NCBI GenBank assembly: GCA_947642455.1
Contig: CANRSN010000002.1
Location: 48,214 to 112,213 of the forward strand
Direction of reading: 5' to 3'
DNA: 64,000 nucleotides
From: an uncultured Clostridiaceae bacterium
GTDB taxonomy: Bacteria > Bacillota > Clostridia > TANB77 > CAG-508
Part shown: piece after piece, positions 1 through 64,000 of the stretch
Position numbering within the stretch: position 1 is the first letter of the stretch
How the letters are laid out: each line of letters starts with the position of its first letter
Made by a program: the position numbers and the translations under genes
The notes under the pieces: model-generated
The model's database searches: none
Told to the model about the DNA's origin: nothing
What the model saw: the letters and a program-made list of their open reading frames with translations, nothing else

Positions 1-2
1 AG

Positions 3-656
3 GCAAAAGACATACCATATTACAAATTAGTAAAATCTCCAACAAACGCAGTAGGACAACTAACAGAAAATGGGGAAACAGTTATCTATTACTACCAGAA
101 GAAACAATTTAACATAAGCATAGAAAAACAACTAGAAAAAGTAATATTTAATGGAGAACAAAAGAAAATAACAAACAAAAAAGCAATGAAGGTAGAAATA
201 GTTGCATCAAAGATAAAACAAGCAAGTCTAGAAATAACATATGCAATAACAGTAAAAAATACAGGAGAAATAGAAGGAATAGCAAAAGTAGTAGAAAATA
301 TTCCACAAGGATTTGAAGTATCAAATGGTACACCAAATTATTGGAGACAAGCAGAAGATGGAACACTACAAGCAACAGTAAATATGAAAGCTGGAGAAGA
401 AAAATTATTACTAATAACATTAAAATGGATAAATGCACAAGAAAAATTCGGAAACAGTAAAAACACTGTAAAAATAACAGATATTACAAACCCAGCAAAT
501 TATAAAGAAACTACATTAGAAGATAACGAATCATCAGCAGAAATAATTGTCAGCGTAAAAACAGGTCAAACAGAACAAATTATAGTAATAATTACTACAG
601 CAATAACAATATTTATTGGAATACTATTGATATACTTAATTAAAAAGAAAAAATAG
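3..656 (+). CDS. C-terminal part of a cell-surface protein (5' end upstream of window); Ig-like DUF11/CARDB-type domain and C-terminal membrane anchor
   Basis: Frame 3 is open from base 3 into track ORF 186..656. VIYYYQKK and ITYAITVKNTGEIEG..ENIPQGFE resemble MucBP/DUF11 surface-repeat signatures. The C-terminus IIVIITTAITIFIGILLIYLIKKKK is a hydrophobic anchor with a basic tail. Confidence 0.5.
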   Translation, partial: AKDIPYYKLVKSPTNAVGQLTENGETVIYYYQKKQFNISIEKQLEKVIFNGEQKKITNKKAMKVEIVASKIKQASLEITYAITVKNTGEIEGIAKVVENIPQGFEVSNGTPNYWRQAEDGTLQATVNMKAGEEKLLLITLKWINAQEKFGNSKNTVKITDITNPANYKETTLEDNESSAEIIVSVKTGQTEQIIVIITTAITIFIGILLIYLIKKKK

Positions 657-663
657 TGAGCAT

Positions 664-858
664 CAGGGATAGTCCTTTATGTTGGTTTAACAAATTTAAG
701 CAAACAAGAGGACTGTCCCTTCTGTTAGTCTAACAAATTTAAGTAAACAAGAGGACTGTCCTTTCTGTTAGTCTAACAAATTTAAGTAAACAAGAGGACT
801 GTCCTTTCTGTTAGTTTAACAAATTTAAGCAAACAAGAGGGATAGTCTTTTTTGTTCA
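664..858. repeat. 43-bp tandem repeat, about 4.5 units, each with an imperfect hairpin around GGACtGTCC
   Basis: The core (a/g)(g/a)GGA(c/t)(t/a)GTCC recurs at 665, 708, 751, 794 and 837, in exact 43-bp phase. The array lies between convergent genes. Confidence 0.85.
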
Positions 859-920
859 TTTTTAATCCATTTGAGGGTAAAAAACGAACAAAAAGAACTA
901 TTCTTAATGTTCGCTTAAAT

Positions 921-2168
921 TTATTTATTTACAATATTCATTTTTTTCTCATACATATATTTAGCAAGTTCTGGATTATGAATGCCATTAAAATCTTTAA
1001 TTGGAGCGAATTCATCTTGTTCTCTAACTCTTAAAAGAGAAATATTATCAAAAAACTCAAAAGCATCGAAGATAAAATTTTCAAATTTAAAAGTATTAGG
1101 GGAATCAGGAACTTGTTTCATACCTTCATCATTAACAAAAGTATTCTTTTTAAAAGCCCTATGGTAAGGGAAAGTTTTAGTAGCTAATAATTCAATAGCA
1201 GACATACTAAATAAATGAGCAAGTATATTAATATCCCTATACAAATAATTACCATTTTCATCTTTAGCTTTTTTCATAATAGAGCTAAAATGGCAACTAT
1301 TAATAATAGCTGGTTTTCCATTCTTTCTAGCAAATACCCAATCTTTAGCATCTGGGTCCTTTTTAAATAATGTTTTTGAGCCAGCTTGAAAGTTAGAATT
1401 AATAGTAATACCCAAGAAAAGAGGGTCAACAATATCTAAAATAACATTATCGATACCAGAGAAAAATACCCATTTTATATTCTTCTTTTTCATATTATCG
1501 ATAATTGAGCAATCTTTCATAGACCTAAAAACATCGCCATTACCATTAGAAACCTCTTTAACCTTATAAGTTTCTTCCAAAATAAGATTACCAGAAATAT
1601 CGATTAAAGGAAGCTCTGATTGAGTAAAGAAATATACAGACTCTTTTGGATAGCCAAAAAAGTTTTTTAAATTAAAGAAATCCTTAGTTTGCTGGTCATT
1701 ATATTTACTAGTCATAATATACCAAGGAATGGTAGTTCCATATAAAAGCTTAGCTTTTTTTAAATTGTCACATGTAATTTCAAAAAGTGATTTTTTAGGA
1801 ACAATATCAAGTTCAAAAGTGCCTTTTGGTCCTTTATACCCAAGCCTTGTACCTTGACCACCTGCCATTGTAACAACAGCATATTCACAATTTTTAATAC
1901 TGTTTTCTCCAATAGTTGTAAAAAAGTCGAAATCTTTTTTACTAAGTTTTTCTTTATCAAAATAAGGTAAAGGTTCTATTAAATTAGTTGGAATTACTTC
2001 ATCAGTTTTTGAAGCCTCATATAGTTCAAAAATTTGTTTAAAATTAATATGACAAATTTGATCTATTAAAAATTCTTTTTCATTAGTATTAAGTTCATTA
2101 TAAAAACCTAATAAATGTTCTTGTTTATATGTTTTCAGCAGACTTTCTGCTTTATCATAACTTTCCAT
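921..2168 (-). CDS. UDP-sugar / UDP-N-acetylhexosamine pyrophosphorylase (UDPGP family)
   Basis: 415 aa. VVTMAGGQGTRLGYKGPKGTF is the nucleotide-binding loop typical of UDPGP/UAP-type uridylyltransferases. Confidence 0.7.
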   Translation of the reverse strand: MESYDKAESLLKTYKQEHLLGFYNELNTNEKEFLIDQICHINFKQIFELYEASKTDEVIPTNLIEPLPYFDKEKLSKKDFDFFTTIGENSIKNCEYAVVTMAGGQGTRLGYKGPKGTFELDIVPKKSLFEITCDNLKKAKLLYGTTIPWYIMTSKYNDQQTKDFFNLKNFFGYPKESVYFFTQSELPLIDISGNLILEETYKVKEVSNGNGDVFRSMKDCSIIDNMKKKNIKWVFFSGIDNVILDIVDPLFLGITINSNFQAGSKTLFKKDPDAKDWVFARKNGKPAIINSCHFSSIMKKAKDENGNYLYRDINILAHLFSMSAIELLATKTFPYHRAFKKNTFVNDEGMKQVPDSPNTFKFENFIFDAFEFFDNISLLRVREQDEFAPIKDFNGIHNPELAKYMYEKKMNIVNK

Positions 2169-2225
2169 AAACTCATCCTCAATGTTTAAATATTATATTA
2201 ATATATCATATACAAAATATAACAA

Positions 2226-3020
2226 TTAGTGAATTGCTGTTTTTAAATTTTTTATAATAATATCTTTATTAGGCATATCACAGACTTGTAACCTTCTTAT
2301 TTCTTCTTCAACATTATAAGGTAGCCTAACTAATGTAAATGAAAGTGAAGAAAGAGTATGTGAATTAAAGTTTCCTTCTAAAATCATATAAGAAGAAAGT
2401 GTTGAAAACTTATTAGTTTTGTCATTTTCATCAGTATTTGCCATTTCTGTTGGAATGCCTACACTTCCACAATTAAATAAGGTTTTATTTTTAAATCTAA
2501 AAAGGTTAGGAGTATGCAAATGACCATACCCTATAACATCAGGTATAGGATCATTTTCGGTTTTTCCTAAAAATTCAGTATTTAAAAACATATCTTCAGG
2601 ATTAGTTACTAATTTATTGTAATATGGTGTATCAACATTAGAGTACATTGGATTAAATATATGTTCTAAACTAAATGGTGAGGCATGAAAAAGCCTAACA
2701 AGATAGCCACTTATATAAAATTCAGTGAAAATAGGCAAATTATATATATAATTTGCACGTTCTTCTCCAATTTTGTCTCTACTCCAAAATTTACCAGGTT
2801 CAACACCAGGTCTTGAAATAACGTCATCACAATTACCTTTAATAATAACTTCACACTTTTCTTTTAAAATATCTACAACTTCGGATGGTTCAGGACATTT
2901 AACGATAATATCTCCTAAACAATATATTTTTGTAATTCCTCTAGATTCTATATCGGCTAAAACTGCTTGTAAAGCTGTTAAATTTCCATGTATATCAGAG
3001 ATTATTGCAATTTTTTCCAT
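2226..3020 (-). CDS. metallophosphoesterase (calcineurin-like)
   Basis: MEKIAIISDIHGN, CLGDIIV and GYGHLH are metallophosphoesterase motifs. The start was moved to MEKI because a GAGGTG RBS sits 4 nt upstream. Confidence 0.75.
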   Translation of the reverse strand: MEKIAIISDIHGNLTALQAVLADIESRGITKIYCLGDIIVKCPEPSEVVDILKEKCEVIIKGNCDDVISRPGVEPGKFWSRDKIGEERANYIYNLPIFTEFYISGYLVRLFHASPFSLEHIFNPMYSNVDTPYYNKLVTNPEDMFLNTEFLGKTENDPIPDVIGYGHLHTPNLFRFKNKTLFNCGSVGIPTEMANTDENDKTNKFSTLSSYMILEGNFNSHTLSSLSFTLVRLPYNVEEEIRRLQVCDMPNKDIIIKNLKTAIH

Positions 3021-3208
3021 ATTACACCTCACTTAAAAATACTAAAGACTATTATAGTACAAAATTCTATAAAATACAAGTTTAACTTTATTTTAGTTTC
3101 GTTTTTTTGAAAATATTGTTACTATTAATATTTATTTTTTTATCAAACATGTAGATATTTTGTTTTAAAAGGGGTATACTGTAACAAAGGGAGAGGGAAG
3201 GATAAATC

Positions 3209-5824
3209 ATGTTAGAAAAAGAAGAGAAAATAGATATAAAAAAGGAGTATGGAAAAGAAGCCATACCACAGGTAGACAAATACATTGAAGAAAACAAAAT
3301 AAATATAGACAAAGGCTTAAATAGTGAGCAAATAGAAAATGCCAGAGCAAAACATGGATTAAATCAAATAAAACAAGCAAAACCAAAAGAGTGGTACAAT
3401 TTTTTATTTGAAAGTTTATTTAGTCCATTTAATCTAATATTACTAGGAATAACAGGAGTATTACTATATACAGATGTATACTTAAGTGAACCACCAAGTT
3501 ATGCAAACATTATAGTAATAATAGTATTAATAACAGTGAGTACACTACTAGAATTTTTTGAAGTATTTCAGTCCAACAAAGCAGCAGAGAAATTAAAAAG
3601 TTTAGTTGAGACAAAAGCAACAGTATTAAGAAATGGAAACAAAGAAAGAGTACCATTAAAAGACATTGTAGTAGGAGACATACTAATATTATCGGCAGGA
3701 GACATTATTCCAGCAGATGCAAGAGTGCTTGAGGCAAAAGATTTATATATAACACAAGCATCATTAACAGGAGAATCAGATTCTGTTAGAAAAACAGTAG
3801 ATTTACCTATAAATGATGAAGAAATTGAGTTTATAACAGACTTAGAAAATATATGTTTAATGGGAACAAATGTAACCAGTGGATATGCAAAAGCAGTAGT
3901 CATAAAAACAGGAGACAGCACATACTTTGGAAAAATAGCTCATACTCTAGGAGAAGGAAAACCTAAAACAGCATTTCAAAAAGGAATAGAAAATGTAAGC
4001 AAATTACTAATAAGGTTTATGCTAATAATGATACCAATAACATTTATGATAAATGTTACTAGACATGGTGTACTAATAGCATTTACATTTTCAGTTGCAA
4101 TAGCAATAGGAATAACGCCACTTTTACTTCCAGTATTATTATCATCAAGTTTAGCAAAAGGCGCGAAAAAAATGTCGAAAAAGAAAACAATTATAAAAAA
4201 ATTAGATGCAATACAAAGTTTTGGAGCAATGAATATATTATGTACAGATAAAACAGGAACATTAACAGAAGATAAAATAGTATTAGAAAAATACCTAGAT
4301 ATAAAAGGGGAAGAAGACAAAGCAATACTAAAATATGTATACTTAAATTCATATTTTCAAACAGGGTTAAGAGGAAACATAGATGAAGCAATAATAAATA
4401 GAGCAGAAAAAGAGGGAATAAGTAATATTATAGAAAACTATAAAAAAATAGATGAAATACCATTCGACTTTTCAAGAAGGCTATTATCAATAGTTGTAAA
4501 AGATGAGCAAAAAAAGCAATTAATAACAAAAGGAGCCATAGAAGAAGTTTTAAATATATGTACATCAGTAGAGTATAACGAACAAATAACACCTATTACA
4601 AATGAAATAAAAATAAATATAAAAAATATAGCAAAAAACTTAAACAAAGAAGGGCTTAGGGTATTAGGAGTATGTAAGAGAAATAATATAGAAGATATAG
4701 AGCATTTTAGTGTAGAAGACGAAAAAGGAATGACATTAATAGGTTTTATAGGATTTTTAGATCCACCAAAAGAAAGTGCAAAACAAGCAATAAAAACACT
4801 AAATGAAAACGGAATTAGAGTAATAGTACTAACAGGAGACAATGAATATGTAACAAAAACAATATGTGAAAAGGTAGAAATAAATACCAAGAGAATAGTA
4901 TTAGGAAATCAGATAGACAAATTATCAGATGCAGGACTACTTAGAATTTTAAGAAACACAAATGTATTTGCTAAATTATCGCCAATCCAAAAAGCTAGAA
5001 TAGTAAGAGTTCTAGGTGAAGCAGGTAATGTTGTAGGTTATATGGGAGATGGAATAAACGATAGTCCATCACTTACAAACTCTGAAGTTGGAATATCAGT
5101 AGATACAGCAGTAGACATAGCAAAAGAAACTGCAGACATAATTTTACTTGAAAAAGACTTAATGGTTTTAAAAGATGGAGTTAGAGAAGGAAGAAAGACA
5201 TTTGGAAACCTCATGAAATATATAAAGATGGCAGCAAGTTTTAACTTTGGAGAAGTAACATCAGTACTAATTGCAAGTATATTCTTACCATTCTTTCCAA
5301 TCACGCCAATACAGCTATTAGTACAAAGTTTAATTTACGATATTGGTCAATTATCTTTACCAATGGATAATGTAGATGAAGAATATTTAAAAAAGCCACA
5401 AAAATGGAATATGAAAAGTTTAAAAAGGTTTATGTTAGTATTAGGTCCAACAAGCTCAATATTTGATTTACTTATATTTTCACTTTTATGGTTTGTATTT
5501 GGAATAAGAGAAAACCAAGCAGCACTATTTCAAACAATTTGGTTTTCATATGGAATAGTATCAAACTTAATAGGCTTGCACATTATAAGAACAGCAAAAA
5601 TACCATTTGTACAAAGCAATAGTTCTAAAACAGTATATGCTTTTACCATCATTATAAGTATTATTGCAATAATAATTCCTTTTACTGCAATAGGCACTTT
5701 CTTAGGTTTGGTGGCTCTGCCAATACAATATATAGCACTAATTTTTGCAATTCCTGTTTTATATTGTGTAATTGCTATGATTGTAAAAAATATTTATATT
5801 AAGAAATTTGGAGAATGGATTTAA
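3209..5824 (+). CDS. mgtA: magnesium-translocating P-type ATPase
   Basis: 871 aa with TGES, CTDKTGTLT and MGDGINDSPSL. The MgtA-type tail reads LLVQSLIYDIGQLSLPMDNVDEEYLKKPQKW. Confidence 0.85.
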   Translation: MLEKEEKIDIKKEYGKEAIPQVDKYIEENKINIDKGLNSEQIENARAKHGLNQIKQAKPKEWYNFLFESLFSPFNLILLGITGVLLYTDVYLSEPPSYANIIVIIVLITVSTLLEFFEVFQSNKAAEKLKSLVETKATVLRNGNKERVPLKDIVVGDILILSAGDIIPADARVLEAKDLYITQASLTGESDSVRKTVDLPINDEEIEFITDLENICLMGTNVTSGYAKAVVIKTGDSTYFGKIAHTLGEGKPKTAFQKGIENVSKLLIRFMLIMIPITFMINVTRHGVLIAFTFSVAIAIGITPLLLPVLLSSSLAKGAKKMSKKKTIIKKLDAIQSFGAMNILCTDKTGTLTEDKIVLEKYLDIKGEEDKAILKYVYLNSYFQTGLRGNIDEAIINRAEKEGISNIIENYKKIDEIPFDFSRRLLSIVVKDEQKKQLITKGAIEEVLNICTSVEYNEQITPITNEIKINIKNIAKNLNKEGLRVLGVCKRNNIEDIEHFSVEDEKGMTLIGFIGFLDPPKESAKQAIKTLNENGIRVIVLTGDNEYVTKTICEKVEINTKRIVLGNQIDKLSDAGLLRILRNTNVFAKLSPIQKARIVRVLGEAGNVVGYMGDGINDSPSLTNSEVGISVDTAVDIAKETADIILLEKDLMVLKDGVREGRKTFGNLMKYIKMAASFNFGEVTSVLIASIFLPFFPITPIQLLVQSLIYDIGQLSLPMDNVDEEYLKKPQKWNMKSLKRFMLVLGPTSSIFDLLIFSLLWFVFGIRENQAALFQTIWFSYGIVSNLIGLHIIRTAKIPFVQSNSSKTVYAFTIIISIIAIIIPFTAIGTFLGLVALPIQYIALIFAIPVLYCVIAMIVKNIYIKKFGEWI

Positions 5825-5948
5825 TGTAAAAATAGGACTTGTAAAAATGGGACTTGTAAAAATGGGACGGAGCAAATCGGGACAAAAATGTCCCAAAAGG
5901 GACAGACCAATGTAATAATACAAAAAATACTACAAGTCTGTCCTTTTA
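5825..5948. repeat. GGGAC-rich palindromic intergenic repeat (family copy 1)
   Basis: Three tandem gtaaaaatgggact units, the palindrome gggacaaaaatgtccc, and the inverted repeat gggacagac...gtctgtcc. It shares modules with 34273..34404. Confidence 0.8.
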
Positions 5949-6008
5949 TCAAAAATATAGCACAGATAATGCAAAACAAGAATAAAATACTTCATAAGGA
6001 GGGATATT

Positions 6009-6965
6009 ATGAAAAGCAAAACAATAGGAAATACGCCAATAGTAAAAATAAATTATAAATATAAAGGAAAGGAAAGCTACATATATGCTAAGCTAGAATA
6101 CTATAATTTAACAGGAAGTATAAAAGATAGAATGGCAAACTACATAATAGAAAAAGCAAAAGAAAGAGGAGAGTTAAAAAAAGGGCAAGCAATTGTAGAA
6201 GCAACAAGTGGAAATACAGGAATAGCATTATCGGCAATAGGTGCAAAAGAACACCATCCAGTGTATATATTTATGCCAGACTGGGTAAGCAAAGAAAGAG
6301 TAGCAATAATGAAAAATTATGGAGCCGAAGTAAAACTATATTCAAAAGAAGAAGGAGGTTTCAGAAGATGTATAAATGAAGCCAAAAAACTTGCAGGAGA
6401 TATAGGAGGTTTTCTAGCAAATCAGTTTTCAAATAAAGATAACATTTTAGCACATTATGAAACAACAGCAGAAGAAATACTAGAGCAGGTGAAAGAGCCA
6501 ATAGGAGGTTTTGTTTCAGGAGTAGGTACTGGTGGAACATTAATGGGAATTGGTAGAAAAATAAAAAGGGAATATCCAGAGGCAATAATTGTGGCAATGG
6601 AACCAGATAAAATGCCATTGTTATCACAAAATAAGATAATATCAAACCATAAAATAGAAGGAATTGGGGACGATTTTGTTCCAGAATTAGTAGATAGAAA
6701 TTTAATAGATAAGGTCATAGTAGTAAATGATGATGATGCTATAAACATGTCAAGACTATTATCAAGAAGACTTGGAATAGGTTGTGGAATATCTTCAGGA
6801 GCCAATTTTTTAGCAGCAGTAATTTTAAATGATAAAATTACAAATACAGTTGTAACAGTATTTGCAGATGATAATAAAAAATACTTATCAACAGATTTAG
6901 CAAAATATGTGGAAGAAAACGATAAATTTGTATCAAATAGTATTGAATTAATTAGTTGGAATTAA
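6009..6965 (+). CDS. cysK: cysteine synthase / O-acetylserine sulfhydrylase (PLP-dependent)
   Basis: GSIKDRMA (PLP lysine), TSGNTGIAL, GVGTGGTLMG. Confidence 0.8.
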   Translation: MKSKTIGNTPIVKINYKYKGKESYIYAKLEYYNLTGSIKDRMANYIIEKAKERGELKKGQAIVEATSGNTGIALSAIGAKEHHPVYIFMPDWVSKERVAIMKNYGAEVKLYSKEEGGFRRCINEAKKLAGDIGGFLANQFSNKDNILAHYETTAEEILEQVKEPIGGFVSGVGTGGTLMGIGRKIKREYPEAIIVAMEPDKMPLLSQNKIISNHKIEGIGDDFVPELVDRNLIDKVIVVNDDDAINMSRLLSRRLGIGCGISSGANFLAAVILNDKITNTVVTVFADDNKKYLSTDLAKYVEENDKFVSNSIELISWN

Positions 6966-6987
6966 GTATTTAAGGAAGGTATATTAA

Positions 6988-7545
6988 ATGGAAAAAGAAA
7001 TAAAGGATTATTTAAAACAAATATTATCAGATGAAAGATATAATCATAGTATAAAAGTAATGGAAAAGGCGGAAGAACTAGCAAAAATATATGGAATAAA
7101 TATAGAAATGGCAAGGCTTACAGGATTAGCACATGATATTGCAAAAGAAATGACTATGGAAGAGTATGAAGAATATGCTAAAAGTCATAATATAAAAATT
7201 AACGAGCAGGATAGGCAAAACACTGTAATAATGCATGGAAAAATAGGTGCACATATATGCAAAAATAAATTTAATTTTACAAAGGAAATGCAAAATGCAG
7301 TATGCTATCATACAACTGGGAGAAAAAATATGTCTATGTTAGAAAAGATAATATATGTTGCAGATAAAATAGAAGATAGTAGACAATATGATGAAGTAGA
7401 GCAATTAAGAGAACTTGCTAAAAAGGATTTAACTGAAACAATAAGAATAATTGTGGATTACAATCTAATTACAGCAATAAATAAGAAAAGAGCAATACAT
7501 CCATTATCTGTAGAATTAAGAAATGAAATTATTTTAAATACATAA
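6988..7545 (+). CDS. yqeK: HD-domain bis(5'-nucleosyl)-tetraphosphatase YqeK
   Basis: 185 aa. RYNHSIKV, GLAHDIAKE, CYHTTG and YVADKIE match the YqeK HD-hydrolase pattern. Confidence 0.75.
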   Translation: MEKEIKDYLKQILSDERYNHSIKVMEKAEELAKIYGINIEMARLTGLAHDIAKEMTMEEYEEYAKSHNIKINEQDRQNTVIMHGKIGAHICKNKFNFTKEMQNAVCYHTTGRKNMSMLEKIIYVADKIEDSRQYDEVEQLRELAKKDLTETIRIIVDYNLITAINKKRAIHPLSVELRNEIILNT

Positions 7546-7558
7546 TACTTTATTAATT

Positions 7559-7640
7559 CGGGCGAGCGAACAAAAGAGGCATGATTAAAATATTTAGACT
7601 TTTTAGATTACTTTTCATGCCTCGTCTTTGTTCGCCCGCC
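7559..7640. repeat. long hairpin with conserved loop (family copy 1); probable bidirectional terminator position
   Basis: Stem gggcgagcgaacaaaagaggcatga / tcatgcctcgtctttgttcgcccgcc around loop attaaaatatttagactttttagattactttt. The same loop recurs at 10753..10831 with a different stem. Confidence 0.75.
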
Positions 7641-7773
7641 AAAATTGCTTTAGCAATTTTGTGTGGAACGTTCGGAGAAGCTTTTATATGACTTAGAAAG
7701 TATAACAAATCGTTATGCTTTCTAAGTCATATAAAAAAGCTAAGCCTGAAAAGCATTCTAAAAGGTCAAAATA

Positions 7774-9345
7774 TTACTTAAAAAAAGTAATATCTTTTTT
7801 TACAATAGTACGACCCAAAATAAGTATTCCTAAATAGAAAATAGAATAAATGCAAATACAAAAAATAACCTCAGGAACACAAGTAATAACAGTAGGACAA
7901 AGGAATCTAAAAAGTATATTTAAAAAGACCACAGTAAAAAGAGGCTTTAAAATCCAATTAGAAAAGTCAAATTTAAAATGTGTAGTTTTTATAAGTTTAA
8001 ACAAACTACAAAATCCATTCAAAATTTCACTAATATATAAAACTATAATGTATCCCAAAACACCATTTATAGGAAGTAGAAACATAATAAAACTAATACT
8101 AACAAATAAGTCTAAAATATTTATAGCCATAACAGAAACTTGTTTATCAAGACCTTTTAAAATGCTGTCAATAATATTATCAACATACATAAAAACGATA
8201 AGAGGCGAAAGCAACTTAACAAATTTAACAATTTCAATTTCATTATAAATCAAACTGCTTAATTCATCTGAAAAAGACCAAAATATTCCCATAATCAAAA
8301 ACGAAAAAACAAAGCAGATTTTAAAAATCTTATTTAAAATAAAGTTAATTTTAGTATAATTATCTTCAACATGTAAGTATGAAAATTCTGGAATTAGAAG
8401 CATGCTAAAAGAGCTCATAAAAGTACATGGAAACATAATTAAAGGCATAACCATACCGTTAATCATACCATACCTAGAAAGAGCATAATCACAAGAAACT
8501 CCAGATTTTTCTAATTGTATAGGAACAATAAGTTGTTTAAAAGTAGAAAGACCAGAGCGAATATAAGAAGTAATAGCAATAGGAGTAGAAACTTTTAAAA
8601 TACGTTTTGAGTAATCTTTTTTATTATTTGAAAATGCAAGTTTATTAAATTTTTTAGTATCAAACAAATATAAGATAAATAGCATAGCAAAAGAACAAAT
8701 TTCAGAAATAGTACTTCCTAAAACAAGAGAAATACAAGCAAATTCCAATCCATCAGGTAAGAAATAATTAATCAAAAAGCTAATTAATAAAATTTTTAAA
8801 ACTTGTTCAAAAACTTGTGTAAATGCAGATTTTTTTACATTTCGAAGAGCAGAAAAGTAGCCATTAATACTAGAAGACATAGACAAAAATGGTAAACTAA
8901 TAGCTAAAATTTTTAGTGGAGCACTTGAAATTTGAGAATGTAGCCAGTGTTTAGCTATAAATGGAGAAAATATGTACAAAAATACACATGTAGTAAAACC
9001 AAACAAAAAACTAAAAAGCAATCCCTTTTTAACTACTTTTCTAATATCAGAAGTAGTAGAATGAAAGTGTTTTTTATATGAACTATTGCCTTCAGAATGA
9101 GAATAAGAAGAATTACTAGAAGCATATTCTTCTGCAACAACTTTTGTAATAGCTAAGTTCATTCCAGAAGAGGCAAGGGTAATGGCAAACATATATACAG
9201 ACATAACTAGTTGATAGACTCCAACAGCAGTACTTCCAATTTTATTAGAAATATATACATTAAAAGAAACTCCAATTGTTTGCATTGCAAGAGAAGTAAG
9301 AGTCAATAAAATACCATTTAATAAAAAAACTTTAACTTTTCTCAA
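7774..9345 (-). CDS. MOP-superfamily polysaccharide/lipid-II flippase (SpoVB/MurJ-like)
   Basis: Polytopic membrane protein of about 523 aa with MATE/MOP-like helix organisation. The start was set to the TTG (LRKVKV...) 7 nt after AAGGAGG. Confidence 0.6.
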   Translation of the reverse strand: MRKVKVFLLNGILLTLTSLAMQTIGVSFNVYISNKIGSTAVGVYQLVMSVYMFAITLASSGMNLAITKVVAEEYASSNSSYSHSEGNSSYKKHFHSTTSDIRKVVKKGLLFSFLFGFTTCVFLYIFSPFIAKHWLHSQISSAPLKILAISLPFLSMSSSINGYFSALRNVKKSAFTQVFEQVLKILLISFLINYFLPDGLEFACISLVLGSTISEICSFAMLFILYLFDTKKFNKLAFSNNKKDYSKRILKVSTPIAITSYIRSGLSTFKQLIVPIQLEKSGVSCDYALSRYGMINGMVMPLIMFPCTFMSSFSMLLIPEFSYLHVEDNYTKINFILNKIFKICFVFSFLIMGIFWSFSDELSSLIYNEIEIVKFVKLLSPLIVFMYVDNIIDSILKGLDKQVSVMAINILDLFVSISFIMFLLPINGVLGYIIVLYISEILNGFCSLFKLIKTTHFKFDFSNWILKPLFTVVFLNILFRFLCPTVITCVPEVIFCICIYSIFYLGILILGRTIVKKDITFFK

Positions 9346-9451
9346 AAAATTTCCTCCTTGAAAAATAGAAATAGTATACAAAACAATATATGCACTTGAT
9401 TTCGAAATTTTCATAAAATATTAATAATTAAAAAGAATAGGAGGGAGAATA

Positions 9452-10708
9452 TTGAAAAATAATTATAATTTTATTAAAACCAAAATACATTTATTTAAGA
9501 AAGTATTGGCAATATTAATAATAATTACATTTCCAATGTACATATTAGTAACACCAGTGTGTGCATTTGGACCAGCACTAGGAAACATATATGAAGGAAT
9601 TGATGTTAGTGGTTGGCAGGGAAATATAGATTATGCCAAAGTTGCAAGTAGTGGAATACAAGTAGTATATATGAAGGTAAGTGAAGGAATAAATTTTGTT
9701 GATCCATATTTTGAACAAAATTATGAGAATGCAAAAGCAAATGGCTTAAAAGTAGGATTTTACCATTATTTAACAGCTAGAAGTAATGAAGCGGCAATTG
9801 AACAAGCACGTTTTTTTGTGTCAACAATAGCAGGTAAAATGCCAGATTGCAAATTAGCAATGGACTTTGAATCATTTGGAAACTTAAATACACAACAAAT
9901 AAATGAAATTGGTTATACATTTATGCAAACAGTACAAAATTTAAGTGGGAAAGAGGTAGTAATTTATAGTGATACATATAATGCAAGGTCAGTATTTGGA
10001 GGAGCTCTTACAAATTATCCATTATGGGTTGCACAATATGAAGTTGAAGAACCAACTCCAAATGGAAACTGGGAAACTTGGGCAGGTTGGCAATATTCAG
10101 ATCAAGGAGAAATACCAGGAATAGAAGGATATGTCGATAGAGATAAATATACAGAGCAAATATTTTTAAGTGATGCAACAAAACCAATACCAACTCCAGA
10201 TCCAACACCTGAACCTAGTCCTGAGCCAGAAGGTACAACAACTATAATAATTAGATGGGGAGATACTTTATCAGAATTAGCAATAAAATATAATACTACA
10301 GTTGCAAGACTTGTAGAATTAAATAATATTGCAAATCCAAACTTAATATATGCTGGAGCAACATTAATAGTACCAAGTAGTACAAGTGGAGGTTCTACAT
10401 CAGATGAAGAAATATATATAGTAAAATATGGAGATACTTTAAATAAAATTGCTAAAGAATATAATACTACTGTAAATGCAATAGCTAGAATAAATAATAT
10501 TAAAAATGTAAATTTGATTTATGTTGGTCAAAGGTTAGTTATTCCTGTTAATAAATATGATACAAATCATATACTATACCAAGTTAGAAGAGGAGATACT
10601 TTATGGAGTCTTTCAAGAAGGTATGGAGTTAGTATTGCTACTATTGTTAGATTAAATAGAATACAAAATCCGAATTTAATATATGTAGGGCAAAAATTGA
10701 GATTTTAA
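9452..10708 (+). CDS. GH25 muramidase with three C-terminal LysM domains
   Basis: GIDVSGWQGNIDY and DFE are GH25 motifs. There is a Pro/Thr linker and three repeats of the type GDTL..IA..YN.TV..L...N.I.NPNLIY.GQ.L. Confidence 0.85.
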   Translation: MKNNYNFIKTKIHLFKKVLAILIIITFPMYILVTPVCAFGPALGNIYEGIDVSGWQGNIDYAKVASSGIQVVYMKVSEGINFVDPYFEQNYENAKANGLKVGFYHYLTARSNEAAIEQARFFVSTIAGKMPDCKLAMDFESFGNLNTQQINEIGYTFMQTVQNLSGKEVVIYSDTYNARSVFGGALTNYPLWVAQYEVEEPTPNGNWETWAGWQYSDQGEIPGIEGYVDRDKYTEQIFLSDATKPIPTPDPTPEPSPEPEGTTTIIIRWGDTLSELAIKYNTTVARLVELNNIANPNLIYAGATLIVPSSTSGGSTSDEEIYIVKYGDTLNKIAKEYNTTVNAIARINNIKNVNLIYVGQRLVIPVNKYDTNHILYQVRRGDTLWSLSRRYGVSIATIVRLNRIQNPNLIYVGQKLRF

Positions 10709-10752
10709 GTGAATATTTAATCTGTGAAATATAACAAATTGTACTCTTTTTT

Positions 10753-10831
10753 GCTGTAGAACAACAGTGACATGATTAAAATATTTAAACCTTTTAGATT
10801 ACTTTTCATGCTACGCCAGTTGTTCGTCAGC
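10753..10831. repeat. long hairpin with conserved loop (family copy 2)
   Basis: Stem gctgtagaacaacagtgacatga / tcatgctacgccagttgttcgtcagc around loop attaaaatatttaaaccttttagattactttt. Confidence 0.75.
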
Positions 10832-10846
10832 AAAAAAACTTTAGAA

Positions 10847-11437
10847 TTACAAAATTTTTCGAATAACATCATAAAGGAAAGGTTTATATTCTGTTATAGG
10901 TACAGGAATTTTATGCAAAATAGAATTAAAACATGTAGAGCCTACTAGCTCAATAATTGTAAATAAGACAATCTCAGGATTATCATATTTTCTATTATGT
11001 TCAATTGCTTTTTTATTAAAAAAGTCAATTAAATTTTCATTATCATCTTCAGGAGATGATAATTTTTTTATTGTATGATTGAAAATTCCAAAAGAGAGGT
11101 CTTTTGAGATAAATTGCAAAAGAACTTCATTATTACTTAATTCATCAATCACATAATTAATAATAAAAATTACTTGTTCTTCAAAACTATTGATATTACT
11201 ATTTTCAAGAGTGTTTAATGCTTGAACAAAAAGGTTTTTAGATGTTTTTTCAATAAGTTTATCTCTAATATCATATTTGTCCTTGAAATATAAATAAAAA
11301 GTACCTTTTGCAACACCTGCGTTATCTACAATGTCTTGAATAGAAGTATTTTTAATTCCATTTGTAGTAAATAAGTTAAATGCAGTATTTAATAATTTTG
11401 CTTCTTTTTCTTTTTTATTTTCCTCTGATTTCTCCAT
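10847..11437 (-). CDS. TetR/AcrR family transcriptional regulator
   Basis: LLNTAFNLFTTNGIKNTSIQDIVDNAGVAKGTFYLYFKDKYD is a canonical TetR HTH. The start was set at MEKSEE after a GGGGGA RBS. Confidence 0.85.
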   Translation of the reverse strand: MEKSEENKKEKEAKLLNTAFNLFTTNGIKNTSIQDIVDNAGVAKGTFYLYFKDKYDIRDKLIEKTSKNLFVQALNTLENSNINSFEEQVIFIINYVIDELSNNEVLLQFISKDLSFGIFNHTIKKLSSPEDDNENLIDFFNKKAIEHNRKYDNPEIVLFTIIELVGSTCFNSILHKIPVPITEYKPFLYDVIRKIL

Positions 11438-11483
11438 TACATATCCCCCATAAAATATATTTGTATACATTATCACATAAAGC

Positions 11484-11589
11484 TGACTAATAGTCAAGAA
11501 AGCTGAATACCCTCACTGTAAAAAAAAACAGCATAAATATTGACTAATGGTCATAAAAATGTTAAAATAGAAAAAGTGACCAATAGTCA
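11484..11589. promoter_or_regulatory. three 13-bp palindromic operators (probable TetR sites) overlapping the MMPL promoter
   Basis: TGACTAATAGTCA at 11484-11496, TGACTAATGGTCA at 11541-11553 (overlaps a TTGACT -35; a gTTAAAAT -10 follows), and TGACCAATAGTCA at 11577-11589. Confidence 0.7.
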
Positions 11590-11614
11590 TAAAACAGAAA
11601 GGAGTAAAAATGAA

Positions 11615-13684
11615 ATGCAAAAGTTTGGAAAATTCATATGTAATCATTACAAAGCAATAATAATTATTGCAGTATTGCTATTAATTCCATCAATAATAGG
11701 AATTAAAGCAACAAAAATTAATTATGACATATTATCATATTTACCAAGCGACATAGAGACAGTAGAGGGGCAAGAAGTATTATCAGAAGAATTCAACATG
11801 GGGTCATTTGCAATTGTTTTGGTAGACAATACTATGTCACACAAAGATATTTTAAAAATGCAAGAAGAGATAAAAAAAGTAGAGGGAGTAGAAAAAGTAG
11901 TTAGTATAGCAGACATCACAGGAACAATGCTTCCAGAACAAATGATACCAAATAGTATAAAAGAGAAAATTATAAAAGAAAATACAACACCAATGTTAGT
12001 AACATTTAAAACATCAATTGCAGATGATATAACATTAGAGGCGTTAGACAAAATGGATAAAATAGTAGGAGAGCAATGTAAAATTAGTGGAGTATCAGCA
12101 ATGATAAATGACACAAAAACAATATCAAATTCAGAAATGTCAATGTATGTAATAGTAGCAGTTATTTTCTGTATATTAGTATTAGAGTTAGCGTTAGACT
12201 CATATTCAGTACCAATTATTCTTTTAGGAGGAATAGGAATTTCAATTTTATACAATATGGGAAGCAATATCATGTTAGGAGAGATTTCATATATTACAAA
12301 AGCGATTGCAACAGTTTTACAGCTAGGAGTAACAATGGACTTTTCTATTTTCCTATATCATAGTTATCAAAGGCAAAAGAAGGAAAATGTAGAGAAAAAA
12401 GAAGCAATGACAAAAGCAATTACAGAGACGTTAGTTTCTATTGTAGGAAGTTCTCTTACAACTATTGCAGGTTTTTTGGCACTATGTAGCATGGATTTAA
12501 CCTTAGGTACAGACATAGGGTTAGTAATGGCAAAAGGAGTTGCAATTGGGGTAATTTGTGTTGTTACAGTATTACCAGCATTAATTCTTGCACTAGACAA
12601 AATAATAGAAAAAACAAAACATAAAGAAATTTTACCATCATTTAATAAATTAACCAAATTTGTAGTAGCACATTATAAGGCAATTTTGGTAGCATTTATA
12701 ATTTTATTAGTGCCAGCAATTTATGGAAATAGTAATACACAAGTATATTACAACATAAACAAAGGCTTGCCAGACACATTGCAGGGTGTTTCAGCAAATA
12801 AAGACTTAGCAGACAAATTTAATATGGTATCTACACAAATTGCATTAGTAGACAAAAATATTAATCATAACAAAATGCAAGAAATAACTAATAAAATAGA
12901 AGAGTTAGATGGTGTAGAATGGGTAATTTCAGAAGATAGTATATTAAGTGCAGGAATACCAAGTCAAATGGTTCCAACATCAATTAGAGAAGTATTTGAA
13001 AGTGGAAAATATAAATTACTTATAGTAAATTCAAGTTATGAAACAGCTACAGATGAGGCAAATAGGTTAATAAACGAAATAGATAATTTACTTAAATCTT
13101 ATGATGAAAATGCAATTATGGCAGGGGAAGGTCCACTAATGAAAGATTTAGTAGAAATAGCAGATCATGACTTTAATAGTGTAAATATTGTATCAATAGG
13201 AGTAATATTCATATTAATGATAATTGTATTAAAATCAGGTTCACTACCAATTATATTAATAGGAGTAATAGAATTTGCGATAATGCTAAACATGTCAGTA
13301 TCATGTTATACAAATACTACATTGCCATTTGTTGCATCTATTGTAATAGGTACAATTCAGCTAGGAGCTACGGTTGATTATGCAATTTTAATGACAACTA
13401 AATATATAGAAGAGAGGAAGGCTGGAAGTAACAAAAAAGAAGCAGTAGAAAGTGCGCTTAGTTCATCAATAAAATCGATTATAGTTAGTGCACTATGTTT
13501 CTTTGCAGCAACTTGTGGAGTATCGTTCTTCTCAAAAATAGAAATGATAGGCTCTATTTGTACACTAATTTCAAGAGGAGCAATTATTAGTATGGTTGTA
13601 GTTATTTGTATATTACCAGCATGTTTAATGTTATTAGACAAAATAATTTGTAAGACTACAATAGGTATGAGAAAGTGTAAATAG
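11615..13684 (+). CDS. MMPL-family (RND-like) membrane transporter
   Basis: About 689 aa with two 5-6 TM bundles separated by soluble loops, the typical MMPL duplicated architecture. The start was set at ATG 11615, downstream of AAAGGAG. Confidence 0.75.
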   Translation: MQKFGKFICNHYKAIIIIAVLLLIPSIIGIKATKINYDILSYLPSDIETVEGQEVLSEEFNMGSFAIVLVDNTMSHKDILKMQEEIKKVEGVEKVVSIADITGTMLPEQMIPNSIKEKIIKENTTPMLVTFKTSIADDITLEALDKMDKIVGEQCKISGVSAMINDTKTISNSEMSMYVIVAVIFCILVLELALDSYSVPIILLGGIGISILYNMGSNIMLGEISYITKAIATVLQLGVTMDFSIFLYHSYQRQKKENVEKKEAMTKAITETLVSIVGSSLTTIAGFLALCSMDLTLGTDIGLVMAKGVAIGVICVVTVLPALILALDKIIEKTKHKEILPSFNKLTKFVVAHYKAILVAFIILLVPAIYGNSNTQVYYNINKGLPDTLQGVSANKDLADKFNMVSTQIALVDKNINHNKMQEITNKIEELDGVEWVISEDSILSAGIPSQMVPTSIREVFESGKYKLLIVNSSYETATDEANRLINEIDNLLKSYDENAIMAGEGPLMKDLVEIADHDFNSVNIVSIGVIFILMIIVLKSGSLPIILIGVIEFAIMLNMSVSCYTNTTLPFVASIVIGTIQLGATVDYAILMTTKYIEERKAGSNKKEAVESALSSSIKSIIVSALCFFAATCGVSFFSKIEMIGSICTLISRGAIISMVVVICILPACLMLLDKIICKTTIGMRKCK

Positions 13685-13788
13685 AAATTGTCAAAGAAGG
13701 TTATTAACAAGCTAAGATAGAAGTTATGTCTTAGGTAGAAAGACCGACTATAAAAGTCAATAGTTTTTTGAAAGGAAAGTGATTAATT

Positions 13789-15657
13789 ATGAATGAAATA
13801 GTAAAAAAAATAACAGCAGCAGGAGTTGCAACATGTATGGTTGCAGTATTAAGTACAAATACTGTAATGGCATATACAAAGGAGGAAACAGTATATAGTA
13901 GAGTAAAAAATGATGGAGCTACTTATGAGACAATTGTAAATGAACACATAAAAAATAAAAATAATTTAAAAGAAATAAAAGACTCAAGTATTTTAACAAA
14001 TATAGAAAATGTAAATGGAGAAGAAACTTACACAAAACAGGAAAATCAATTAGTATGGAAGGCAGAAGGAAATGACATATATTATCAAGGAAAAACTACA
14101 AAAGAGCTTCCTATAGAAATTAAAATAGTATATAAGTTAGATGGAAAAGAAATATTAGCTCAAGAATTGGTAGGTAAAAATGGAAATGTAGAAATTTGCA
14201 TAAATTTTAAAAATAGAGAAAAACATGAAGTAATTATAAATGAAAAAACTCAAACAATGTATACACCATTTACTATTGTGGCAGGTGCTATATTGGACAA
14301 TACTAAAATGAAAAATATAGAGATTACAAATGGCAAAACTATAGATAATGGAAAAAATACTATTGCAATGGGAATTGCAGTTCCGGGAATGCAAGAAAGT
14401 TTAGCTTTAGATAAAGAAGAATTAGAGATACCAGAGCAAATTACTTTTAAATTTGATACTGAAAATTTTGAAATTGGAGAAGTAATGATATATTGTACTC
14501 CTAAAATTATAGAAGATGAACAAGTTAACCGTTTAGATGAATTAGATGAAATCTTTAAACAAGTAAAAGAATTACAAGATTCTTCAAAACAATTAGTTAA
14601 TGGTGCAAATGAATTAAAAAATGGAGTACAAACTTTAAATGAAAATACATCTACTTTAGAAAATGGGGCAAGTAAGATAGCAGAAGGAACTAGCAAGTTG
14701 GAAAGTGGAAGTAAAACTATTGCAAATAATATGAGTAAAATTACTAGTGGAACAGATAGTTTAGTAAGTGGAGGAAAAAGTCTAAAACAAGGTATTGATG
14801 CTATAAAAAGTCAATTACCAACACAAAAGGAAGTAGCAAAAAGTAAAACAGACTTAAACACACTTAATACAACAAATAGTCAAACTATTAAGAAATTGGA
14901 AGAGACAAATATACAAATAACATCTGAAATTAATTCTAAAATAGAACCACAATTGAAACAATTACAAACTAATATTGCTAATTTAAAAAAACAAATTGAA
15001 GTATTAGAAAAAGCAGGTCAAGATGTAACTACACTAAAAACAACTGTTACAGCACTAGAAACTTCTCAAACAGCTATGTTAACATTAAAAGCAACAATGT
15101 CACAACAAAAAACGGCAAATGAACAATTAATTGTATTATTACAAAAAAATAATGAAGCAGTAATAGCTTCTACTAGTGAATTAGACAGTATAGTTACTTT
15201 AGGAGTAGCTTTAGAGCAAGTTTCAGAAGGTATAGATACTTTGCAAAATGGTGCTAAACAACTTCAAACAGGAAGTAAACAGTTGCAAACAGGAGTAAAT
15301 ACTTTAGCAAGTAGTACAAAAGAATTGTCAGCAGGAGCCAAAACATTATCTAATGGAACAAAGCAATTATCACAAGGAACAAACACCTTGGAACAAGGTT
15401 CTGTTAAATTGTCAGACGGAATGGAAAAATTTGATAAAGAGGGAATTCAAAAAATTGCTAACCTTGTAAATCATGATTTAAAAGATTTAAAAGCACGTAT
15501 TCAAAAGTTACAGGAATTGGCAAATGATTATAAATGTTTTGCACAAGAAAATGATGTAGATATACAAGAATGTGAGCAAATTATAACTAAATTTGTTATT
15601 TTAACAGACGAAATTAAACAAAAAGAGGGAGAAAAAGCAATTCTTCCAAAAGAATAG
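13789..15657 (+). CDS. secreted/anchored coiled-coil protein, YhgE/Pip N-terminal-like
   Basis: N-terminal signal/TM. Repeated L..G...L..G heptad-like motifs (NGANELKNGVQTL, GASKIAEGTSKLESGSK, GAKQLQTGSKQLQTGVNTL) resemble YhgE/Pip. It sits next to the MMPL gene. Confidence 0.45.
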   Translation: MNEIVKKITAAGVATCMVAVLSTNTVMAYTKEETVYSRVKNDGATYETIVNEHIKNKNNLKEIKDSSILTNIENVNGEETYTKQENQLVWKAEGNDIYYQGKTTKELPIEIKIVYKLDGKEILAQELVGKNGNVEICINFKNREKHEVIINEKTQTMYTPFTIVAGAILDNTKMKNIEITNGKTIDNGKNTIAMGIAVPGMQESLALDKEELEIPEQITFKFDTENFEIGEVMIYCTPKIIEDEQVNRLDELDEIFKQVKELQDSSKQLVNGANELKNGVQTLNENTSTLENGASKIAEGTSKLESGSKTIANNMSKITSGTDSLVSGGKSLKQGIDAIKSQLPTQKEVAKSKTDLNTLNTTNSQTIKKLEETNIQITSEINSKIEPQLKQLQTNIANLKKQIEVLEKAGQDVTTLKTTVTALETSQTAMLTLKATMSQQKTANEQLIVLLQKNNEAVIASTSELDSIVTLGVALEQVSEGIDTLQNGAKQLQTGSKQLQTGVNTLASSTKELSAGAKTLSNGTKQLSQGTNTLEQGSVKLSDGMEKFDKEGIQKIANLVNHDLKDLKARIQKLQELANDYKCFAQENDVDIQECEQIITKFVILTDEIKQKEGEKAILPKE

Positions 15658-15662
15658 TACAC

Positions 15663-15691
15663 TTGACATAAATCAAGAAAAATGATAAAAT
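15663..15691 (+). promoter_or_regulatory. sigma-A type promoter (copy 1 of a duplicated promoter plus leader)
   Basis: TTGACA at 15663-15668, 17-nt spacer, TAAAAT at 15686-15691. The following leader of about 85 nt is nearly identical to 17199..17279. Confidence 0.65.
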
Positions 15692-15841
15692 GTGCACATG
15701 TTTTTTTATAATTGCACAATTAACTATAAGTGCAACAAAAATCTAATAATAAAGAAGAGGAGGGAGAAAAGCATAAAAAAACTACATTTATTATTGTTAG
15801 ATTATTTCTAAGATTAAATTTAAGCTAAGAAGGTGAAGCAT

Positions 15842-16780
15842 ATGAAGAAAAAGACTATAAAAGGAAATCGTATAATTCGGTTTCGCAAGCCTCAAGAGAA
15901 CAATAAGCAGGTTTCAGACGAATTTGTAAATGAAGAAAAAATAGTAGAGGAAAAGCCTGAACAAATAACTAAAAAGGAGATAGTAGAGGAAAAGCCTGAA
16001 CAAATAACTAAAAAGGAGATAGTAGAGGAAAAGTCTGAACGAATAACTACAAATGAAATAGTAGAGAAAAAATCTGAGCAGGTAAATACAGAAAAACAAG
16101 GAGAAGAGGAACAAAAGAAAATAAGAAGCCATGAAGAATCTAAAATATATAAAGCATATGAAGAATTAAAAGATACTGTGCAAAATGTTATGTTAGATAG
16201 GCAAACTTCTAATATGATAGGAATTTTCGGAGAAAACGCAGATAATGCTGTCAAAATGCTTTATAGAGAAAGTGGTATTTTAACAAAAGAAAATGAATTA
16301 GGTTATACATTGTATGGTAAAGGAATAGATATATATGATAGGATTGCAGCAGATCTCGAATCTTATATACAAAAACAATTTTCAACAAGTTGGTATTTTA
16401 GTATATATTATCTAATTCAACACGTGTATTCAGATCCAAAAAAGGAGCCATATAGTGAATATGAAGATGAAAAATCAAAAATGAGATTACAAGTAATTAG
16501 ACAATGTCAAAGAGCAATGGATATTTTAGAAATTATTAGTAAGATTAAGCTCAAGGGTCAAATTGATAAATATTTTATCATTGTAGAATTACACAATGTA
16601 GATTGTGATGTATTATATAAACTTTCGAAATTAAATGATTCGAATCTAGTTATAATTGTACATTGTGATCAAAGTATTAGTACTATTAATAAATATATGT
16701 CTTATAACATATATGGAGATTATAGGATGGATGTAATATCTAAGTTTTTTAAATATACAAATTGTATTGAAGCAGTTTAA
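15842..16780 (+). CDS. hypothetical protein, paralogue of 20991..21860, with an acidic 13-aa tandem-repeat insert
   Basis: MKKKTIKGNRIIRFRKPQENN..., KIYKAYEELKDTV, NMIGIFGENADN, YFIIVELHNVDCDVLYKLSKLNDSNLVIIVH align with the second copy. ATG 15842 corresponds to the start of that paralogue. Confidence 0.6.
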   Translation: MKKKTIKGNRIIRFRKPQENNKQVSDEFVNEEKIVEEKPEQITKKEIVEEKPEQITKKEIVEEKSERITTNEIVEKKSEQVNTEKQGEEEQKKIRSHEESKIYKAYEELKDTVQNVMLDRQTSNMIGIFGENADNAVKMLYRESGILTKENELGYTLYGKGIDIYDRIAADLESYIQKQFSTSWYFSIYYLIQHVYSDPKKEPYSEYEDEKSKMRLQVIRQCQRAMDILEIISKIKLKGQIDKYFIIVELHNVDCDVLYKLSKLNDSNLVIIVHCDQSISTINKYMSYNIYGDYRMDVISKFFKYTNCIEAV

Positions 16781-16817
16781 TAAAAAGATTATCGATAAGT
16801 AGGAGAAAATAACAATA

Positions 16818-16866
16818 ATAGACCTTGATGAGCGCAAATTTTGTTAAAAAGAATGAAAATTTAATT
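16818..16866 (+). pseudogene. remnant of a 21871..23100-type gene (5' and 3' ends only; start codon lost)
   Basis: acaataatagaccttgatgagcgcaaatt matches atgataataatagaccttgatgagcggaaatt at 21871. It then joins directly to aatttaattaagtagag, which matches the 3' end at 23093-23110. Confidence 0.7.
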
Positions 16867-16910
16867 AAGTAGAGAATACTTTACCAACAGCGGTAGAGTA
16901 TTTTCTACTT
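16867..16910 (+). terminator. hairpin terminator (duplicate of 23105..23148)
   Basis: aagtagagaatacttta ccaacagc ggtagagtattttctactt. Confidence 0.6.
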
Positions 16911-16933
16911 AAATAGTTACATAATGCATACCA

Positions 16934-17152
16934 GCAAAAAGAGTACAATTTGTTATAATTCATAGTTATTAATTATCTATCTAGGCAATATAATATTTAT
17001 TTTTAGAAGTTTTGCGCAGGGAAGCTCCCACAGTGGACATGACCCAGAGCGATTGGCGAAGCCAGTAAAAAACTTCGACAAAATAAATATTATATTGCCT
17101 ATTGGCTTCTAATTTTAAACTATGAATTATAACAAATTGTGCTCTTTTGCTG
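16934..17152. repeat. nested-palindrome MITE/PATE-like element of about 215 bp, copy A
   Basis: Outer IR: aaaagagtacaatttgttataattcatag / ctatgaattataacaaattgtgctctttt. Inner IR: aggcaatataatatttatttttagaagtttt / aaaacttcgacaaaataaatattatattgcct. The core contains tggacatgac and gccagtaaaaaac. There is no credible ORF. Confidence 0.85.
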
Positions 17153-17169
17153 AATATATACAAAATAAC

Positions 17170-17198
17170 TTGACATAAAATAAGAAGAGTGATAAAAT
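17170..17198 (+). promoter_or_regulatory. sigma-A type promoter of the AAA+/radical-SAM operon (copy 2)
   Basis: TTGACA at 17170-17175, 17-nt spacer, TAAAAT at 17193-17198. Confidence 0.65.
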
Positions 17199-17279
17199 AT
17201 ACACATGTTTTTTTATAGTTGCACAATTTACTATAAGTGTAACAAGAATCTAATAATAAAGAAAAGAAGGGAGAAAAAC

Positions 17280-18866
17280 ATGAAAACACAAACTACATTA
17301 CATCTGGAGGACTATGTTTATGCCGGGTATCCAGCAATTGTGTTGAATACAGCGGAGGAGAAGCGGGCGTTAGAAGAATGCTACAAAATAGCCGAAGAAC
17401 TAAAAATGCAGTTTCTTGTATGGTCAGAAACAAATGGAATTCAAAAGTATGTTGTTGAGCATGGAGAAGAAGGAAATTTAGAGCTTGTAGCCGAAATGGT
17501 AGAAGAAACAGTAGCTCCTGATGAAGACGCATTAAGTAAAGGTTTAGGATATGGAAGTGATGTAATTTACTGTATGTTAGATTTTCATACATATATCAAA
17601 AGCCCATCAGTTTGTAGAAAGGCAAAAGATGTTTTCAAAGAAGCTAAGGATAAAGGAATAGTCTATATTTTCATAAGTAATAGGTTTGATATTCCAGTAG
17701 AATTAGAACACGAAATTATGGTAACTAATCTTGAATTGCCAAAAAAAGAGCAATTACAGGATGTTCTAGTAGAATTATGCAAAATGTACAAAAGGGATAT
17801 TCCTAAAAACATACATGAGGTTTTAGATGCAGCATTAGGTCTTACCTCATATGAAGCAGAAAATGCTTTTGCAACATCACTTTCAAAAACCAACGAATTT
17901 GATACTGACATTATAAATAATGTTAAAAGACAAATTATTTGTAAAGATGGACTGTTAGAATATACGCAATCGAAGGAAACGCTGGAAACAGTGGGCGGAA
18001 TGAAAGAATTTACAAATTATGCCCAAGAAAGGTTTTCTGCATATTCTATAGAGGCACAAGAATATGGCTTACCATATCCTAAAGGTGTACTACTTGTAGG
18101 AATTCCTGGATGTGGAAAAAGTTTAGCTGCAAAAGCACTTTCAAATATGTGGAAAAAACCGTTACTTAAATTAGATTTAGGAAAACTGTTTGGTTCATTA
18201 GTAGGCGATACTGAAGCAAAGACAAGAAAAGCCTTAGAAATAGCAGAAGCAATGTCTCCAGCTATTTTGTGGATTGACGAAATAGAAAAAGGTCTTTCAG
18301 GAGTAGGAAGTAGTGGAACAACAGACTCAGGGGTAACCTCTAGAATGTTTGGAACTATTCTTACATGGCTTCAGGAAAAGGAAGCACCAGTGTATGTAAT
18401 AGCTACTGCTAACAATATTTCTTCTTTACCACCAGAATTTCTACGAAAAGGTAGATTTGATGAAATCTTTTTTGTAGATTTACCAAATGTTGAAGAAAGA
18501 AATGAAATTTTCAAAATACAAATTAAAAAGCACAAAAGAAAGGCAGAAGATTTTGATATTGAAAAGTTAGCAAATTTAACTGATGGATATACAGGAGCAG
18601 AAATTGAGGAATGTGTTATTTCTTCAATGTTCCATGCATGGAATGATGGAAAAAGACCATATACAACTGAAGATTTAGAACTTGCAATTTCAGAAATTAA
18701 ACCCATGTCAAAAGGAATTATGAGCAGTACAGTTAGTGCTTTAAGAGAGTGGAGTGTAAATCATGGTATTAGAAATGCCAATAGTGTTATTAAAAATGTA
18801 AATGATGAAATTAATAAAGAAAAGAATGGCAGGCAGATAAGATTCAAAAAAGAGGAGGAAAAATAA
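17280..18866 (+). CDS. AAA+ ATPase, Ycf46-like (classical AAA clade)
   Basis: Walker A GIPGCGKSLAAKA, Walker B ILWIDEIEK, VIATANN, and the second region of homology PPEFLRKGRFDEIFFVDLP. The start was set at ATG 17280 after GAAGGGAG; the upstream part of the track ORF overlaps the promoter. Confidence 0.85.
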   Translation: MKTQTTLHLEDYVYAGYPAIVLNTAEEKRALEECYKIAEELKMQFLVWSETNGIQKYVVEHGEEGNLELVAEMVEETVAPDEDALSKGLGYGSDVIYCMLDFHTYIKSPSVCRKAKDVFKEAKDKGIVYIFISNRFDIPVELEHEIMVTNLELPKKEQLQDVLVELCKMYKRDIPKNIHEVLDAALGLTSYEAENAFATSLSKTNEFDTDIINNVKRQIICKDGLLEYTQSKETLETVGGMKEFTNYAQERFSAYSIEAQEYGLPYPKGVLLVGIPGCGKSLAAKALSNMWKKPLLKLDLGKLFGSLVGDTEAKTRKALEIAEAMSPAILWIDEIEKGLSGVGSSGTTDSGVTSRMFGTILTWLQEKEAPVYVIATANNISSLPPEFLRKGRFDEIFFVDLPNVEERNEIFKIQIKKHKRKAEDFDIEKLANLTDGYTGAEIEECVISSMFHAWNDGKRPYTTEDLELAISEIKPMSKGIMSSTVSALREWSVNHGIRNANSVIKNVNDEINKEKNGRQIRFKKEEEK

Positions 18867-19423
18867 TGAGTCATTTTACAAAAATAACAGCAGAAATTAG
18901 GGATTTAGACGTTTTAAAACAGGCACTTAAAAAAATGAATTTAACATTAGAGAAAAACACTAATTGTCGGTATTATTATGGGGCAGAAGTAAGAGAAAAT
19001 GTTATAAAGCTTCCAGGAGTGTACGATGTAGCTGTTGAAGCTCAAAGCGATGGAACATATGCTTTAGATGCCGATTTTTATGAAGGGCATGTTGCAAAAT
19101 ATATTGGAGCAAATGGAGAAGAGCTTTTAAGACAATATTCTATCGAAAAGCTAAAAAAAGAAGCAAAAAACCATGGGTATAAAGTGTATGACAAGGGGAA
19201 TGGTATATTAAAGATCCTTGACACAAAAAGAGCAGGTAAAATTGAAATTGAATGTTTACCAAATGGCAAGATTGAAATCAAGACTTCTGAATATAAAGGA
19301 AAGTCATGTATGAACTTTGAAATTATTGAAAAAGCTCTTGGAAGAATTGACAGTACCAAGAAAACACCAGAGTACTATAAGTCAGAAAAGGCTACAGCGC
19401 AGGTACGAATGGAAGTAAATTAG
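18866..19423 (+). CDS. DUF1257-like N-terminal domain fused to a DUF2997-like C-terminal domain
   Basis: MSHFTKITAEIRDLDVLKQALKKMN...YDVAVEAQSDGTYALDADFY recalls the Ycf35/DUF1257 signature. KIEIECLPNGKIEIKTSEYKGKSCMNFEIIEKALG recalls DUF2997. The start overlaps the AAA stop (TAATG). Confidence 0.55.
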   Translation: MSHFTKITAEIRDLDVLKQALKKMNLTLEKNTNCRYYYGAEVRENVIKLPGVYDVAVEAQSDGTYALDADFYEGHVAKYIGANGEELLRQYSIEKLKKEAKNHGYKVYDKGNGILKILDTKRAGKIEIECLPNGKIEIKTSEYKGKSCMNFEIIEKALGRIDSTKKTPEYYKSEKATAQVRMEVN

Positions 19424-19583
19424 ATAAATAATTAATTTTAAAAAATGAAATTGCATTAAAATGCAATTGTTAATAAATATTATACTTAAAAAATTTTAAG
19501 TAATATTATCACATTTTAATGCAATTTCTTTGCTAAAAGTTAATTATTTATAACAGCCTATATATCATGGAAGGAAACATGTA

Positions 19584-20960
19584 ATGAATAAAAAGATTGC
19601 TATAATAATGTGTAATGATATGCACATGGACATAGAACGATCAAACATATTATTAAATTACATTGTACAAAATGAAAGCTATGATATTGTTTGTGATTAT
19701 ACAATTGCAGATATTGTCATTATTCAAACTTGTGCTTTTGGAAAAAACAAAAAATATAGTCTGCAGGTAATAGCAGATGTAAGAGCAAATGTAGCTAATA
19801 CTTGTAGAGTTATAGTAACAGGTTGCTTGGTTTGTGTTAATAAAGACGCATTAGAGGCTATTTCTGAAATTGAAGTAAAAAGTTTTGAAGAAGTAGTAAA
19901 TATGTTCAAAAAGGCTCCCATAGCTTTGTATGAACAAATTATTCCTCAAAACAAAGTAATTATCTCAGAAGGTTGCAGAAAAAATTGTTCTTACTGCGTA
20001 TATCCACTAATTGTTGGCAAATATAAGAGTAAACCAATAGAAGATGTGTTATTAGAAGTTGAAAAATTGCATGAAACAGAAACAGTTATATATATAACTG
20101 GAGCACAAGAGACATCAGATTATGGTATTGACTTATATGGAAAGCCAAGTTTTCCAGAGCTGTTGCAAAAAATTTGCTCACAGTTTCCAGACTGTAACTA
20201 TATTATTGGGTGGTTTCATCCAGCAGGCTTAACAGAAGAGATGCTCTCTATTATAGAAAAAAATAAAAATATAATAGAAGTAATGCTTCATATTCAACAT
20301 GTTAATGAAAGAATCCTTAAAAATATGAATCGACCAACAATGGATTTTACAGATAAAAAGATTCAAAAATTAAGGAAGGTAAGACCAGATTTGGTCATAT
20401 CAACAGAAGTAATAGTTGGTTTTCCAGGAGAAAGTCAAGAAGACTTTGAAGAATTGATAATGTATTTAAGCAAAGGGTATTTTGATGATATAGGAGTGGC
20501 AAGTTATGAGCAAGTTTTAGGAACAAAGGCTTCAGTTATGGAAGATCAGGTTCCAGAAAAAATTAAGGAAGAAAGGCTAAACATTATTCAAAACGTGTTT
20601 AGGGCATGTACATACCCAACCAGCAAGAGTTATAATATGTCAGTTATTGAAGAATATATAAAAGCATATGGATTATTTAAAAATATTCCAAGAAATATTT
20701 TAAATAATAGACAAAAATATAATTTAATAGCTGGGGTAGACACAAAAACTAAAACTGAAGATTTTGAAGAATGTTTAAAAGAAATGTATGAATGTGTTAT
20801 TAATTCAAGAAGTGAGTTTGACTTCAAGAGAAATAAAAAATACTTGAAAGAAAAATACACTTTAGAAGCTAGAACATTTTTCTACCATGTTTTAAAAAAT
20901 GGAAACTTTAAAAATGCAATTAAGCAAAGAGGTAAAGAATTATTATTAGATTATTTCTAA
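19584..20960 (+). CDS. radical-SAM methylthiotransferase, MiaB/RimO/MtaB family, without a recognisable TRAM domain
   Basis: The three N-terminal MTTase cysteines are present (IIMCNDM, IQTCAF, VTGCLV). The radical-SAM motif is CRKNCSYC, followed by GFPGESQEDFEEL. The last 110 aa or so look helical and do not resemble TRAM. Confidence 0.75.
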   Translation: MNKKIAIIMCNDMHMDIERSNILLNYIVQNESYDIVCDYTIADIVIIQTCAFGKNKKYSLQVIADVRANVANTCRVIVTGCLVCVNKDALEAISEIEVKSFEEVVNMFKKAPIALYEQIIPQNKVIISEGCRKNCSYCVYPLIVGKYKSKPIEDVLLEVEKLHETETVIYITGAQETSDYGIDLYGKPSFPELLQKICSQFPDCNYIIGWFHPAGLTEEMLSIIEKNKNIIEVMLHIQHVNERILKNMNRPTMDFTDKKIQKLRKVRPDLVISTEVIVGFPGESQEDFEELIMYLSKGYFDDIGVASYEQVLGTKASVMEDQVPEKIKEERLNIIQNVFRACTYPTSKSYNMSVIEEYIKAYGLFKNIPRNILNNRQKYNLIAGVDTKTKTEDFEECLKEMYECVINSRSEFDFKRNKKYLKEKYTLEARTFFYHVLKNGNFKNAIKQRGKELLLDYF

Positions 20961-20990
20961 GATTAAATTTAAGCTAAGAAGGGGAAGCAT

Positions 20991-21860
20991 ATGAAGAAAA
21001 AGACTATAAAGGAAAATCGTATAATTCGGTTTCACAAGGCTCAAGAGAATAATAATCAGGTTTCAGACAAATATGTAGATGATGAAAAATTAGTAGAAGA
21101 AGAGTCTGAACAAATAAATACAAATGAAATAGGAGAGGGAAAATCCAAGAAGGTAAATACAGACGAGGAAGATGAAGAAGAACAAAATCGAAGAAAAATC
21201 TATAAAGCATATGAAGAATTAAAAGATACAGTAAAAGATGTCATATTAGACAGGCGAACTTCTAATATGATAGGAGTTTTCGGAATAAACGCAGATAATG
21301 TTGTAAATATGTTTTGTAGAAAAAGTGATAGTTTGACAGAAAAAAATTATTTAGGTAAGATATGTTATTCTGAAGCAATGGATATATATAATTCTATTGC
21401 AGCATTACTCATAGAATATGTACAAAAGCAACTTCCACAAAGATGGTATTATGGAAATAATGCAGATTTAGTTGAACAAATTGAAAATGTATATGTAAAT
21501 CCTAATGAAGATTTGAGTAATGAGTATTCAACATTAAGAGGCTTATCAAAAATATCCAAAAAGTACCAAAGAGAACGGAATATTTTAGGAATTATTAGTA
21601 ACTTAAAGAGAATCAATACTGGAATTAACAAATATTTTCTCATTGTGGAATTAGAAGATTTGAATTATGATGTATTGAATAAACTTTCGAAATTGGATAA
21701 TTCAAATCTAGTTATAATTGTACATGCTTTGTATAGAACTGATAGTATTGATGAAGATATATTGTTTAAGTTTTTTACATATAAAAATTGTATTAAGGCA
21801 GAAGGAATAATAAGACGAAAAAAAGCTCAAAAGAAGCAAAAAAATTATTGTTGTTGTTAA
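20991..21860 (+). CDS. hypothetical protein, paralogue of 15842..16780; ends in ...KNYCCC
   Basis: 289 aa, collinear with the first copy. It has an acidic N-terminal region, NMIGVFGINADN and YFLIVELEDLNYDVLNKLSKLDNSNLVIIVH. Confidence 0.6.
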   Translation: MKKKTIKENRIIRFHKAQENNNQVSDKYVDDEKLVEEESEQINTNEIGEGKSKKVNTDEEDEEEQNRRKIYKAYEELKDTVKDVILDRRTSNMIGVFGINADNVVNMFCRKSDSLTEKNYLGKICYSEAMDIYNSIAALLIEYVQKQLPQRWYYGNNADLVEQIENVYVNPNEDLSNEYSTLRGLSKISKKYQRERNILGIISNLKRINTGINKYFLIVELEDLNYDVLNKLSKLDNSNLVIIVHALYRTDSIDEDILFKFFTYKNCIKAEGIIRRKKAQKKQKNYCCC

Positions 21861-21870
21861 GGAGGAAAAC

Positions 21871-23100
21871 ATGATAATAATAGACCTTGATGAGCGGAAA
21901 TTCTATCAAAATGAAGAGCCAGCTAATTTTGGAAAAACGAAGTTTATAGAAATGTGCAAAGAGTATTTTAAGCAATTTTATCAAGATGAAACTATAATAA
22001 AATTAATAAAAGAAATGCAAGATGAAATATTATATACAGTGCAAGGGGATAAAGTGTTTTTAGTAGTAAAAAATGAAACAATGTATTGTATAAATGATAC
22101 TTATCCCATAAAGATATGTAAATTTGAAGAAAATTTATATGGCATAAAAGATACTGCACATAAGGTTTTTCAAGAATGTTTTGAAGACTGTTTTCCTAGA
22201 TTTAAAAGACTAATACTAGGTTATAAACAATGGAACGAAAAAGACATAAAATCAATACCTACTATCGATGTAGATATAGGGAGTCATAAGGATTTTGAGG
22301 AGTATATTAATGAATTTAAAGAAATTATTAAAGATATACTACTCACAATACTAAAAGGAGATTTATGTGATAAAGTATGTTCTGAAATTGTGGAAGCATA
22401 TAAAAGCAACATTCTAGAAAATAATCCTATTCTAGTATTGGTGAAAAAATGTGAAAATGCTAAAGAGATCTATAGTAAAGGAATATATGTAATTACAGAA
22501 AAACTAGAAGTAAAAAAAGTATCATATTTTGTTCTTGAAGGAGAATTAGAGCAAATAATAGGTAAGGTAATGCCAAAAGACAAAGCTCTTTTAGTAAATC
22601 CAATATATAATTACATACAAGTATTTTCAAGGAAGGTAAAACCAATTATTAGAGTTAATAAATTATATCCTGAAGGAGTAAGTGCTATATTATCTTTTTA
22701 CAACGAAAACCAGACACCAATAGTTATAAAATATGGAGCTGGATGTTGTTATGCGCTTTTGCCTTATCATCGTAATTGGAGTGTAAATCCTTTCAATATT
22801 AATATAGAAGAAGATAAGGAATACGATGAAACTTTAATTTTTAATGAAATGAAAGCAATAGATAAAGGTAGATTCAAAGATGTAGAGTGTTATGTTATGT
22901 CACAAACAAAAAAATATGAAAACACTAAGATTGAAATGCCTGAAGTACTTGAAAACAATGTACTATATAAATTAGAAAAAGAAGAATTGAAAGTCATACC
23001 GGACACACCAGATGACAGATTTACAGCTAGGAATAATATTTTCAGTAAGCGTGAAATCTATATGTTATGTAAACTTAATATTAAAGGAATAGGAATTTAA
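21871..23100 (+). CDS. hypothetical protein (409 aa), no recognisable family
   Basis: Good RBS (AAGGAGG), long ORF, last gene before the terminator. Confidence 0.55.
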   Translation: MIIIDLDERKFYQNEEPANFGKTKFIEMCKEYFKQFYQDETIIKLIKEMQDEILYTVQGDKVFLVVKNETMYCINDTYPIKICKFEENLYGIKDTAHKVFQECFEDCFPRFKRLILGYKQWNEKDIKSIPTIDVDIGSHKDFEEYINEFKEIIKDILLTILKGDLCDKVCSEIVEAYKSNILENNPILVLVKKCENAKEIYSKGIYVITEKLEVKKVSYFVLEGELEQIIGKVMPKDKALLVNPIYNYIQVFSRKVKPIIRVNKLYPEGVSAILSFYNENQTPIVIKYGAGCCYALLPYHRNWSVNPFNINIEEDKEYDETLIFNEMKAIDKGRFKDVECYVMSQTKKYENTKIEMPEVLENNVLYKLEKEELKVIPDTPDDRFTARNNIFSKREIYMLCKLNIKGIGI

Positions 23101-23104
23101 TCAA

Positions 23105-23148
23105 AGTAGAGAATACTTTACCAGTAGTGGTAGAGTATTCTCTATTTT
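23105..23148 (+). terminator. hairpin terminator of the operon
   Basis: agtagagaatacttta ccagtagt ggtagagtattctctatttt. Confidence 0.6.
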
Positions 23149-23356
23149 CTTATACAATAGGAAAGTCATACGGACTTTTCCTATTGTATAAAAAGCTTCG
23201 CAAATATTGTGCACAAATTTTTAAAAAAATTTGGCACAGAACAAATTTACGGAAAGCCAAAGAGAAAAGTTAAAGTTATGCTAATTTAAAGGCTTTCCGA
23301 TTTGTTCGTATATAAAAGCTTTGCCAAACGTCCCACACAAAATTGCTAATATAAAA

Positions 23357-23371
23357 TGATAATTATTATCA
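23357..23371. promoter_or_regulatory. perfect 7-1-7 Fur-type box (distal)
   Basis: TGATAATtATTATCA, embedded in aaaaTGATAATTATTATCAtttt. Confidence 0.6.
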
Positions 23372-23611
23372 TTTTATATTAAATGCCACTGGAAACAGTT
23401 AGAAAATAAGCGTTTTTAGAAAACGGAAAAAGTTAATGTAATAATTTTGTAACAAAAATGCAATAAAATTGTAATAAAAAAATACAACTTAGTTATATCA
23501 ATATATCTAAAAAAGAGTTTGCCAAAAAAACATACTGTAAAAAAAAGGAAATTCCATAAAACAAGCTATATATCAATAAAATATGCTAGTGTATACATAA
23601 AGACTACATGT

Positions 23612-23640
23612 TTGACATTATATTTTTTCTAGTATAATAT
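23612..23640 (+). promoter_or_regulatory. candidate nrdD promoter
   Basis: TTGACA at 23612-23617 and tagTATAATat at 23630-23640. The spacing is 15-17 nt depending on which -10 register is used. Confidence 0.45.
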
Positions 23641-23690
23641 ATGGGTGTTTCCAATTAGAATTTATTAAAAATTCTTAAAAACTTCAAAAA

Positions 23691-23705
23691 TGATAATAAT
23701 TATCA
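23691..23705. promoter_or_regulatory. perfect 7-1-7 Fur-type box (proximal, between promoter and nrdD start)
   Basis: TGATAATaATTATCA, embedded in aaaaTGATAATAATTATCAttttt. Confidence 0.6.
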
Positions 23706-23771
23706 TTTTTGGAGTAAAAACTAGGAAACAAACTAAATTAAAACAAAAAAGTAATATAGGGGGAATATTAA

Positions 23772-26063
23772 ATGCAAGTAATTAAAAGAGATGGAAGATT
23801 AGCAGAATTTAATCCAGAAAGGATTGTAAAAGCAGTAACACTAGCAATGTCACAAACACCAGGAGGTGTAGATATAGATTTAGCCAACAAAATAGCAGAA
23901 GGTGTAAGAAAGCAAATTGAAGATAAAAATCAAACAACAGTATATGAAATACAAGACTTAGTAGAAAAAAAATTAATGGCATCAACAAGAAAAGAAGTTG
24001 CACAAAATTATATTACATATAGATATAACAGAGATGTTGCAAGAAAATCAAGAACAAAAGAGATGTTTTTAGAAATAATAGAAACAAAGTCAAATGATGT
24101 AACAAGAGAAAATGCAAACATGAATGCAGACACACCAGCAGGAATGATGATGAAATTTGCATCAGAAACAACAAAACCATTCGTAGATGACTTCTTATTA
24201 TCACAAGAAGCAAGAGAAGCATTTCAAAAAGGCTATATACATATACATGACAAAGATTATTATCCAACAAAATCTCTAACATGTTTGCAACATCCATTAG
24301 ATAAAATATTAGAAAATGGATTCAGAGCAGGACATGGAGCATCAAGACCAGCAAAAAGAATAGAAACAGCAAGCATACTAGGTTGTATATCAATGGAAAC
24401 TGTACAAAACGAAATGCACGGAGGACAAGCTATACCAGCATTTGACTACTATTTAGCACCATATGTTAAATTAACATTTAAAGAAGAACTTAAAAAAGTA
24501 GAAGAAATAGTTGGAAAAGATTTATCAGACTTATACGATTATCAACCAGAAGACTATATTAAAAAAGATTTAAAAGGACTAGAAGGAAAAGAAAGAGACA
24601 TACAAGCAGCAATAAATAATACAGTTTCAAGAGTACATCAATCAATGGAAGCATTTATACATAATATGAATACAATACATTCAAGAGGTGGAAATCAAGT
24701 TGTATTTAGTTCAATAAATTATGGAACAGACACAACTCCAGAAGGTAGATGTATAATAAGAGAAATACTTCTTTCAACAGAAAGAGGAGTTGGAAATAAT
24801 GAAACACCAATATTTCCAATACAAATTTGGAAGAAAAAAAGAGGAGTAAATTATTTACCAGAAGACAGAAACTATGACTTATACAAATTATCATGTAGAG
24901 TAGCAGCAAAAAGGTTTTTCCCAAACTACATAAACTTAGATTCAACATTTAATAGTCATGAAAAATGGAAAGCAGAAGATCCAAAAAGATACATGTATGA
25001 ATGTGCAACAATGGGTTGTAGAACAAGAGTATTTGCAGATAGACATGGAGAAAAAACATCAGTAGGAAGAGGAAATTTATCTTTTTCAACAGTAAACTTA
25101 GTAAGAATAGCAATAGAATCAGCATATGAAGCACAAGAACAAACAGGAGTAAAATTTGTATTAGGTAGAGGTAGCGAAGAGAGTATGACACCAGCATACA
25201 AAAAGGCAGTTAAAAAAATATTTATGCAAAAATTAGAAAAATATTGTGATATAACAGCAAGACAATTATACGATAGATATAAATTCCAATCTACAGCAAT
25301 AGCAAAACAATTCCCATTACTAATGAGTGGCTTATGGGTTGGAAGTGAAAACTTAAAACCAAACGATAATATATCATCAATAATAAAACATGGAACTTTA
25401 GGACTTGGATTTATAGGCTTAGCAGAATGTTTAACAGTTATTACAGGAAAACACCACGGAGAATCAGAAGACTCACAAAAATTAGGGTTAGAAATAATTG
25501 GCTTAATACATGAATGTTGCGCAAATTATTCAGATAGATATGACTTAAACTATTCAGTATTAGCAACACCAGCAGAGGGCTTAGCAGGTAGGTTTACAAA
25601 AATAGATAGAAAAGAATTTGGAACAATATTAGGAGTTACAGACAGAGATTATTATACAAATTCAAACCATGTACCAGTATGGTATAAATGTACAGCAGAA
25701 CATAAAGCAAAAATAGAAGCACCATATCATGCAATGACAGAAGGTGGTCATATATTCTATATAGAATTAGATGGAGATGCAACACATAACCCAGAAAGTA
25801 TAGAAGCAGTAGTTGATTTAATGGATAAATATAACATGGGGTATGGAAGTGTAAACCATACACGTTCAAGATGTATGGACTGTGGCTTTGAAAACTCTGA
25901 TGCAGATTTAAAAGAATGCCCAGTATGTGGAAGTAAAAATATAGATACAATTCAAAGAATAACAGGTTATTTAGTTGGAACAACATCTCGTTGGAATAGT
26001 GCTAAACTTTCAGAATTAAATGATAGAGTAACACATGTAGATGGTGGAATAGCAGGAAAATAA
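23772..26063 (+). CDS. nrdD: anaerobic ribonucleoside-triphosphate reductase (class III)
   Basis: N-terminal ATP-cone (VIKRDGRLAEFNPERI), a C-terminal Zn ribbon CMDCGF...CPVCGS, and the glycyl-radical motif RITGYLVG. Confidence 0.95.
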   Translation: MQVIKRDGRLAEFNPERIVKAVTLAMSQTPGGVDIDLANKIAEGVRKQIEDKNQTTVYEIQDLVEKKLMASTRKEVAQNYITYRYNRDVARKSRTKEMFLEIIETKSNDVTRENANMNADTPAGMMMKFASETTKPFVDDFLLSQEAREAFQKGYIHIHDKDYYPTKSLTCLQHPLDKILENGFRAGHGASRPAKRIETASILGCISMETVQNEMHGGQAIPAFDYYLAPYVKLTFKEELKKVEEIVGKDLSDLYDYQPEDYIKKDLKGLEGKERDIQAAINNTVSRVHQSMEAFIHNMNTIHSRGGNQVVFSSINYGTDTTPEGRCIIREILLSTERGVGNNETPIFPIQIWKKKRGVNYLPEDRNYDLYKLSCRVAAKRFFPNYINLDSTFNSHEKWKAEDPKRYMYECATMGCRTRVFADRHGEKTSVGRGNLSFSTVNLVRIAIESAYEAQEQTGVKFVLGRGSEESMTPAYKKAVKKIFMQKLEKYCDITARQLYDRYKFQSTAIAKQFPLLMSGLWVGSENLKPNDNISSIIKHGTLGLGFIGLAECLTVITGKHHGESEDSQKLGLEIIGLIHECCANYSDRYDLNYSVLATPAEGLAGRFTKIDRKEFGTILGVTDRDYYTNSNHVPVWYKCTAEHKAKIEAPYHAMTEGGHIFYIELDGDATHNPESIEAVVDLMDKYNMGYGSVNHTRSRCMDCGFENSDADLKECPVCGSKNIDTIQRITGYLVGTTSRWNSAKLSELNDRVTHVDGGIAGK

Positions 26064-26173
26064 ATTTATATACAGTTAGTACTAAAAAATAGAAATACAA
26101 GCTGTTTTAGTAACAATAAAAGTTAATAAATAATAAATTATACAAATGTACAAAAGTAGGGGGAAATATAGAT

Positions 26174-26677
26174 ATGAAAATGGCAGGTTTTTATGATGAA
26201 AGCATATCAAATGGTTTAGGATGGAGAGCAGTATTATTTGTAAGCGGTTGCCCTCATAACTGTCCAGGATGCCAAAATAAACAAGCACAAGATTATAATT
26301 ATGGAGTAGAGTTTAATAAACAAGAAATAATAGATAGAATATGTGAAAATTCAATATTAAAAGGAATTACTATAAGTGGTGGGGAACCACTTTGCAAAGA
26401 AAATATTTCTGAAGTATTAGAATTTATAAAAGACGTTAAAAAGGTAAAACCAAATTTTGATGTATGGTGTTATTCAGGGTATACATTAGAACAACTAGAA
26501 CAAAGAGATGACCAAATAACAAAAGAAACTTTAAAAAATATAGATGTATTAGTAGATGGAAGGTTTGTTCAAGAAAAGAAAAATCCTACATTGAAATTTA
26601 AAGGTTCAGAAAACCAAAGAATTTTAGATGTACAAAAATGTATACAACAAAATAAAATCGTTCAAGTTGCGATTTAA
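26174..26677 (+). CDS. nrdG: anaerobic RNR activating protein (radical SAM)
   Basis: 167 aa with VSGCPHNCPGCQN (CxxxCxxC) and ITISGGEPL. It lies immediately downstream of nrdD. Confidence 0.9.
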   Translation: MKMAGFYDESISNGLGWRAVLFVSGCPHNCPGCQNKQAQDYNYGVEFNKQEIIDRICENSILKGITISGGEPLCKENISEVLEFIKDVKKVKPNFDVWCYSGYTLEQLEQRDDQITKETLKNIDVLVDGRFVQEKKNPTLKFKGSENQRILDVQKCIQQNKIVQVAI

Positions 26678-26750
26678 TATATAATAATACTATTTTGAAA
26701 AAGTAATTTTTATATAAAAAGTATACTTTTTAAGCTAATTTTGAAATATA

Positions 26751-26794
26751 AAACACAGTATAGTAAAGAAATATCTAAACTATACTGTGTTTTC
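26751..26794 (+). terminator. intrinsic terminator after nrdG
   Basis: aaacacagtatag ... ctatactgtgtttt. Confidence 0.65.
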
Positions 26795-26904
26795 CTATAC
26801 AAGAAAGATTCGCAATTAGAAAAGTATAAAAAAAGTTGGAAAAAATTTTAATATATGTTAAAATAATATTATAAGTAAAATATTAAAAAGAAGGAGAAAC
26901 AATT

Positions 26905-27255
26905 ATGGCATTTATGGGAAGAGATAGAATACCATCTAATAAAGGCAATGATATGAAAAACATTCAAGATAAAATAGAAAAACATCGTGGATATAGAAAT
27001 ACACGTTATAGATATGAAATGGGGCTATACTATAGAATATCATTAGATAATACATATGTAATAATGCAAATGATAGTAACTTTTATCATTCTAATAGTTG
27101 GATTAATCACATTTTTAGCTACATACAAATCCACAATCATAGATCCAATAGAAAGTACAAAACAAATACTTATAAATACGTATTTAATAATAATAGGTGT
27201 CTTATTAACAATAACATTAATAATTAATTTTTTTCAAAAGAAGAAAAAAAGTTAA
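26905..27255 (+). CDS. small membrane protein (2 TM), unknown function
   Basis: RBS AAGGAGA. Two hydrophobic helices and a KKKKS tail. Confidence 0.45.
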   Translation: MAFMGRDRIPSNKGNDMKNIQDKIEKHRGYRNTRYRYEMGLYYRISLDNTYVIMQMIVTFIILIVGLITFLATYKSTIIDPIESTKQILINTYLIIIGVLLTITLIINFFQKKKKS

Positions 27256-27296
27256 TAAAAAGATTAATAATCATTTCAATAACTTCTATAATTATT

Positions 27297-27650
27297 ATGT
27301 TAGCATTTCTAGGAATTAAGTTACAATTAGACACAACTTACACTAAAAGTGAGTTTGAAAACCTTTACACAGAGCAAAACGAAGCAGAAGTTTTAGACAA
27401 TAAATTGAAAATAGATATGGAACTAACAGGAGTAAGTATAAAGACAGAAAAAGAATATTATATAGATGAATGTTTAAAATTATATGGTATTTTTTCTACA
27501 AAGTTTTATGCAACTATTGGAATTCATTTCCTACTAAATATTTTAATTATTTATCAAATATTTAGAATAGGAAAAAAGCAAGGGAAAAAAGATAAGTTAA
27601 ATAAAGATGACTTAATATTGTATGATGAAGAAGAAAATATTAAAATATAA
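27297..27650 (+). CDS. small membrane protein, unknown function (possibly fused to the previous ORF)
   Basis: The frame is open upstream to 27228 and encodes more of a TM helix (LIKRLIIISITSIII), but has no canonical start. An A7 run at 27244-27250 lies at the junction. Confidence 0.4.
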   Translation: MLAFLGIKLQLDTTYTKSEFENLYTEQNEAEVLDNKLKIDMELTGVSIKTEKEYYIDECLKLYGIFSTKFYATIGIHFLLNILIIYQIFRIGKKQGKKDKLNKDDLILYDEEENIKI

Positions 27651-27674
27651 AATAATTATTATGGGAGATGAAAA

Positions 27675-28172
27675 ATGTCAAATAATGAAAAAGAATTTGA
27701 AAAAATTAATATAGATAAAGCAAAAAATAAAACGATAATACCTATATTATTAATGGTCATAAGTATATTAACTTATATTATATATATTATAAGTGGAGAA
27801 TTCGACTTTGGAATAATCTTTGAAGCTATTTCTTTAATACTTTTAATAGTAGCAAGAAATTATATGCTAAAATATGATGGAAAAAGAGCAAAAATGTTAA
27901 TCATTTTTTCGATTATATCAATAGGGTTAATTTTAGCATATGATACTATGCTTTTATTCTCAGCATTTATAGATGGTGTAGGCTTAGAATTTTTATTTTA
28001 TAACTATGCTTTTGGAGAAATAATAACAATATTATATATAATTGTATTATTTTCAATTTATAGGGATTTATCAAAAATGAATAATAACATGTACAAAGAA
28101 AGTAAAAAATGGTTTTATGAAATGAATGAAGAAAAAAATAATAATTTAGAAATAAGAAAACTTATTGTCTGA
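27675..28172 (+). CDS. small membrane protein (about 4 TM), unknown function
   Basis: RBS GGGAGA and hydrophobic helices. Confidence 0.45.
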   Translation: MSNNEKEFEKINIDKAKNKTIIPILLMVISILTYIIYIISGEFDFGIIFEAISLILLIVARNYMLKYDGKRAKMLIIFSIISIGLILAYDTMLLFSAFIDGVGLEFLFYNYAFGEIITILYIIVLFSIYRDLSKMNNNMYKESKKWFYEMNEEKNNNLEIRKLIV

Positions 28173-28530
28173 TATGTTAATAATACAACAGACAATTGAA
28201 GACGAAAAAAGAAACGAGGAAATAGAAATGTATGAAAATAAGGATATGTTTATGTTTTTTTATATATTATTAGGTGTTGCATCAATAATAATAAAAGATC
28301 CCATAATTCAAATGATAAGTTTAATAATGGTAATTATAATAATAGCATATAAAATAAAACTTGCAAAAAAGAGCCCAGAGGGGTTTAAAATGATTGTAAG
28401 AGATTTAATAATAATAATAGTAATTTTTACTATAGATATAGCGTTTTTTGCAATGGAAATGTCAGTAAATACTGAAACTAATAAATATGACAATTCATCA
28501 AATAGTAATCAAGAAATAACAACTTCTTAA
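28165..28530 (+). CDS. small membrane protein (about 3 TM), unknown function
   Basis: Overlaps the previous stop by 8 nt; hydrophobic helices. Confidence 0.4.
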   Translation: MSDMLIIQQTIEDEKRNEEIEMYENKDMFMFFYILLGVASIIIKDPIIQMISLIMVIIIIAYKIKLAKKSPEGFKMIVRDLIIIIVIFTIDIAFFAMEMSVNTETNKYDNSSNSNQEITTS

Positions 28531-28569
28531 CTAGTAGAAAATATTATTGCATATTACCGAATAGAGAAT

Positions 28570-28755
28570 ATGAATCAATTCTCAGATGAAGCAAATCATG
28601 TAAATGAAATAAAAAATGGATTTACTATGTATTTAAAAGATGTACTAGAGATTAATGATATAAATATAAAAGGAAATAGAATAACTTGTACTATAAGAGA
28701 AAATCAAGTTAGTTTCATAGTTACCAGAAATGATATACAATATTCTATAAAATAG
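28570..28755 (+). CDS. small soluble hypothetical protein (61 aa)
   Basis: ORF only; no recognisable motif. Confidence 0.3.
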   Translation: MNQFSDEANHVNEIKNGFTMYLKDVLEINDINIKGNRITCTIRENQVSFIVTRNDIQYSIK

Positions 28756-28838
28756 TGTTGTTACAATTCATAGTTTATAAAATTATATTGCCTAAGTAGA
28801 AATTGGGCTGTGAATTGTAACATAGTGTTACTACAATT
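28755..28838. repeat. internally deleted remnant of the MITE/PATE-like element (copy D)
   Basis: ttacaattcatag ... attatattgcct ... ctgtgaattgtaaca keeps the outer IR and the right inner arm only. Confidence 0.6.
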
Positions 28839-28860
28839 TAAAAAAATATAATACTAACAC

Positions 28861-28890
28861 TTGACAAGTAGCATATAAGTAATATATAAT
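28861..28890 (+). promoter_or_regulatory. rpsU promoter
   Basis: TTGACA at 28861-28866, 18-nt spacer, TATAAT at 28885-28890. Confidence 0.55.
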
Positions 28891-28976
28891 ACTAAACGTG
28901 TAAGGTAAGATAAAGTAAAAATCTACCAGTAAATATCCCACATGTAAGTGTAATTACTGGAAGGAGGGGAACATTA

Positions 28977-29147
28977 ATGTCAGAAGTTAAAGTAAATAAT
29001 GGAAATATAGAAGATGCCTTAAGAAGATTTAAAAGACAATGCGCAAGAAATGGTGTATTGCAAGAGGTACGTAAAAGAGAGCATTATGAAAAACCAAGCG
29101 TAAAAAGAAAGAAAAAGTCAGAGGCTGCAAGAAAGAGAAAATTTTAG
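28977..29147 (+). CDS. rpsU: 30S ribosomal protein S21
   Basis: Not in the ORF track (56 aa). [56 protein letters not shown] is preceded by GGAGGGG. Confidence 0.9.
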
Positions 29148-29226
29148 AATAAAAATAATGGTTGAAAGTTAGTCTAAGGCTTAATTTTCAACTTTTTTGT
29201 TTTTAGAAAAAATAAGGAGGAAAAAA

Positions 29227-29667
29227 ATGTTAAAAGAAAAATTATTAGAAGACATGAAAACATCAATGAGGGACAAAAACAACCTAAGAAAAAACGTAAT
29301 ACAAATGGTAAGAGCAGCAATATTACAAGTAGAGAAAGACAAACACATTGAACTAAATGACGAGCAAATAGTAGAAATAATAGCAAAAGAATCTAAAAAA
29401 AGAAAAGACTCATTATCAGACTATGAGAAAAGTGGAAGAGAAGATCTAATTGAACAAATAAAAGAAGAAATAGAAATACTATCAGAATATTTACCAAAAC
29501 AATTAGAAAAAGAAGAAATAGAAAAAATAGTAGAAGAAGTAATTACAGAAGTTGGAGCACAAACTATAAAGGACATGGGAAAAGTAATGAAAGCAGCAAA
29601 AGAAAAAATAGGAGTAGCAGCAGATGGAAAAACAATAAATGAAATAGTAAAACAAAAATTATCATAA
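29227..29667 (+). CDS. yqeY: GatB/YqeY domain protein
   Basis: MLKEKLLEDMKTSMRDKN...IVEIIAKESKKRKDSLSDYEKSGREDL...EIEILSEYLPKQL. The rpsU-yqeY order is conserved. The start was set at 29227 after AAGGAGG. Confidence 0.85.
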   Translation: MLKEKLLEDMKTSMRDKNNLRKNVIQMVRAAILQVEKDKHIELNDEQIVEIIAKESKKRKDSLSDYEKSGREDLIEQIKEEIEILSEYLPKQLEKEEIEKIVEEVITEVGAQTIKDMGKVMKAAKEKIGVAADGKTINEIVKQKLS

Positions 29668-29677
29668 TAGGGGAAAA

Positions 29678-31141
29678 ATGAAAATAATAGAGAAAACAAA
29701 AAAACATGATAATATAATTATGCTAATATTTATAGGAATAGCAGTATGTGCAGTTGCATTTTGGGTAAAATCAGAGGCAAATGATGAATTATGGAACTTT
29801 TCTAACATATATAAAATGGTAAATGGATATACAATATATAAAGACACAAATGTTATAATAACCCCACTATTTTTTTACATTGGAGAAATATTCTTCAAAA
29901 TAGTAGGGGCAAATTACCTAACAGGAAGAATACTTGGTGCATTAATATTCATATCGATGTTTTTTTCAATATATCAACTATTTAAGGTATTAAACATACG
30001 AAAATTAAATAGTATGTTATATGTATTAGGAATAATGGTGGCATACCAAGAAAATATAATGTCAATAGGTGCATATAACCAATTAGCAATAATATTTTAT
30101 ATATTAGGAATAATATTTTTGATAAAATCAAAATATAAACCTACAATAAACAGTATAATACAAGGAATAATAATATTTTTAATTTTTTTAAGTAAGCAAA
30201 ACTTAGCAGTATACTATATAATAGCTAATATAATATGCAAAATAATAACGAATAAAAATCAAATAGTCAAACATACAATAATAGAATTAACAACAAGTTT
30301 CATACTCTTAGTATTGTTCTTATTTACATTATATCTAAACAATAATTTATACGAATTTATAAACTATACAGTACTAGGAATAACCGATTTTGCAGACAAA
30401 AACACAGTAATGCCAGTGGTGAATATAATAGCAATATTACTACAAGTAGCCTTGCTAATATCATATTTAATAATAGCTAAAATAAAGAAAATTCCATTTG
30501 AAGAAAAAATACGAAAAAACATAAAAACAATGACAATCTTTTCAATACTAATAATATTTTTTGCATATCCAATATTAAATGTATTCCACATTAATAGTGA
30601 AGCAATATTAACAATAATAACAACATTATATATAATAGATAACATAATTGTAGAAACACTATTAAAAAGTAAAAAAACAGACATAATAAAGAAAGTTGCT
30701 ATAGTAGCAATGTTAATATATTTCATAATTAAAGGTACAAATAACAATATAAATTACATAAACATGATGGATAAAGAAGAAGGACCGTATTATGGAGCTA
30801 TATTCTTAGAAGAAACTAAGCAAGAAATAAATGAAATTGTAGAATTTATAAAAACTGAAAACAGTAAAGGAATAGATGTGAAAATAGTATCATATCATGC
30901 AAATTTATATATGAATATATTGAAAAAAAATAATGGAATTATGGATTTACCTTTCAATGGAAATATGGGTAAAGATGGAGCAAATGGAGTTATAAATCAA
31001 ATAAAAAGTCTGCAAAATTCAAAAGTTCTTATAACAAAAGAAAAAGATGATATATATCAAGAGTCAACACAAATAAGAGAATATATACAAAACAATATGA
31101 AATTAATAGGGGAAATAAGCCAATTCTTAATATACAAGTAA
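29678..31141 (+). CDS. large polytopic membrane protein, GT-C (ArnT/PMT)-like architecture
   Basis: At least 10 predicted TM helices followed by a soluble C-terminal domain of about 120 aa. No catalytic motif was recognised with confidence. Confidence 0.35.
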   Translation: MKIIEKTKKHDNIIMLIFIGIAVCAVAFWVKSEANDELWNFSNIYKMVNGYTIYKDTNVIITPLFFYIGEIFFKIVGANYLTGRILGALIFISMFFSIYQLFKVLNIRKLNSMLYVLGIMVAYQENIMSIGAYNQLAIIFYILGIIFLIKSKYKPTINSIIQGIIIFLIFLSKQNLAVYYIIANIICKIITNKNQIVKHTIIELTTSFILLVLFLFTLYLNNNLYEFINYTVLGITDFADKNTVMPVVNIIAILLQVALLISYLIIAKIKKIPFEEKIRKNIKTMTIFSILIIFFAYPILNVFHINSEAILTIITTLYIIDNIIVETLLKSKKTDIIKKVAIVAMLIYFIIKGTNNNINYINMMDKEEGPYYGAIFLEETKQEINEIVEFIKTENSKGIDVKIVSYHANLYMNILKKNNGIMDLPFNGNMGKDGANGVINQIKSLQNSKVLITKEKDDIYQESTQIREYIQNNMKLIGEISQFLIYK

Positions 31142-31176
31142 AACGAACACAGAAAAATGCTTATGTCATAAGGTCA

Positions 31177-31390
31177 GCAAAAAAAGAGTGCAATTCATAG
31201 ATATTAATTATTCATCTAGGCAATATAATATTTATTTTTAGAAGTTTTGCTTAAGGGAAACTCCAAAAGTGGACATGACCCAGAGCTACCCACTAAGCCA
31301 GTAAAAAACTTCGACAAAATAAATATTATATTGCCTATTGGCTTCTAATTTCAAACTATGAATTGTAACAATTTTACTCTTTTTTATTGA
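31177..31390. repeat. MITE/PATE-like nested palindromic element, copy B
   Basis: Same inner arms as copy A (ctaggcaatataatatttatttttagaagttttgc ... aaaaacttcgacaaaataaatattatattgcctattggcttctaattt) and the same outer arm (ctatgaattgtaaca). Confidence 0.85.
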
Positions 31391-31626
31391 AAATTATTAG
31401 AAAATATTGTTAAAAAAAGAATTGTGATATAAACTATTGAAGAGGATATAATAAGAATATTATCAACATTAACAAATTCTTAAAATATAAATAAAAAATA
31501 ATTTAAAAGGCGAATATAAAAAAGAAAAAGAGTATATTTTTTTCATATAGTATTATAATAAAAATAGGTTTATAGGTAAAACCTTAACAACAAAAACCTA
31601 AATATATTGATAAAGGAAAAGAGAAA

Positions 31627-32892
31627 ATGGAAGAGAAGAAAATAGAAATAAAAGCAGGAATAAAAGTACACCAAGTCGAAACAAAAAAATTCAAAACAAA
31701 CTTATTTGCAATATTTTTAAGCACGCCATTAAAAAGAGAGACTGTAACTCAAAATGCACTAATAGCAGCAATTTTAAGAAGAGGGACACAAACAATGCCA
31801 ACACAACAAATAATAAGTGAAAAACTAGAAGAAATGTATGGAGCAGGCTTTGATTGTGGAATAGAAAAAACAGGAGATATTCACACATTAAAATTTTACT
31901 TAGAGACAATAAATGATGAATTTTTACCAGACAAAGAAGAGCTATTAGAAAAATCATTGAACATAATATATGAAATAGTATTTAAACCACTAACAGAAAA
32001 TGGCTGTTTTAAGGAAGAATATGTACAAGGAGAAAAGCAAAATTTAAAACAAATAATAGAAGGAAAGATAGATAGCAAAGCTTCATACGCACTAGAAAGA
32101 TGTGTAGAAGAAATGTATAAAAATCAACCATATGGATTATATAAATTTGGATATATAGAAGATATAGACAAAATAACCTCACAAGAATTATACAAATATT
32201 ATCAAGAATTAATAAAGAATTGCAAAATAGATATATTCGTATCAGGAGCAAATCTTGGAAATGTATTGGAAAAAGCAAAAAATAATCCAATAATACAAGA
32301 ATTACCTGAAAGAATACCAGAAAAATTAGAAAATGGTAATAAAAAGGAAAAAAAAGAAGAACCTAACTTAATAAATGAAAGCATGCAAGTAACACAAGGA
32401 AAAGTAGTAATGGGTATAGATATTTTATCAAAGGAAGAAAATTCATCTTATGTAGCAAGTGTATATAACGCAATATTAGGTGGAGGTTCAAACTCAAAAT
32501 TATTTCAAAATGTAAGAGAAAAAGCAAGTTTAGCATATACATGTGGTTCTAGTTATATAAAAAGAAAACAAAGTATATTAATAAGAGCAGGTATCGAAAT
32601 AGAAAACTATGACAAAGCAATAAGTATAATCGAAAAACAGTTAGAAGATATGAAAAATGGCGAATTTAACGAACAAGATATTGAAAATGCAAAAAAATTA
32701 TTAATATCATCAATAGATTCAATAGATGAAGAACAAGATACACAAATAAGTTACTATTTAGGACAAGAACTTGCAAATACTAATATAACTATAGAGGAAT
32801 ACAAAGATAAAATACAAGGAGTAAAGAAAGAGCAAATAGTAGAACTTGCAAAAAGTACACAAATAAATACAATATTCTTCTTAAAAGATTAG
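31627..32892 (+). CDS. M16-family peptidase-like protein, non-catalytic subunit
   Basis: 421 aa with the pitrilysin fold pattern but no HxxEH motif. It is paired with the next gene. Confidence 0.7.
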   Translation: MEEKKIEIKAGIKVHQVETKKFKTNLFAIFLSTPLKRETVTQNALIAAILRRGTQTMPTQQIISEKLEEMYGAGFDCGIEKTGDIHTLKFYLETINDEFLPDKEELLEKSLNIIYEIVFKPLTENGCFKEEYVQGEKQNLKQIIEGKIDSKASYALERCVEEMYKNQPYGLYKFGYIEDIDKITSQELYKYYQELIKNCKIDIFVSGANLGNVLEKAKNNPIIQELPERIPEKLENGNKKEKKEEPNLINESMQVTQGKVVMGIDILSKEENSSYVASVYNAILGGGSNSKLFQNVREKASLAYTCGSSYIKRKQSILIRAGIEIENYDKAISIIEKQLEDMKNGEFNEQDIENAKKLLISSIDSIDEEQDTQISYYLGQELANTNITIEEYKDKIQGVKKEQIVELAKSTQINTIFFLKD

Positions 32893-32997
32893 TATCATAA
32901 ATAAAATTGAGAAATAAGTAAAAATAAGATATATTAGTAGGTTAAATAGTGAAAAGAACAAATAGTTCGGAGTTGATATGGGAGGTAAAAAATAAGA

Positions 32998-34272
32998 ATG
33001 AAAATAATAGAGAGTTCTAAAATAAAAGAAAAAGCATACATTGAAAAACTAGAAAATGGGCTAACAATAATAATAGTACCAAAGAAGGAAACTAAAAAGA
33101 AGTATGTAATATGGGGAACAAATTTTGGTTCTATAGACAATAGATTTATAATGCCAAATACAAATGAGGAGGTATTTGTACCAGACGGAGTAGCACATTT
33201 TTTGGAACATAAAATGTTTGAACAAAAAAGTGGAGTAAATAGTTTAGATACCTTAATGGCATTAGGAGTAGATGCAAATGCATATACAACAAATAATCAC
33301 ACAGCATATCTATTTGAAAGTACAGATAATTTCTATGAAGCATTAGACGAACTTATGGATTATGTACAAAATCCATATTACACAGATGAAAATGTTGAAA
33401 AAGAAAAAGGAATAATAGGTCAAGAAATAAAAATGTATGATGACGATCCAGGTTGGCAACTTTATATGAATACACTAGATTGCTTATATAAAGACAATCC
33501 AATAAAAATAGATATAGCAGGTACAATAGAATCAATTAGCAAAATAGATAAAGAAGTATTATATAAATGTTATAATACATTTTATCATCCATCAAATATG
33601 GCATTAGTAGTATGTGGGGACTTTCAACCAGAAGAAATACTAAAAGAAATAAAACAAAGACTTATACCAAAGGAATTTCAAGGAGAAATAAAAAGAATAT
33701 ATCCACAAGAACCAAAAGAAATAAATAAAAAAATTAAAGAAACAAGCATGGAAGTTAGTAAACCTATATTTATGATAGGTTTTAAAGATAAAGAAGTAAA
33801 ATCAAATGAAGAAATAATAAAAAAACATATAGCAATAGAAATTTTGCTTAATATGTTATGTGGAAAGAGTTCAAAATTATATAAAAAAATGTATGAAGAA
33901 AGAGTTCTTTTAGCTCCACTAGATTTAGACTATGAATTTACAAATATGTATGCACATATAATAATATCTGGTCACGCAAATGATCCAAAAAAATTACAAC
34001 AAGAATTAAACAAAGCAATACAAGAATATAAAAGTAATTTTGACAATAACCATTTTGATAGAATAAAGAAAAAAGTATATGGAGATTATGTTGCAGAATA
34101 CAATAGCATAGCAGATATAGCTAGAATGTTTTTGTCAGACTATTTTAAAGGTGTAAACACTTTTGATTATATAGAACAATATAATACTGTAACACCAGAA
34201 TATACAAAACAAATTTTAAATGAAGTTTTTGATGAAAAAAATGAAATATTGTCTGTCGTTAATCCAAAATAG
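32998..34272 (+). CDS. M16-family zinc peptidase (insulinase/pitrilysin type)
   Basis: GVAHFLEHKMFE contains the inverted zinc motif HxxEH. Confidence 0.8.
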   Translation: MKIIESSKIKEKAYIEKLENGLTIIIVPKKETKKKYVIWGTNFGSIDNRFIMPNTNEEVFVPDGVAHFLEHKMFEQKSGVNSLDTLMALGVDANAYTTNNHTAYLFESTDNFYEALDELMDYVQNPYYTDENVEKEKGIIGQEIKMYDDDPGWQLYMNTLDCLYKDNPIKIDIAGTIESISKIDKEVLYKCYNTFYHPSNMALVVCGDFQPEEILKEIKQRLIPKEFQGEIKRIYPQEPKEINKKIKETSMEVSKPIFMIGFKDKEVKSNEEIIKKHIAIEILLNMLCGKSSKLYKKMYEERVLLAPLDLDYEFTNMYAHIIISGHANDPKKLQQELNKAIQEYKSNFDNNHFDRIKKKVYGDYVAEYNSIADIARMFLSDYFKGVNTFDYIEQYNTVTPEYTKQILNEVFDEKNEILSVVNPK

Positions 34273-34404
34273 GGAAAATGGGACTCAAGTAAATCGGGAC
34301 AGACTAATGTAATATATAAAAATATCTACTTTTTTTAATAAATATTACATTGGTCTGTCCATTTTGGGACAAAAATGTCCCAATTTGCTTAAGTCCCATT
34401 TTAC
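34273..34404. repeat. GGGAC-rich palindromic intergenic repeat (family copy 2)
   Basis: aaaatgggactcaagtaaatcgggacagactaatgtaatat ... atattacattggtctgtccattttgggacaaaaatgtcccaatttgcttaagtcccatttt forms a long imperfect palindrome. Confidence 0.8.
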
Positions 34405-34613
34405 CCAAGAAAAATAACGAATGTTGTAATAAAAAAAAGTCATATGACAATTAAGAAAATATGCTGTCGAAAAAAGAAAAAATATGTAGAAAAATGTAAT
34501 ACGAAAGTGTGGAAAAAAGCCTAAAAAATGGTGTTTTTTTATTGACTAAAATGTAAAAATATGGTATCTTTAATAAAAACAAAAGATAATTTCACGAAAA
34601 GGAGTGTGATTAT

Positions 34614-34802
34614 ATGTTAAATGAAGAAATATGTGAATTAAGGGAGAAATTAAACAAAAGTATAGTAAATGGAGAAGATTATGCAATAACTTATAAACTT
34701 AGCATTGAGTTGGACGAATTAATCGCAAGATATTATAAAATAAAAGATGTAGAAAAACAGAAAGCACAAAAGAAAAATAAAAGAATGGTGATAATTATAT
34801 AA
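34614..34802 (+). CDS. Spo0E-like aspartyl-phosphate phosphatase
   Basis: 62 aa. ICELREKLNKSI....YKLSIELDELIARYY fits the Spo0E helix-hairpin with an SxELD-type motif. Confidence 0.55.
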   Translation: MLNEEICELREKLNKSIVNGEDYAITYKLSIELDELIARYYKIKDVEKQKAQKKNKRMVIII

Positions 34803-34922
34803 CACCTATTTGAATAAATGAGAAAGTATAGAGGTTTATTCAAATTAAAAAATCAAAAAAATAAAATAGAAAGCTTATCTTTTTGCAATAATATGTTAAA
34901 AGGCAAGCTTTTTTATATACTA

Positions 34923-35139
34923 GGAAAGTATAACAATTTGTTTCTTTTCACAGATATAACATTCACTTAAGTACTATAATATTTATTTTAACAAAGTTTT
35001 GCTCAGGGAAGCTCCTAGAATGGACATGACTCTAGGCGATTGGCGAAGCCAGTAAAAAACTTTGTTAAAATAAATATTATAGTACTTGTATAATTCTGAT
35101 TTTAATCTGTGAAAAGAAACAAATTGTACTCTTTTGTTG
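34923..35139. repeat. MITE/PATE-like nested palindromic element, copy C
   Basis: Outer IR acaatttgtttcttttcacagat / atctgtgaaaagaaacaaattgt. Core gctcagggaagctcctagaatggacatgactctaggcgattggcgaagccagtaaaaaac. It lies immediately upstream of the first T4SS-cluster gene. Confidence 0.85.
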
Positions 35140-35241
35140 TTAAAAAGTTGAAAATGTTGAATAGCAAAAAAATATATGTTATAATAGAATTAAATGAGTA
35201 AAAATGTATATAACAAGTGATAAAAGAAGAGGTGTATTTAT

Positions 35242-36249
35242 ATGAAAAATAAAAGTCTAAAAAAAATGTTATCAATAATAATATTAATAACAATAGGAAT
35301 TATGTTATTATTACAAAATAAAATATATGCTATAGAAATACAAAGTGAAATAAAGGTAGCAACAATAGAAGAATTATTGAGTTGTTCAACTTGGCAAGAA
35401 GTATACGAAAAATATGGAGCAGATAGATTTGGCAAATGTGAAAATATGGAAGAATCGAATGATGAAAATGAAAACCTATTAAATTTTAATAATAGAGCAA
35501 CTGAGTTAACACATATGACAAATATATTATATTATAATATTCAAAATGGTTGGAATTTAAAAATTCAGAAAATGGATGAAAGTGAGTTAAGTGCATACAT
35601 ACAATGTATAGAAAAGTGCATGAATAATCCAGCTTGGAGTCAATTGGATAAAGATTATACAAAAGCTTCTGTACACAAAACAACGATGTTAAAAGCTACA
35701 ACAGATCTTAATATAGCAAGAACAAATATAAGTGATGCATTAGATGAACTTAAGACATATTATGATGAAAATGTCTTATCAAAAGAAGATTTAGATAAAA
35801 TGAATGCAATACAAAATCAAATAGATAAAGATGTAAGTCAATCTGTAAATACACAAATAAGTGAGTCAAATGCAGAACAAAACAAAAAAGATAAAGACTG
35901 GTCAATATCTGGAACAGTAATTATGGGAAATGATAAAAAAACAGAAGGTGGATCTGCAACAGACATTAGAGACGACTTAGACGATTACAAACCATCAGGA
36001 AACATACAAGAAAGAGAAAAATTACAAGAAATAGGAGCAGTAATTATATCTGCCTTAAGAATAGTAGGGGTAGTAGTAGCAGTAATAACATTATCAGTAT
36101 TAGGTTTTAAATATATGGCAGGTGGAACAGCAGAAAAGGCAGAATACAAAAAGACAATGATTCCATTCTTAATAGGTGCAGGAATGCTACTAATAGGAAC
36201 ACAATTAGTAGGAATTTTATACGATATAATCAGCAAAAATATAAAATAA
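35242..36249 (+). CDS. VirB2/TrbC-like pilin-type protein with a 250-aa N-terminal extension
   Basis: Signal peptide. The C-terminal two-helix hairpin IVGVVVAVITLSVLGFKYMAGGTAEKAEYKKTMIPFLIGAGMLLIG is shared with the next two ORFs. Confidence 0.6.
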   Translation: MKNKSLKKMLSIIILITIGIMLLLQNKIYAIEIQSEIKVATIEELLSCSTWQEVYEKYGADRFGKCENMEESNDENENLLNFNNRATELTHMTNILYYNIQNGWNLKIQKMDESELSAYIQCIEKCMNNPAWSQLDKDYTKASVHKTTMLKATTDLNIARTNISDALDELKTYYDENVLSKEDLDKMNAIQNQIDKDVSQSVNTQISESNAEQNKKDKDWSISGTVIMGNDKKTEGGSATDIRDDLDDYKPSGNIQEREKLQEIGAVIISALRIVGVVVAVITLSVLGFKYMAGGTAEKAEYKKTMIPFLIGAGMLLIGTQLVGILYDIISKNIK

Positions 36250-36481
36250 TGTTCTTAAAAAGTATAATTACAATTATACATATTAGAAAAAAATATATGT
36301 AGCTAGTAGTTATATATGCAAGTTATAAAAGGCTTATATACAAGTAATATTATCAAATAGAATATTTTAATTGTAAAATTTAACAAATTATGAAATTATA
36401 TAATAAAATACAAAATAAATGTTGAAAAATGAAATTATTTATAGTATAATGTAATAAGAGGACTAAAAAGGGGGCATTAAT

Positions 36482-36895
36482 ATGAAGAGTAAAATATTGA
36501 AAAGTATAGTTTTTTTAATAATTGCTTTAACAATTATAATGTTACCTAACTTAGTAAAAGCACGTTATGATGAAGAACGTTTTGAAGACTTTAGGCCACC
36601 ACAAGGTACAGTAGAAGGAGCAGATGCTTTTATAGATGCAGCAGATGGTTCACCATTAAAAGATAATAGTTTAAAAGATGCATCAGACACTCTAGCAAGT
36701 ACATTAATGATATTTGGAGTAGTTGCATCAATGGTAGTAATAACAGCTTTAGGTATAAAATTCATGACAGGCTCAGTAGAAGAAAAAGCAAAAGTAAAAG
36801 AAACACTAATTCCTTTTACAATAGGTTGTATAATAATATTTGGAGGTTATACAATTTGGAATATAGTATTACAAATAACGCAAAGTTTTAAATAG
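36482..36895 (+). CDS. VirB2/TrbC-like pilin-type protein
   Basis: Signal peptide plus IFGVVASMVVITALGIKFMTGSVEEKAKVKETLIPFTIGCIIIFGG. Confidence 0.6.
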   Translation: MKSKILKSIVFLIIALTIIMLPNLVKARYDEERFEDFRPPQGTVEGADAFIDAADGSPLKDNSLKDASDTLASTLMIFGVVASMVVITALGIKFMTGSVEEKAKVKETLIPFTIGCIIIFGGYTIWNIVLQITQSFK

Positions 36896-36956
36896 TTATT
36901 AATATTCTCATAAAATGAGAGATTAAATATAAAAATAAATAAGGGAGGAAAATAGT

Positions 36957-37328
36957 ATGAAAAAAACTATTAAAATATTATCAATAATACTAATTGCAAT
37001 AATGTTAGTAATGGCAGTTAGCCCAATAGTAAATGCATCAAATCCAGCAACAATTATAGCAAGTCAATTAAAAGATCCAGTGGCAAATGTAGAATCAGGT
37101 AGTATGGTATCTGTTGCCCAAACTATTATTGGAATAATAAATATAGTTGGTGTTGTAGTTGCAGTAGCTATACTTTTAGTATTAGGTATTAAATATATGA
37201 TGGGAAGTGCTTCAGAAAAGGCAGAATACAAAAAATCAATGATACCATATTTAGTAGGAGCATTTATCATATTTGCAGCACCTACATTAGTAAACATATT
37301 AGTAACATTATTTGGAAATATTAAATAA
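36957..37328 (+). CDS. VirB2/TrbC-like pilin-type protein
   Basis: Signal peptide (..PIVNA/SN) plus IVGVVVAVAILLVLGIKYMMGSASEKAEYKKSMIPYLVGAFIIFAA. Confidence 0.65.
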   Translation: MKKTIKILSIILIAIMLVMAVSPIVNASNPATIIASQLKDPVANVESGSMVSVAQTIIGIINIVGVVVAVAILLVLGIKYMMGSASEKAEYKKSMIPYLVGAFIIFAAPTLVNILVTLFGNIK

Positions 37329-37378
37329 TATGTAACAATTTTTATTACATAAATATTACAATAACATTACAAGAAAAT

Positions 37379-37408
37379 TAAAAGTGCAGAAAAATGCACT
37401 TTTTTTTG
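37379..37408 (+). terminator. intrinsic terminator after the third pilin gene
   Basis: aaaagtgca gaaaaa tgcactttt followed by a T-run. An extended -10 (TGtTATAAT, 37437-37445) follows. Confidence 0.7.
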
Positions 37409-37483
37409 TATTTTTGTTACATTTTAGGCAAATATCTGTTATAATATATTATAGGAATATAATATTTTACGAAGGAGGAAAAT

Positions 37484-37831
37484 ATGGGAACATACTACTT
37501 GCCAAGAAATGTAAAAGGAGAAGGAAGGATATTATTTATTTTTACAGCAAAGAGTCTAATATATTCAGCAGTAGGAGGAGGAATAGGTTTTCTATTTTAC
37601 TTAATATTTTCATTATTCCAATTAGACCTAGTAGGCTATATTATAATGGGAATATTTGCATTAATAGGCTTTTGTATAGGTACATTCAAAATGCCAGAAG
37701 CACAGGGGCTTGAATTTACCAGAAAAACAGGTGGAGAAAAAATAGATGATGTAATATTAAGAGCAATAAAGTTCAAACAAAAGAACAAAAAAATATACAT
37801 ATACAAAGGAGATGAAACAGATGCCAAATAG
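37484..37831 (+). CDS. PrgI/TcpE-type (VirB3-like) small membrane protein
   Basis: YYLPRNVKGEGRILFIFTAKSLIYSAVGGGIGFLFY: N-terminal motif and two TM helices, sited just upstream of VirB4. Confidence 0.55.
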   Translation: MGTYYLPRNVKGEGRILFIFTAKSLIYSAVGGGIGFLFYLIFSLFQLDLVGYIIMGIFALIGFCIGTFKMPEAQGLEFTRKTGGEKIDDVILRAIKFKQKNKKIYIYKGDETDAK

Positions 37832-39041
37832 TGTAAATAATTTAGTATTAATATTAATTTTAATATTAGGAGTAATGATGACATTACTAATTGTAGTAGG
37901 AATGATATACTTTTTTTCAAAAACAAAAAAACAAAAAAATACAGAAGAGCAAATACAAGATACTAACAATAAAAATGTAAAAGGGAAAATAACACTTAAA
38001 GAATATTCAACAGATTCAATATTCAATTTTATGGAGTTTGACAAAATTGAAGACAACATGATAGTTCAAAAAGGTGGAGACAGGTACTTAATGGTAGTAG
38101 AATGTCAAGGAATAAACTATGATCTAATGTCAGGAGCAGAAAAAGTTTCTGTAGAAGAGGGTTTTGTACAATTCCTAAACACATTAACACATCCAGTACA
38201 AATATATACCCAGACAAGAACAATAAACTTAGAAAATAGTATACAAACCTACAAAAATAAAGTAAAAGAAATAGAAATGAACTATGAAAAACAAAAAATG
38301 AAATATGAGCAAATGCAAAACTCAGGAAGGTATACTAAAGAACAGCTAGAAAGAGCATACTTTGAATTAACAAAGCAAAAGAATTTATGTGAATATGGTA
38401 GAGACATTGTATACAGTACAGAAAGAATGAGTTTAAATAAAAACGTATTAAATAAAAAGTATTATGTAATAATTCCATATTATCCAGCAGACTTAGGACC
38501 AAACAACTTCGATAAAGAAGAAATAAAAAATCTAGCATTTTCAGAATTATATACAAGAGCACAATCAATAATAAGAACTTTAGGAGTATGTGAAGTAAAT
38601 GGAAGAGTATTATCATCATTAGAGTTAGTAGACTTACTATATGTTGCATATAACCGTGATGATGCAGAAGCATATGGAGTAGATACAGCAATAAGAGCTG
38701 GCTTTGATGAACTATATTCAACAGCCCCAGATGTTTTAGATAAGAAAATGAGACTGTTAGATGAAAAAATAGAAAGAAAAGCAGTAGAAAAAGCAAACCA
38801 AAAAATATTTGAAGTAAAATCAGAAAAACAAAAAGCTGTAGAAGAAAAAGAAGAAACTATAGATGAGCTAATAGACAACTTAGCAAAGATGATAATACAA
38901 GAAAATTCACTTCTAGTTGGAAGAGATATAGCCCAAAAAGCTGTACAAAAAATCGATGAAGACAAAGAAAATGAGGGAGGTACAAAAGATGTTCAAGAAA
39001 AAACAAAAACAAGAAAGAGAAGAACTACAAAAACAGCCTAA
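37812..39041 (+). CDS. membrane-anchored T4SS-associated protein, unknown function
   Basis: N-terminal TM, a globular region and a C-terminal charged coiled coil. Overlaps both neighbours (the start could also be ATG 37821). Confidence 0.5.
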   Translation: MKQMPNSVNNLVLILILILGVMMTLLIVVGMIYFFSKTKKQKNTEEQIQDTNNKNVKGKITLKEYSTDSIFNFMEFDKIEDNMIVQKGGDRYLMVVECQGINYDLMSGAEKVSVEEGFVQFLNTLTHPVQIYTQTRTINLENSIQTYKNKVKEIEMNYEKQKMKYEQMQNSGRYTKEQLERAYFELTKQKNLCEYGRDIVYSTERMSLNKNVLNKKYYVIIPYYPADLGPNNFDKEEIKNLAFSELYTRAQSIIRTLGVCEVNGRVLSSLELVDLLYVAYNRDDAEAYGVDTAIRAGFDELYSTAPDVLDKKMRLLDEKIERKAVEKANQKIFEVKSEKQKAVEEKEETIDELIDNLAKMIIQENSLLVGRDIAQKAVQKIDEDKENEGGTKDVQEKTKTRKRRTTKTA

Positions 39042-40968
39042 TAGTGATTACACAAACCCAAGTCAATATACTTTTTTAAGAAAAAAGACCATAAAAGAAC
39101 TAATAGCGCCATCAGGAATAGATGCAAGTAATATAGATCACTTAGAAATAATATCAAGTGTAAAAAGGTATGCAAGAAGTTTCTTTGTATCAGCATTACC
39201 TAGAATGTGTACTTTCCCAGAATTATTTAGAGATATGTACATGTTTGGAGACATAAATACATCAATATACATAAACCCAATACCAGAGTCAAGGTCGCAA
39301 AATGAATTAAATAGAACAATAAACGAAATAGAAACTGAAAGAATAGTGGCAGCAGACAAAGGAAATATAAATAGAGAAAGTGATTTAACACAAAAAAGGT
39401 TTGAGGCAGAGCAATTAAGAGATGAAATAACATCAGGTTTTAACAAATTATATGAAGCATCTATAGTGTCAACATTATTTGCATATAGTTTAGAAGACTT
39501 AGATAGGTTTACAAAATTATTAACAACAGAAATGTCAAAATCATTAGTTGGAATAAAAAGTGCATGGGCAATGCAAGAAGATGCTTTTAAATCTAACTTA
39601 CCATTAATGGAAGACAAAGTAAGGAAAACACATACATTTGACCGTAGGTCTATGGGAACAGTTTTCCCATTTACAACATCAGAAGTAGGACATCCAACAG
39701 GTATACCACTAGGTTTTAATAAGCAGACAGGAGTACCAATATTATTCGACAATTTTCACAATTCTTTAACAAACTACAATATGGTTATATTTGCAAAATC
39801 TGGTGCTGGTAAATCTGTTACAATGAAAACATTAATTTCAAGGTCAGCAGTACTTATGGGAATACAAAGTTTAGCACTAGATGCAGAAGGGGAGTATAGT
39901 ATAGTTGCAGAAAGTCTAGGAGGAATAAATGTTGTATTAAGTCCAAACTCAAAAACAGTAATAAATTTATTTGATATAGAGTCAGAAATAGTAAAAGATG
40001 AAATAACAGGAAAAGACAGAGTTGTACTAAATGTTGAAAATAAAGTTGAAGATGTAACACAAGCATTACTTACAATGGCAAGAGGTAGTACAAGAAGTAC
40101 AGAAGTAAACGAACTTACAAAACAAATAATAGCAGAGTCTGTAGCAGAAGAATATGCAGCAGCTAAAATTAATAGTGATCCAATGAGTTTGTATGAAAGA
40201 AGACCAGATGGAACAACAGGAAACATGTTAGGTAGAGAAAAAAAATTAATGCCAACAATAGGTTCTTGGTATAGAAGAATTCAAAGAAAGGCACAAGAAA
40301 ATACAAATACAGACTACCAATTTCACTATAGTTATTTGTTAAAGGTTATGAAGCAATATATTAGAGAATATGATGGACAAATGGCATATTTTGATGGACA
40401 ATCTACATTTGACTTATTAGATGGTTCATTATTTATAAACTTAGACATATCACAATTAGAAGAAAGGTTTGCAAGACCTTTAGCACAACAAATTTTACTT
40501 TCTTGGATATGGGAAAAATATGTTAAGAAAAATAGTGAAGATAGAAAAAAAGCTGCTAAAAAAAGAGTATTAGTTGATGAAGCATGGATGTTACTTCCAT
40601 ATCCAGAGGCAGTAGATTTCTTAAATACAATGGCAAGACGTGCAAGAAAAAGAAATGTATCACTTGCAATTATATCTCAAAGGTTTCAAGACTTTTATGA
40701 AAAACCAGAAGCACAAGCAGTTTTAACATCTTCAGATACAAAACTATTTTTAGCACAAGATAAATCTGAAATTAATTATCTAAAAGAAGTATTTAAGCTA
40801 AGTGAAGGTGAAGCAGGATTTTTAGTAACTTGTTTTAAAGGGGAAGGTTTATTAAAAGTAGGCTCAGATACAGCAATATTGCAAATTCAACCAACAAGTA
40901 AGGAATTTGAGTTTGTAGAAACTAACTTAAACAAATTAGTAAAAAAGCAAAGAAGTAGAGAACAATAA
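38989..40968 (+). CDS. VirB4-family T4SS ATPase (TcpF/ConE/PrgJ type)
   Basis: Walker A FAKSGAGKSVTMK, DAEGEYS, Walker B VLVDEAWMLL, AIISQRFQDF. The start was set at ATG 38989 after GAGGGAGG. Confidence 0.85.
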   Translation: MFKKKQKQEREELQKQPNSDYTNPSQYTFLRKKTIKELIAPSGIDASNIDHLEIISSVKRYARSFFVSALPRMCTFPELFRDMYMFGDINTSIYINPIPESRSQNELNRTINEIETERIVAADKGNINRESDLTQKRFEAEQLRDEITSGFNKLYEASIVSTLFAYSLEDLDRFTKLLTTEMSKSLVGIKSAWAMQEDAFKSNLPLMEDKVRKTHTFDRRSMGTVFPFTTSEVGHPTGIPLGFNKQTGVPILFDNFHNSLTNYNMVIFAKSGAGKSVTMKTLISRSAVLMGIQSLALDAEGEYSIVAESLGGINVVLSPNSKTVINLFDIESEIVKDEITGKDRVVLNVENKVEDVTQALLTMARGSTRSTEVNELTKQIIAESVAEEYAAAKINSDPMSLYERRPDGTTGNMLGREKKLMPTIGSWYRRIQRKAQENTNTDYQFHYSYLLKVMKQYIREYDGQMAYFDGQSTFDLLDGSLFINLDISQLEERFARPLAQQILLSWIWEKYVKKNSEDRKKAAKKRVLVDEAWMLLPYPEAVDFLNTMARRARKRNVSLAIISQRFQDFYEKPEAQAVLTSSDTKLFLAQDKSEINYLKEVFKLSEGEAGFLVTCFKGEGLLKVGSDTAILQIQPTSKEFEFVETNLNKLVKKQRSREQ

Positions 40969-40987
40969 AAAAAGGAGGTAATATTTG

Positions 40988-43729
40988 ATGAATTTCTTAA
41001 CCAAAAAGAAAAGTATACAAAAGATAATAATAACATGTGTATTTTTAATATTATTCAATTTTATTGTTCCAACATATAGTCAAGCTGGTATAGGAGGTAC
41101 GTTATCTGCTCCAGTTGTAGGGCTAATTTGTGTTATATGTGATGCGATTAACTGTTTGATGGCAAATTTTATGGTAGAAAGTCAAAATGTATTTACAGTA
41201 TATCCAGATAAAGATTGGGATACTGCAAGGGATTATATTAAAGCAAACCCATATAAAGCAGATGATGCACTGCCAACAATTATTATGGATCCGGGAGATT
41301 TTATTGGAGACTATGGAATCCCAATTTTAAAATATACACCAGCACAAATATTTTCTGGAAGGTTACCATCATTAGATGTAAACTTTTTTAGAGATGATAT
41401 TCCAGATACAACAGAAGAACCAAAATCGGTAGTGGCACACTTAAGAGGAGTTGTATCTAGTTGGTATGTAGCATTAAGAAACTTAGCATTAGTTGGGCTA
41501 TTATCTGTACTAATATACTTAGGAATTAGAATGATAATAACATCAAGCAATGCGGAAAAGGCAAAATATAAACAAAGTATAGTAGACTGGCTAGTTGCAA
41601 TGTGTTTAATATTCTTCTTACACTATATAATGGCATTTACATTAACAATGACAGAAGCGATAACTGATATGATATCAAATGATGATATTAAAGGTAATGA
41701 GGTATATGTAGGAATACTTAAGTCATCACCAGAAGAAAAGCCAGAAAATAACTCTAATATACTTACTAAAGAAGAAGCAGAAAAGCAAAATTATATAAGT
41801 AGTATAGATGAAGAAGAATCTTTTGCTACTACACTTATGGGAGCTGCAAGAATTCAATGTGAATATCAAGATGGCGGAAAAAAATGGGGATATTTAATTT
41901 TATATGTTGCATTAACAGTTTATACTATCATGTTTACATTTACATATTTAAAAAGGTTAATAAATATGATTTTCTTAACAATAATAGCACCACTTGTAGC
42001 ACTTACATACCCATTAGACAAAGCGGGAGACTCAAAAGCACAAGCATTTAGTTTTTGGTTAAAAGAATATATATATAATGCACTAATACAGCCAGTACAT
42101 TTATTATTATACACAGTACTTGTAACTTCAGCATTATCACTAGCAGCAACAAATATGTTGTACGCAATAGTAGCTTTAGCATTTATATTACCAGCAGAAA
42201 AAATATTAAAGCAAATGTTTAACTTTAGAAATACAACAGGTCAAAGCCTTGGAGGATTTGCAGGTGGTATGATAACAAAAGGAATATTAGATACTGTTGC
42301 AAGAGGTGGAAAAAGAGTTGCTGCAAATGCTACTAATAAAATTAGAACAGCAAATAATTTAGGAATAAAAGATCCAGATGCACCAAAAGGAGCATCAGCA
42401 TTAGCAGGAGCAGCTTCATTAGTAGCAGGAGCTCCAGCAGTAGCACAAGCAGTGCAAGGAATGGCATGGAATGCAAATAATAATGGAGGACAAGCAAATT
42501 CAGGTATGGGAATACTAGGAGCATTGTCAGGAAGTGCACAAGGCGCAGCTGGAGGAGATAGTGGAACAGGAAGTCAAACTGGAGCAGGAAGCTCAAGCGG
42601 AGCTGGAAGTCCAAGTGGAATAGATGGTAATTCTAATGGAGTAACAATTCCAAGCAATATAGGTGGAGATATCGGTTTAGGTTCTCAAGAAGGAAATCCA
42701 GTAGCAACTAATGGAATTGGTCAATTAGGAGATCAATCAGGTTATGATAATGCAACTAGAATAGGAATACAACAATTTACTGATGAAAATGGAAATTATT
42801 TAGGTACAAGAGTATCTGTACAAAGACCAGAAAGCCCATACCTAAGGGCAAATGTTTTACCAGATGGTACTATTGAGGCACATACAAATGTAGGTAATGC
42901 AGGTTTAGGCAGTGCAGGTGCAGGTAGAATTAGTGGAAATACAGGAGGACAAAGAAGAGGCTTCATAGGCGGAATTAAGAATGTTGCAGGAAAAGCATAT
43001 AGCAGTGTTGGAGGAGCAGGAGGAATTGCTAAGATGGCAGCAAAAGGTGCGGCAAGAGGTTTAGTAAAGGCTGGTGGAATTGCAGCTGGAACAGCAATAG
43101 GTATGGCAGCAGGAATAGTATCTGATGATCTAGATAATATAGGTAAATTTGCAATAGGAGGAGCTCTTGCTGGTAATTCAATAGGAAATAATGCAGCAAA
43201 TAGAGTAGAAGGAGTAATATCAGGAGCACAAAGTGTAATGGACACATTTGACCAAGGTCGTTATACTCCAGAAGATTATGCTAGAAAGCAACTTGCTAAA
43301 CAACAAAAAGAATTTAAGAGAGATTACAAAACTAAGCAATATTTCAAAGATAATTTCAAAGACAAAACAGATGCACAAATTAGTGATATTATGGATAGAG
43401 CAGCTACATTTAATAGTAATGGAATTAAAGACCTAGACAGAATAAAAGATGCTATTAAATTAGAAGATGGATTAAGAGATAGAGCAAGACAAATTCAAGG
43501 TGGCGGAGAGCCAACACAAGAACAATTAACAATGGCACATAATGAAGCATTAACATTAGCAAAAATAAGAACAGACTTAGGCGAGTCAGGATTTAACGAT
43601 TACAAGAAAGTTAGATCTCGTAAATCAGCTTTAACAGAACAATTAGTAAATAATGGAATGACTAGAGAAGCTGCTCAGCAAAGAACAGATGATAGCTTTA
43701 ACTTTATGGAAAGTACATTGAATACATAG
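40988..43729 (+). CDS. VirB6/TcpH-like polytopic T4SS membrane protein with a Gly/Ala/Ser-rich C-terminal half
   Basis: Signal/TM plus about 6 TM helices (residues about 160-400), then a low-complexity G/A/S/N region and a charged C-terminal domain. It occupies the position after VirB4. Confidence 0.55.
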   Translation: MNFLTKKKSIQKIIITCVFLILFNFIVPTYSQAGIGGTLSAPVVGLICVICDAINCLMANFMVESQNVFTVYPDKDWDTARDYIKANPYKADDALPTIIMDPGDFIGDYGIPILKYTPAQIFSGRLPSLDVNFFRDDIPDTTEEPKSVVAHLRGVVSSWYVALRNLALVGLLSVLIYLGIRMIITSSNAEKAKYKQSIVDWLVAMCLIFFLHYIMAFTLTMTEAITDMISNDDIKGNEVYVGILKSSPEEKPENNSNILTKEEAEKQNYISSIDEEESFATTLMGAARIQCEYQDGGKKWGYLILYVALTVYTIMFTFTYLKRLINMIFLTIIAPLVALTYPLDKAGDSKAQAFSFWLKEYIYNALIQPVHLLLYTVLVTSALSLAATNMLYAIVALAFILPAEKILKQMFNFRNTTGQSLGGFAGGMITKGILDTVARGGKRVAANATNKIRTANNLGIKDPDAPKGASALAGAASLVAGAPAVAQAVQGMAWNANNNGGQANSGMGILGALSGSAQGAAGGDSGTGSQTGAGSSSGAGSPSGIDGNSNGVTIPSNIGGDIGLGSQEGNPVATNGIGQLGDQSGYDNATRIGIQQFTDENGNYLGTRVSVQRPESPYLRANVLPDGTIEAHTNVGNAGLGSAGAGRISGNTGGQRRGFIGGIKNVAGKAYSSVGGAGGIAKMAAKGAARGLVKAGGIAAGTAIGMAAGIVSDDLDNIGKFAIGGALAGNSIGNNAANRVEGVISGAQSVMDTFDQGRYTPEDYARKQLAKQQKEFKRDYKTKQYFKDNFKDKTDAQISDIMDRAATFNSNGIKDLDRIKDAIKLEDGLRDRARQIQGGGEPTQEQLTMAHNEALTLAKIRTDLGESGFNDYKKVRSRKSALTEQLVNNGMTREAAQQRTDDSFNFMESTLNT

Positions 43730-43742
43730 AATATTAAAATAG

Positions 43743-43769
43743 CCAAAAGGTTTATAGCCTTTTGGTTTT
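43743..43769 (+). terminator. intrinsic terminator
   Basis: ccaaaagg tttatag ccttttgg tttta. Confidence 0.65.
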
Positions 43770-43991
43770 ATATAAAAAGGTGCTTATTTATTGGTATATT
43801 TTTTACTATGAATATGTATTACCTTTTTATATAAGACCAAAGAGTAAACAGTTTTAACTATTGTTTATAAATATATTTTAAAAAAGTAATATATTTAAAA
43901 ATTATATTTTAAACAAAGAAGTTATATGTAAAAAAACACATAGTTCAAACAAATGATATTTTAATATAGTTTAATTAAGAAAGGAAAAAAT

Positions 43992-44918
43992 ATGTTTAAT
44001 AAGTATATTAGGTATTTTAATCAAAATAAATCAAAAGTAATTATGATAGTAATTGCAGTTATACTTGCATTTATTCTTATACAAGCTTTAAATCAATTTA
44101 TAGAAGATGAAAATAAAAGCAGGATAAATGAACTAACAAATACAGTTATTATAGATAAAGAAATTAAAGATTCTGTTATAAAAGAAGGTTCAACATCTAC
44201 AGAAGTTGCTAAAAAAAGTAAAAGCATGATAGATGAATTTGTAAAATATTGCAATACGAAAAATACAAAAAAAGCATATGAACTATTATCACAAGATTGT
44301 AAAGATATTCTTTTTCCAACAGAGGAAGATTTTATAAATACATATTACAATTTAGTATTTAATAGTTATAAAGAATATGAAATTGAAAACTGGGTTTCTA
44401 ATGGAAACTACATAACTTACAAAATTAGATATACAAATGATGCTTTAGCACAAGGAGGGTATAAATCAGAGTATACATTAGAAGATTATTATACAATAGT
44501 AAAGCAAAAAGATGATTATAAATTAAACATAAATAAATTTGTAAGTAGAGAGCAAATAAATAAAAGTCAAACCAAAGATAATTTTAGTATAAATGTAGTA
44601 GCAAGGGAAAATTTTATAGATTATCAAATATATGAAGTCTATTTCAATAATAAAAATGCTTATCCAGTAAAAACATATGATGAAAGTGAAAGCTCTACTT
44701 GGAATGTAACAGACGAAAGAGGTTTAGAGTATTTAGCATTTACAAATGAAATACCAGATAATAACTTAAGAGTTGAAAGTGGTGTAGAGAAGAAAATAAA
44801 AATCAAATATGCGAAAATGTACAATTTGAATAGAAAAATAAGTGAAATTAAGTTTAATAATATGTATTTTGAAAATGGAGTAACAAAAGGATTATTTAGT
44901 TTTGATATAAGTATTTAA
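43992..44918 (+). CDS. N-terminally anchored protein, possible VirB8/TcpC-type component
   Basis: Single N-terminal TM and a globular extracytoplasmic domain. Assigned by position only. Confidence 0.3.
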   Translation: MFNKYIRYFNQNKSKVIMIVIAVILAFILIQALNQFIEDENKSRINELTNTVIIDKEIKDSVIKEGSTSTEVAKKSKSMIDEFVKYCNTKNTKKAYELLSQDCKDILFPTEEDFINTYYNLVFNSYKEYEIENWVSNGNYITYKIRYTNDALAQGGYKSEYTLEDYYTIVKQKDDYKLNINKFVSREQINKSQTKDNFSINVVARENFIDYQIYEVYFNNKNAYPVKTYDESESSTWNVTDERGLEYLAFTNEIPDNNLRVESGVEKKIKIKYAKMYNLNRKISEIKFNNMYFENGVTKGLFSFDISI

Positions 44919-45055
44919 GATTATTATAAAACTTTGGTGTAGATATTTTAACTAAGTAACAAAAATTAATCTAAATATGTAAATAATTTAAGTTTAAAGA
45001 TTATAGATATATATTTTAATTTAAAAGAAAAACGAACTAAAAAGAGGTGAGGAAA

Positions 45056-64000: not shown

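Follow-up and report, generated by a model that had tools for sequence, protein, structure and literature searches.

An internally deleted tandem copy of an AAA/DUF1257-DUF2997/methylthiotransferase operon that retains one intact paralogous gene in an uncultured Clostridiaceae bacterium

Possible counterparts of the operon reported here are the genes for the cyanobacterial and plastid proteins Ycf46 (AAA, slr0374), the Ycf35-like protein (DUF1257, slr0373) and a DUF2997 protein (slr0376). In cyanobacteria, the slr0374/slr0373/slr0376 operon is induced by many stresses, and its function is stated to be unknown (PMC7496141). The linkage of an AAA gene with DUF1257 and DUF2997 recurs at many loci, and the AAA/DUF1257/DUF2997 module is widely spread, with members from many bacterial phyla as well as archaea, and matches phage protein families. 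An operon in which these domains are also encoded together lies in the window, i.e. the whole stretch of 64,000 nucleotides from an uncultured Clostridiaceae bacterium that was analysed here. Unlike the Ycf35-like and DUF2997 proteins of cyanobacteria, however, DUF1257 and DUF2997 are fused in one protein, and they are followed by a methylthiotransferase (MTTase) and by two further genes, gene 4 and gene 5, all three of which are missing from the cyanobacterial operon as described. The link between the two operons rests on the domain names given in PMC4284462 and PMC7496141.

The MTTase has the UPF0004 and radical-SAM domains also seen in RimO, MiaB and MtaB. Although RimO is its best NCBIfam match (TIGR01125, 212 bits), the score lies below the RimO cut-off of 357 bits and below every equivalog cut-off, only the part up to residue 340 of 458 is matched, and no TRAM domain was detected with Pfam. 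The substrate may lie among the proteins encoded by the operon itself. PADLOC returned nothing for the operon beyond generic AAA similarity, and profile scans with PADLOC, NCBIfam, Pfam and PHROGs gave zero matches for gene 4, gene 5 and the gene-4 paralogue described below (g4p). The structure model of gene 5 has a pLDDT of 48. A homology of gene 5 with gene 4 was considered, and was rejected after comparison of the two.

Upstream of the full operon (copy 2), the window contains a shortened version of the same unit (copy 1; Table 1). BLASTN of positions 15500-17170 against 17100-23500 aligned 15661-16915 with 17168-23152 in five collinear blocks on the same strand, and repeat finding and pairwise alignments agreed with these blocks. 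The first block comprises promoter, leader and first AAA codons (15661-15788 with 17168-17299; 86.4%, E 9e-41). The second covers the MTTase end, the spacer and gene 4 (15790-16663 with 20939-21725; 68.5% with gaps, E 3e-117), its opening 200 nt being 84-89% identical to copy 2. It is followed by a short block (16741-16775 with 21767-21801; 88.6%), by the ribosome site and first codons of gene 5 (16796-16853 with 21858-21915; 82.8%, E 5e-12), and by the end of gene 5 with the hairpin (16847-16910 with 23083-23147; 83.1%, E 4e-13). Between these blocks copy 1 has two deletions, one of 3,639 nt and one of about 1,167 nt. An earlier note on this DNA had recognized the promoter and leader of copy 2 in copy 1, and had described the latter as the operon minus about 3.6 kb and about 1.2 kb; both descriptions are borne out. 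The pairwise alignment that it had proposed shows the homology reaching well past the two paralogous ORFs, rather than being limited to them. Its view of a tandem copy upstream is likewise correct, but the two copies do not immediately adjoin, as they are separated by a MITE-like repeat, further copies of which are found at 31192-31432 and 34933-35139.

Table 1. Features of copy 1, of the MITE-like repeat and of the full operon (positions in the window).
Feature	Position	Strand	Remarks
Copy-1 promoter	15663..15691	+	TTGACA, 17-nt spacer, TG-extended TAAAAT; 11/12 matches plus TG
Copy-1 leader	15692..15772	+	72/81 identical to 17199-17279
Relic of first AAA codons	15773..15789	+	16/17 identical, one 4-nt gap; start ATG to ATA
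MTTase relic	15790..15811	+	last 22 nt incl. TAA stop; 21/22 identical to 20939-20960; in frame with AAA relic
Spacer with g4p ribosome-binding site	15812..15841	+	GAAGGTGA; 29/30 identical to 20961-20990
g4p, intact gene-4 paralogue	15842..16780	+	312 aa; 46% identity with gene 4 (E 1e-80)
39-nt tandem repeat in g4p linker	15941..16071	+	3.4 copies; 13-aa units EIVEEKPEQITKK; copy number strain-variable
Gene-5 relic	16789..16853	+	RBS and first 15 codons; 52/65 identical to 21851-21915
Relic of last gene-5 nucleotides, with conserved 21-bp hairpin	16847..16915	+	83% identical to 23083-23147
Palindromic MITE-like repeat, outside duplicated unit	16924..17160	.	~235 nt; hairpin -95 kcal/mol
Copy 2, full operon	17168..23152	+	Pfam, NCBIfam, PADLOC, promoter and fold scans
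Copy-2 promoter	17170-17198	+	promoter scan
AAA	17280-18866	+	PF00004
DUF1257+DUF2997 fusion	18866-19423	+	PF06868, PF11211
RimO/MiaB-like methylthiotransferase	19584-20960	+	PF00919, PF04055
Gene 4	20991-21860	+	
Gene 5	21871-23100	+	
Copy-2 terminator hairpin, then U-tract	23106-23145	+	fold

The junction alignment places the contact between the AAA and MTTase relics at about 15789/15790, where they form an in-frame relic of 12 codons (15773-15811). The change of the former AAA start from ATG to ATA (15773-15775) and the direct joining of the AAA remnant to the tail of the radical-SAM gene, of which 22 nt are kept, had been noticed before and were found as described, as was the full gene-4 paralogue, whose ORF is intact from 15842 to 16780. 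The gene-5 remnant has indeed lost its start codon (ATG to ATA, 16809-16811) and contains a premature TAA at 16845-16847, but it is longer than the 30 nt or so first attributed to it, since the ribosome-binding site and about 45 nt are kept. As to the terminator, which had been called the same in both copies, the hairpin is conserved (stem 16865-16885/16892-16912, -27.8 kcal/mol), but it is not followed by a U-tract, unlike that of copy 2. The copy-1 hairpin may therefore terminate poorly, and read-through of transcription from copy 1 into the full operon appears possible. The promoter of copy 1 is intact, as had been stated; in view of such possible read-through, it may drive more than the gene-4 paralogue.

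The structure is not an assembly artefact, as the junctions are identical in four independent assemblies of the species, namely the window, the NCBI MAGs L009/L011, and the ENA contigs L008 and L013. The strain comparison proposed earlier thus showed the deletions of copy 1 to be common to all four available assemblies, and hence fixed rather than polymorphic. Over 20 kb, L009 is 99.06% identical to the window. Differences between strains accumulate in places: 23 SNPs of L013 relative to the window fall in 16080-16577 and 68 of the 135 SNPs of L009 in 21500-23500, and the gene 4/gene 5 region is a recombination or SNP hot spot.

Outside the species, in the sister Clostridia lineages L014 and L017 (AAA identities of 74% and 72%), the five genes form one operon only, with no gene-4 copy in the upstream flank, which was searched up to 10 kb in L014 and over only about 1.2 kb in L017. 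The order of the five genes is identical in L009, L014 and L017, and L095 and L096 share the first four genes in the same order, followed by a shorter fifth ORF that is unmatched to gene 5. The gene-4 family, as defined by an exhaustive HMM search, has 31 representatives among 1.84 billion proteins (a word-indexed search gave 3 gene-4 and 7 gene-5 clusters), and wherever the context is available (L014, L017, L095 and L096) the family member occupies fourth place in this operon. Gene 4 and g4p match each other best in both directions.

The relics of AAA, MTTase and gene 5 in operon order, the single operon of the sister lineages and the mutual best match of gene 4 and g4p bear out the earlier proposal of duplication followed by deletion. 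As judged from the sequences compared, the evidence fits no reading other than a duplication with two subsequent internal deletions; the tandem duplication is specific to this lineage, and the deletions that came after it have become fixed. It is very improbable that copy 1 was instead imported, by recombination with a diverged strain or with a mobile element already carrying the degraded operon, perhaps aided by the MITE-like repeat. Such an origin would suit the dS of 0.30 between the paralogues, as compared with 0.002-0.07 between strains, the presence of a repeated palindromic element exactly between the copies, and the hot spot in the gene 4/gene 5 region. However, copy 1 lies directly upstream of copy 2 in a head-to-tail arrangement and with the same orientation; the homology runs exactly from promoter to terminator hairpin, as expected if a transcription unit had been duplicated; the surroundings contain no genes for an integrase, a transposase or a mobile element; and none of the other family members in the 1.84 billion representatives is as close to gene 4 or g4p as these two are to each other.

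The promoter of copy 1 is identical to 17168-17198 at 27 of 31 positions and has no SNP relative to L009. In 15400-23800, the best two sigma-70-type matches are the duplicated promoters themselves, which are tied, the copy-2 promoter also having 11/12 matches plus the TG extension. The leader of copy 1 contains an inverted repeat, TTGCAC (15712-15717)/GTGCAA (15730-15735), and an invariant CTAATAAT (15743-15750), a motif that has two sites only within the window, one in each leader; the leader also contains the former AAA ribosome-binding site. The leader motifs are found again ahead of the operons of L014 and L017, where TTGCAA..TTGCAA replaces TTGCAC..GTGCAA, a compensatory change in the inverted repeat. 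As the promoter and leader that were duplicated are conserved between species, g4p and the operon are probably under common regulation. An Rfam scan of 13000-26000 (E<=1) gave no credible match for the leader, the hairpins or the MITE-like element. The MTTase-tail relic (15790-15811) is complementary to the leader motif at 15740-15752, and in all five operons, which are homologous to each other, the tail window is among the best 2-3% or so; the z-score of the copy-1 fold is only -1.56, and we regard this RNA pairing as a lead, below a finding.

The protein g4p combines an RxIRF motif at the N-terminus, an acidic linker and a domain of AAA+/STAND-like type in which Walker A is degenerate. Its linker contains one repeat unit fewer in L009 and L013 than in the window. 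The AF2 model of gene 4 (pLDDT 82) has a three-layer alpha/beta fold, and its best Foldseek matches are RdrA, ORC/Cdc6, NB-ARC and CED-4; the match with RdrA has an E value of 1e-4 and a TM score of 0.46, calculated over the whole 289 aa including a disordered third. In the place of Walker A, GxxxxGK[ST], the family has the motif MIGVFGxN[SA]D, without Lys-Ser/Thr, and in the model only 3 residues lead from strand to helix at this point. The modelled fold of gene 4 is AAA+/STAND-like, with a degenerate Walker A, and gene 4 is a putative pseudo-ATPase. The gene-4 profile gave only noise against PDB sequences, and nothing significant was found for gene 4 in a viral fold library.

Judging by its reading frame, g4p is still a coding gene. 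The frame is intact in the window, L009/L011 and L008, and about 197 substitutions and six indels, all multiples of 3 (chance 0.0014), separate it from gene 4. In an ORF-survival simulation, the frame remained free of stops by chance in 1.5% of cases after 50 random substitutions and in <0.1% after 100. The motifs NMIG.FG.NAD, D.Y..IA and KFF..N are retained, as are 39 of the 60 family-conserved positions (43 of 60 in gene 4). The exact g4p sequence is absent from the records searched, and it was reached by way of P0001, a 99% relative.

Nevertheless, the dN/dS is about 1 both between g4p and gene 4 (1.0) and among the g4p alleles, which differ by 18 nonsynonymous and 4 synonymous changes. In a relative-rate test, g4p had 28 unique changes as against 9-14 in gene 4, a rate 2-3 times higher, and some strongly conserved residues have been lost (L to K at a 92%-conserved column, Y to C at an 85%-conserved column). 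Selection on g4p would thus be weak or diversifying, with the caveat that the dN/dS fits relaxed constraint as well. Together with the metagenomic L013 allele, which carries a 23-nt frameshift deletion on a contig with a coverage of only 2.8x, and with the AAA and gene-5 relics on either side that are already without start codons, these data could also mean that copy 1 is a slowly decaying relic, in which g4p is unneeded, a stop codon has not yet arrived in most strains, and the promoter looks intact because it is short. We consider this unlikely. Among the marks of a pseudogene, g4p displays the neutral dN/dS, but outside L013 neither a frameshift nor a stop, and chance is a poor account of its survival: in a genome of 28% GC, a 312-codon open frame with about 100 substitutions on its branch would persist without selection in <0.1% of cases. 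The in-frame indels and the retained core motifs also argue against decay, and the 5' regulatory part is better conserved between the copies than the dead 3' relics, with 91% identity (165/181) for promoter, leader and spacer versus 79% (104/132; Fisher p = 0.003). Moreover, L017 likewise maintains two gene-4 paralogues, the second of which (g4b) lies inside its operon and has the N-terminal sequence MKIQRVIRF, identical to that of its gene 4. The earlier suggestion that gene 4 can act or be selected on its own is thus upheld as to separate selection, as the g4p frame is kept, while the words "on its own" are doubtful, given that g4p adjoins a full operon and has a promoter and leader in common with it. 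More likely, g4p works with the operon products rather than alone.

The unequal divergence of the two copies could be read in another way, with g4p as a donor cassette for gene conversion of the variable domain of gene 4. The 5' block (about 280 nt, about 90% identical) and the gene-5 relic (about 80%), which flank the divergent domain, would then be homology arms, and the strain variation does cluster in the globular domains, as seen from the SNP counts of L013 and L009 given above. This reading is scarcely credible, because g4p is equipped with a strong promoter and a ribosome-binding site, which would be needless for a silent cassette, and because among the 26 sites at which L013 and the window differ, copy 2 is matched by L013 at 12 and by the window at 11. 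Gene conversion between gene 4 and g4p was rejected on the same count, such a split indicating plain divergence and no conversion tracts.

We therefore favour, as a likely account of the locus, a tandem duplication, two deletions and the survival of g4p as a co-made second gene-4 subunit, the duplication being read from the sequence and the role of g4p being our inference. In an ancestor of this low-GC Clostridia species, the whole transcription unit (about 6 kb, promoter to terminator) was duplicated in tandem. The upstream copy then lost two segments by illegitimate recombination at very short repeats, the first deletion extending from AAA codon 8 to MTTase codon -7 and the second from gene 5 codon 16 to its last codons; the orphaned AAA and gene-5 starts both decayed to ATA, and the MITE-like element now separates the copies. 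What remains upstream is a monocistronic unit made of promoter and leader, a short relic spacer and the intact g4p. Made together with the operon via the same promoter and cross-species leader, g4p would serve as a divergent second form of the gene-4 subunit and would rely on the AAA/DUF/MTTase machinery of the neighbouring operon. The very similar N-termini of g4p and gene 4 would presumably be a handle docking onto the other operon proteins, and the globular domains have diverged fast; g4p might thus add dosage of, or alternative specificity for, the binding target of gene 4.

The duplication itself is textbook genome evolution, and as an instance of duplication and decay the locus is of moderate interest. 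Its value is that of a natural experiment on an uncharacterized AAA/DUF1257/DUF2997-based operon. Out of five genes, selection appears to have retained gene 4 alone, with promoter and leader, and a second lineage, L017, also has two paralogues, which singles out gene 4 and its N-terminal motif as the putative dosage- or specificity-limiting part. Gene 4 and g4p provide two natural variants for comparison, and the leader, conserved between copies and across species, is a candidate regulatory element. It is conceivable, although quite doubtful, that the operon formed by AAA, DUF1257-DUF2997, the TRAM-less MTTase, gene 4 and gene 5 is an undescribed conflict or stress system, with g4p as a co-induced alternative sensor, adaptor or decoy. 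If so, gene 4, as a pseudo-STAND protein that docks through its N-terminal motif, and gene 5 would be its fast-evolving specificity parts, g4p would widen or tune its specificity, and the retention of exactly gene 4, the regulatory leader and the MTTase-tail element predicted to pair with it would be explained.

Among known systems, the Foldseek match with RdrA recalls the anti-phage system RADAR. Gene 4 and g4p are, however, three times smaller than RdrA and have the family motif G-V-F-G-x-N-S-D instead of a GxxxxGK[ST] P-loop; according to Pfam no RdrB-like deaminase is encoded in the operon, and PADLOC matches neither gene 4 nor g4p nor gene 5. As regards its origin, the locus resembles other cases of tandem operon duplication with reductive deletion in the head-to-tail unit, the deletions at microhomologies, the relics left behind and the faster evolution of one paralogue, here that of copy 1. 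It differs from the usual stray pseudogene arising by duplication in that g4p keeps the duplicated promoter and the cross-species leader, and would thus be a co-regulated satellite of an intact operon.

Copy 1, the internally deleted duplicate that the earlier note had recognized immediately upstream of the complete operon (copy 2: AAA ATPase, DUF1257+DUF2997 fusion, methylthiotransferase (MTTase), gene 4, gene 5), was compared with that operon by BLASTN (15500-17170 against 17100-23500), a repeat finder and pairwise alignment of the junctions. The tandem arrangement held: the two copies are collinear in five blocks from promoter to hairpin, and the similarity extends beyond the two paralogous ORFs, since promoter and leader, the relics of the lost genes and the hairpin are homologous too. 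Two deleted segments account for the gaps in copy 1, one of 3,639 nt and the other about 1,167 nt long, in line with the ~3.6 and ~1.2 kb initially estimated. Both the AAA and the gene-5 relic have their start codon changed from ATG to ATA. The AAA and MTTase relics are fused in frame into 12 codons terminating at the MTTase stop, and a TAA interrupts the gene-5 relic. This last relic had been described as about 30 nt without a start codon, plus the gene end; loss of the start and retention of the end are correct, but the 5' part comprises the ribosome-binding site and the first 15 codons. The first deletion junction shows microhomology of 1-3 nt, the second lies within an imperfect 8-nt repeat (AAA.GAA), and the 5' edge of the homology is found 4 nt past the stop of the upstream 622-aa gene.

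Table. Coordinates of the duplicated unit and neighbouring features, with identity between the copies
Feature	Copy 1 or position	Copy 2	Strand	Identity or support
Whole unit	15661-16915	17168-23152	same	BLASTN
Promoter, leader, first AAA codons	15661-15788	17168-17299	same	86%, E 9e-41
Last 22 nt of MTTase gene, spacer, gene 4	15790-16663, 16741-16775	20939-21725, 21767-21801	same	BLASTN
Gene-5 ribosome-binding site, first 15 codons	16796-16853	21858-21915	same	83%, E 5e-12
Gene-5 end, hairpin	16847-16910	23083-23147	same	83%, E 4e-13
Deleted from copy 1		17300-20938, 21916-23082		
Former start codons, AAA and gene-5 relics	15773-15775, 16809-16811			
TAA in gene-5 relic	16845-16847			
Gene-4 paralogue (g4p)	15842-16780		+	
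Leader/MTTase-tail pairing arms	15740-15752 / 15790-15803	17247-17259 / 20940-20952		
Promoter				87%
Leader				89%
AAA relic				94%
MTTase tail				95%
Spacer				97%
Gene 4 codons 1-33				90%
Gene 4 linker				82%
Gene 4 globular domain				77%
Gene-5 start relic				80%
Hairpin				79%
Stretch between copies	16916-17167			
MITE-like repeat, full copies	16924-17160, 31192-31432, 34933-35139			
MITE-like repeat, fragments near	10713-10756, 28758-28828			

The earlier note had proposed a search for strains in which the deletions are polymorphic; the junctions are base-for-base equal in contigs L008 and L013 from other metagenomes, and the MAG contigs of a further assembly of the species (L009/L011, GCA_948585425.1), which over 20 kb match the window at 99.06% identity, have the same layout, their g4p being one 13-aa repeat shorter (299 aa). 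Within the population sampled, the deletions are thus fixed, and an assembly artefact is excluded by the four independent assemblies. Upstream of the copy-1 promoter, L008:1-70 ceases to match the window some 25 nt short of the stop codon of the 622-aa gene; the contig has a coverage of only 1.3x, and its assembly may be chimeric here, or its upstream context may differ.

Among other lineages, the two closest are L014 (AAA 74% identical) and L017 (72%); both have a single five-gene operon in the same order, and no upstream copy was found in the flank available (up to 10 kb in L014, about 1.2 kb in L017). Their gene 4 and gene 5 are about 32% and 31% identical to those of the window. Gene 4 and its paralogue g4p are reciprocal best matches, at 241 bits vs at most 151 bits to any orthologue. 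Taken together, the single operon and the reciprocal matches establish that an operon ancestrally present once was duplicated in this lineage and subsequently underwent deletions. The structural history alone, a tandem duplication and two deletions, appears hardly open to doubt. The transcription unit would have been duplicated in place, two microhomology-mediated deletions and start-codon decay would have followed in copy 1, and a MITE-like element would have been inserted later. Set against the same matches, recombinational import of an already degraded copy seems very unlikely.

The stretch separating the copies consists mostly of this MITE-like element, a palindromic repeat of ~235 nt with a relatively GC-rich centre that folds into one long hairpin (-95 kcal/mol), occurs in full at least three times within the 64-kb window, and had no Rfam match. 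It lies outside the duplicated unit, because homology begins right after it, at 17168. A different, near-perfect hairpin of 130 nt (19424-19551; 40-nt arms, 88% complementary, -39 kcal/mol) occupies the gap between the DUF1257/DUF2997 and MTTase genes, which nearly abut in L014.

Scanned for sigma-70-like sites, 15400-23800 yields the duplicated promoters as its best two, each with TTGACA, a 17-nt spacing and a TG-extended TAAAAT (11/12 matches). The promoter of copy 1 is thus intact, as had been noted, but whether it drives the gene-4 paralogue alone is less clear: the supposedly identical terminator has kept its 21-bp stem and lost its U-tract, which is still present in copy 2, and therefore read-through towards the operon is possible. 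Identity between the copies varies along the unit, with 165/181 positions identical in the 5' non-coding part vs 104/132 in the dead 3' relics (Fisher p = 0.003). Promoter and leader are also recognizable upstream of the L014 and L017 operons, despite only about 72% protein identity, with TTGAC...TGATAtAAT, an inverted repeat and an invariant CTAATAAT; the repeat reads TTGCAA..TTGCAA there vs TTGCAC..GTGCAA in the window, both arms having changed. In the window, this combination of motifs occurs only at the two copies. From the uneven identity and the retained motifs, the duplicated regulatory region looks constrained, and g4p would most simply be co-regulated with the operon.

Between the leader segment AATCTAATAATAA and the final codons of the MTTase gene, TTATTATTAGATT, there is complementarity; these codons lie just 5' of gene 4 and encode the conserved ...LLLD C-terminus. 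Each of the five operons examined has similar complementarity, with ranks of 22/1156, 20/1138, 1/1268, 27/1065 and 29/992 for the tail window (top ~2-3%); homology among the operons, which are not independent, makes these statistics weak. In copy 1 the right deletion breakpoint is the exact start of the MTTase-tail element, the distance between the arms shrinks to about 40 nt, and their stem is part of the minimum-free-energy fold, which has a z-score of only -1.56. RNA pairing between leader and MTTase tail is an unproven candidate.

An exhaustive profile search of 1.84 billion proteins returned only 31 gene-4 representatives (50% clustering) of 103-325 aa, mostly about 225-325. Wherever context was available (L014, L017, L095, L096), the gene lies 3' of the MTTase in the same operon. 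A distant homologue, P0028 (325 aa; L098, a 1.6-kb contig), has no MTTase gene before it; the 280 nt in that place (L098:1-280) are non-coding and promoter-like, which hints that gene-4-like genes may head their own transcription unit elsewhere. The AlphaFold2 model of gene 4 (29-sequence alignment; pLDDT 82, pTM 0.73) has about 60 disordered residues followed by a compact alpha/beta domain. With this model, Foldseek against the PDB retrieved RdrA of RADAR (E 1e-4, TM 0.46 over full length), ORC/Cdc6, NB-ARC and CED-4; the predicted fold is AAA+/STAND-like. At the Walker A position the sequence is G-V-F-G-x-N-S/A-D; Lys-Ser/Thr is absent, and a P-loop would need a longer loop, so that gene 4 is a probable pseudo-ATPase. 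In the window species it ends (21801-21860) in a basic tail with three terminal cysteines (...RRKKAQKKQKNYCCC; L009 ...KKPKNLWCC), missing from g4p and all 27 other aligned members.

L017, a related Eubacteriales MAG, carries between MTTase and gene 4 a second, very divergent family member (g4b, L017:4767-5429; hhalign probability 98.4%), whose N-terminus, MKIQRVIRF, is identical to that of L017 gene 4, paralleling the near-identical N-termini of g4p and gene 4 in the window. Two lineages thus have two gene-4 variants with a common N-terminal motif and divergent domains, and the g4p product probably docks to the gene-4 partner through this motif.

Whether g4p is a living gene was judged from its divergence. 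It shares 46% protein identity with gene 4 (dS 0.30, dN 0.30); all six indels are multiples of three (78, 18, 12, 6, 3 and 36 nt; chance 0.0014); and in simulations at the window's base composition the open frame survived in 1.5% of trials at 50 random substitutions and in <0.1% at 100, the two paralogues being about 197 substitutions apart. It retains 39/60 family-conserved positions (gene 4, 43/60), among them those of the motifs RxIRF at the N-terminus, NMIG.FG.NAD, D.Y..IA and KFF..N. Against this stand a dN/dS of 1.0, 28 vs 9-14 lineage-specific changes (2-3 times gene 4; p = 0.003-0.04, closest outgroups) and the replacement of a few strongly conserved residues, as expected if copy 1 were a plain decaying relic, which we consider unlikely. 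The L013 allele (L013:1724-2692, corresponding to 15842-16854) differs over g4p by 18 nonsynonymous and 4 synonymous changes, with 23 SNPs in 500 nt of the globular domain (16080-16577; 4.6% vs 0.2% in the preceding 1.5 kb); identity in the flanking gene is 99.8%. Further differences of this allele are an insertion of 18 nt and a deletion of 23 nt that shifts the frame; as the contig is covered only 2.8x, this frameshift may be erroneous. Gene conversion from copy 2 was rejected for these differences, which split 12 to 11 between the derived states without tracts, and a role of g4p as donor cassette for such conversion is scarcely credible. We read g4p as a protein-coding gene on which selection is weak or diversifying, and which may be dispensable in some strains. 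Overall, duplication, deletions and a co-regulated, divergent satellite probably explain copy 1 best: g4p would be a monocistronic gene for a second version of the gene-4 pseudo-ATPase.

Between window and L009, 68/135 SNPs fall within 2 kb (21500-23500; 3' end of gene 4, C-terminal half of gene 5), and gene 5 has an omega of 0.64, while the AAA, DUF and MTTase proteins are identical: a fast-evolving pair vs invariant enzymes. A second SNP cluster (30000-30500) lies in a 487-aa ORF (29678-31141). Gene 5 proved unrelated to gene 4 on comparison, and its structure model was unusable (pLDDT 48). In Pfam, NCBIfam and PADLOC scans, the AAA protein is a classical AAA ATPase with a Cdc48/PAN/FtsH-like core and lid domain, its similarity to IetA being only generic; the MTTase is RimO/MiaB-like radical-SAM (212 vs 357 bits, under every equivalog cut-off), with no TRAM domain detected; gene 4 (289 aa) and gene 5 (409 aa) had no match in any library scanned, PHROGs included. 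The full-length AAA protein matched phrog_8638 (1e-122) and the DUF1257 part phrog_20456 (the two genes together span 17280-19423), so relatives of both exist among the protein families of phages.

Duplication, decay and asymmetric divergence are an already known kind of event. The case, from a low-GC (27.7%) Clostridia-type uncultured bacterium, is informative about an uncharacterised, widely distributed AAA/DUF1257/DUF2997-centred system in which an extra gene-4 variant was kept twice in evolution and the leader is conserved. That the operon forms a novel system for conflict or stress, in which g4p would be an alternative sensor or decoy, is unlikely. Close AAA homologues occur in many bacterial phyla and in archaea, several with a DUF1257-like protein nearby. 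Among cyanobacterial proteins, we take slr0373 and slr0376 to be of the DUF1257 and DUF2997 families. Their genes form one operon with that of the AAA protein Ycf46 (slr0374); this operon is described as stress-induced, and its function is called unknown (PMC7496141; PMC4284462). Judged by domain names, the AAA gene beside DUF1257/DUF2997 described here would resemble that operon.

Follow-up and report, generated by a model that had tools for sequence, protein, structure and literature searches.

Why should a methylthiotransferase (MTTase) without a TRAM domain be encoded together with an AAA ATPase and a DUF1257-DUF2997 protein, and what might such an enzyme modify? The MTTases comprise three domains, TRAM among them, and tRNA and ribosomal protein S12 are their only known substrates (2023 paper, PMC10702137). 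The question is raised by an operon of five genes at positions 17280-23100 of the window, that is, of the whole 64,000-nucleotide stretch of DNA that was analysed; the genes and signals of the operon lie on its plus strand. The open reading frames span 17280-18866, 18866-19423, 19584-20960, 20991-21860 and 21871-23100, and the products called publicly on near-identical DNA are 528, 185, 458, 289 and 411 amino acids long. The tight packing and single terminator described in the initial annotation are confirmed: a TAATG overlap joins genes 1 and 2, Shine-Dalgarno sequences precede genes 2, 4 and 5, and a 21-bp intrinsic terminator hairpin (23103..23148; -28.1 kcal/mol, z -8.8) followed by UUUUCU closes the operon. 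The spacer between genes 2 and 3 holds an AT-rich palindrome of 128 nt with 40-nt arms (19424..19551; -36.1 kcal/mol, z -6.8), unlike most related loci, in which these two genes abut or overlap.

The sigma-A-type promoter that had been proposed to drive all five genes, TTGACA-17-TAAAAT with an extended -10 element (TG), lies at 17170..17198 and matches at 11/12 positions. A promoter scan is by itself no evidence, because promoter-like sites in the real sequence (68) do not exceed those in shuffles (74). The promoter can, however, be aligned across species upstream of the AAA gene, and the same type is found 5' of that gene in 13 of 20 non-redundant related loci as against 8 of 117 control regions. 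It is followed by a leader of about 80 nt (17199..17279) containing a hairpin (arms 17218-17224 / 17237-17243), the conserved box CTAATAATAA (17250-17259) and a Shine-Dalgarno sequence. The hairpin recurs in 10/10 leaders tested with differing stem sequences (mean z -3.3), an AATAATA box (AAUAAUA in RNA) is present in 13/20 leaders versus 8/117 controls, and a comparison of the leader with Rfam matched no family.

Gene 3 (19584..20960) encodes a RimO-like radical-SAM MTTase of 458 aa with UPF0004 and Radical_SAM domains. As first read from the sequence, it has the six cluster cysteines, which are conserved (C10, C50, C81, C131, C135 and C138), and no TRAM, for which there was no match even with the threshold relaxed to E<=1. 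Alignments to the RimO model and structure end near residue 340-350, and a family-specific C-terminal tail of about 110-120 aa, with conserved residues of its own (Y344, D386, K390, R409 and K443), stands where TRAM would be. The protein scores 212 bits with the RimO model and 139-153 bits with those of MiaB and MtaB, reaching none of the curated MTTase cut-offs, and among PDB entries it matches the RimO structure 4jc0 at 2.5e-41 and MiaB at 4e-23. Its family-specific motifs, CNDMHMD and HIQH, occur in only 51 stretches among 185,579 genomes. In a relative (contig L010), the contig that carries the MTTase locus also encodes a canonical UPF0004-Radical_SAM-TRAM protein (MiaB) adjoining mutS. 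These comparisons support the view that gene 3 is an extra, divergent, TRAM-less MTTase paralogue with RimO as its nearest relative, and not the only MTTase of its lineage; judged by its sequence, it is no ordinary tRNA-modification gene.

Gene 1 (17280..18866, 528 aa) is the classical-clade AAA ATPase that it had been taken for, matching Pfam AAA (3e-28) and AAA_lid_3. Its motifs include Walker A (GIPGCGKS, residue 274), Walker B (LWIDEIEK, 330) and RKGRFD (389), and with Walker A, Walker B and the arginine-finger region all present the protein looks catalytically intact. The N-terminal domain of ~230 aa has no sequence relative among PDB entries, and the nearest solved structures to gene 1 are p97/Cdc48 D2 domains (1e-53). 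Strong unfoldases have an aromatic residue at the AAA pore-loop position, where gene 1 has Leu (SLVG, residue 306). A full-length match to phrog_8638 (1e-122) was obtained, and the family is also found in phages and in a Streptococcus satellite. Residues 9-501 are 41% identical to the AAA protein of L044, which is encoded near separate DUF1257 and DUF2997 genes. In gene 2 (18866..19423, 185 aa), which starts on the TAATG overlap, the two domains are fused, as the initial annotation had suggested. DUF2997 is matched at 5.8e-9; DUF1257 (Ycf35-like) is marginal by score (22.5 bits, cut-off 22.2), and this assignment is backed by phmmer, which matched many proteins of ~125 aa (E 1e-15 to 1e-8), 3/3 of those looked up carrying Pfam DUF1257. 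The AlphaFold model of gene 2 (pLDDT 94.3) has the topology beta-alpha-beta4-alpha, then beta4-alpha-beta, with no structural match in PDB or BFVD at E below 0.001. In the alignment, every DUF2997-bearing sequence has a Cys within a GxxC motif, and the Met-Ser-His N-terminus of DUF1257 is nearly invariant.

Across a species-representative collection of 185,579 species genomes, the AAA, DUF and MTTase genes stand side by side in 26/26 recovered loci, whose hosts are all uncultured gut Clostridia. The trio recurs on metagenome contigs (L006/L007, L009 and L040/L041), the DUF protein of L040 being only 29% identical to gene 2, and in most loci the start and stop codons of the trio overlap or abut. 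Because of this adjacency in all 26 loci and on further contigs, it is well supported that the MTTase is not coupled to the AAA and DUF1257-DUF2997 proteins by chance. A relative of the MTTase with 44% identity (L008) is solitary, with no AAA gene beside it. There are also AAA/DUF1257/DUF2997 trios without any MTTase, in L044 and in cyanobacteria, and the core pair therefore has a function that does not depend on methylthiolation. Of the five genes, only the trio is co-conserved universally: relatives of gene 4 are present in most loci, and gene 5 is limited to close relatives, unrelated cassettes taking its place elsewhere. The description of the locus as accessory and fast-evolving is likewise true of one part. 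Between species, genes 4 and 5 are 28-36% identical and the trio 63-74%, the accessory proteins evolving at two to three times the rate of the core, and accessory genes have been exchanged between species at a common chromosomal site beside asnB and rpmF. The core, by contrast, is neither fast-evolving nor mobile: it is flanked by housekeeping genes (nrdDG, asnB, rpmF, miaB-mutS, rpoBC, prfA) and appears to have been passed on vertically, several species having it at the same site.

Genes 4 and 5, which had matched nothing recognisable, still match no known family. Gene 5 (21871..23100, 409 aa) is an orphan with invariant H97, C103, C107 and C340. Gene 4 (20991..21860, 289 aa), begins with a conserved basic motif (NRIIRF), from which an acidic, disordered linker leads to a P-loop domain of degenerate AAA+/STAND-like type. 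Its AlphaFold model, disordered over residues 1-58 and confident over ~60-275, matches STAND/AAA+ NTPase domains, with RdrA at the top (E 8.5e-6) and NB-ARC and CED-4 next, and the sequence has no GK[ST] Walker A motif; the model thus supports the inactivated P-loop fold that had been suspected. The three-cysteine NYCCC end is present in this strain but is not a family trait, as the nearest relative terminates in NLWCC.

The sole invariant residue in the gene 4 family (29 sequences) is R10, which lies within the N-terminal motif. A basic motif of this R-x-I-x-F type is common to several unrelated accessory families, among them c9 (MKKRNIHF, MAKRRIIVE), c156 and c253, four L009 proteins (RVIRKE, RIIRKQ) and an upstream ORF of L040 (IKRQIIF). 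It is enriched per protein (29/145 vs 6/201, p 2e-7) and per family (9/42 vs 8/189, p 8e-4), with statistics that are dominated by one family, a motif that is short in a Lys/Arg/Ile-rich proteome and, in the per-family test, 2/8 motif-bearing "controls" that are actually L009 operon genes. Accessory families without the motif are c6/c8, the LRR_5 paralogues and the Zn-ribbon families, and gene 5 lacks it too. Coiled-coil and low-complexity segments abound in the accessory proteins, whose genes are multiplied within loci, with up to four gene-4 paralogues (L024) or four to six LRR_5 proteins (L027-L029). A duplication is also found in the window, where a mini-operon (15661..16912) lies upstream. 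It had been regarded as decayed, which is true of gene 5, of which only some 45 nt remain (16789-16853), and not of the rest: copies of the promoter and leader (15661-15793) and of the terminator (16865-16912) bracket an intact paralogue of gene 4 (about 15842-16780), whose linker contains 39-nt tandem repeats and which shares 55% identity with gene 4. The stretch from this mini-operon to the operon promoter holds the MITE-like element noticed earlier (16937..17148), with 39-nt terminal inverted repeats (arms 16937-16975 / 17110-17148) and a third terminus-like copy at 10720-10750.

The reading that we favour, with low confidence (about 35%), is that the locus encodes a radical-SAM modification module directed at proteins and assisted by the AAA ATPase, its clients or adaptors carrying an N-terminal tag. 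The Ycf46-like ATPase, the DUF1257-DUF2997 protein and the RimO-like MTTase, with its private tail in place of TRAM, would form a core that cooperates with a changing set of partners. These partners (gene 4, its paralogue and analogous families elsewhere) start with a short basic peptide, behind which comes a disordered linker, and through this peptide they may dock on the core, the likeliest sites being the N-domain of the AAA ring and the DUF1257-DUF2997 protein. The ATPase could then engage or remodel the docked partners, and the MTTase would modify a protein and not tRNA, either the partner itself or a target brought by it, by putting a methylthio group, or some other group based on sulfur, on an unreactive carbon. 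Counted for this proposal were the co-conservation of the core, the extra divergent MTTase, the intact-looking AAA and the turnover of motif-bearing accessory proteins; counted against it were the Leu pore loop, the brevity of the motif in such a proteome and its absence from several accessory families, the MTTase-less trios and the lone MTTase of L008.

A role in conflict or defence is a biological role, and is compatible with the proposed docking and modification mechanism. The trio would be effector or executioner, the radical-SAM enzyme making or modifying a toxic or protective molecule, and the accessory proteins (pseudo-STAND gene 4, LRR_5 paralogues, Zn-ribbon and coiled-coil proteins) would be sensors or decoys for molecules of phages or competitors. 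The swapping, multiplication and low identity of the accessory genes relative to the core would fit such a role, as would the resemblance of gene 4 to the RADAR ATPase RdrA and then to NB-ARC and CED-4, the match of the AAA to IetA models (4e-23), its kin in phages and a Streptococcus satellite, and the local duplication with its MITE-like element. Nevertheless, this role is judged unlikely: no PADLOC model fits any operon protein beyond that generic AAA match, the locus holds no recognisable nuclease, protease, deaminase or membrane effector, the flanks are housekeeping genes and not defence islands, the well-conserved core seems vertical, and the strong conserved sigma-A promoter suggests routine expression. 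Quite doubtful, too, is the idea that the AAA and DUF1257-DUF2997 proteins are the MTTase's dedicated chaperone, redox or sulfur-relay partner, loading, repairing or reducing its two [4Fe-4S] clusters, and that the enzyme itself would still modify tRNA or the ribosome, recognised by its new tail, the accessory proteins being unrelated passengers or regulators. The cyanobacterial genes for DUF2997 and ycf35 (DUF1257) are found in a cluster with fed7, a ferredoxin gene (PMC4284462), and red-algal plastids keep or lose ycf35 and ycf46 together with ycf34 and pbsA, for which iron availability has been discussed (PMC5940233). The GxxC Cys of DUF2997 or the Met-Ser-His of DUF1257 could bind metal or carry a persulfide, and since MTTase-less trios exist, the AAA/DUF pair would be the older unit and the MTTase possibly one of several clients. 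However, gene 2 has no cluster-binding motif (three or more Cys) and its fold is unmatched to known Fe-S carriers or ferredoxins, the canonical MTTases of related genomes function without such helpers, and the loss of TRAM, the co-located fast-evolving proteins and their common N-terminal motif are left unexplained.

A developmental or structural module, such as one for spore-coat or other assembly, in which the core remodels or cross-links accessory components, seems improbable. The cotJA-cotJB-cotJC spore-coat operon is a neighbour of the locus, differently arranged in each of L006/L031, L023 and L030, and coiled-coil and low-complexity segments would suit such components; yet this adjacency is confined to few loci and could be ancestral synteny, the promoter is of consensus sigma-A and not of sporulation-sigma type, and known coat or exosporium families were not matched. 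Finally, an ordinary miaB, rimO or mtaB gene, placed beside unrelated genes by chance, would have UPF0004, Radical_SAM and the six cysteines, as gene 3 does. This reading is contradicted by the missing TRAM, the sub-cut-off scores, the neighbourhood kept in 26/26 genome loci and the separate MiaB of a relative, and is hardly credible.

The locus resembles several known systems in part. The likeness of gene 1 to IetA of the IetA-IetS (Iet) anti-phage system is confined to the ATPase domain (NCBIfam IteA, 64 bits vs cut-off 510), and the operon has no IetS-type protease. Gene 4 shares the fold of its globular domain with RdrA of RADAR (probability 1.0) and other STAND/AAA+ NTPases (NB-ARC, CED-4, Cdc6), but differs from RdrA in its 289-aa length, in having neither Walker A GK[ST] nor a conserved Walker B acid, and in an identity of about 10%; RdrB deaminase is absent from the operon. 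Cofactors of Cdc48/p97 dock through short basic linear motifs (VBM, RRRRLxxF type), which accessory N-termini here resemble (MARRRILF, MIRRKIIF); this is a lead only, gene 1 having a single AAA ring and, unlike Cdc48/p97, an N-domain without sequence kin among solved structures. With the Ycf46/Ycf35 (DUF1257)/DUF2997 trio, a stress-induced operon of unexplained function in cyanobacteria (bioRxiv 10.1101/2025.07.21.665879), the window shares a long-N-domain classical AAA encoded beside DUF1257 and DUF2997; here the two DUFs are fused, the set is extended by a radical-SAM MTTase and by variable accessory genes, and the hosts are anaerobic gut Clostridia instead of cyanobacteria and plastids. MiaB and MtaB are of the same superfamily as gene 3, with the same cluster ligands, and are set apart by lower similarity and by the TRAM that gene 3 lacks. 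Closest to gene 3 is RimO, which acts on Asp88 of S12 and is its best curated family (TIGR01125) and best PDB relative (4jc0, over residues 25-330), with the same N-terminal three-Cys UPF0004 domain and CxxxCxxC radical-SAM core. Gene 3 differs from it in the unrelated tail, in a score far under the RimO cut-off of 357 and in always being encoded, in the 26 genome loci, with the AAA ATPase and the DUF1257-DUF2997 protein. RimO is the one MTTase known to modify a protein.

The AAA ATPase, the DUF1257-DUF2997 protein and the methylthiotransferase (MTTase) encoded by genes 1, 2 and 3 are strictly co-inherited, and their genes are tightly spaced, either abutting or overlapping. A scan of one genome per species (185,579 species) with two peptide patterns specific to the gene 3 family matched 51 stretches and yielded 26 loci, a lower bound set by the patterns themselves, all of them in MAGs of gut or rumen Clostridia, Clostridium sp. 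CAG:245 among them. In 26/26 of these loci, the MTTase gene is immediately preceded by the AAA and DUF genes. Of the five genes, it is thus the trio that is co-conserved throughout; gene 5 is replaced elsewhere, and gene 4 has kin in most loci. The same trio is found on the metagenome contigs L006/L007, L009 and L040/L041, the DUF protein of L040 being 29% identical to that of the window, and the gene 3 family as a whole comprises more than 100 full-length relatives (~455 aa, down to ~44% identity), all from uncultured Clostridia or metagenomes; the gene 3 product itself is labeled in public records just as “radical SAM protein”. A distant MTTase relative stands alone in locus L008, and AAA/DUF1257/DUF2997 neighborhoods without an MTTase also exist, locus L044 among them; the neighborhoods of single DUF1257 proteins were read on short contigs.

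As initially annotated, five ORFs occupy 17280-23100 on the + strand, and in public annotations of near-identical MAG contigs the products of genes 1 to 5 measure 528, 185, 458, 289 and 411 aa. The start of gene 2 does sit on the stop of gene 1 in a TAATG overlap, gene 4 follows gene 3 after 30 nt and gene 5 follows gene 4 after 10 nt, each preceded by a Shine-Dalgarno sequence. In the window, the spacer between genes 2 and 3 holds an AT-rich palindrome of 128 nt (19424-19551; 40-nt arms, −36 kcal/mol, z −6.8), of which no second copy was found within the window. Genes 2 and 3 abut in most related loci, so this palindrome has the look of an inserted sequence or of an element for processing or stability. 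The operon ends, as had been described, in a terminator: the hairpin (23103-23148) has 21 bp and folds at −28.1 kcal/mol (z −8.8), and UUUUCU comes after it. Beyond it, the genes nrdD and nrdG for the anaerobic ribonucleotide reductase are preceded by two perfect TGATAATnATTATCA palindromes (23357-23371 and 23691-23705) that are presumably Fur-box-like by the 7-1-7 consensus; a TTGACA-17-TAATAT promoter (23612-23640) comes shortly before one of them.

The promoter assigned to the operon, TTGACA-17-TAAAAT at 17170-17198 with an extended −10 TG, is of a type that is kept upstream of related AAA genes. The total of promoter-like sites in the scan shows no overall excess (68 versus 74 in shuffles), and a motif match alone is no proof, yet a promoter of this type stands before the AAA gene in 13/20 non-redundant related loci as against 8/117 control upstream regions. 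Downstream of the −10 element, the leader (17199-17279, up to the start codon) is kept at the same position in the related loci L006, L009, L010, L015, L019-L021, L024 and L034, with its elements in the order hairpin, (C/U)UAAUAAUA box, Shine-Dalgarno sequence. MAFFT-aligned leaders gave a poor RNAalifold consensus, and the hairpin was therefore judged one leader at a time: it is present in 10/10 non-redundant leaders (mean z −3.3, with 8/10 below −2), the sequence of its stems varying among species. The AAUAAUA box downstream of the hairpin occurs in 13/20 leaders versus 8/117 controls (p 2e-8), and an Rfam scan of 15000-24000, leader included, gave no credible family. The leader resembles an operon-specific cis-regulatory element and may be a cis-regulatory RNA.

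The gene 3 product carries a UPF0004 domain (Pfam 5.8e-7; 29.9 bits against a cut-off of 27) and a Radical_SAM core (Pfam 9.4e-19) with CxxxCxxC. All six cysteines attributed to it are well conserved among 25 diverse relatives, C10, C131, C135 and C138 being invariant and C50 and C81 present in at least 90%. The lack of a TRAM domain, likewise noted from the sequence, was borne out by a scan that gave no TRAM match even at E ≤ 1, and precomputed TRAM matches number 0 among the 120 best relatives; as a positive control, the same kind of scan detected TRAM at 4.5e-9 in the canonical MiaB of a relative. Alignments with the RimO model and structure stop near residue 340-350, and the tail carries conserved residues of its own, with nothing significant in a sequence search of the PDB. 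RimO is nonetheless the nearest family and structure (TIGR01125, 212.1 bits; PDB 4jc0, 2.5e-41). By domain content, gene 3 belongs to the MTTase superfamily, as a member that lacks TRAM and scores under every curated MTTase cut-off (TIGR00089, 202.8 versus 251 bits; TIGR01125, 212.1 versus 357 bits). It is, in other words, an MTTase paralogue without its nucleic-acid-binding domain, nearest to the sole MTTase known to modify a protein.

The fusion proposed for gene 2 is upheld by a DUF2997 match (Pfam 5.8e-9; 36.1 bits, cut-off 24.1) and by a DUF1257 match that is marginal in Pfam (22.5 bits versus a cut-off of 22.2) and is backed by phmmer. The phmmer search returned 423 matches among 1.84 billion representatives, mostly Ycf35-like proteins of ~125 aa, many at E 1e-15 to 1e-8, and about 20 clusters of full-length DUF1257-DUF2997 fusions; PF06868 was present in 3/3 DUF1257-type matches looked up. 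The Met-Ser-His N-terminus is nearly invariant in DUF1257 proteins, and a GxxC cysteine is found in every DUF2997-bearing sequence shown in the gene 2 alignment. An AlphaFold model (pLDDT 94.3) has a beta-alpha-beta4-alpha arrangement followed by beta4-alpha-beta, for which a fold search of the PDB and BFVD found nothing at E below 0.001, the weak matches being TBP, the RnlA N-domain and the spermine-synthase N-domain; the sequence, too, had nothing significant in the PDB.

Gene 1 encodes a classical-clade AAA protein (Pfam AAA 3e-28, plus AAA_lid_3), whose closest solved relatives are p97/Cdc48 D2 domains (1e-53). Walker A, Walker B and the arginine-finger region (RKGRFD), at residues 274, 330 and 389, are intact, and the ATPase is apparently active, as judged from these motifs. 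The N-terminal domain of ~230 residues found nothing significant in a PDB sequence search. Over residues 9-501, this domain included, gene 1 is 41% identical to the AAA protein of locus L044, whose gene has a DUF1257 gene and a separate DUF2997 gene nearby, so that orthology to this AAA protein extends over the full length. Gene 1 also matches the phage family phrog_8638 over its whole length (1e-122), and the AAA family, N-domain included, occurs in mycobacteriophage Corndog (gp96; L037) and in a satellite, Streptococcus satellite phage Javan368 (L036). A phage context for the AAA protein was dropped, as no DUF1257 gene lies beside it in these two records inspected.

Compared over the same genome pairs, the core proteins are 72-74% (AAA), 63-67% (DUF protein) and 67-73% (MTTase) identical, and the accessory proteins 30-36% (gene 4) and 28-32% (gene 5). 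Gene 4 relatives are frequently present as two to four paralogues, and the place of gene 5, an orphan with relatives in the closest species only, is taken elsewhere by unrelated sets, including a coiled-coil cassette of three families (c8-c6-c9), Zn-ribbon proteins and BspA-type LRR_5 proteins. In locus L009, five unknown genes sit between the DUF and MTTase genes. The loci are flanked by housekeeping genes, and species that share the same downstream asnB and rpmF genes nevertheless carry different cassettes; the core is thus a stable part of the chromosome, and what is attached to it varies. Profile-profile comparison linked only c6 with c38, c43 with c53 and c49 with c50 among the accessory families, and it connected neither gene 5 to c9 nor gene 4 to the LRR family c4. 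The rumen MAG loci L027 (9122-14682), L028 and L029 carry four to six paralogous BspA-type LRR_5 proteins, for which signal peptides are not obvious; the contigs L028 and L029 both come from one MAG (RUG770), which may hold two copies of the whole operon or mix two strains. The spore-coat operon cotJA-cotJB-cotJC (Mn catalase) adjoins the locus in three different arrangements (L006/L031, 13752-14988; L023, upstream of the AAA gene; L030, from about 15326 onwards).

These partner proteins are fast-evolving, and at least some of them share an N-terminal peptide on a disordered linker. Among 29 aligned sequences of the gene 4 family, R10 is the sole invariant residue and I12 is nearly so, R10 lying within an N-terminal R-x-I-x-F motif. 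All c9 proteins begin with a similar basic peptide (MKKRNIHF, MAKRRIIVE, MPRKIQF), as do those of the unrelated families c156 and c253; four proteins of L009 have RVIRKE, RVVRQE, RIIRKQ and RIIRKE, and an upstream ORF of L040 has IKRQIIF. Enrichment over other ORFs of the same loci is clear per protein (29/145 versus 6/201, p 2e-7) and moderate per family (9/42 versus 8/189, p 8e-4), and the motif is missing in many accessory families. The shared motif appears, from these sequence comparisons, to be a real signal that is not yet secure. Free-standing DUF2997 proteins also open with a basic strand (VNRRILVKV, LKKIEVVI; L043 727-915, L044 984-1184) that resembles it.

Gene 4 matched no family in domain, defense, curated-family or phage-family scans, and its homologues number four proteins with the single sequence and seven with the 29-sequence profile, in a search limited by a word index. 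In the AlphaFold model, built on a nine-row alignment, residues 1-58 are disordered and are followed by a confident alpha/beta domain whose fold matches STAND/AAA+ NTPases (RdrA at 8.5e-6, then NB-ARC, CED-4, Cdc6 and Sir3). Since this predicted fold is combined with the absence of a Walker A GK[ST] motif, the suggestion that gene 4 is an inactivated P-loop protein gains support from the model. A functional role for its terminal CCC was rejected, the tail not being conserved. Neither the gene 4 nor the gene 5 profile found anything significant by sequence in the PDB. Gene 5 (21871-23100) has H97, C103, C107 (ECFxxC) and C340 invariant across nine relatives, a set that may form a metal or cluster site.

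Upstream of the operon, at 15661-16912, stands a duplicate mini-operon: its promoter and leader are 85% identical to those of the operon, and they are followed by a second gene 4, a stretch matching the first ~15 codons of gene 5, and a copy of the terminator hairpin. The leader copy before this gene 4 paralogue lies at 15692-15775. It had been regarded as decayed; because its gene 4 copy is intact (protein 55% identical), it is instead a second paralogue under the same control, and not merely decay. The acidic linker of this paralogue contains three tandem 39-nt repeats (15942-16154) encoding the unit EEKPEQITKKEIV, and its length is thus evolving by repeat expansion. Between duplicate and operon lies the MITE-like inverted repeat noted earlier (16937-17148), with 39-nt terminal inverted repeats that are 90% complementary and 134 nt apart; a third terminus-like copy is found at 10720-10750, 6 kb upstream.

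In the mechanism proposed here, partner proteins would dock on the core via the N-terminal peptide, the AAA protein would engage the docked partners, and the MTTase would modify a protein. This joint reading is given a probability of roughly one in three, its weak points being the Leu in the AAA pore loop, where an aromatic residue would stand, and the trios without an MTTase. A broader version is more doubtful: the locus could encode a new protein-remodeling and modification machine of gut Clostridia, in which a Ycf46-like AAA ring and a DUF1257-DUF2997 adaptor recruit varied, rapidly evolving clients or adaptors by a common basic N-terminal peptide and a TRAM-less RimO-like enzyme gives a protein a methylthio or other sulfur modification, possibly in immunity. 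Such a machine would for the first time extend the range of MTTase substrates past tRNA and S12, and it would offer biochemistry its first access to the Ycf46/Ycf35/DUF2997 trio, which has long lacked an explanation.

A conflict system, which is compatible with the proposed mechanism, is unlikely. That the AAA and DUF proteins form an Fe-S service module for the MTTase is prompted by the cyanobacterial DUF2997-ycf35-fed7 cluster (PMC4284462) and by the pattern of gene co-retention in red-algal plastids (PMC5940233); this explanation is slightly less likely. The adjacency of cotJ suggests a developmental or structural role, which is improbable, and chance adjacency of the genes is contradicted and most improbable of all. 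The N-terminal peptide common to otherwise unrelated, fast-evolving proteins would, if confirmed, be a new bacterial targeting signal. The hosts are uncultured members of the human and animal gut, and the system is consequently invisible to classical genetics.

Among known systems, identity with Iet (IetA-IetS) was rejected, as gene 1 scores 64 bits on IteA against a cut-off of 510 and the operon has no protease domain such as that of IetS. RADAR (RdrA-RdrB) resembles the locus in the fold of the gene 4 domain only, and was rejected in view of the missing Walker A of gene 4, the absence of a deaminase in the operon and the lack of a PADLOC match. A RiPP cluster with a radical-SAM maturase was similarly rejected: the motif-bearing proteins have 137-465 aa and folded domains, gene 3 has no SPASM or RRE match in Pfam, and the sole analogy is the idea of a common N-terminal recognition peptide. 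RimO-YcaO was set aside as a precedent for an ATP-using helper, since the role recently attributed to E. coli YcaO is uL16 thioamidation. A literature search found no paper in which DUF1257 or DUF2997 is connected with a radical-SAM enzyme, or an MTTase with anti-phage defense. The listed substrates of MTTases are tRNA (A37) and ribosomal protein S12 only, and the enzymes have three domains, TRAM included (2023, PMC10702137); a clade in which TRAM is replaced, and whose genes are strictly tied to that of an AAA ATPase, suggests substrates of a third class or a new manner of presenting them. The AAA/DUF pair of the window belongs to the Ycf46/Ycf35/DUF2997 neighborhood, which many cyanobacteria and plastids carry; it is under strong stress regulation, with no known mechanism (bioRxiv 10.1101/2025.07.21.665879). 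Its junction here with an Fe-S radical enzyme supplies this trio with a concrete, testable partner, and the locus, whose function is put forward as a proposal, will clearly interest specialists in radical-SAM and AAA+ enzymes.

Follow-up and report, generated by a model that had tools for sequence, protein, structure and literature searches.

Tandem VirB2/TrbC-like pilin genes beside a split VirB4 in a chromosomal locus of uncultured gut Clostridia

The pilin array and its transcription signals

Three consecutive forward-strand genes in the window (the whole 64,000-nucleotide stretch of DNA that was analysed) encode proteins whose C-terminal regions of about 70 residues align with one another. 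A reading made earlier from the letters alone, here called the sequence-only reading, took them for three tandem VirB2/TrbC-like pilin paralogues, and its coordinates for them were right. The features of the array, with the signals assigned to it, are as follows.

35157-35185, + strand: putative sigma-A-like promoter 5' of ORF1, TTGAAT-17-TATAAT with a TG extension (10 of 12 consensus matches)
35242-36249, + strand: ORF1, 335 aa, pilin paralogue with an N-terminal head
35242-35331, + strand: predicted signal peptide of ORF1 (aa 1-30)
35332-35886, + strand: all-helical head of ORF1 (aa ~31-215)
35887-36003, + strand: low-confidence linker of ORF1 (aa ~216-254), with the conserved motif DWSISGTVIMG...YKPSG
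36004-36249, + strand: pilin hairpin of ORF1 (aa 255-335)
36422-36450, + strand: putative sigma-A-like promoter 5' of ORF2, TTGAAA-17-TATAAT (11 of 12 consensus matches)
36482-36895, + strand: ORF2, 137 aa, VirB2/TrbC-family pilin paralogue in the middle position
36957-37328, + strand: ORF3, 123 aa, VirB2/TrbC-family pilin, adjoining prgI and the most conserved of the three
37380-37411, + strand: predicted intrinsic terminator closing the pilin unit, a nine-pair stem (37380-37403) followed by a T run
37416-37445, + strand: promoter-like site for the machinery genes, GTTACA-18-TATAAT with TG, an extended -10 (consensus scan)

A good Shine-Dalgarno sequence can be read directly in front of each of the three genes. 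The C-terminal alignment contains 22 invariant columns, including the pattern G..K.M.G...EKA..K...IP...G, and in pairwise BLASTP ORF3 is matched by ORF1 at E=4e-13 and by ORF2 at E=3e-12. In each protein a Lys-rich N-terminus leads into a hydrophobic segment and then an AXA-like site (KIYA/IE after residue 30 in ORF1, LVKA/RY after residue 27 in ORF2 and IVNA/SN after residue 27 in ORF3, the slash marking the site), and hydropathy places two more hydrophobic segments around the charged loop. AlphaFold2 folds this region into helical hairpins, at residues 47-82 and 85-120 in ORF3 (model mean pLDDT 79.8) and at 255-293 and 296-334 in ORF1 (model mean pLDDT 66). The architecture proposed from sequence alone, a cleavable signal peptide and two hydrophobic helices around a charged loop, is thus predicted for all three. 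The ORF1 and ORF3 cores are only 71% identical in DNA, which rules out recent gene conversion among the paralogues and makes them old duplicates rather than cassettes.

Profile comparison assigns the shared module to the TrbC/VirB2 and T4SS_pilin families, and not to holin or immunity families. ORF3 exceeds the Pfam cut-offs of both models, with 39.0 bits for T4SS_pilin (cut-off 26.6) and 35.6 bits for TrbC/VirB2 (cut-off 27.9); ORF2 scores 28.7 bits against TrbC, above the same 27.9 cut-off. ORF1 stays below cut-off for both models, at 22 and 20 bits. A profile built from ORF3 orthologues matches it at E=5e-28, and we count it in the pilin superfamily (PF04956, PF18895) despite the low Pfam scores because it is a clear paralogue. 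All three proteins also match, weakly, the NCBIfam "pilin-like" Mycoplasma ICE family Mbov_0395. The only PDB sequence match for the pilins is weak (E=0.38) and is to TrwL, the VirB2 pilin of R388. Foldseek searches of the PDB with the ORF3 and ORF1 models returned no significant match, helical hairpins and generic bundles being uninformative in such searches. No name for these exact proteins was found in public sources; one homologue, P0027, is named VirB2 pilin by JGI. Relatives of ORF3 fall into about 2000 clusters at 90% identity and 6314 clusters at 50% identity.

The head that distinguishes ORF1 is real, and shorter than the 250 residues first credited to it: about 225 residues lie between signal peptide and pilin core, about 185 of them helical and about 40 forming a low-confidence, disordered linker. 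The linker motif DWSISGTVIMG...YKPSG is invariant across head-bearing homologues with otherwise unrelated heads, so that linker and core stay conserved while the heads are non-homologous between lineages. A VirB5-like role for the ORF1 head is possible by analogy; searches for VirB5/TraC likeness gave no Pfam match, no PDB sequence match and no significant Foldseek match for the model.

The sequence-only reading had further proposed that the pilin set has its own terminator and that a separate extended -10 promoter serves the machinery genes. Both signals were recovered. A terminator stands 3' of the last pilin gene in 75 of 77 related loci, compared with 3 of 160 pilin-pilin junctions, 4 of 135 other junctions and 2% of shuffled controls, and the terminators of related loci often share the same AAAAGTGCA..TGCACTTTT stem. 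The extended -10 motif TGTTATAAT lies at 37438-37446, 5' of prgI, and is present in the putative ORF1 promoter as well. By its sequence the sigma-A-like site 5' of ORF1 would function as a promoter; the block that contains it (35152-35204) recurs 5' of ORF2 with 72% identity. A large palindrome 5' of ORF1 was considered as a conserved regulator and rejected, being confined to this species and having no Rfam match.

Machinery genes and related loci

PrgI starts 156 nt past ORF3 and is followed by a split VirB4, an arrangement that puts the three pilin genes in the place of virB2 and is repeated in about 77 related loci. The genes from PrgI to the end of the module are listed here.

37484-37831, + strand: PrgI/VirB3-like membrane protein (Pfam PrgI 31.1 bits, cut-off 27); its 3' end overlaps the next gene by 20 nt
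37812-39041, + strand: B4N, a separate, membrane-anchored VirB4 N-terminal half, TrsD-like/TraC-like (VirB4_plasma 77-270; PF26593)
38956-40968, + strand: B4C, the VirB4 ATPase half (Pfam P-loop_TraG, AAA_10, DUF87), with Walker A at aa 280
40985-43729, + strand: extended VirB6-like protein with a long Gly/Ser/Ala-rich region (weak TrbL_4; Mycoplasma-ICE and pLS20 VirB6-type models)
41477-41662, + strand: pilin-like hairpin embedded in the VirB6-like protein (aa 165-226; BLASTP against ORF3, E=1e-5)
43992-44918, + strand: p308, 308 aa, bitopic, with a hydrophobic N-terminal stretch; position conserved in related loci
45047-47785, + strand: 912-aa cell-wall hydrolase, candidate for the VirB1 role (Pfam Phage_lysozyme2 101.8 bits)
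47823-50484, + strand: p429 (429 aa, hydrophobic N-terminal stretch) and p430 (430 aa, acidic, no long hydrophobic stretch), the end of the module

Two results identify B4N: a precomputed Pfam match to PF26593 (TraC-like), and an alignment to positions 77-270 of NCBIfam VirB4_plasma, which lie towards the N-terminus of that VirB4 model. It has one TM segment at aa 11-29. B4C aligns to positions 271-891 of that model, and the split is conserved in related loci. The best models for B4C fall short of their cut-offs: the CD1110-type VirB4 gives 204 bits where 325 are required, and the Mycoplasma ICE VirB4 gives 180 bits where 590 are required. All NCBIfam scores at this locus lie below the equivalog cut-offs. 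PHROGs returned "terminase"-type ATPase matches to the VirB4 halves and nothing else. The pilin profile matches the VirB6-like protein and about 60 of its orthologues. The 912-aa hydrolase also has a weak, sub-cut-off match to Peptidase_C39_2. No family or PDB sequence match was found for p308, for which a VirB8-like role is a guess from topology. Profile searches, PHROGs included, gave no family match for p429 or p430, and a PDB sequence search gave nothing meaningful; p430 has 113 homologue clusters. VirB5, VirB7, VirB9, VirB10, VirB11 and VirD4 were not detected at the locus.

A search with two exact peptide motifs finds relatives in 540 species-level genomes. The 80 relatives listed of these 540 are all gut MAGs, nearly all labelled Clostridia, and these organisms are known from MAGs alone; presumably the related MAGs belong to a GTDB order such as TANB77. 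In the 80 loci fetched of the 540, the order pilins, PrgI, B4N, B4C, VirB6-like protein, p308 is kept, most with three to six pilins. The array is far beyond chance and recurs in hundreds of genomes. We found no paper in the literature describing VirB2-like arrays in Clostridia.

The surroundings are also conserved. Most listed relatives carry the module between M16 peptidase/Spo0E-like genes and dac: the left flank of M16 peptidase/Spo0E-like genes is kept in 44 of 80 loci, and the right flank (hydrolase, a p429-like protein of about 420-428 aa, a p430 homologue, dac) in two other species. These borders, with the same housekeeping flanks across many species, are not those of a mobile element. 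No integrase or repeat was found at the module borders, and the G+C content of the module equals that of its surroundings. An integrase island does lie 2 kb downstream; dac and two tRNA genes stand between it and the module, and it is missing from the relatives examined. The scanned ORFs of at least 100 aa in the 64-kb window include no relaxase and no coupling protein of the VirD4/TcpA type, and neither was found among the called genes of related contigs (about 10-kb flanks). The one other Walker-A protein in the window, of 563 aa and with no family match, is in the separate tRNA-linked island. The host is a spore-forming Firmicute, with SpoVB, SafA-like and Spo0E-like proteins encoded near the module.

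Conservation within the array is graded. Between species the cores are 63% identical at the position next to prgI, that of ORF3, and 46% (ORF2 position) and 41% identical at the others, and the mature N-terminus varies from species to species. In one strain, ORF3 holds 24 of the 34 SNPs found across 4.1 kb, and these cluster at its mature N-terminus and at the tip of its C-terminus. Of 80 loci, 16 encode fused pilin chains with two modules; longer chains, of three to five modules, are encoded elsewhere. Of the ideas offered earlier for several diversified subunits, that of major and minor subunits fits the conservation gradient, with ORF3 as candidate major subunit, and that of variation fits the strain-level SNP hotspot in the ORF3 termini, which are exposed in solved conjugative pili.

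What the pilins may build

We think it probable, on balance, that ORF1, ORF2 and ORF3 are VirB2/TrbC-family pilins of a chromosomal T4S apparatus that is vertically inherited, apparently non-conjugative and common to a large clade of uncultured gut Clostridia. A working model would run as follows. The pre-pilins would enter the membrane through Sec and be cut by signal peptidase I, and the mature pilins would span the membrane as hairpins, their two termini facing outward and the basic loop facing the cell interior. Anchored at the membrane by PrgI/VirB3, the two-polypeptide VirB4 ATPase would extract them and stack them on a VirB6 platform that itself has a pilin-like hairpin, and the polymer would cross the wall through a gap cut by the 912-aa hydrolase. 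ORF3 would make up the shaft, whether of a filament or of a tube that spans the wall, with ORF2 and ORF1 as low-abundance variant subunits and the helical head of ORF1 displayed outside or at the tip as a contact or adhesion element. With no coupling protein or relaxase in the window or in the neighbourhoods examined, the output is likely to be contact or attachment, possibly uptake, and not plasmid export.

The observations that bear on assembly are the fused multi-module chains, the variable termini and the separate transcription unit. The fused chains suggest that the subunits are neighbours in an assembly; the variable N-terminus, the clustering of SNPs and the non-homologous heads suggest that the termini are exposed. 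From these we infer that the three proteins may assemble into a filament. To our knowledge, no filament has ever been observed for a Firmicute T4SS, nor has a pilus been reported for one. This is among the points in favour of a rather unlikely alternative, in which the proteins are true VirB2 homologues that make no extracellular pilus and instead stay at the membrane as part of the channel, or as a short stalk rising from VirB6, with the paralogues and fused forms making up a fixed hetero-oligomeric ring. The VirB6-like protein bears a pilin-like hairpin, and the pilins could therefore be its channel partners. Chains of up to five fused modules would suit a five-fold ring, the sole five-fold link being the pentameric VirB6 described for R388 (PMC12857230). 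VirB2 can be needed for transfer without pilus formation, and several Gram-negative systems require it yet make no pilus (PMC12857230). Variation between strains and species is, however, concentrated in the termini, which is unexpected for a fixed channel part, as are large unrelated heads. A fixed channel would also need no separate unit with its own terminator, an arrangement that suggests pilin is made in large excess of the machinery.

It is very unlikely that the locus belongs to an ordinary conjugative element, an ICE or integrated plasmid whose relaxase and coupling protein lie beyond the region examined. The VirB4 is indeed nearest to conjugation-type models (CD1110, at 204 bits, and Mycoplasma ICE VirB4), large Clostridium plasmids carry the closest plasmid relatives (42% identity), their genes in the same order, and there is the integrase island 2 kb away. 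Against this, the housekeeping flanks (M16 peptidases/Spo0E-like to the left, dac to the right) are the same in many species, the borders have neither integrase nor repeat, the G+C content is that of the surroundings, and the island is set apart by dac and two tRNA genes and missing from the relatives examined; no relaxase or coupling-protein family was found in the 64 kb, and the related plasmids are typed non-mobilizable. Apparently non-mobile, vertically inherited and with neither relaxase nor coupling protein in the regions examined, the module is therefore very probably not an ordinary conjugation system.

It is barely credible, and largely refuted, that the pilin match is a compositional artefact in small membrane proteins of an unrelated kind (holins, bacteriocin immunity proteins or secreted peptides). 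In favour of this, the profile scores, at 20-39 bits, are modest, such scores are inflated by hydrophobic helices, and a lysozyme-type hydrolase is nearby. Against it, the conserved loop motif G(S/G)xxEKAEYKK extends beyond the hydrophobic runs, two independent pilin models score above curated cut-offs, the single PDB match is a VirB2 pilin, the place beside virB3/virB4 is invariant in about 80 loci, and PHROGs has no match for the pilins, on which ground a holin or phage identity was dropped.

Comparison with known systems

Reviews describe Gram-positive T4SSs as lacking VirB2 pilins and reliant on adhesins, with Patescibacteria the sole recent exception (PMC12857230, PMC4027160, PMC9905601). 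A pilin array in an MPF-FATA-like system, chromosomally fixed in hundreds of gut Clostridia species, weakens those statements. The MPF-FATA systems (pCF10 Prg, pIP501, pGO1 and CTn2; Mycoplasma ICE) share with the locus PrgI, a VirB4 of the CD1110/Mycoplasma-ICE type, a VirB6-like protein and a large membrane-anchored hydrolase. They differ in being mobile and in having a relaxase, a coupling protein and surface adhesins, and they are said to have no VirB2 homologues (PMC4027160).

The VirB4 half, used as query, led to related clusters on large plasmids of C. botulinum and C. beijerinckii (for example p12/29, NZ_KT897275). These have the same order of genes: a 127-aa pilin-like protein, a small PrgI-like protein, a VirB4 N-half, an ATPase half (42% identical), a VirB6-like protein and a C39-type hydrolase. 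Their pilin-like gene is single and matches T4SS_pilin weakly (E=0.0027), and their genes are annotated as hypothetical or DUF87; tblastn found no plasmid homologues of ORF3. Occurring in cultivable Clostridium, the clusters offer an experimental route to the question of a Gram-positive T4SS pilus.

VirB2 of the Ti plasmid, TrwL of R388 and TrbC of RP4 have, as is predicted here, a cleavable signal peptide, two helices and a short basic loop, with virB3-virB4 directly 3'. Their systems work in diderm hosts, where an outer-membrane core complex is present together with VirB5, VirD4 and a relaxase, and usually have a single pilin gene, unlike the Clostridia locus with its three or more paralogues, one bearing an N-terminal extension of about 225 aa. 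For the question of how VirB2 subunits pack, the pilins with heads and the fused pilins amount to natural experiments. With Bartonella Trw the locus shares multiple sequence-variable pilin copies and a T4SS without coupling protein; variant adhesive pili rather than substrate transfer have been proposed for Trw (PMC12857230). Trw is nevertheless a Gram-negative system derived from an R388-like plasmid system, has amplified VirB5 as well and targets host erythrocytes, and its homology to the Clostridia locus is at family level.

The archaeal Ced/Ted systems (CedA1/TedC, PMC9905601) have VirB2-like pilins, VirB4- and VirB6-like partners, no outer membrane and no relaxase, and in them, as here, the pilin shows homology to an N-terminal portion of the VirB6-like protein. 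TedC is cleaved by signal peptidase I (PMC9905601). Their host is archaeal and DNA import has been demonstrated for them; recognisable sequence likeness to the Clostridia locus is limited to weak CedB/CedD ATPase matches.

The closest published analogue is the T4SS of Patescibacteria (for example Southlakia epibionticum, TM7x; PMC12102498, PMC12857230). Compared with the description in PMC12102498, the Clostridia locus has the Patescibacteria-type gene set. Both have tandem arrays of divergent VirB2-like genes (2-11 in Patescibacteria, 3-6 here), with paralogue identities averaging 25% there and 31-46% here; both have PrgI/VirB3, a separate VirB4 N-terminal homologue (TrsD there, B4N here), VirB4 and VirB6; both are chromosomal, usually without relaxase, and match PF18895 and PF04956. 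They differ in host, a spore-forming Firmicute here and an ultrasmall epibiont there, and in the large VirB1-type hydrolase of the Clostridia locus, most pilin-bearing Patescibacteria genomes lacking VirB1. Head-bearing and multi-module pilins are found here and are not known to have been reported from Patescibacteria.

We propose, tentatively, that spore-forming Firmicutes build VirB2-type filaments: that a gut Clostridia clade with relatives in at least 540 species-level genomes may have domesticated a T4SS without relaxase or coupling protein, its array with head-bearing and multi-module "poly-pilins" forming a filament at the surface, or a conduit, that serves contact between cells or uptake, as the Firmicute counterpart of the Patescibacteria T4SS, on which epibiotic growth depends, and perhaps a relative of that system's source. 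The locus points to a function apparently other than conjugation, one that purifying selection maintains in abundant bacteria of the gut. Patescibacteria pilins have been considered possibly co-opted from other T4SSs, as pilins were thought absent from MPF-FATA (PMC12102498); the Clostridia locus makes their inheritance from monoderms plausible.

Three tandem pilin paralogues

Three tandem genes, each behind a good ribosome-binding site, are followed on the same strand by a series of partly overlapping genes.

Features of the pilin array and the apparatus downstream of it
35242-36249, +, ORF1, 335 aa
36482-36895, +, ORF2, 137 aa
36957-37328, +, ORF3, 123 aa
downstream of the pilins, +, PrgI/VirB3-like protein (gene prgI)
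37812-39041, +, N-terminal half of VirB4, 409 aa, N-terminal TM segment; aligns to VirB4 model positions 77-270
38956-40968, +, ATPase half of VirB4, 670 aa, Walker A motif; VirB4 model positions 271-891
downstream of the split VirB4, +, VirB6-like protein, 914 aa
downstream of the VirB6-like gene, +, p308, 308 aa, hydrophobic N-terminal stretch
downstream of p308, +, lysozyme-type hydrolase, 912 aa
downstream of the VirB6-like gene, +, p429 and p430, conserved proteins of 429 and 430 aa; no family match in family searches

The sequence-only reading had described the three proteins as paralogues sharing their C-terminal 70 residues or so, and this is confirmed: alignment of the region contains 22 invariant columns, and BLASTP detects the paralogy at E=4e-13 and 3e-12. 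Also borne out is the proposed signal peptide followed by two hydrophobic helices around a charged loop. In each protein a Lys-rich N-region precedes a hydrophobic core and then an AXA-type site, after which hydropathy indicates two hydrophobic segments with a charged loop between them. In the AlphaFold2 model of ORF3 (mean pLDDT 79.8) the signal helix is followed by one short helix and then by a long hairpin of helices (47-82 / 85-120); the model of ORF1 (pLDDT 66) is all-helical over about 42-213, of low confidence over 209-254, and ends in a hairpin (255-334) as in ORF3. The N-terminal extension ascribed to ORF1 is present, at a smaller size than the 250 residues first given: a folded head of about 185 residues plus a linker of about 40.

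Profile comparison upholds the proposed TrbC/VirB2 assignment. ORF3 passes the Pfam cut-offs of both T4SS_pilin (39.0 bits; cut-off 26.6) and TrbC/VirB2 (35.6 bits; cut-off 27.9), ORF2 exceeds that of TrbC with 28.7 bits, and ORF1, slightly under both cut-offs, is placed by paralogy and by its match (E=5e-28) to a profile built from ORF3 orthologues. All three weakly match the NCBIfam model "Mbov_0395 pilin-like conjugal transfer protein", from Mycoplasma ICEs. The single PDB sequence matched by the ORF3-orthologue profile, weakly (E=0.38) and over the helix-loop-helix, is TrwL, the VirB2 pilin of R388. ORF1-3 very probably belong to the VirB2/TrbC pilin family, which is already recognised in databases: Pfam models exist, and JGI calls one homologue VirB2.

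Transcription units and downstream machinery

The set had been credited with its own terminator and the machinery genes with a separate promoter, and both features were found again. A terminator is present after ORF3 (37380-37403), and in the window the TGTTATAAT motif recurs 5' of prgI as a promoter-like site; upstream of ORF1 and ORF2 lie promoter-like blocks that share 72% identity. Judged by their motifs, the promoters of the pilin genes resemble sigma-A sites. A terminator-like hairpin (stem of at least 9 pairs plus a T run) separates the last pilin gene from prgI in 75/77 loci; a hairpin of this kind appears at 3/160 pilin-pilin junctions, 4/135 machinery-internal junctions and in 15/770 shuffled controls. 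Because the hairpin is so regular before prgI and so rare elsewhere, the pilin array is best regarded as a unit separate from the machinery genes, as expected for a subunit needed in large excess.

The interval that separates the Spo0E-like gene from the ORF1 promoter contains a near-perfect 195-nt palindrome (34933-35127), whose 23-nt and 32-nt arms show 100% complementarity; its RNA fold is at -81.9 kcal/mol (z = -11.5). It has no Rfam match and no second copy within the window, and is confined to this species, relatives having an ordinary terminator at that place; a small inserted element is one possible origin.

VirB4 is encoded by two overlapping ORFs, and the split is kept in related loci and is therefore no sequencing error; it resembles the TrsD+VirB4 pair of Patescibacteria and pGO1. 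Strain L003 has 50 SNPs over 6.2 kb, every one of them in the VirB4 ATPase gene, a pattern suggestive of a recombination tract. The VirB6-like protein holds a Gly/Ser/Ala-rich low-complexity region of about 250 aa and, at aa 165-226 (41477-41662), an embedded pilin-like hairpin with the loop AEKAKYK. BLASTP relates this hairpin to ORF3 (E=1e-5), and the pilin profile also matches about 60 VirB6-like orthologues at the same place. The arrangement echoes the pilin-VirB6 relationship reported for archaeal CedA/CedA1 and Agrobacterium VirB6/VirB2 (PMC9905601).

Distribution, variation and chromosomal setting

The exact ORF1-3 proteins occur in the same context in MAGs GCA_948585425.1 and GCA_949742625.1. 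Homologues of ORF3 form about 2000 90%-identity clusters, each with both pilin Pfam domains, and a HMMER scan of 1.84 billion representatives returned 6314 clusters at E<=0.001. Searching with two exact peptide motifs found relatives in 540 species-level genomes. Every one of the 80 listed is a gut MAG, the hosts including rabbit, human, goat and deer, and nearly all are labelled as Clostridia, Clostridium sp. or Clostridiaceae (two bear other family labels); among them are Clostridium sp. CAG:567 and a closed chromosome of 1.55 Mb. The organisms carrying the locus are uncultured.

Gene order is essentially invariant in these 80 loci, running from the pilins through PrgI, the N-half and the ATPase half of VirB4 and VirB6 to p308 (and hydrolase), and 44 of them also share the left flank, (yqeY), M16, M16, Spo0E-like. 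The right end (hydrolase, a protein of about 420-428 aa, a p430 homologue, and the D-Ala-D-Ala carboxypeptidase gene dac) is kept as in the window in two further species, with unrelated chromosomal genes beyond dac. Since gene order and flanks are kept across species, we infer a vertically inherited chromosomal T4SS module and not an ICE.

Complete arrays (67) hold three pilins in 42 loci, four in 20, five or six in four, and one in one. Between species the prgI-adjacent pilin is most conserved (63% identity over the last 72 residues), followed by the middle (46%) and first (41%) positions; ORF3 orthologues keep the hairpin and loop almost invariant and vary in the mature N-terminus. Strain L004 of this species differs from the window at 34 positions over 4.1 kb, 24 of them inside ORF3, clustered in the mature N-terminus (37050-37119) and the C-terminal tip (37305-37328). 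In conjugative pili, VirB2-type pilins have both ends on the filament outside and the loop towards the lumen.

Head-bearing pilins, 273-584 aa long, occur in a minority of related loci. For the ORF1 head there is a single clear homologue, P0002 at 55% identity, besides a faint one. The other heads are unrelated, despite which both the hairpin and the linker motif DWSISGTVIMG...YKPSG are conserved. Pilin ORFs with two tandem modules ("poly-pilins") occur in 16/80 loci (L019, L027, L038, L041-L043, L051, L055, L061-L063, L066, L078, L083, L086, L087), and the metagenomic proteins P0132, P0131 and P0130 carry three, four and five modules, respectively, behind one signal peptide. Because each module starts and ends outside, fusions of this kind make topological sense, and they argue that pilin modules may be neighbours within an assembly.

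The window, of about 27% G+C throughout, looks like the chromosome of a spore-forming Firmicute, encoding nrdD/nrdG, yqeY, two M16 peptidases, a Spo0E-like protein, SpoVB, a SafA-like LysM protein and a P-type Mg-ATPase. The genes flanking the module, Spo0E-like upstream (34614-34802) and dacF-like downstream, may be sporulation-associated. The dac gene (Peptidase_S11, 50536-51790) is split into ORFs of 181 and 244 aa that overlap; in relatives L092 and L093 it is intact at 414-427 aa. The split reflects a frameshift pseudogene or else an error of assembly. Together with tRNA-Gly and tRNA-Cys, dac separates the module from an integrase/cI-like/methylase/RadC island starting at 52.3 kb. Within 51875-63200 the two tRNA genes are followed by this island, whose products are a tyrosine integrase (-), a cI/S24-type repressor (-), a Walker-A protein of 563 aa with no family match, a DNA methylase, RadC, an integrase fragment and an HTH protein. 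None of the relatives examined has the island, which is a mobile element beside the tRNA genes and distinct from the T4SS. An intergenic repeat of about 245 nt (88% identity; no Rfam family at gathering score) lies before an AAA-ATPase gene (16957-17200) and between the PMT-like and first M16 peptidase genes (about 31201-31446). At 17205-19423, a CDC48/FtsH-like AAA ATPase, weakly similar to the anti-phage ATPase IteA, precedes a DUF1257+DUF2997 protein; the two may form a small pair acting in defence or quality control.

Possible assembly and relation to known systems

Pilins would be exported by Sec, cleaved by signal peptidase and stored in the membrane as hairpins. The two-part VirB4, anchored by PrgI, would extract them for polymerisation on VirB6, through a wall opening cut by the hydrolase. 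The shaft would consist of ORF3, with ORF2 and ORF1 as minor variants and the head of ORF1 displayed outside or at the tip. The odds lean slightly towards ORF1-3 making a filament or tube; any particular cellular function is much less certain. Among the ORFs scanned in 64 kb there is no VirD4-type coupling protein, relaxase, VirB5, VirB7, VirB9, VirB10 or VirB11, and with both coupling protein and relaxase missing there, an apparatus for contact, attachment or uptake is more likely than one for DNA export. The main rival is that these pilins act in a non-pilus channel role. An ordinary conjugative element is poorly supported. A non-pilin identity of ORF1-3 is poorly supported as well, and the holin and immunity-protein alternatives named by the sequence-only reading are not supported, since a PHROGs search gave no match.

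Our literature search found no paper on such pilin arrays in Clostridia. A related cluster, in which one gene is weakly pilin-like and all genes are annotated hypothetical or DUF87, is found on large C. botulinum and C. beijerinckii plasmids. On C. botulinum plasmid p12/29 (NZ_KT897275, 9247-17723), the T4SS-like cluster reads 127-aa pilin-like gene, PrgI-like gene, split VirB4 (42% identical), VirB6-like gene and C39 hydrolase; the plasmids are typed non-mobilizable, and the cluster offers a cultivable system for experiments. Functional analogues are Bartonella Trw, which has variant pilin copies and lacks a coupling protein, and the archaeal Ced/Ted systems. In reviews and surveys, monoderm T4SSs have been stated to be without VirB2 homologues (PMC4027160, PMC9905601), the sole exception given being the chromosomal T4SS of Patescibacteria, mostly relaxase-less, with 2-11 divergent VirB2-like pilins plus PrgI, TrsD, VirB4 and VirB6 (PMC12102498, PMC12857230). 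The present Firmicute locus has the same parts list, to which it adds the large hydrolase, head-bearing pilins and poly-pilins.
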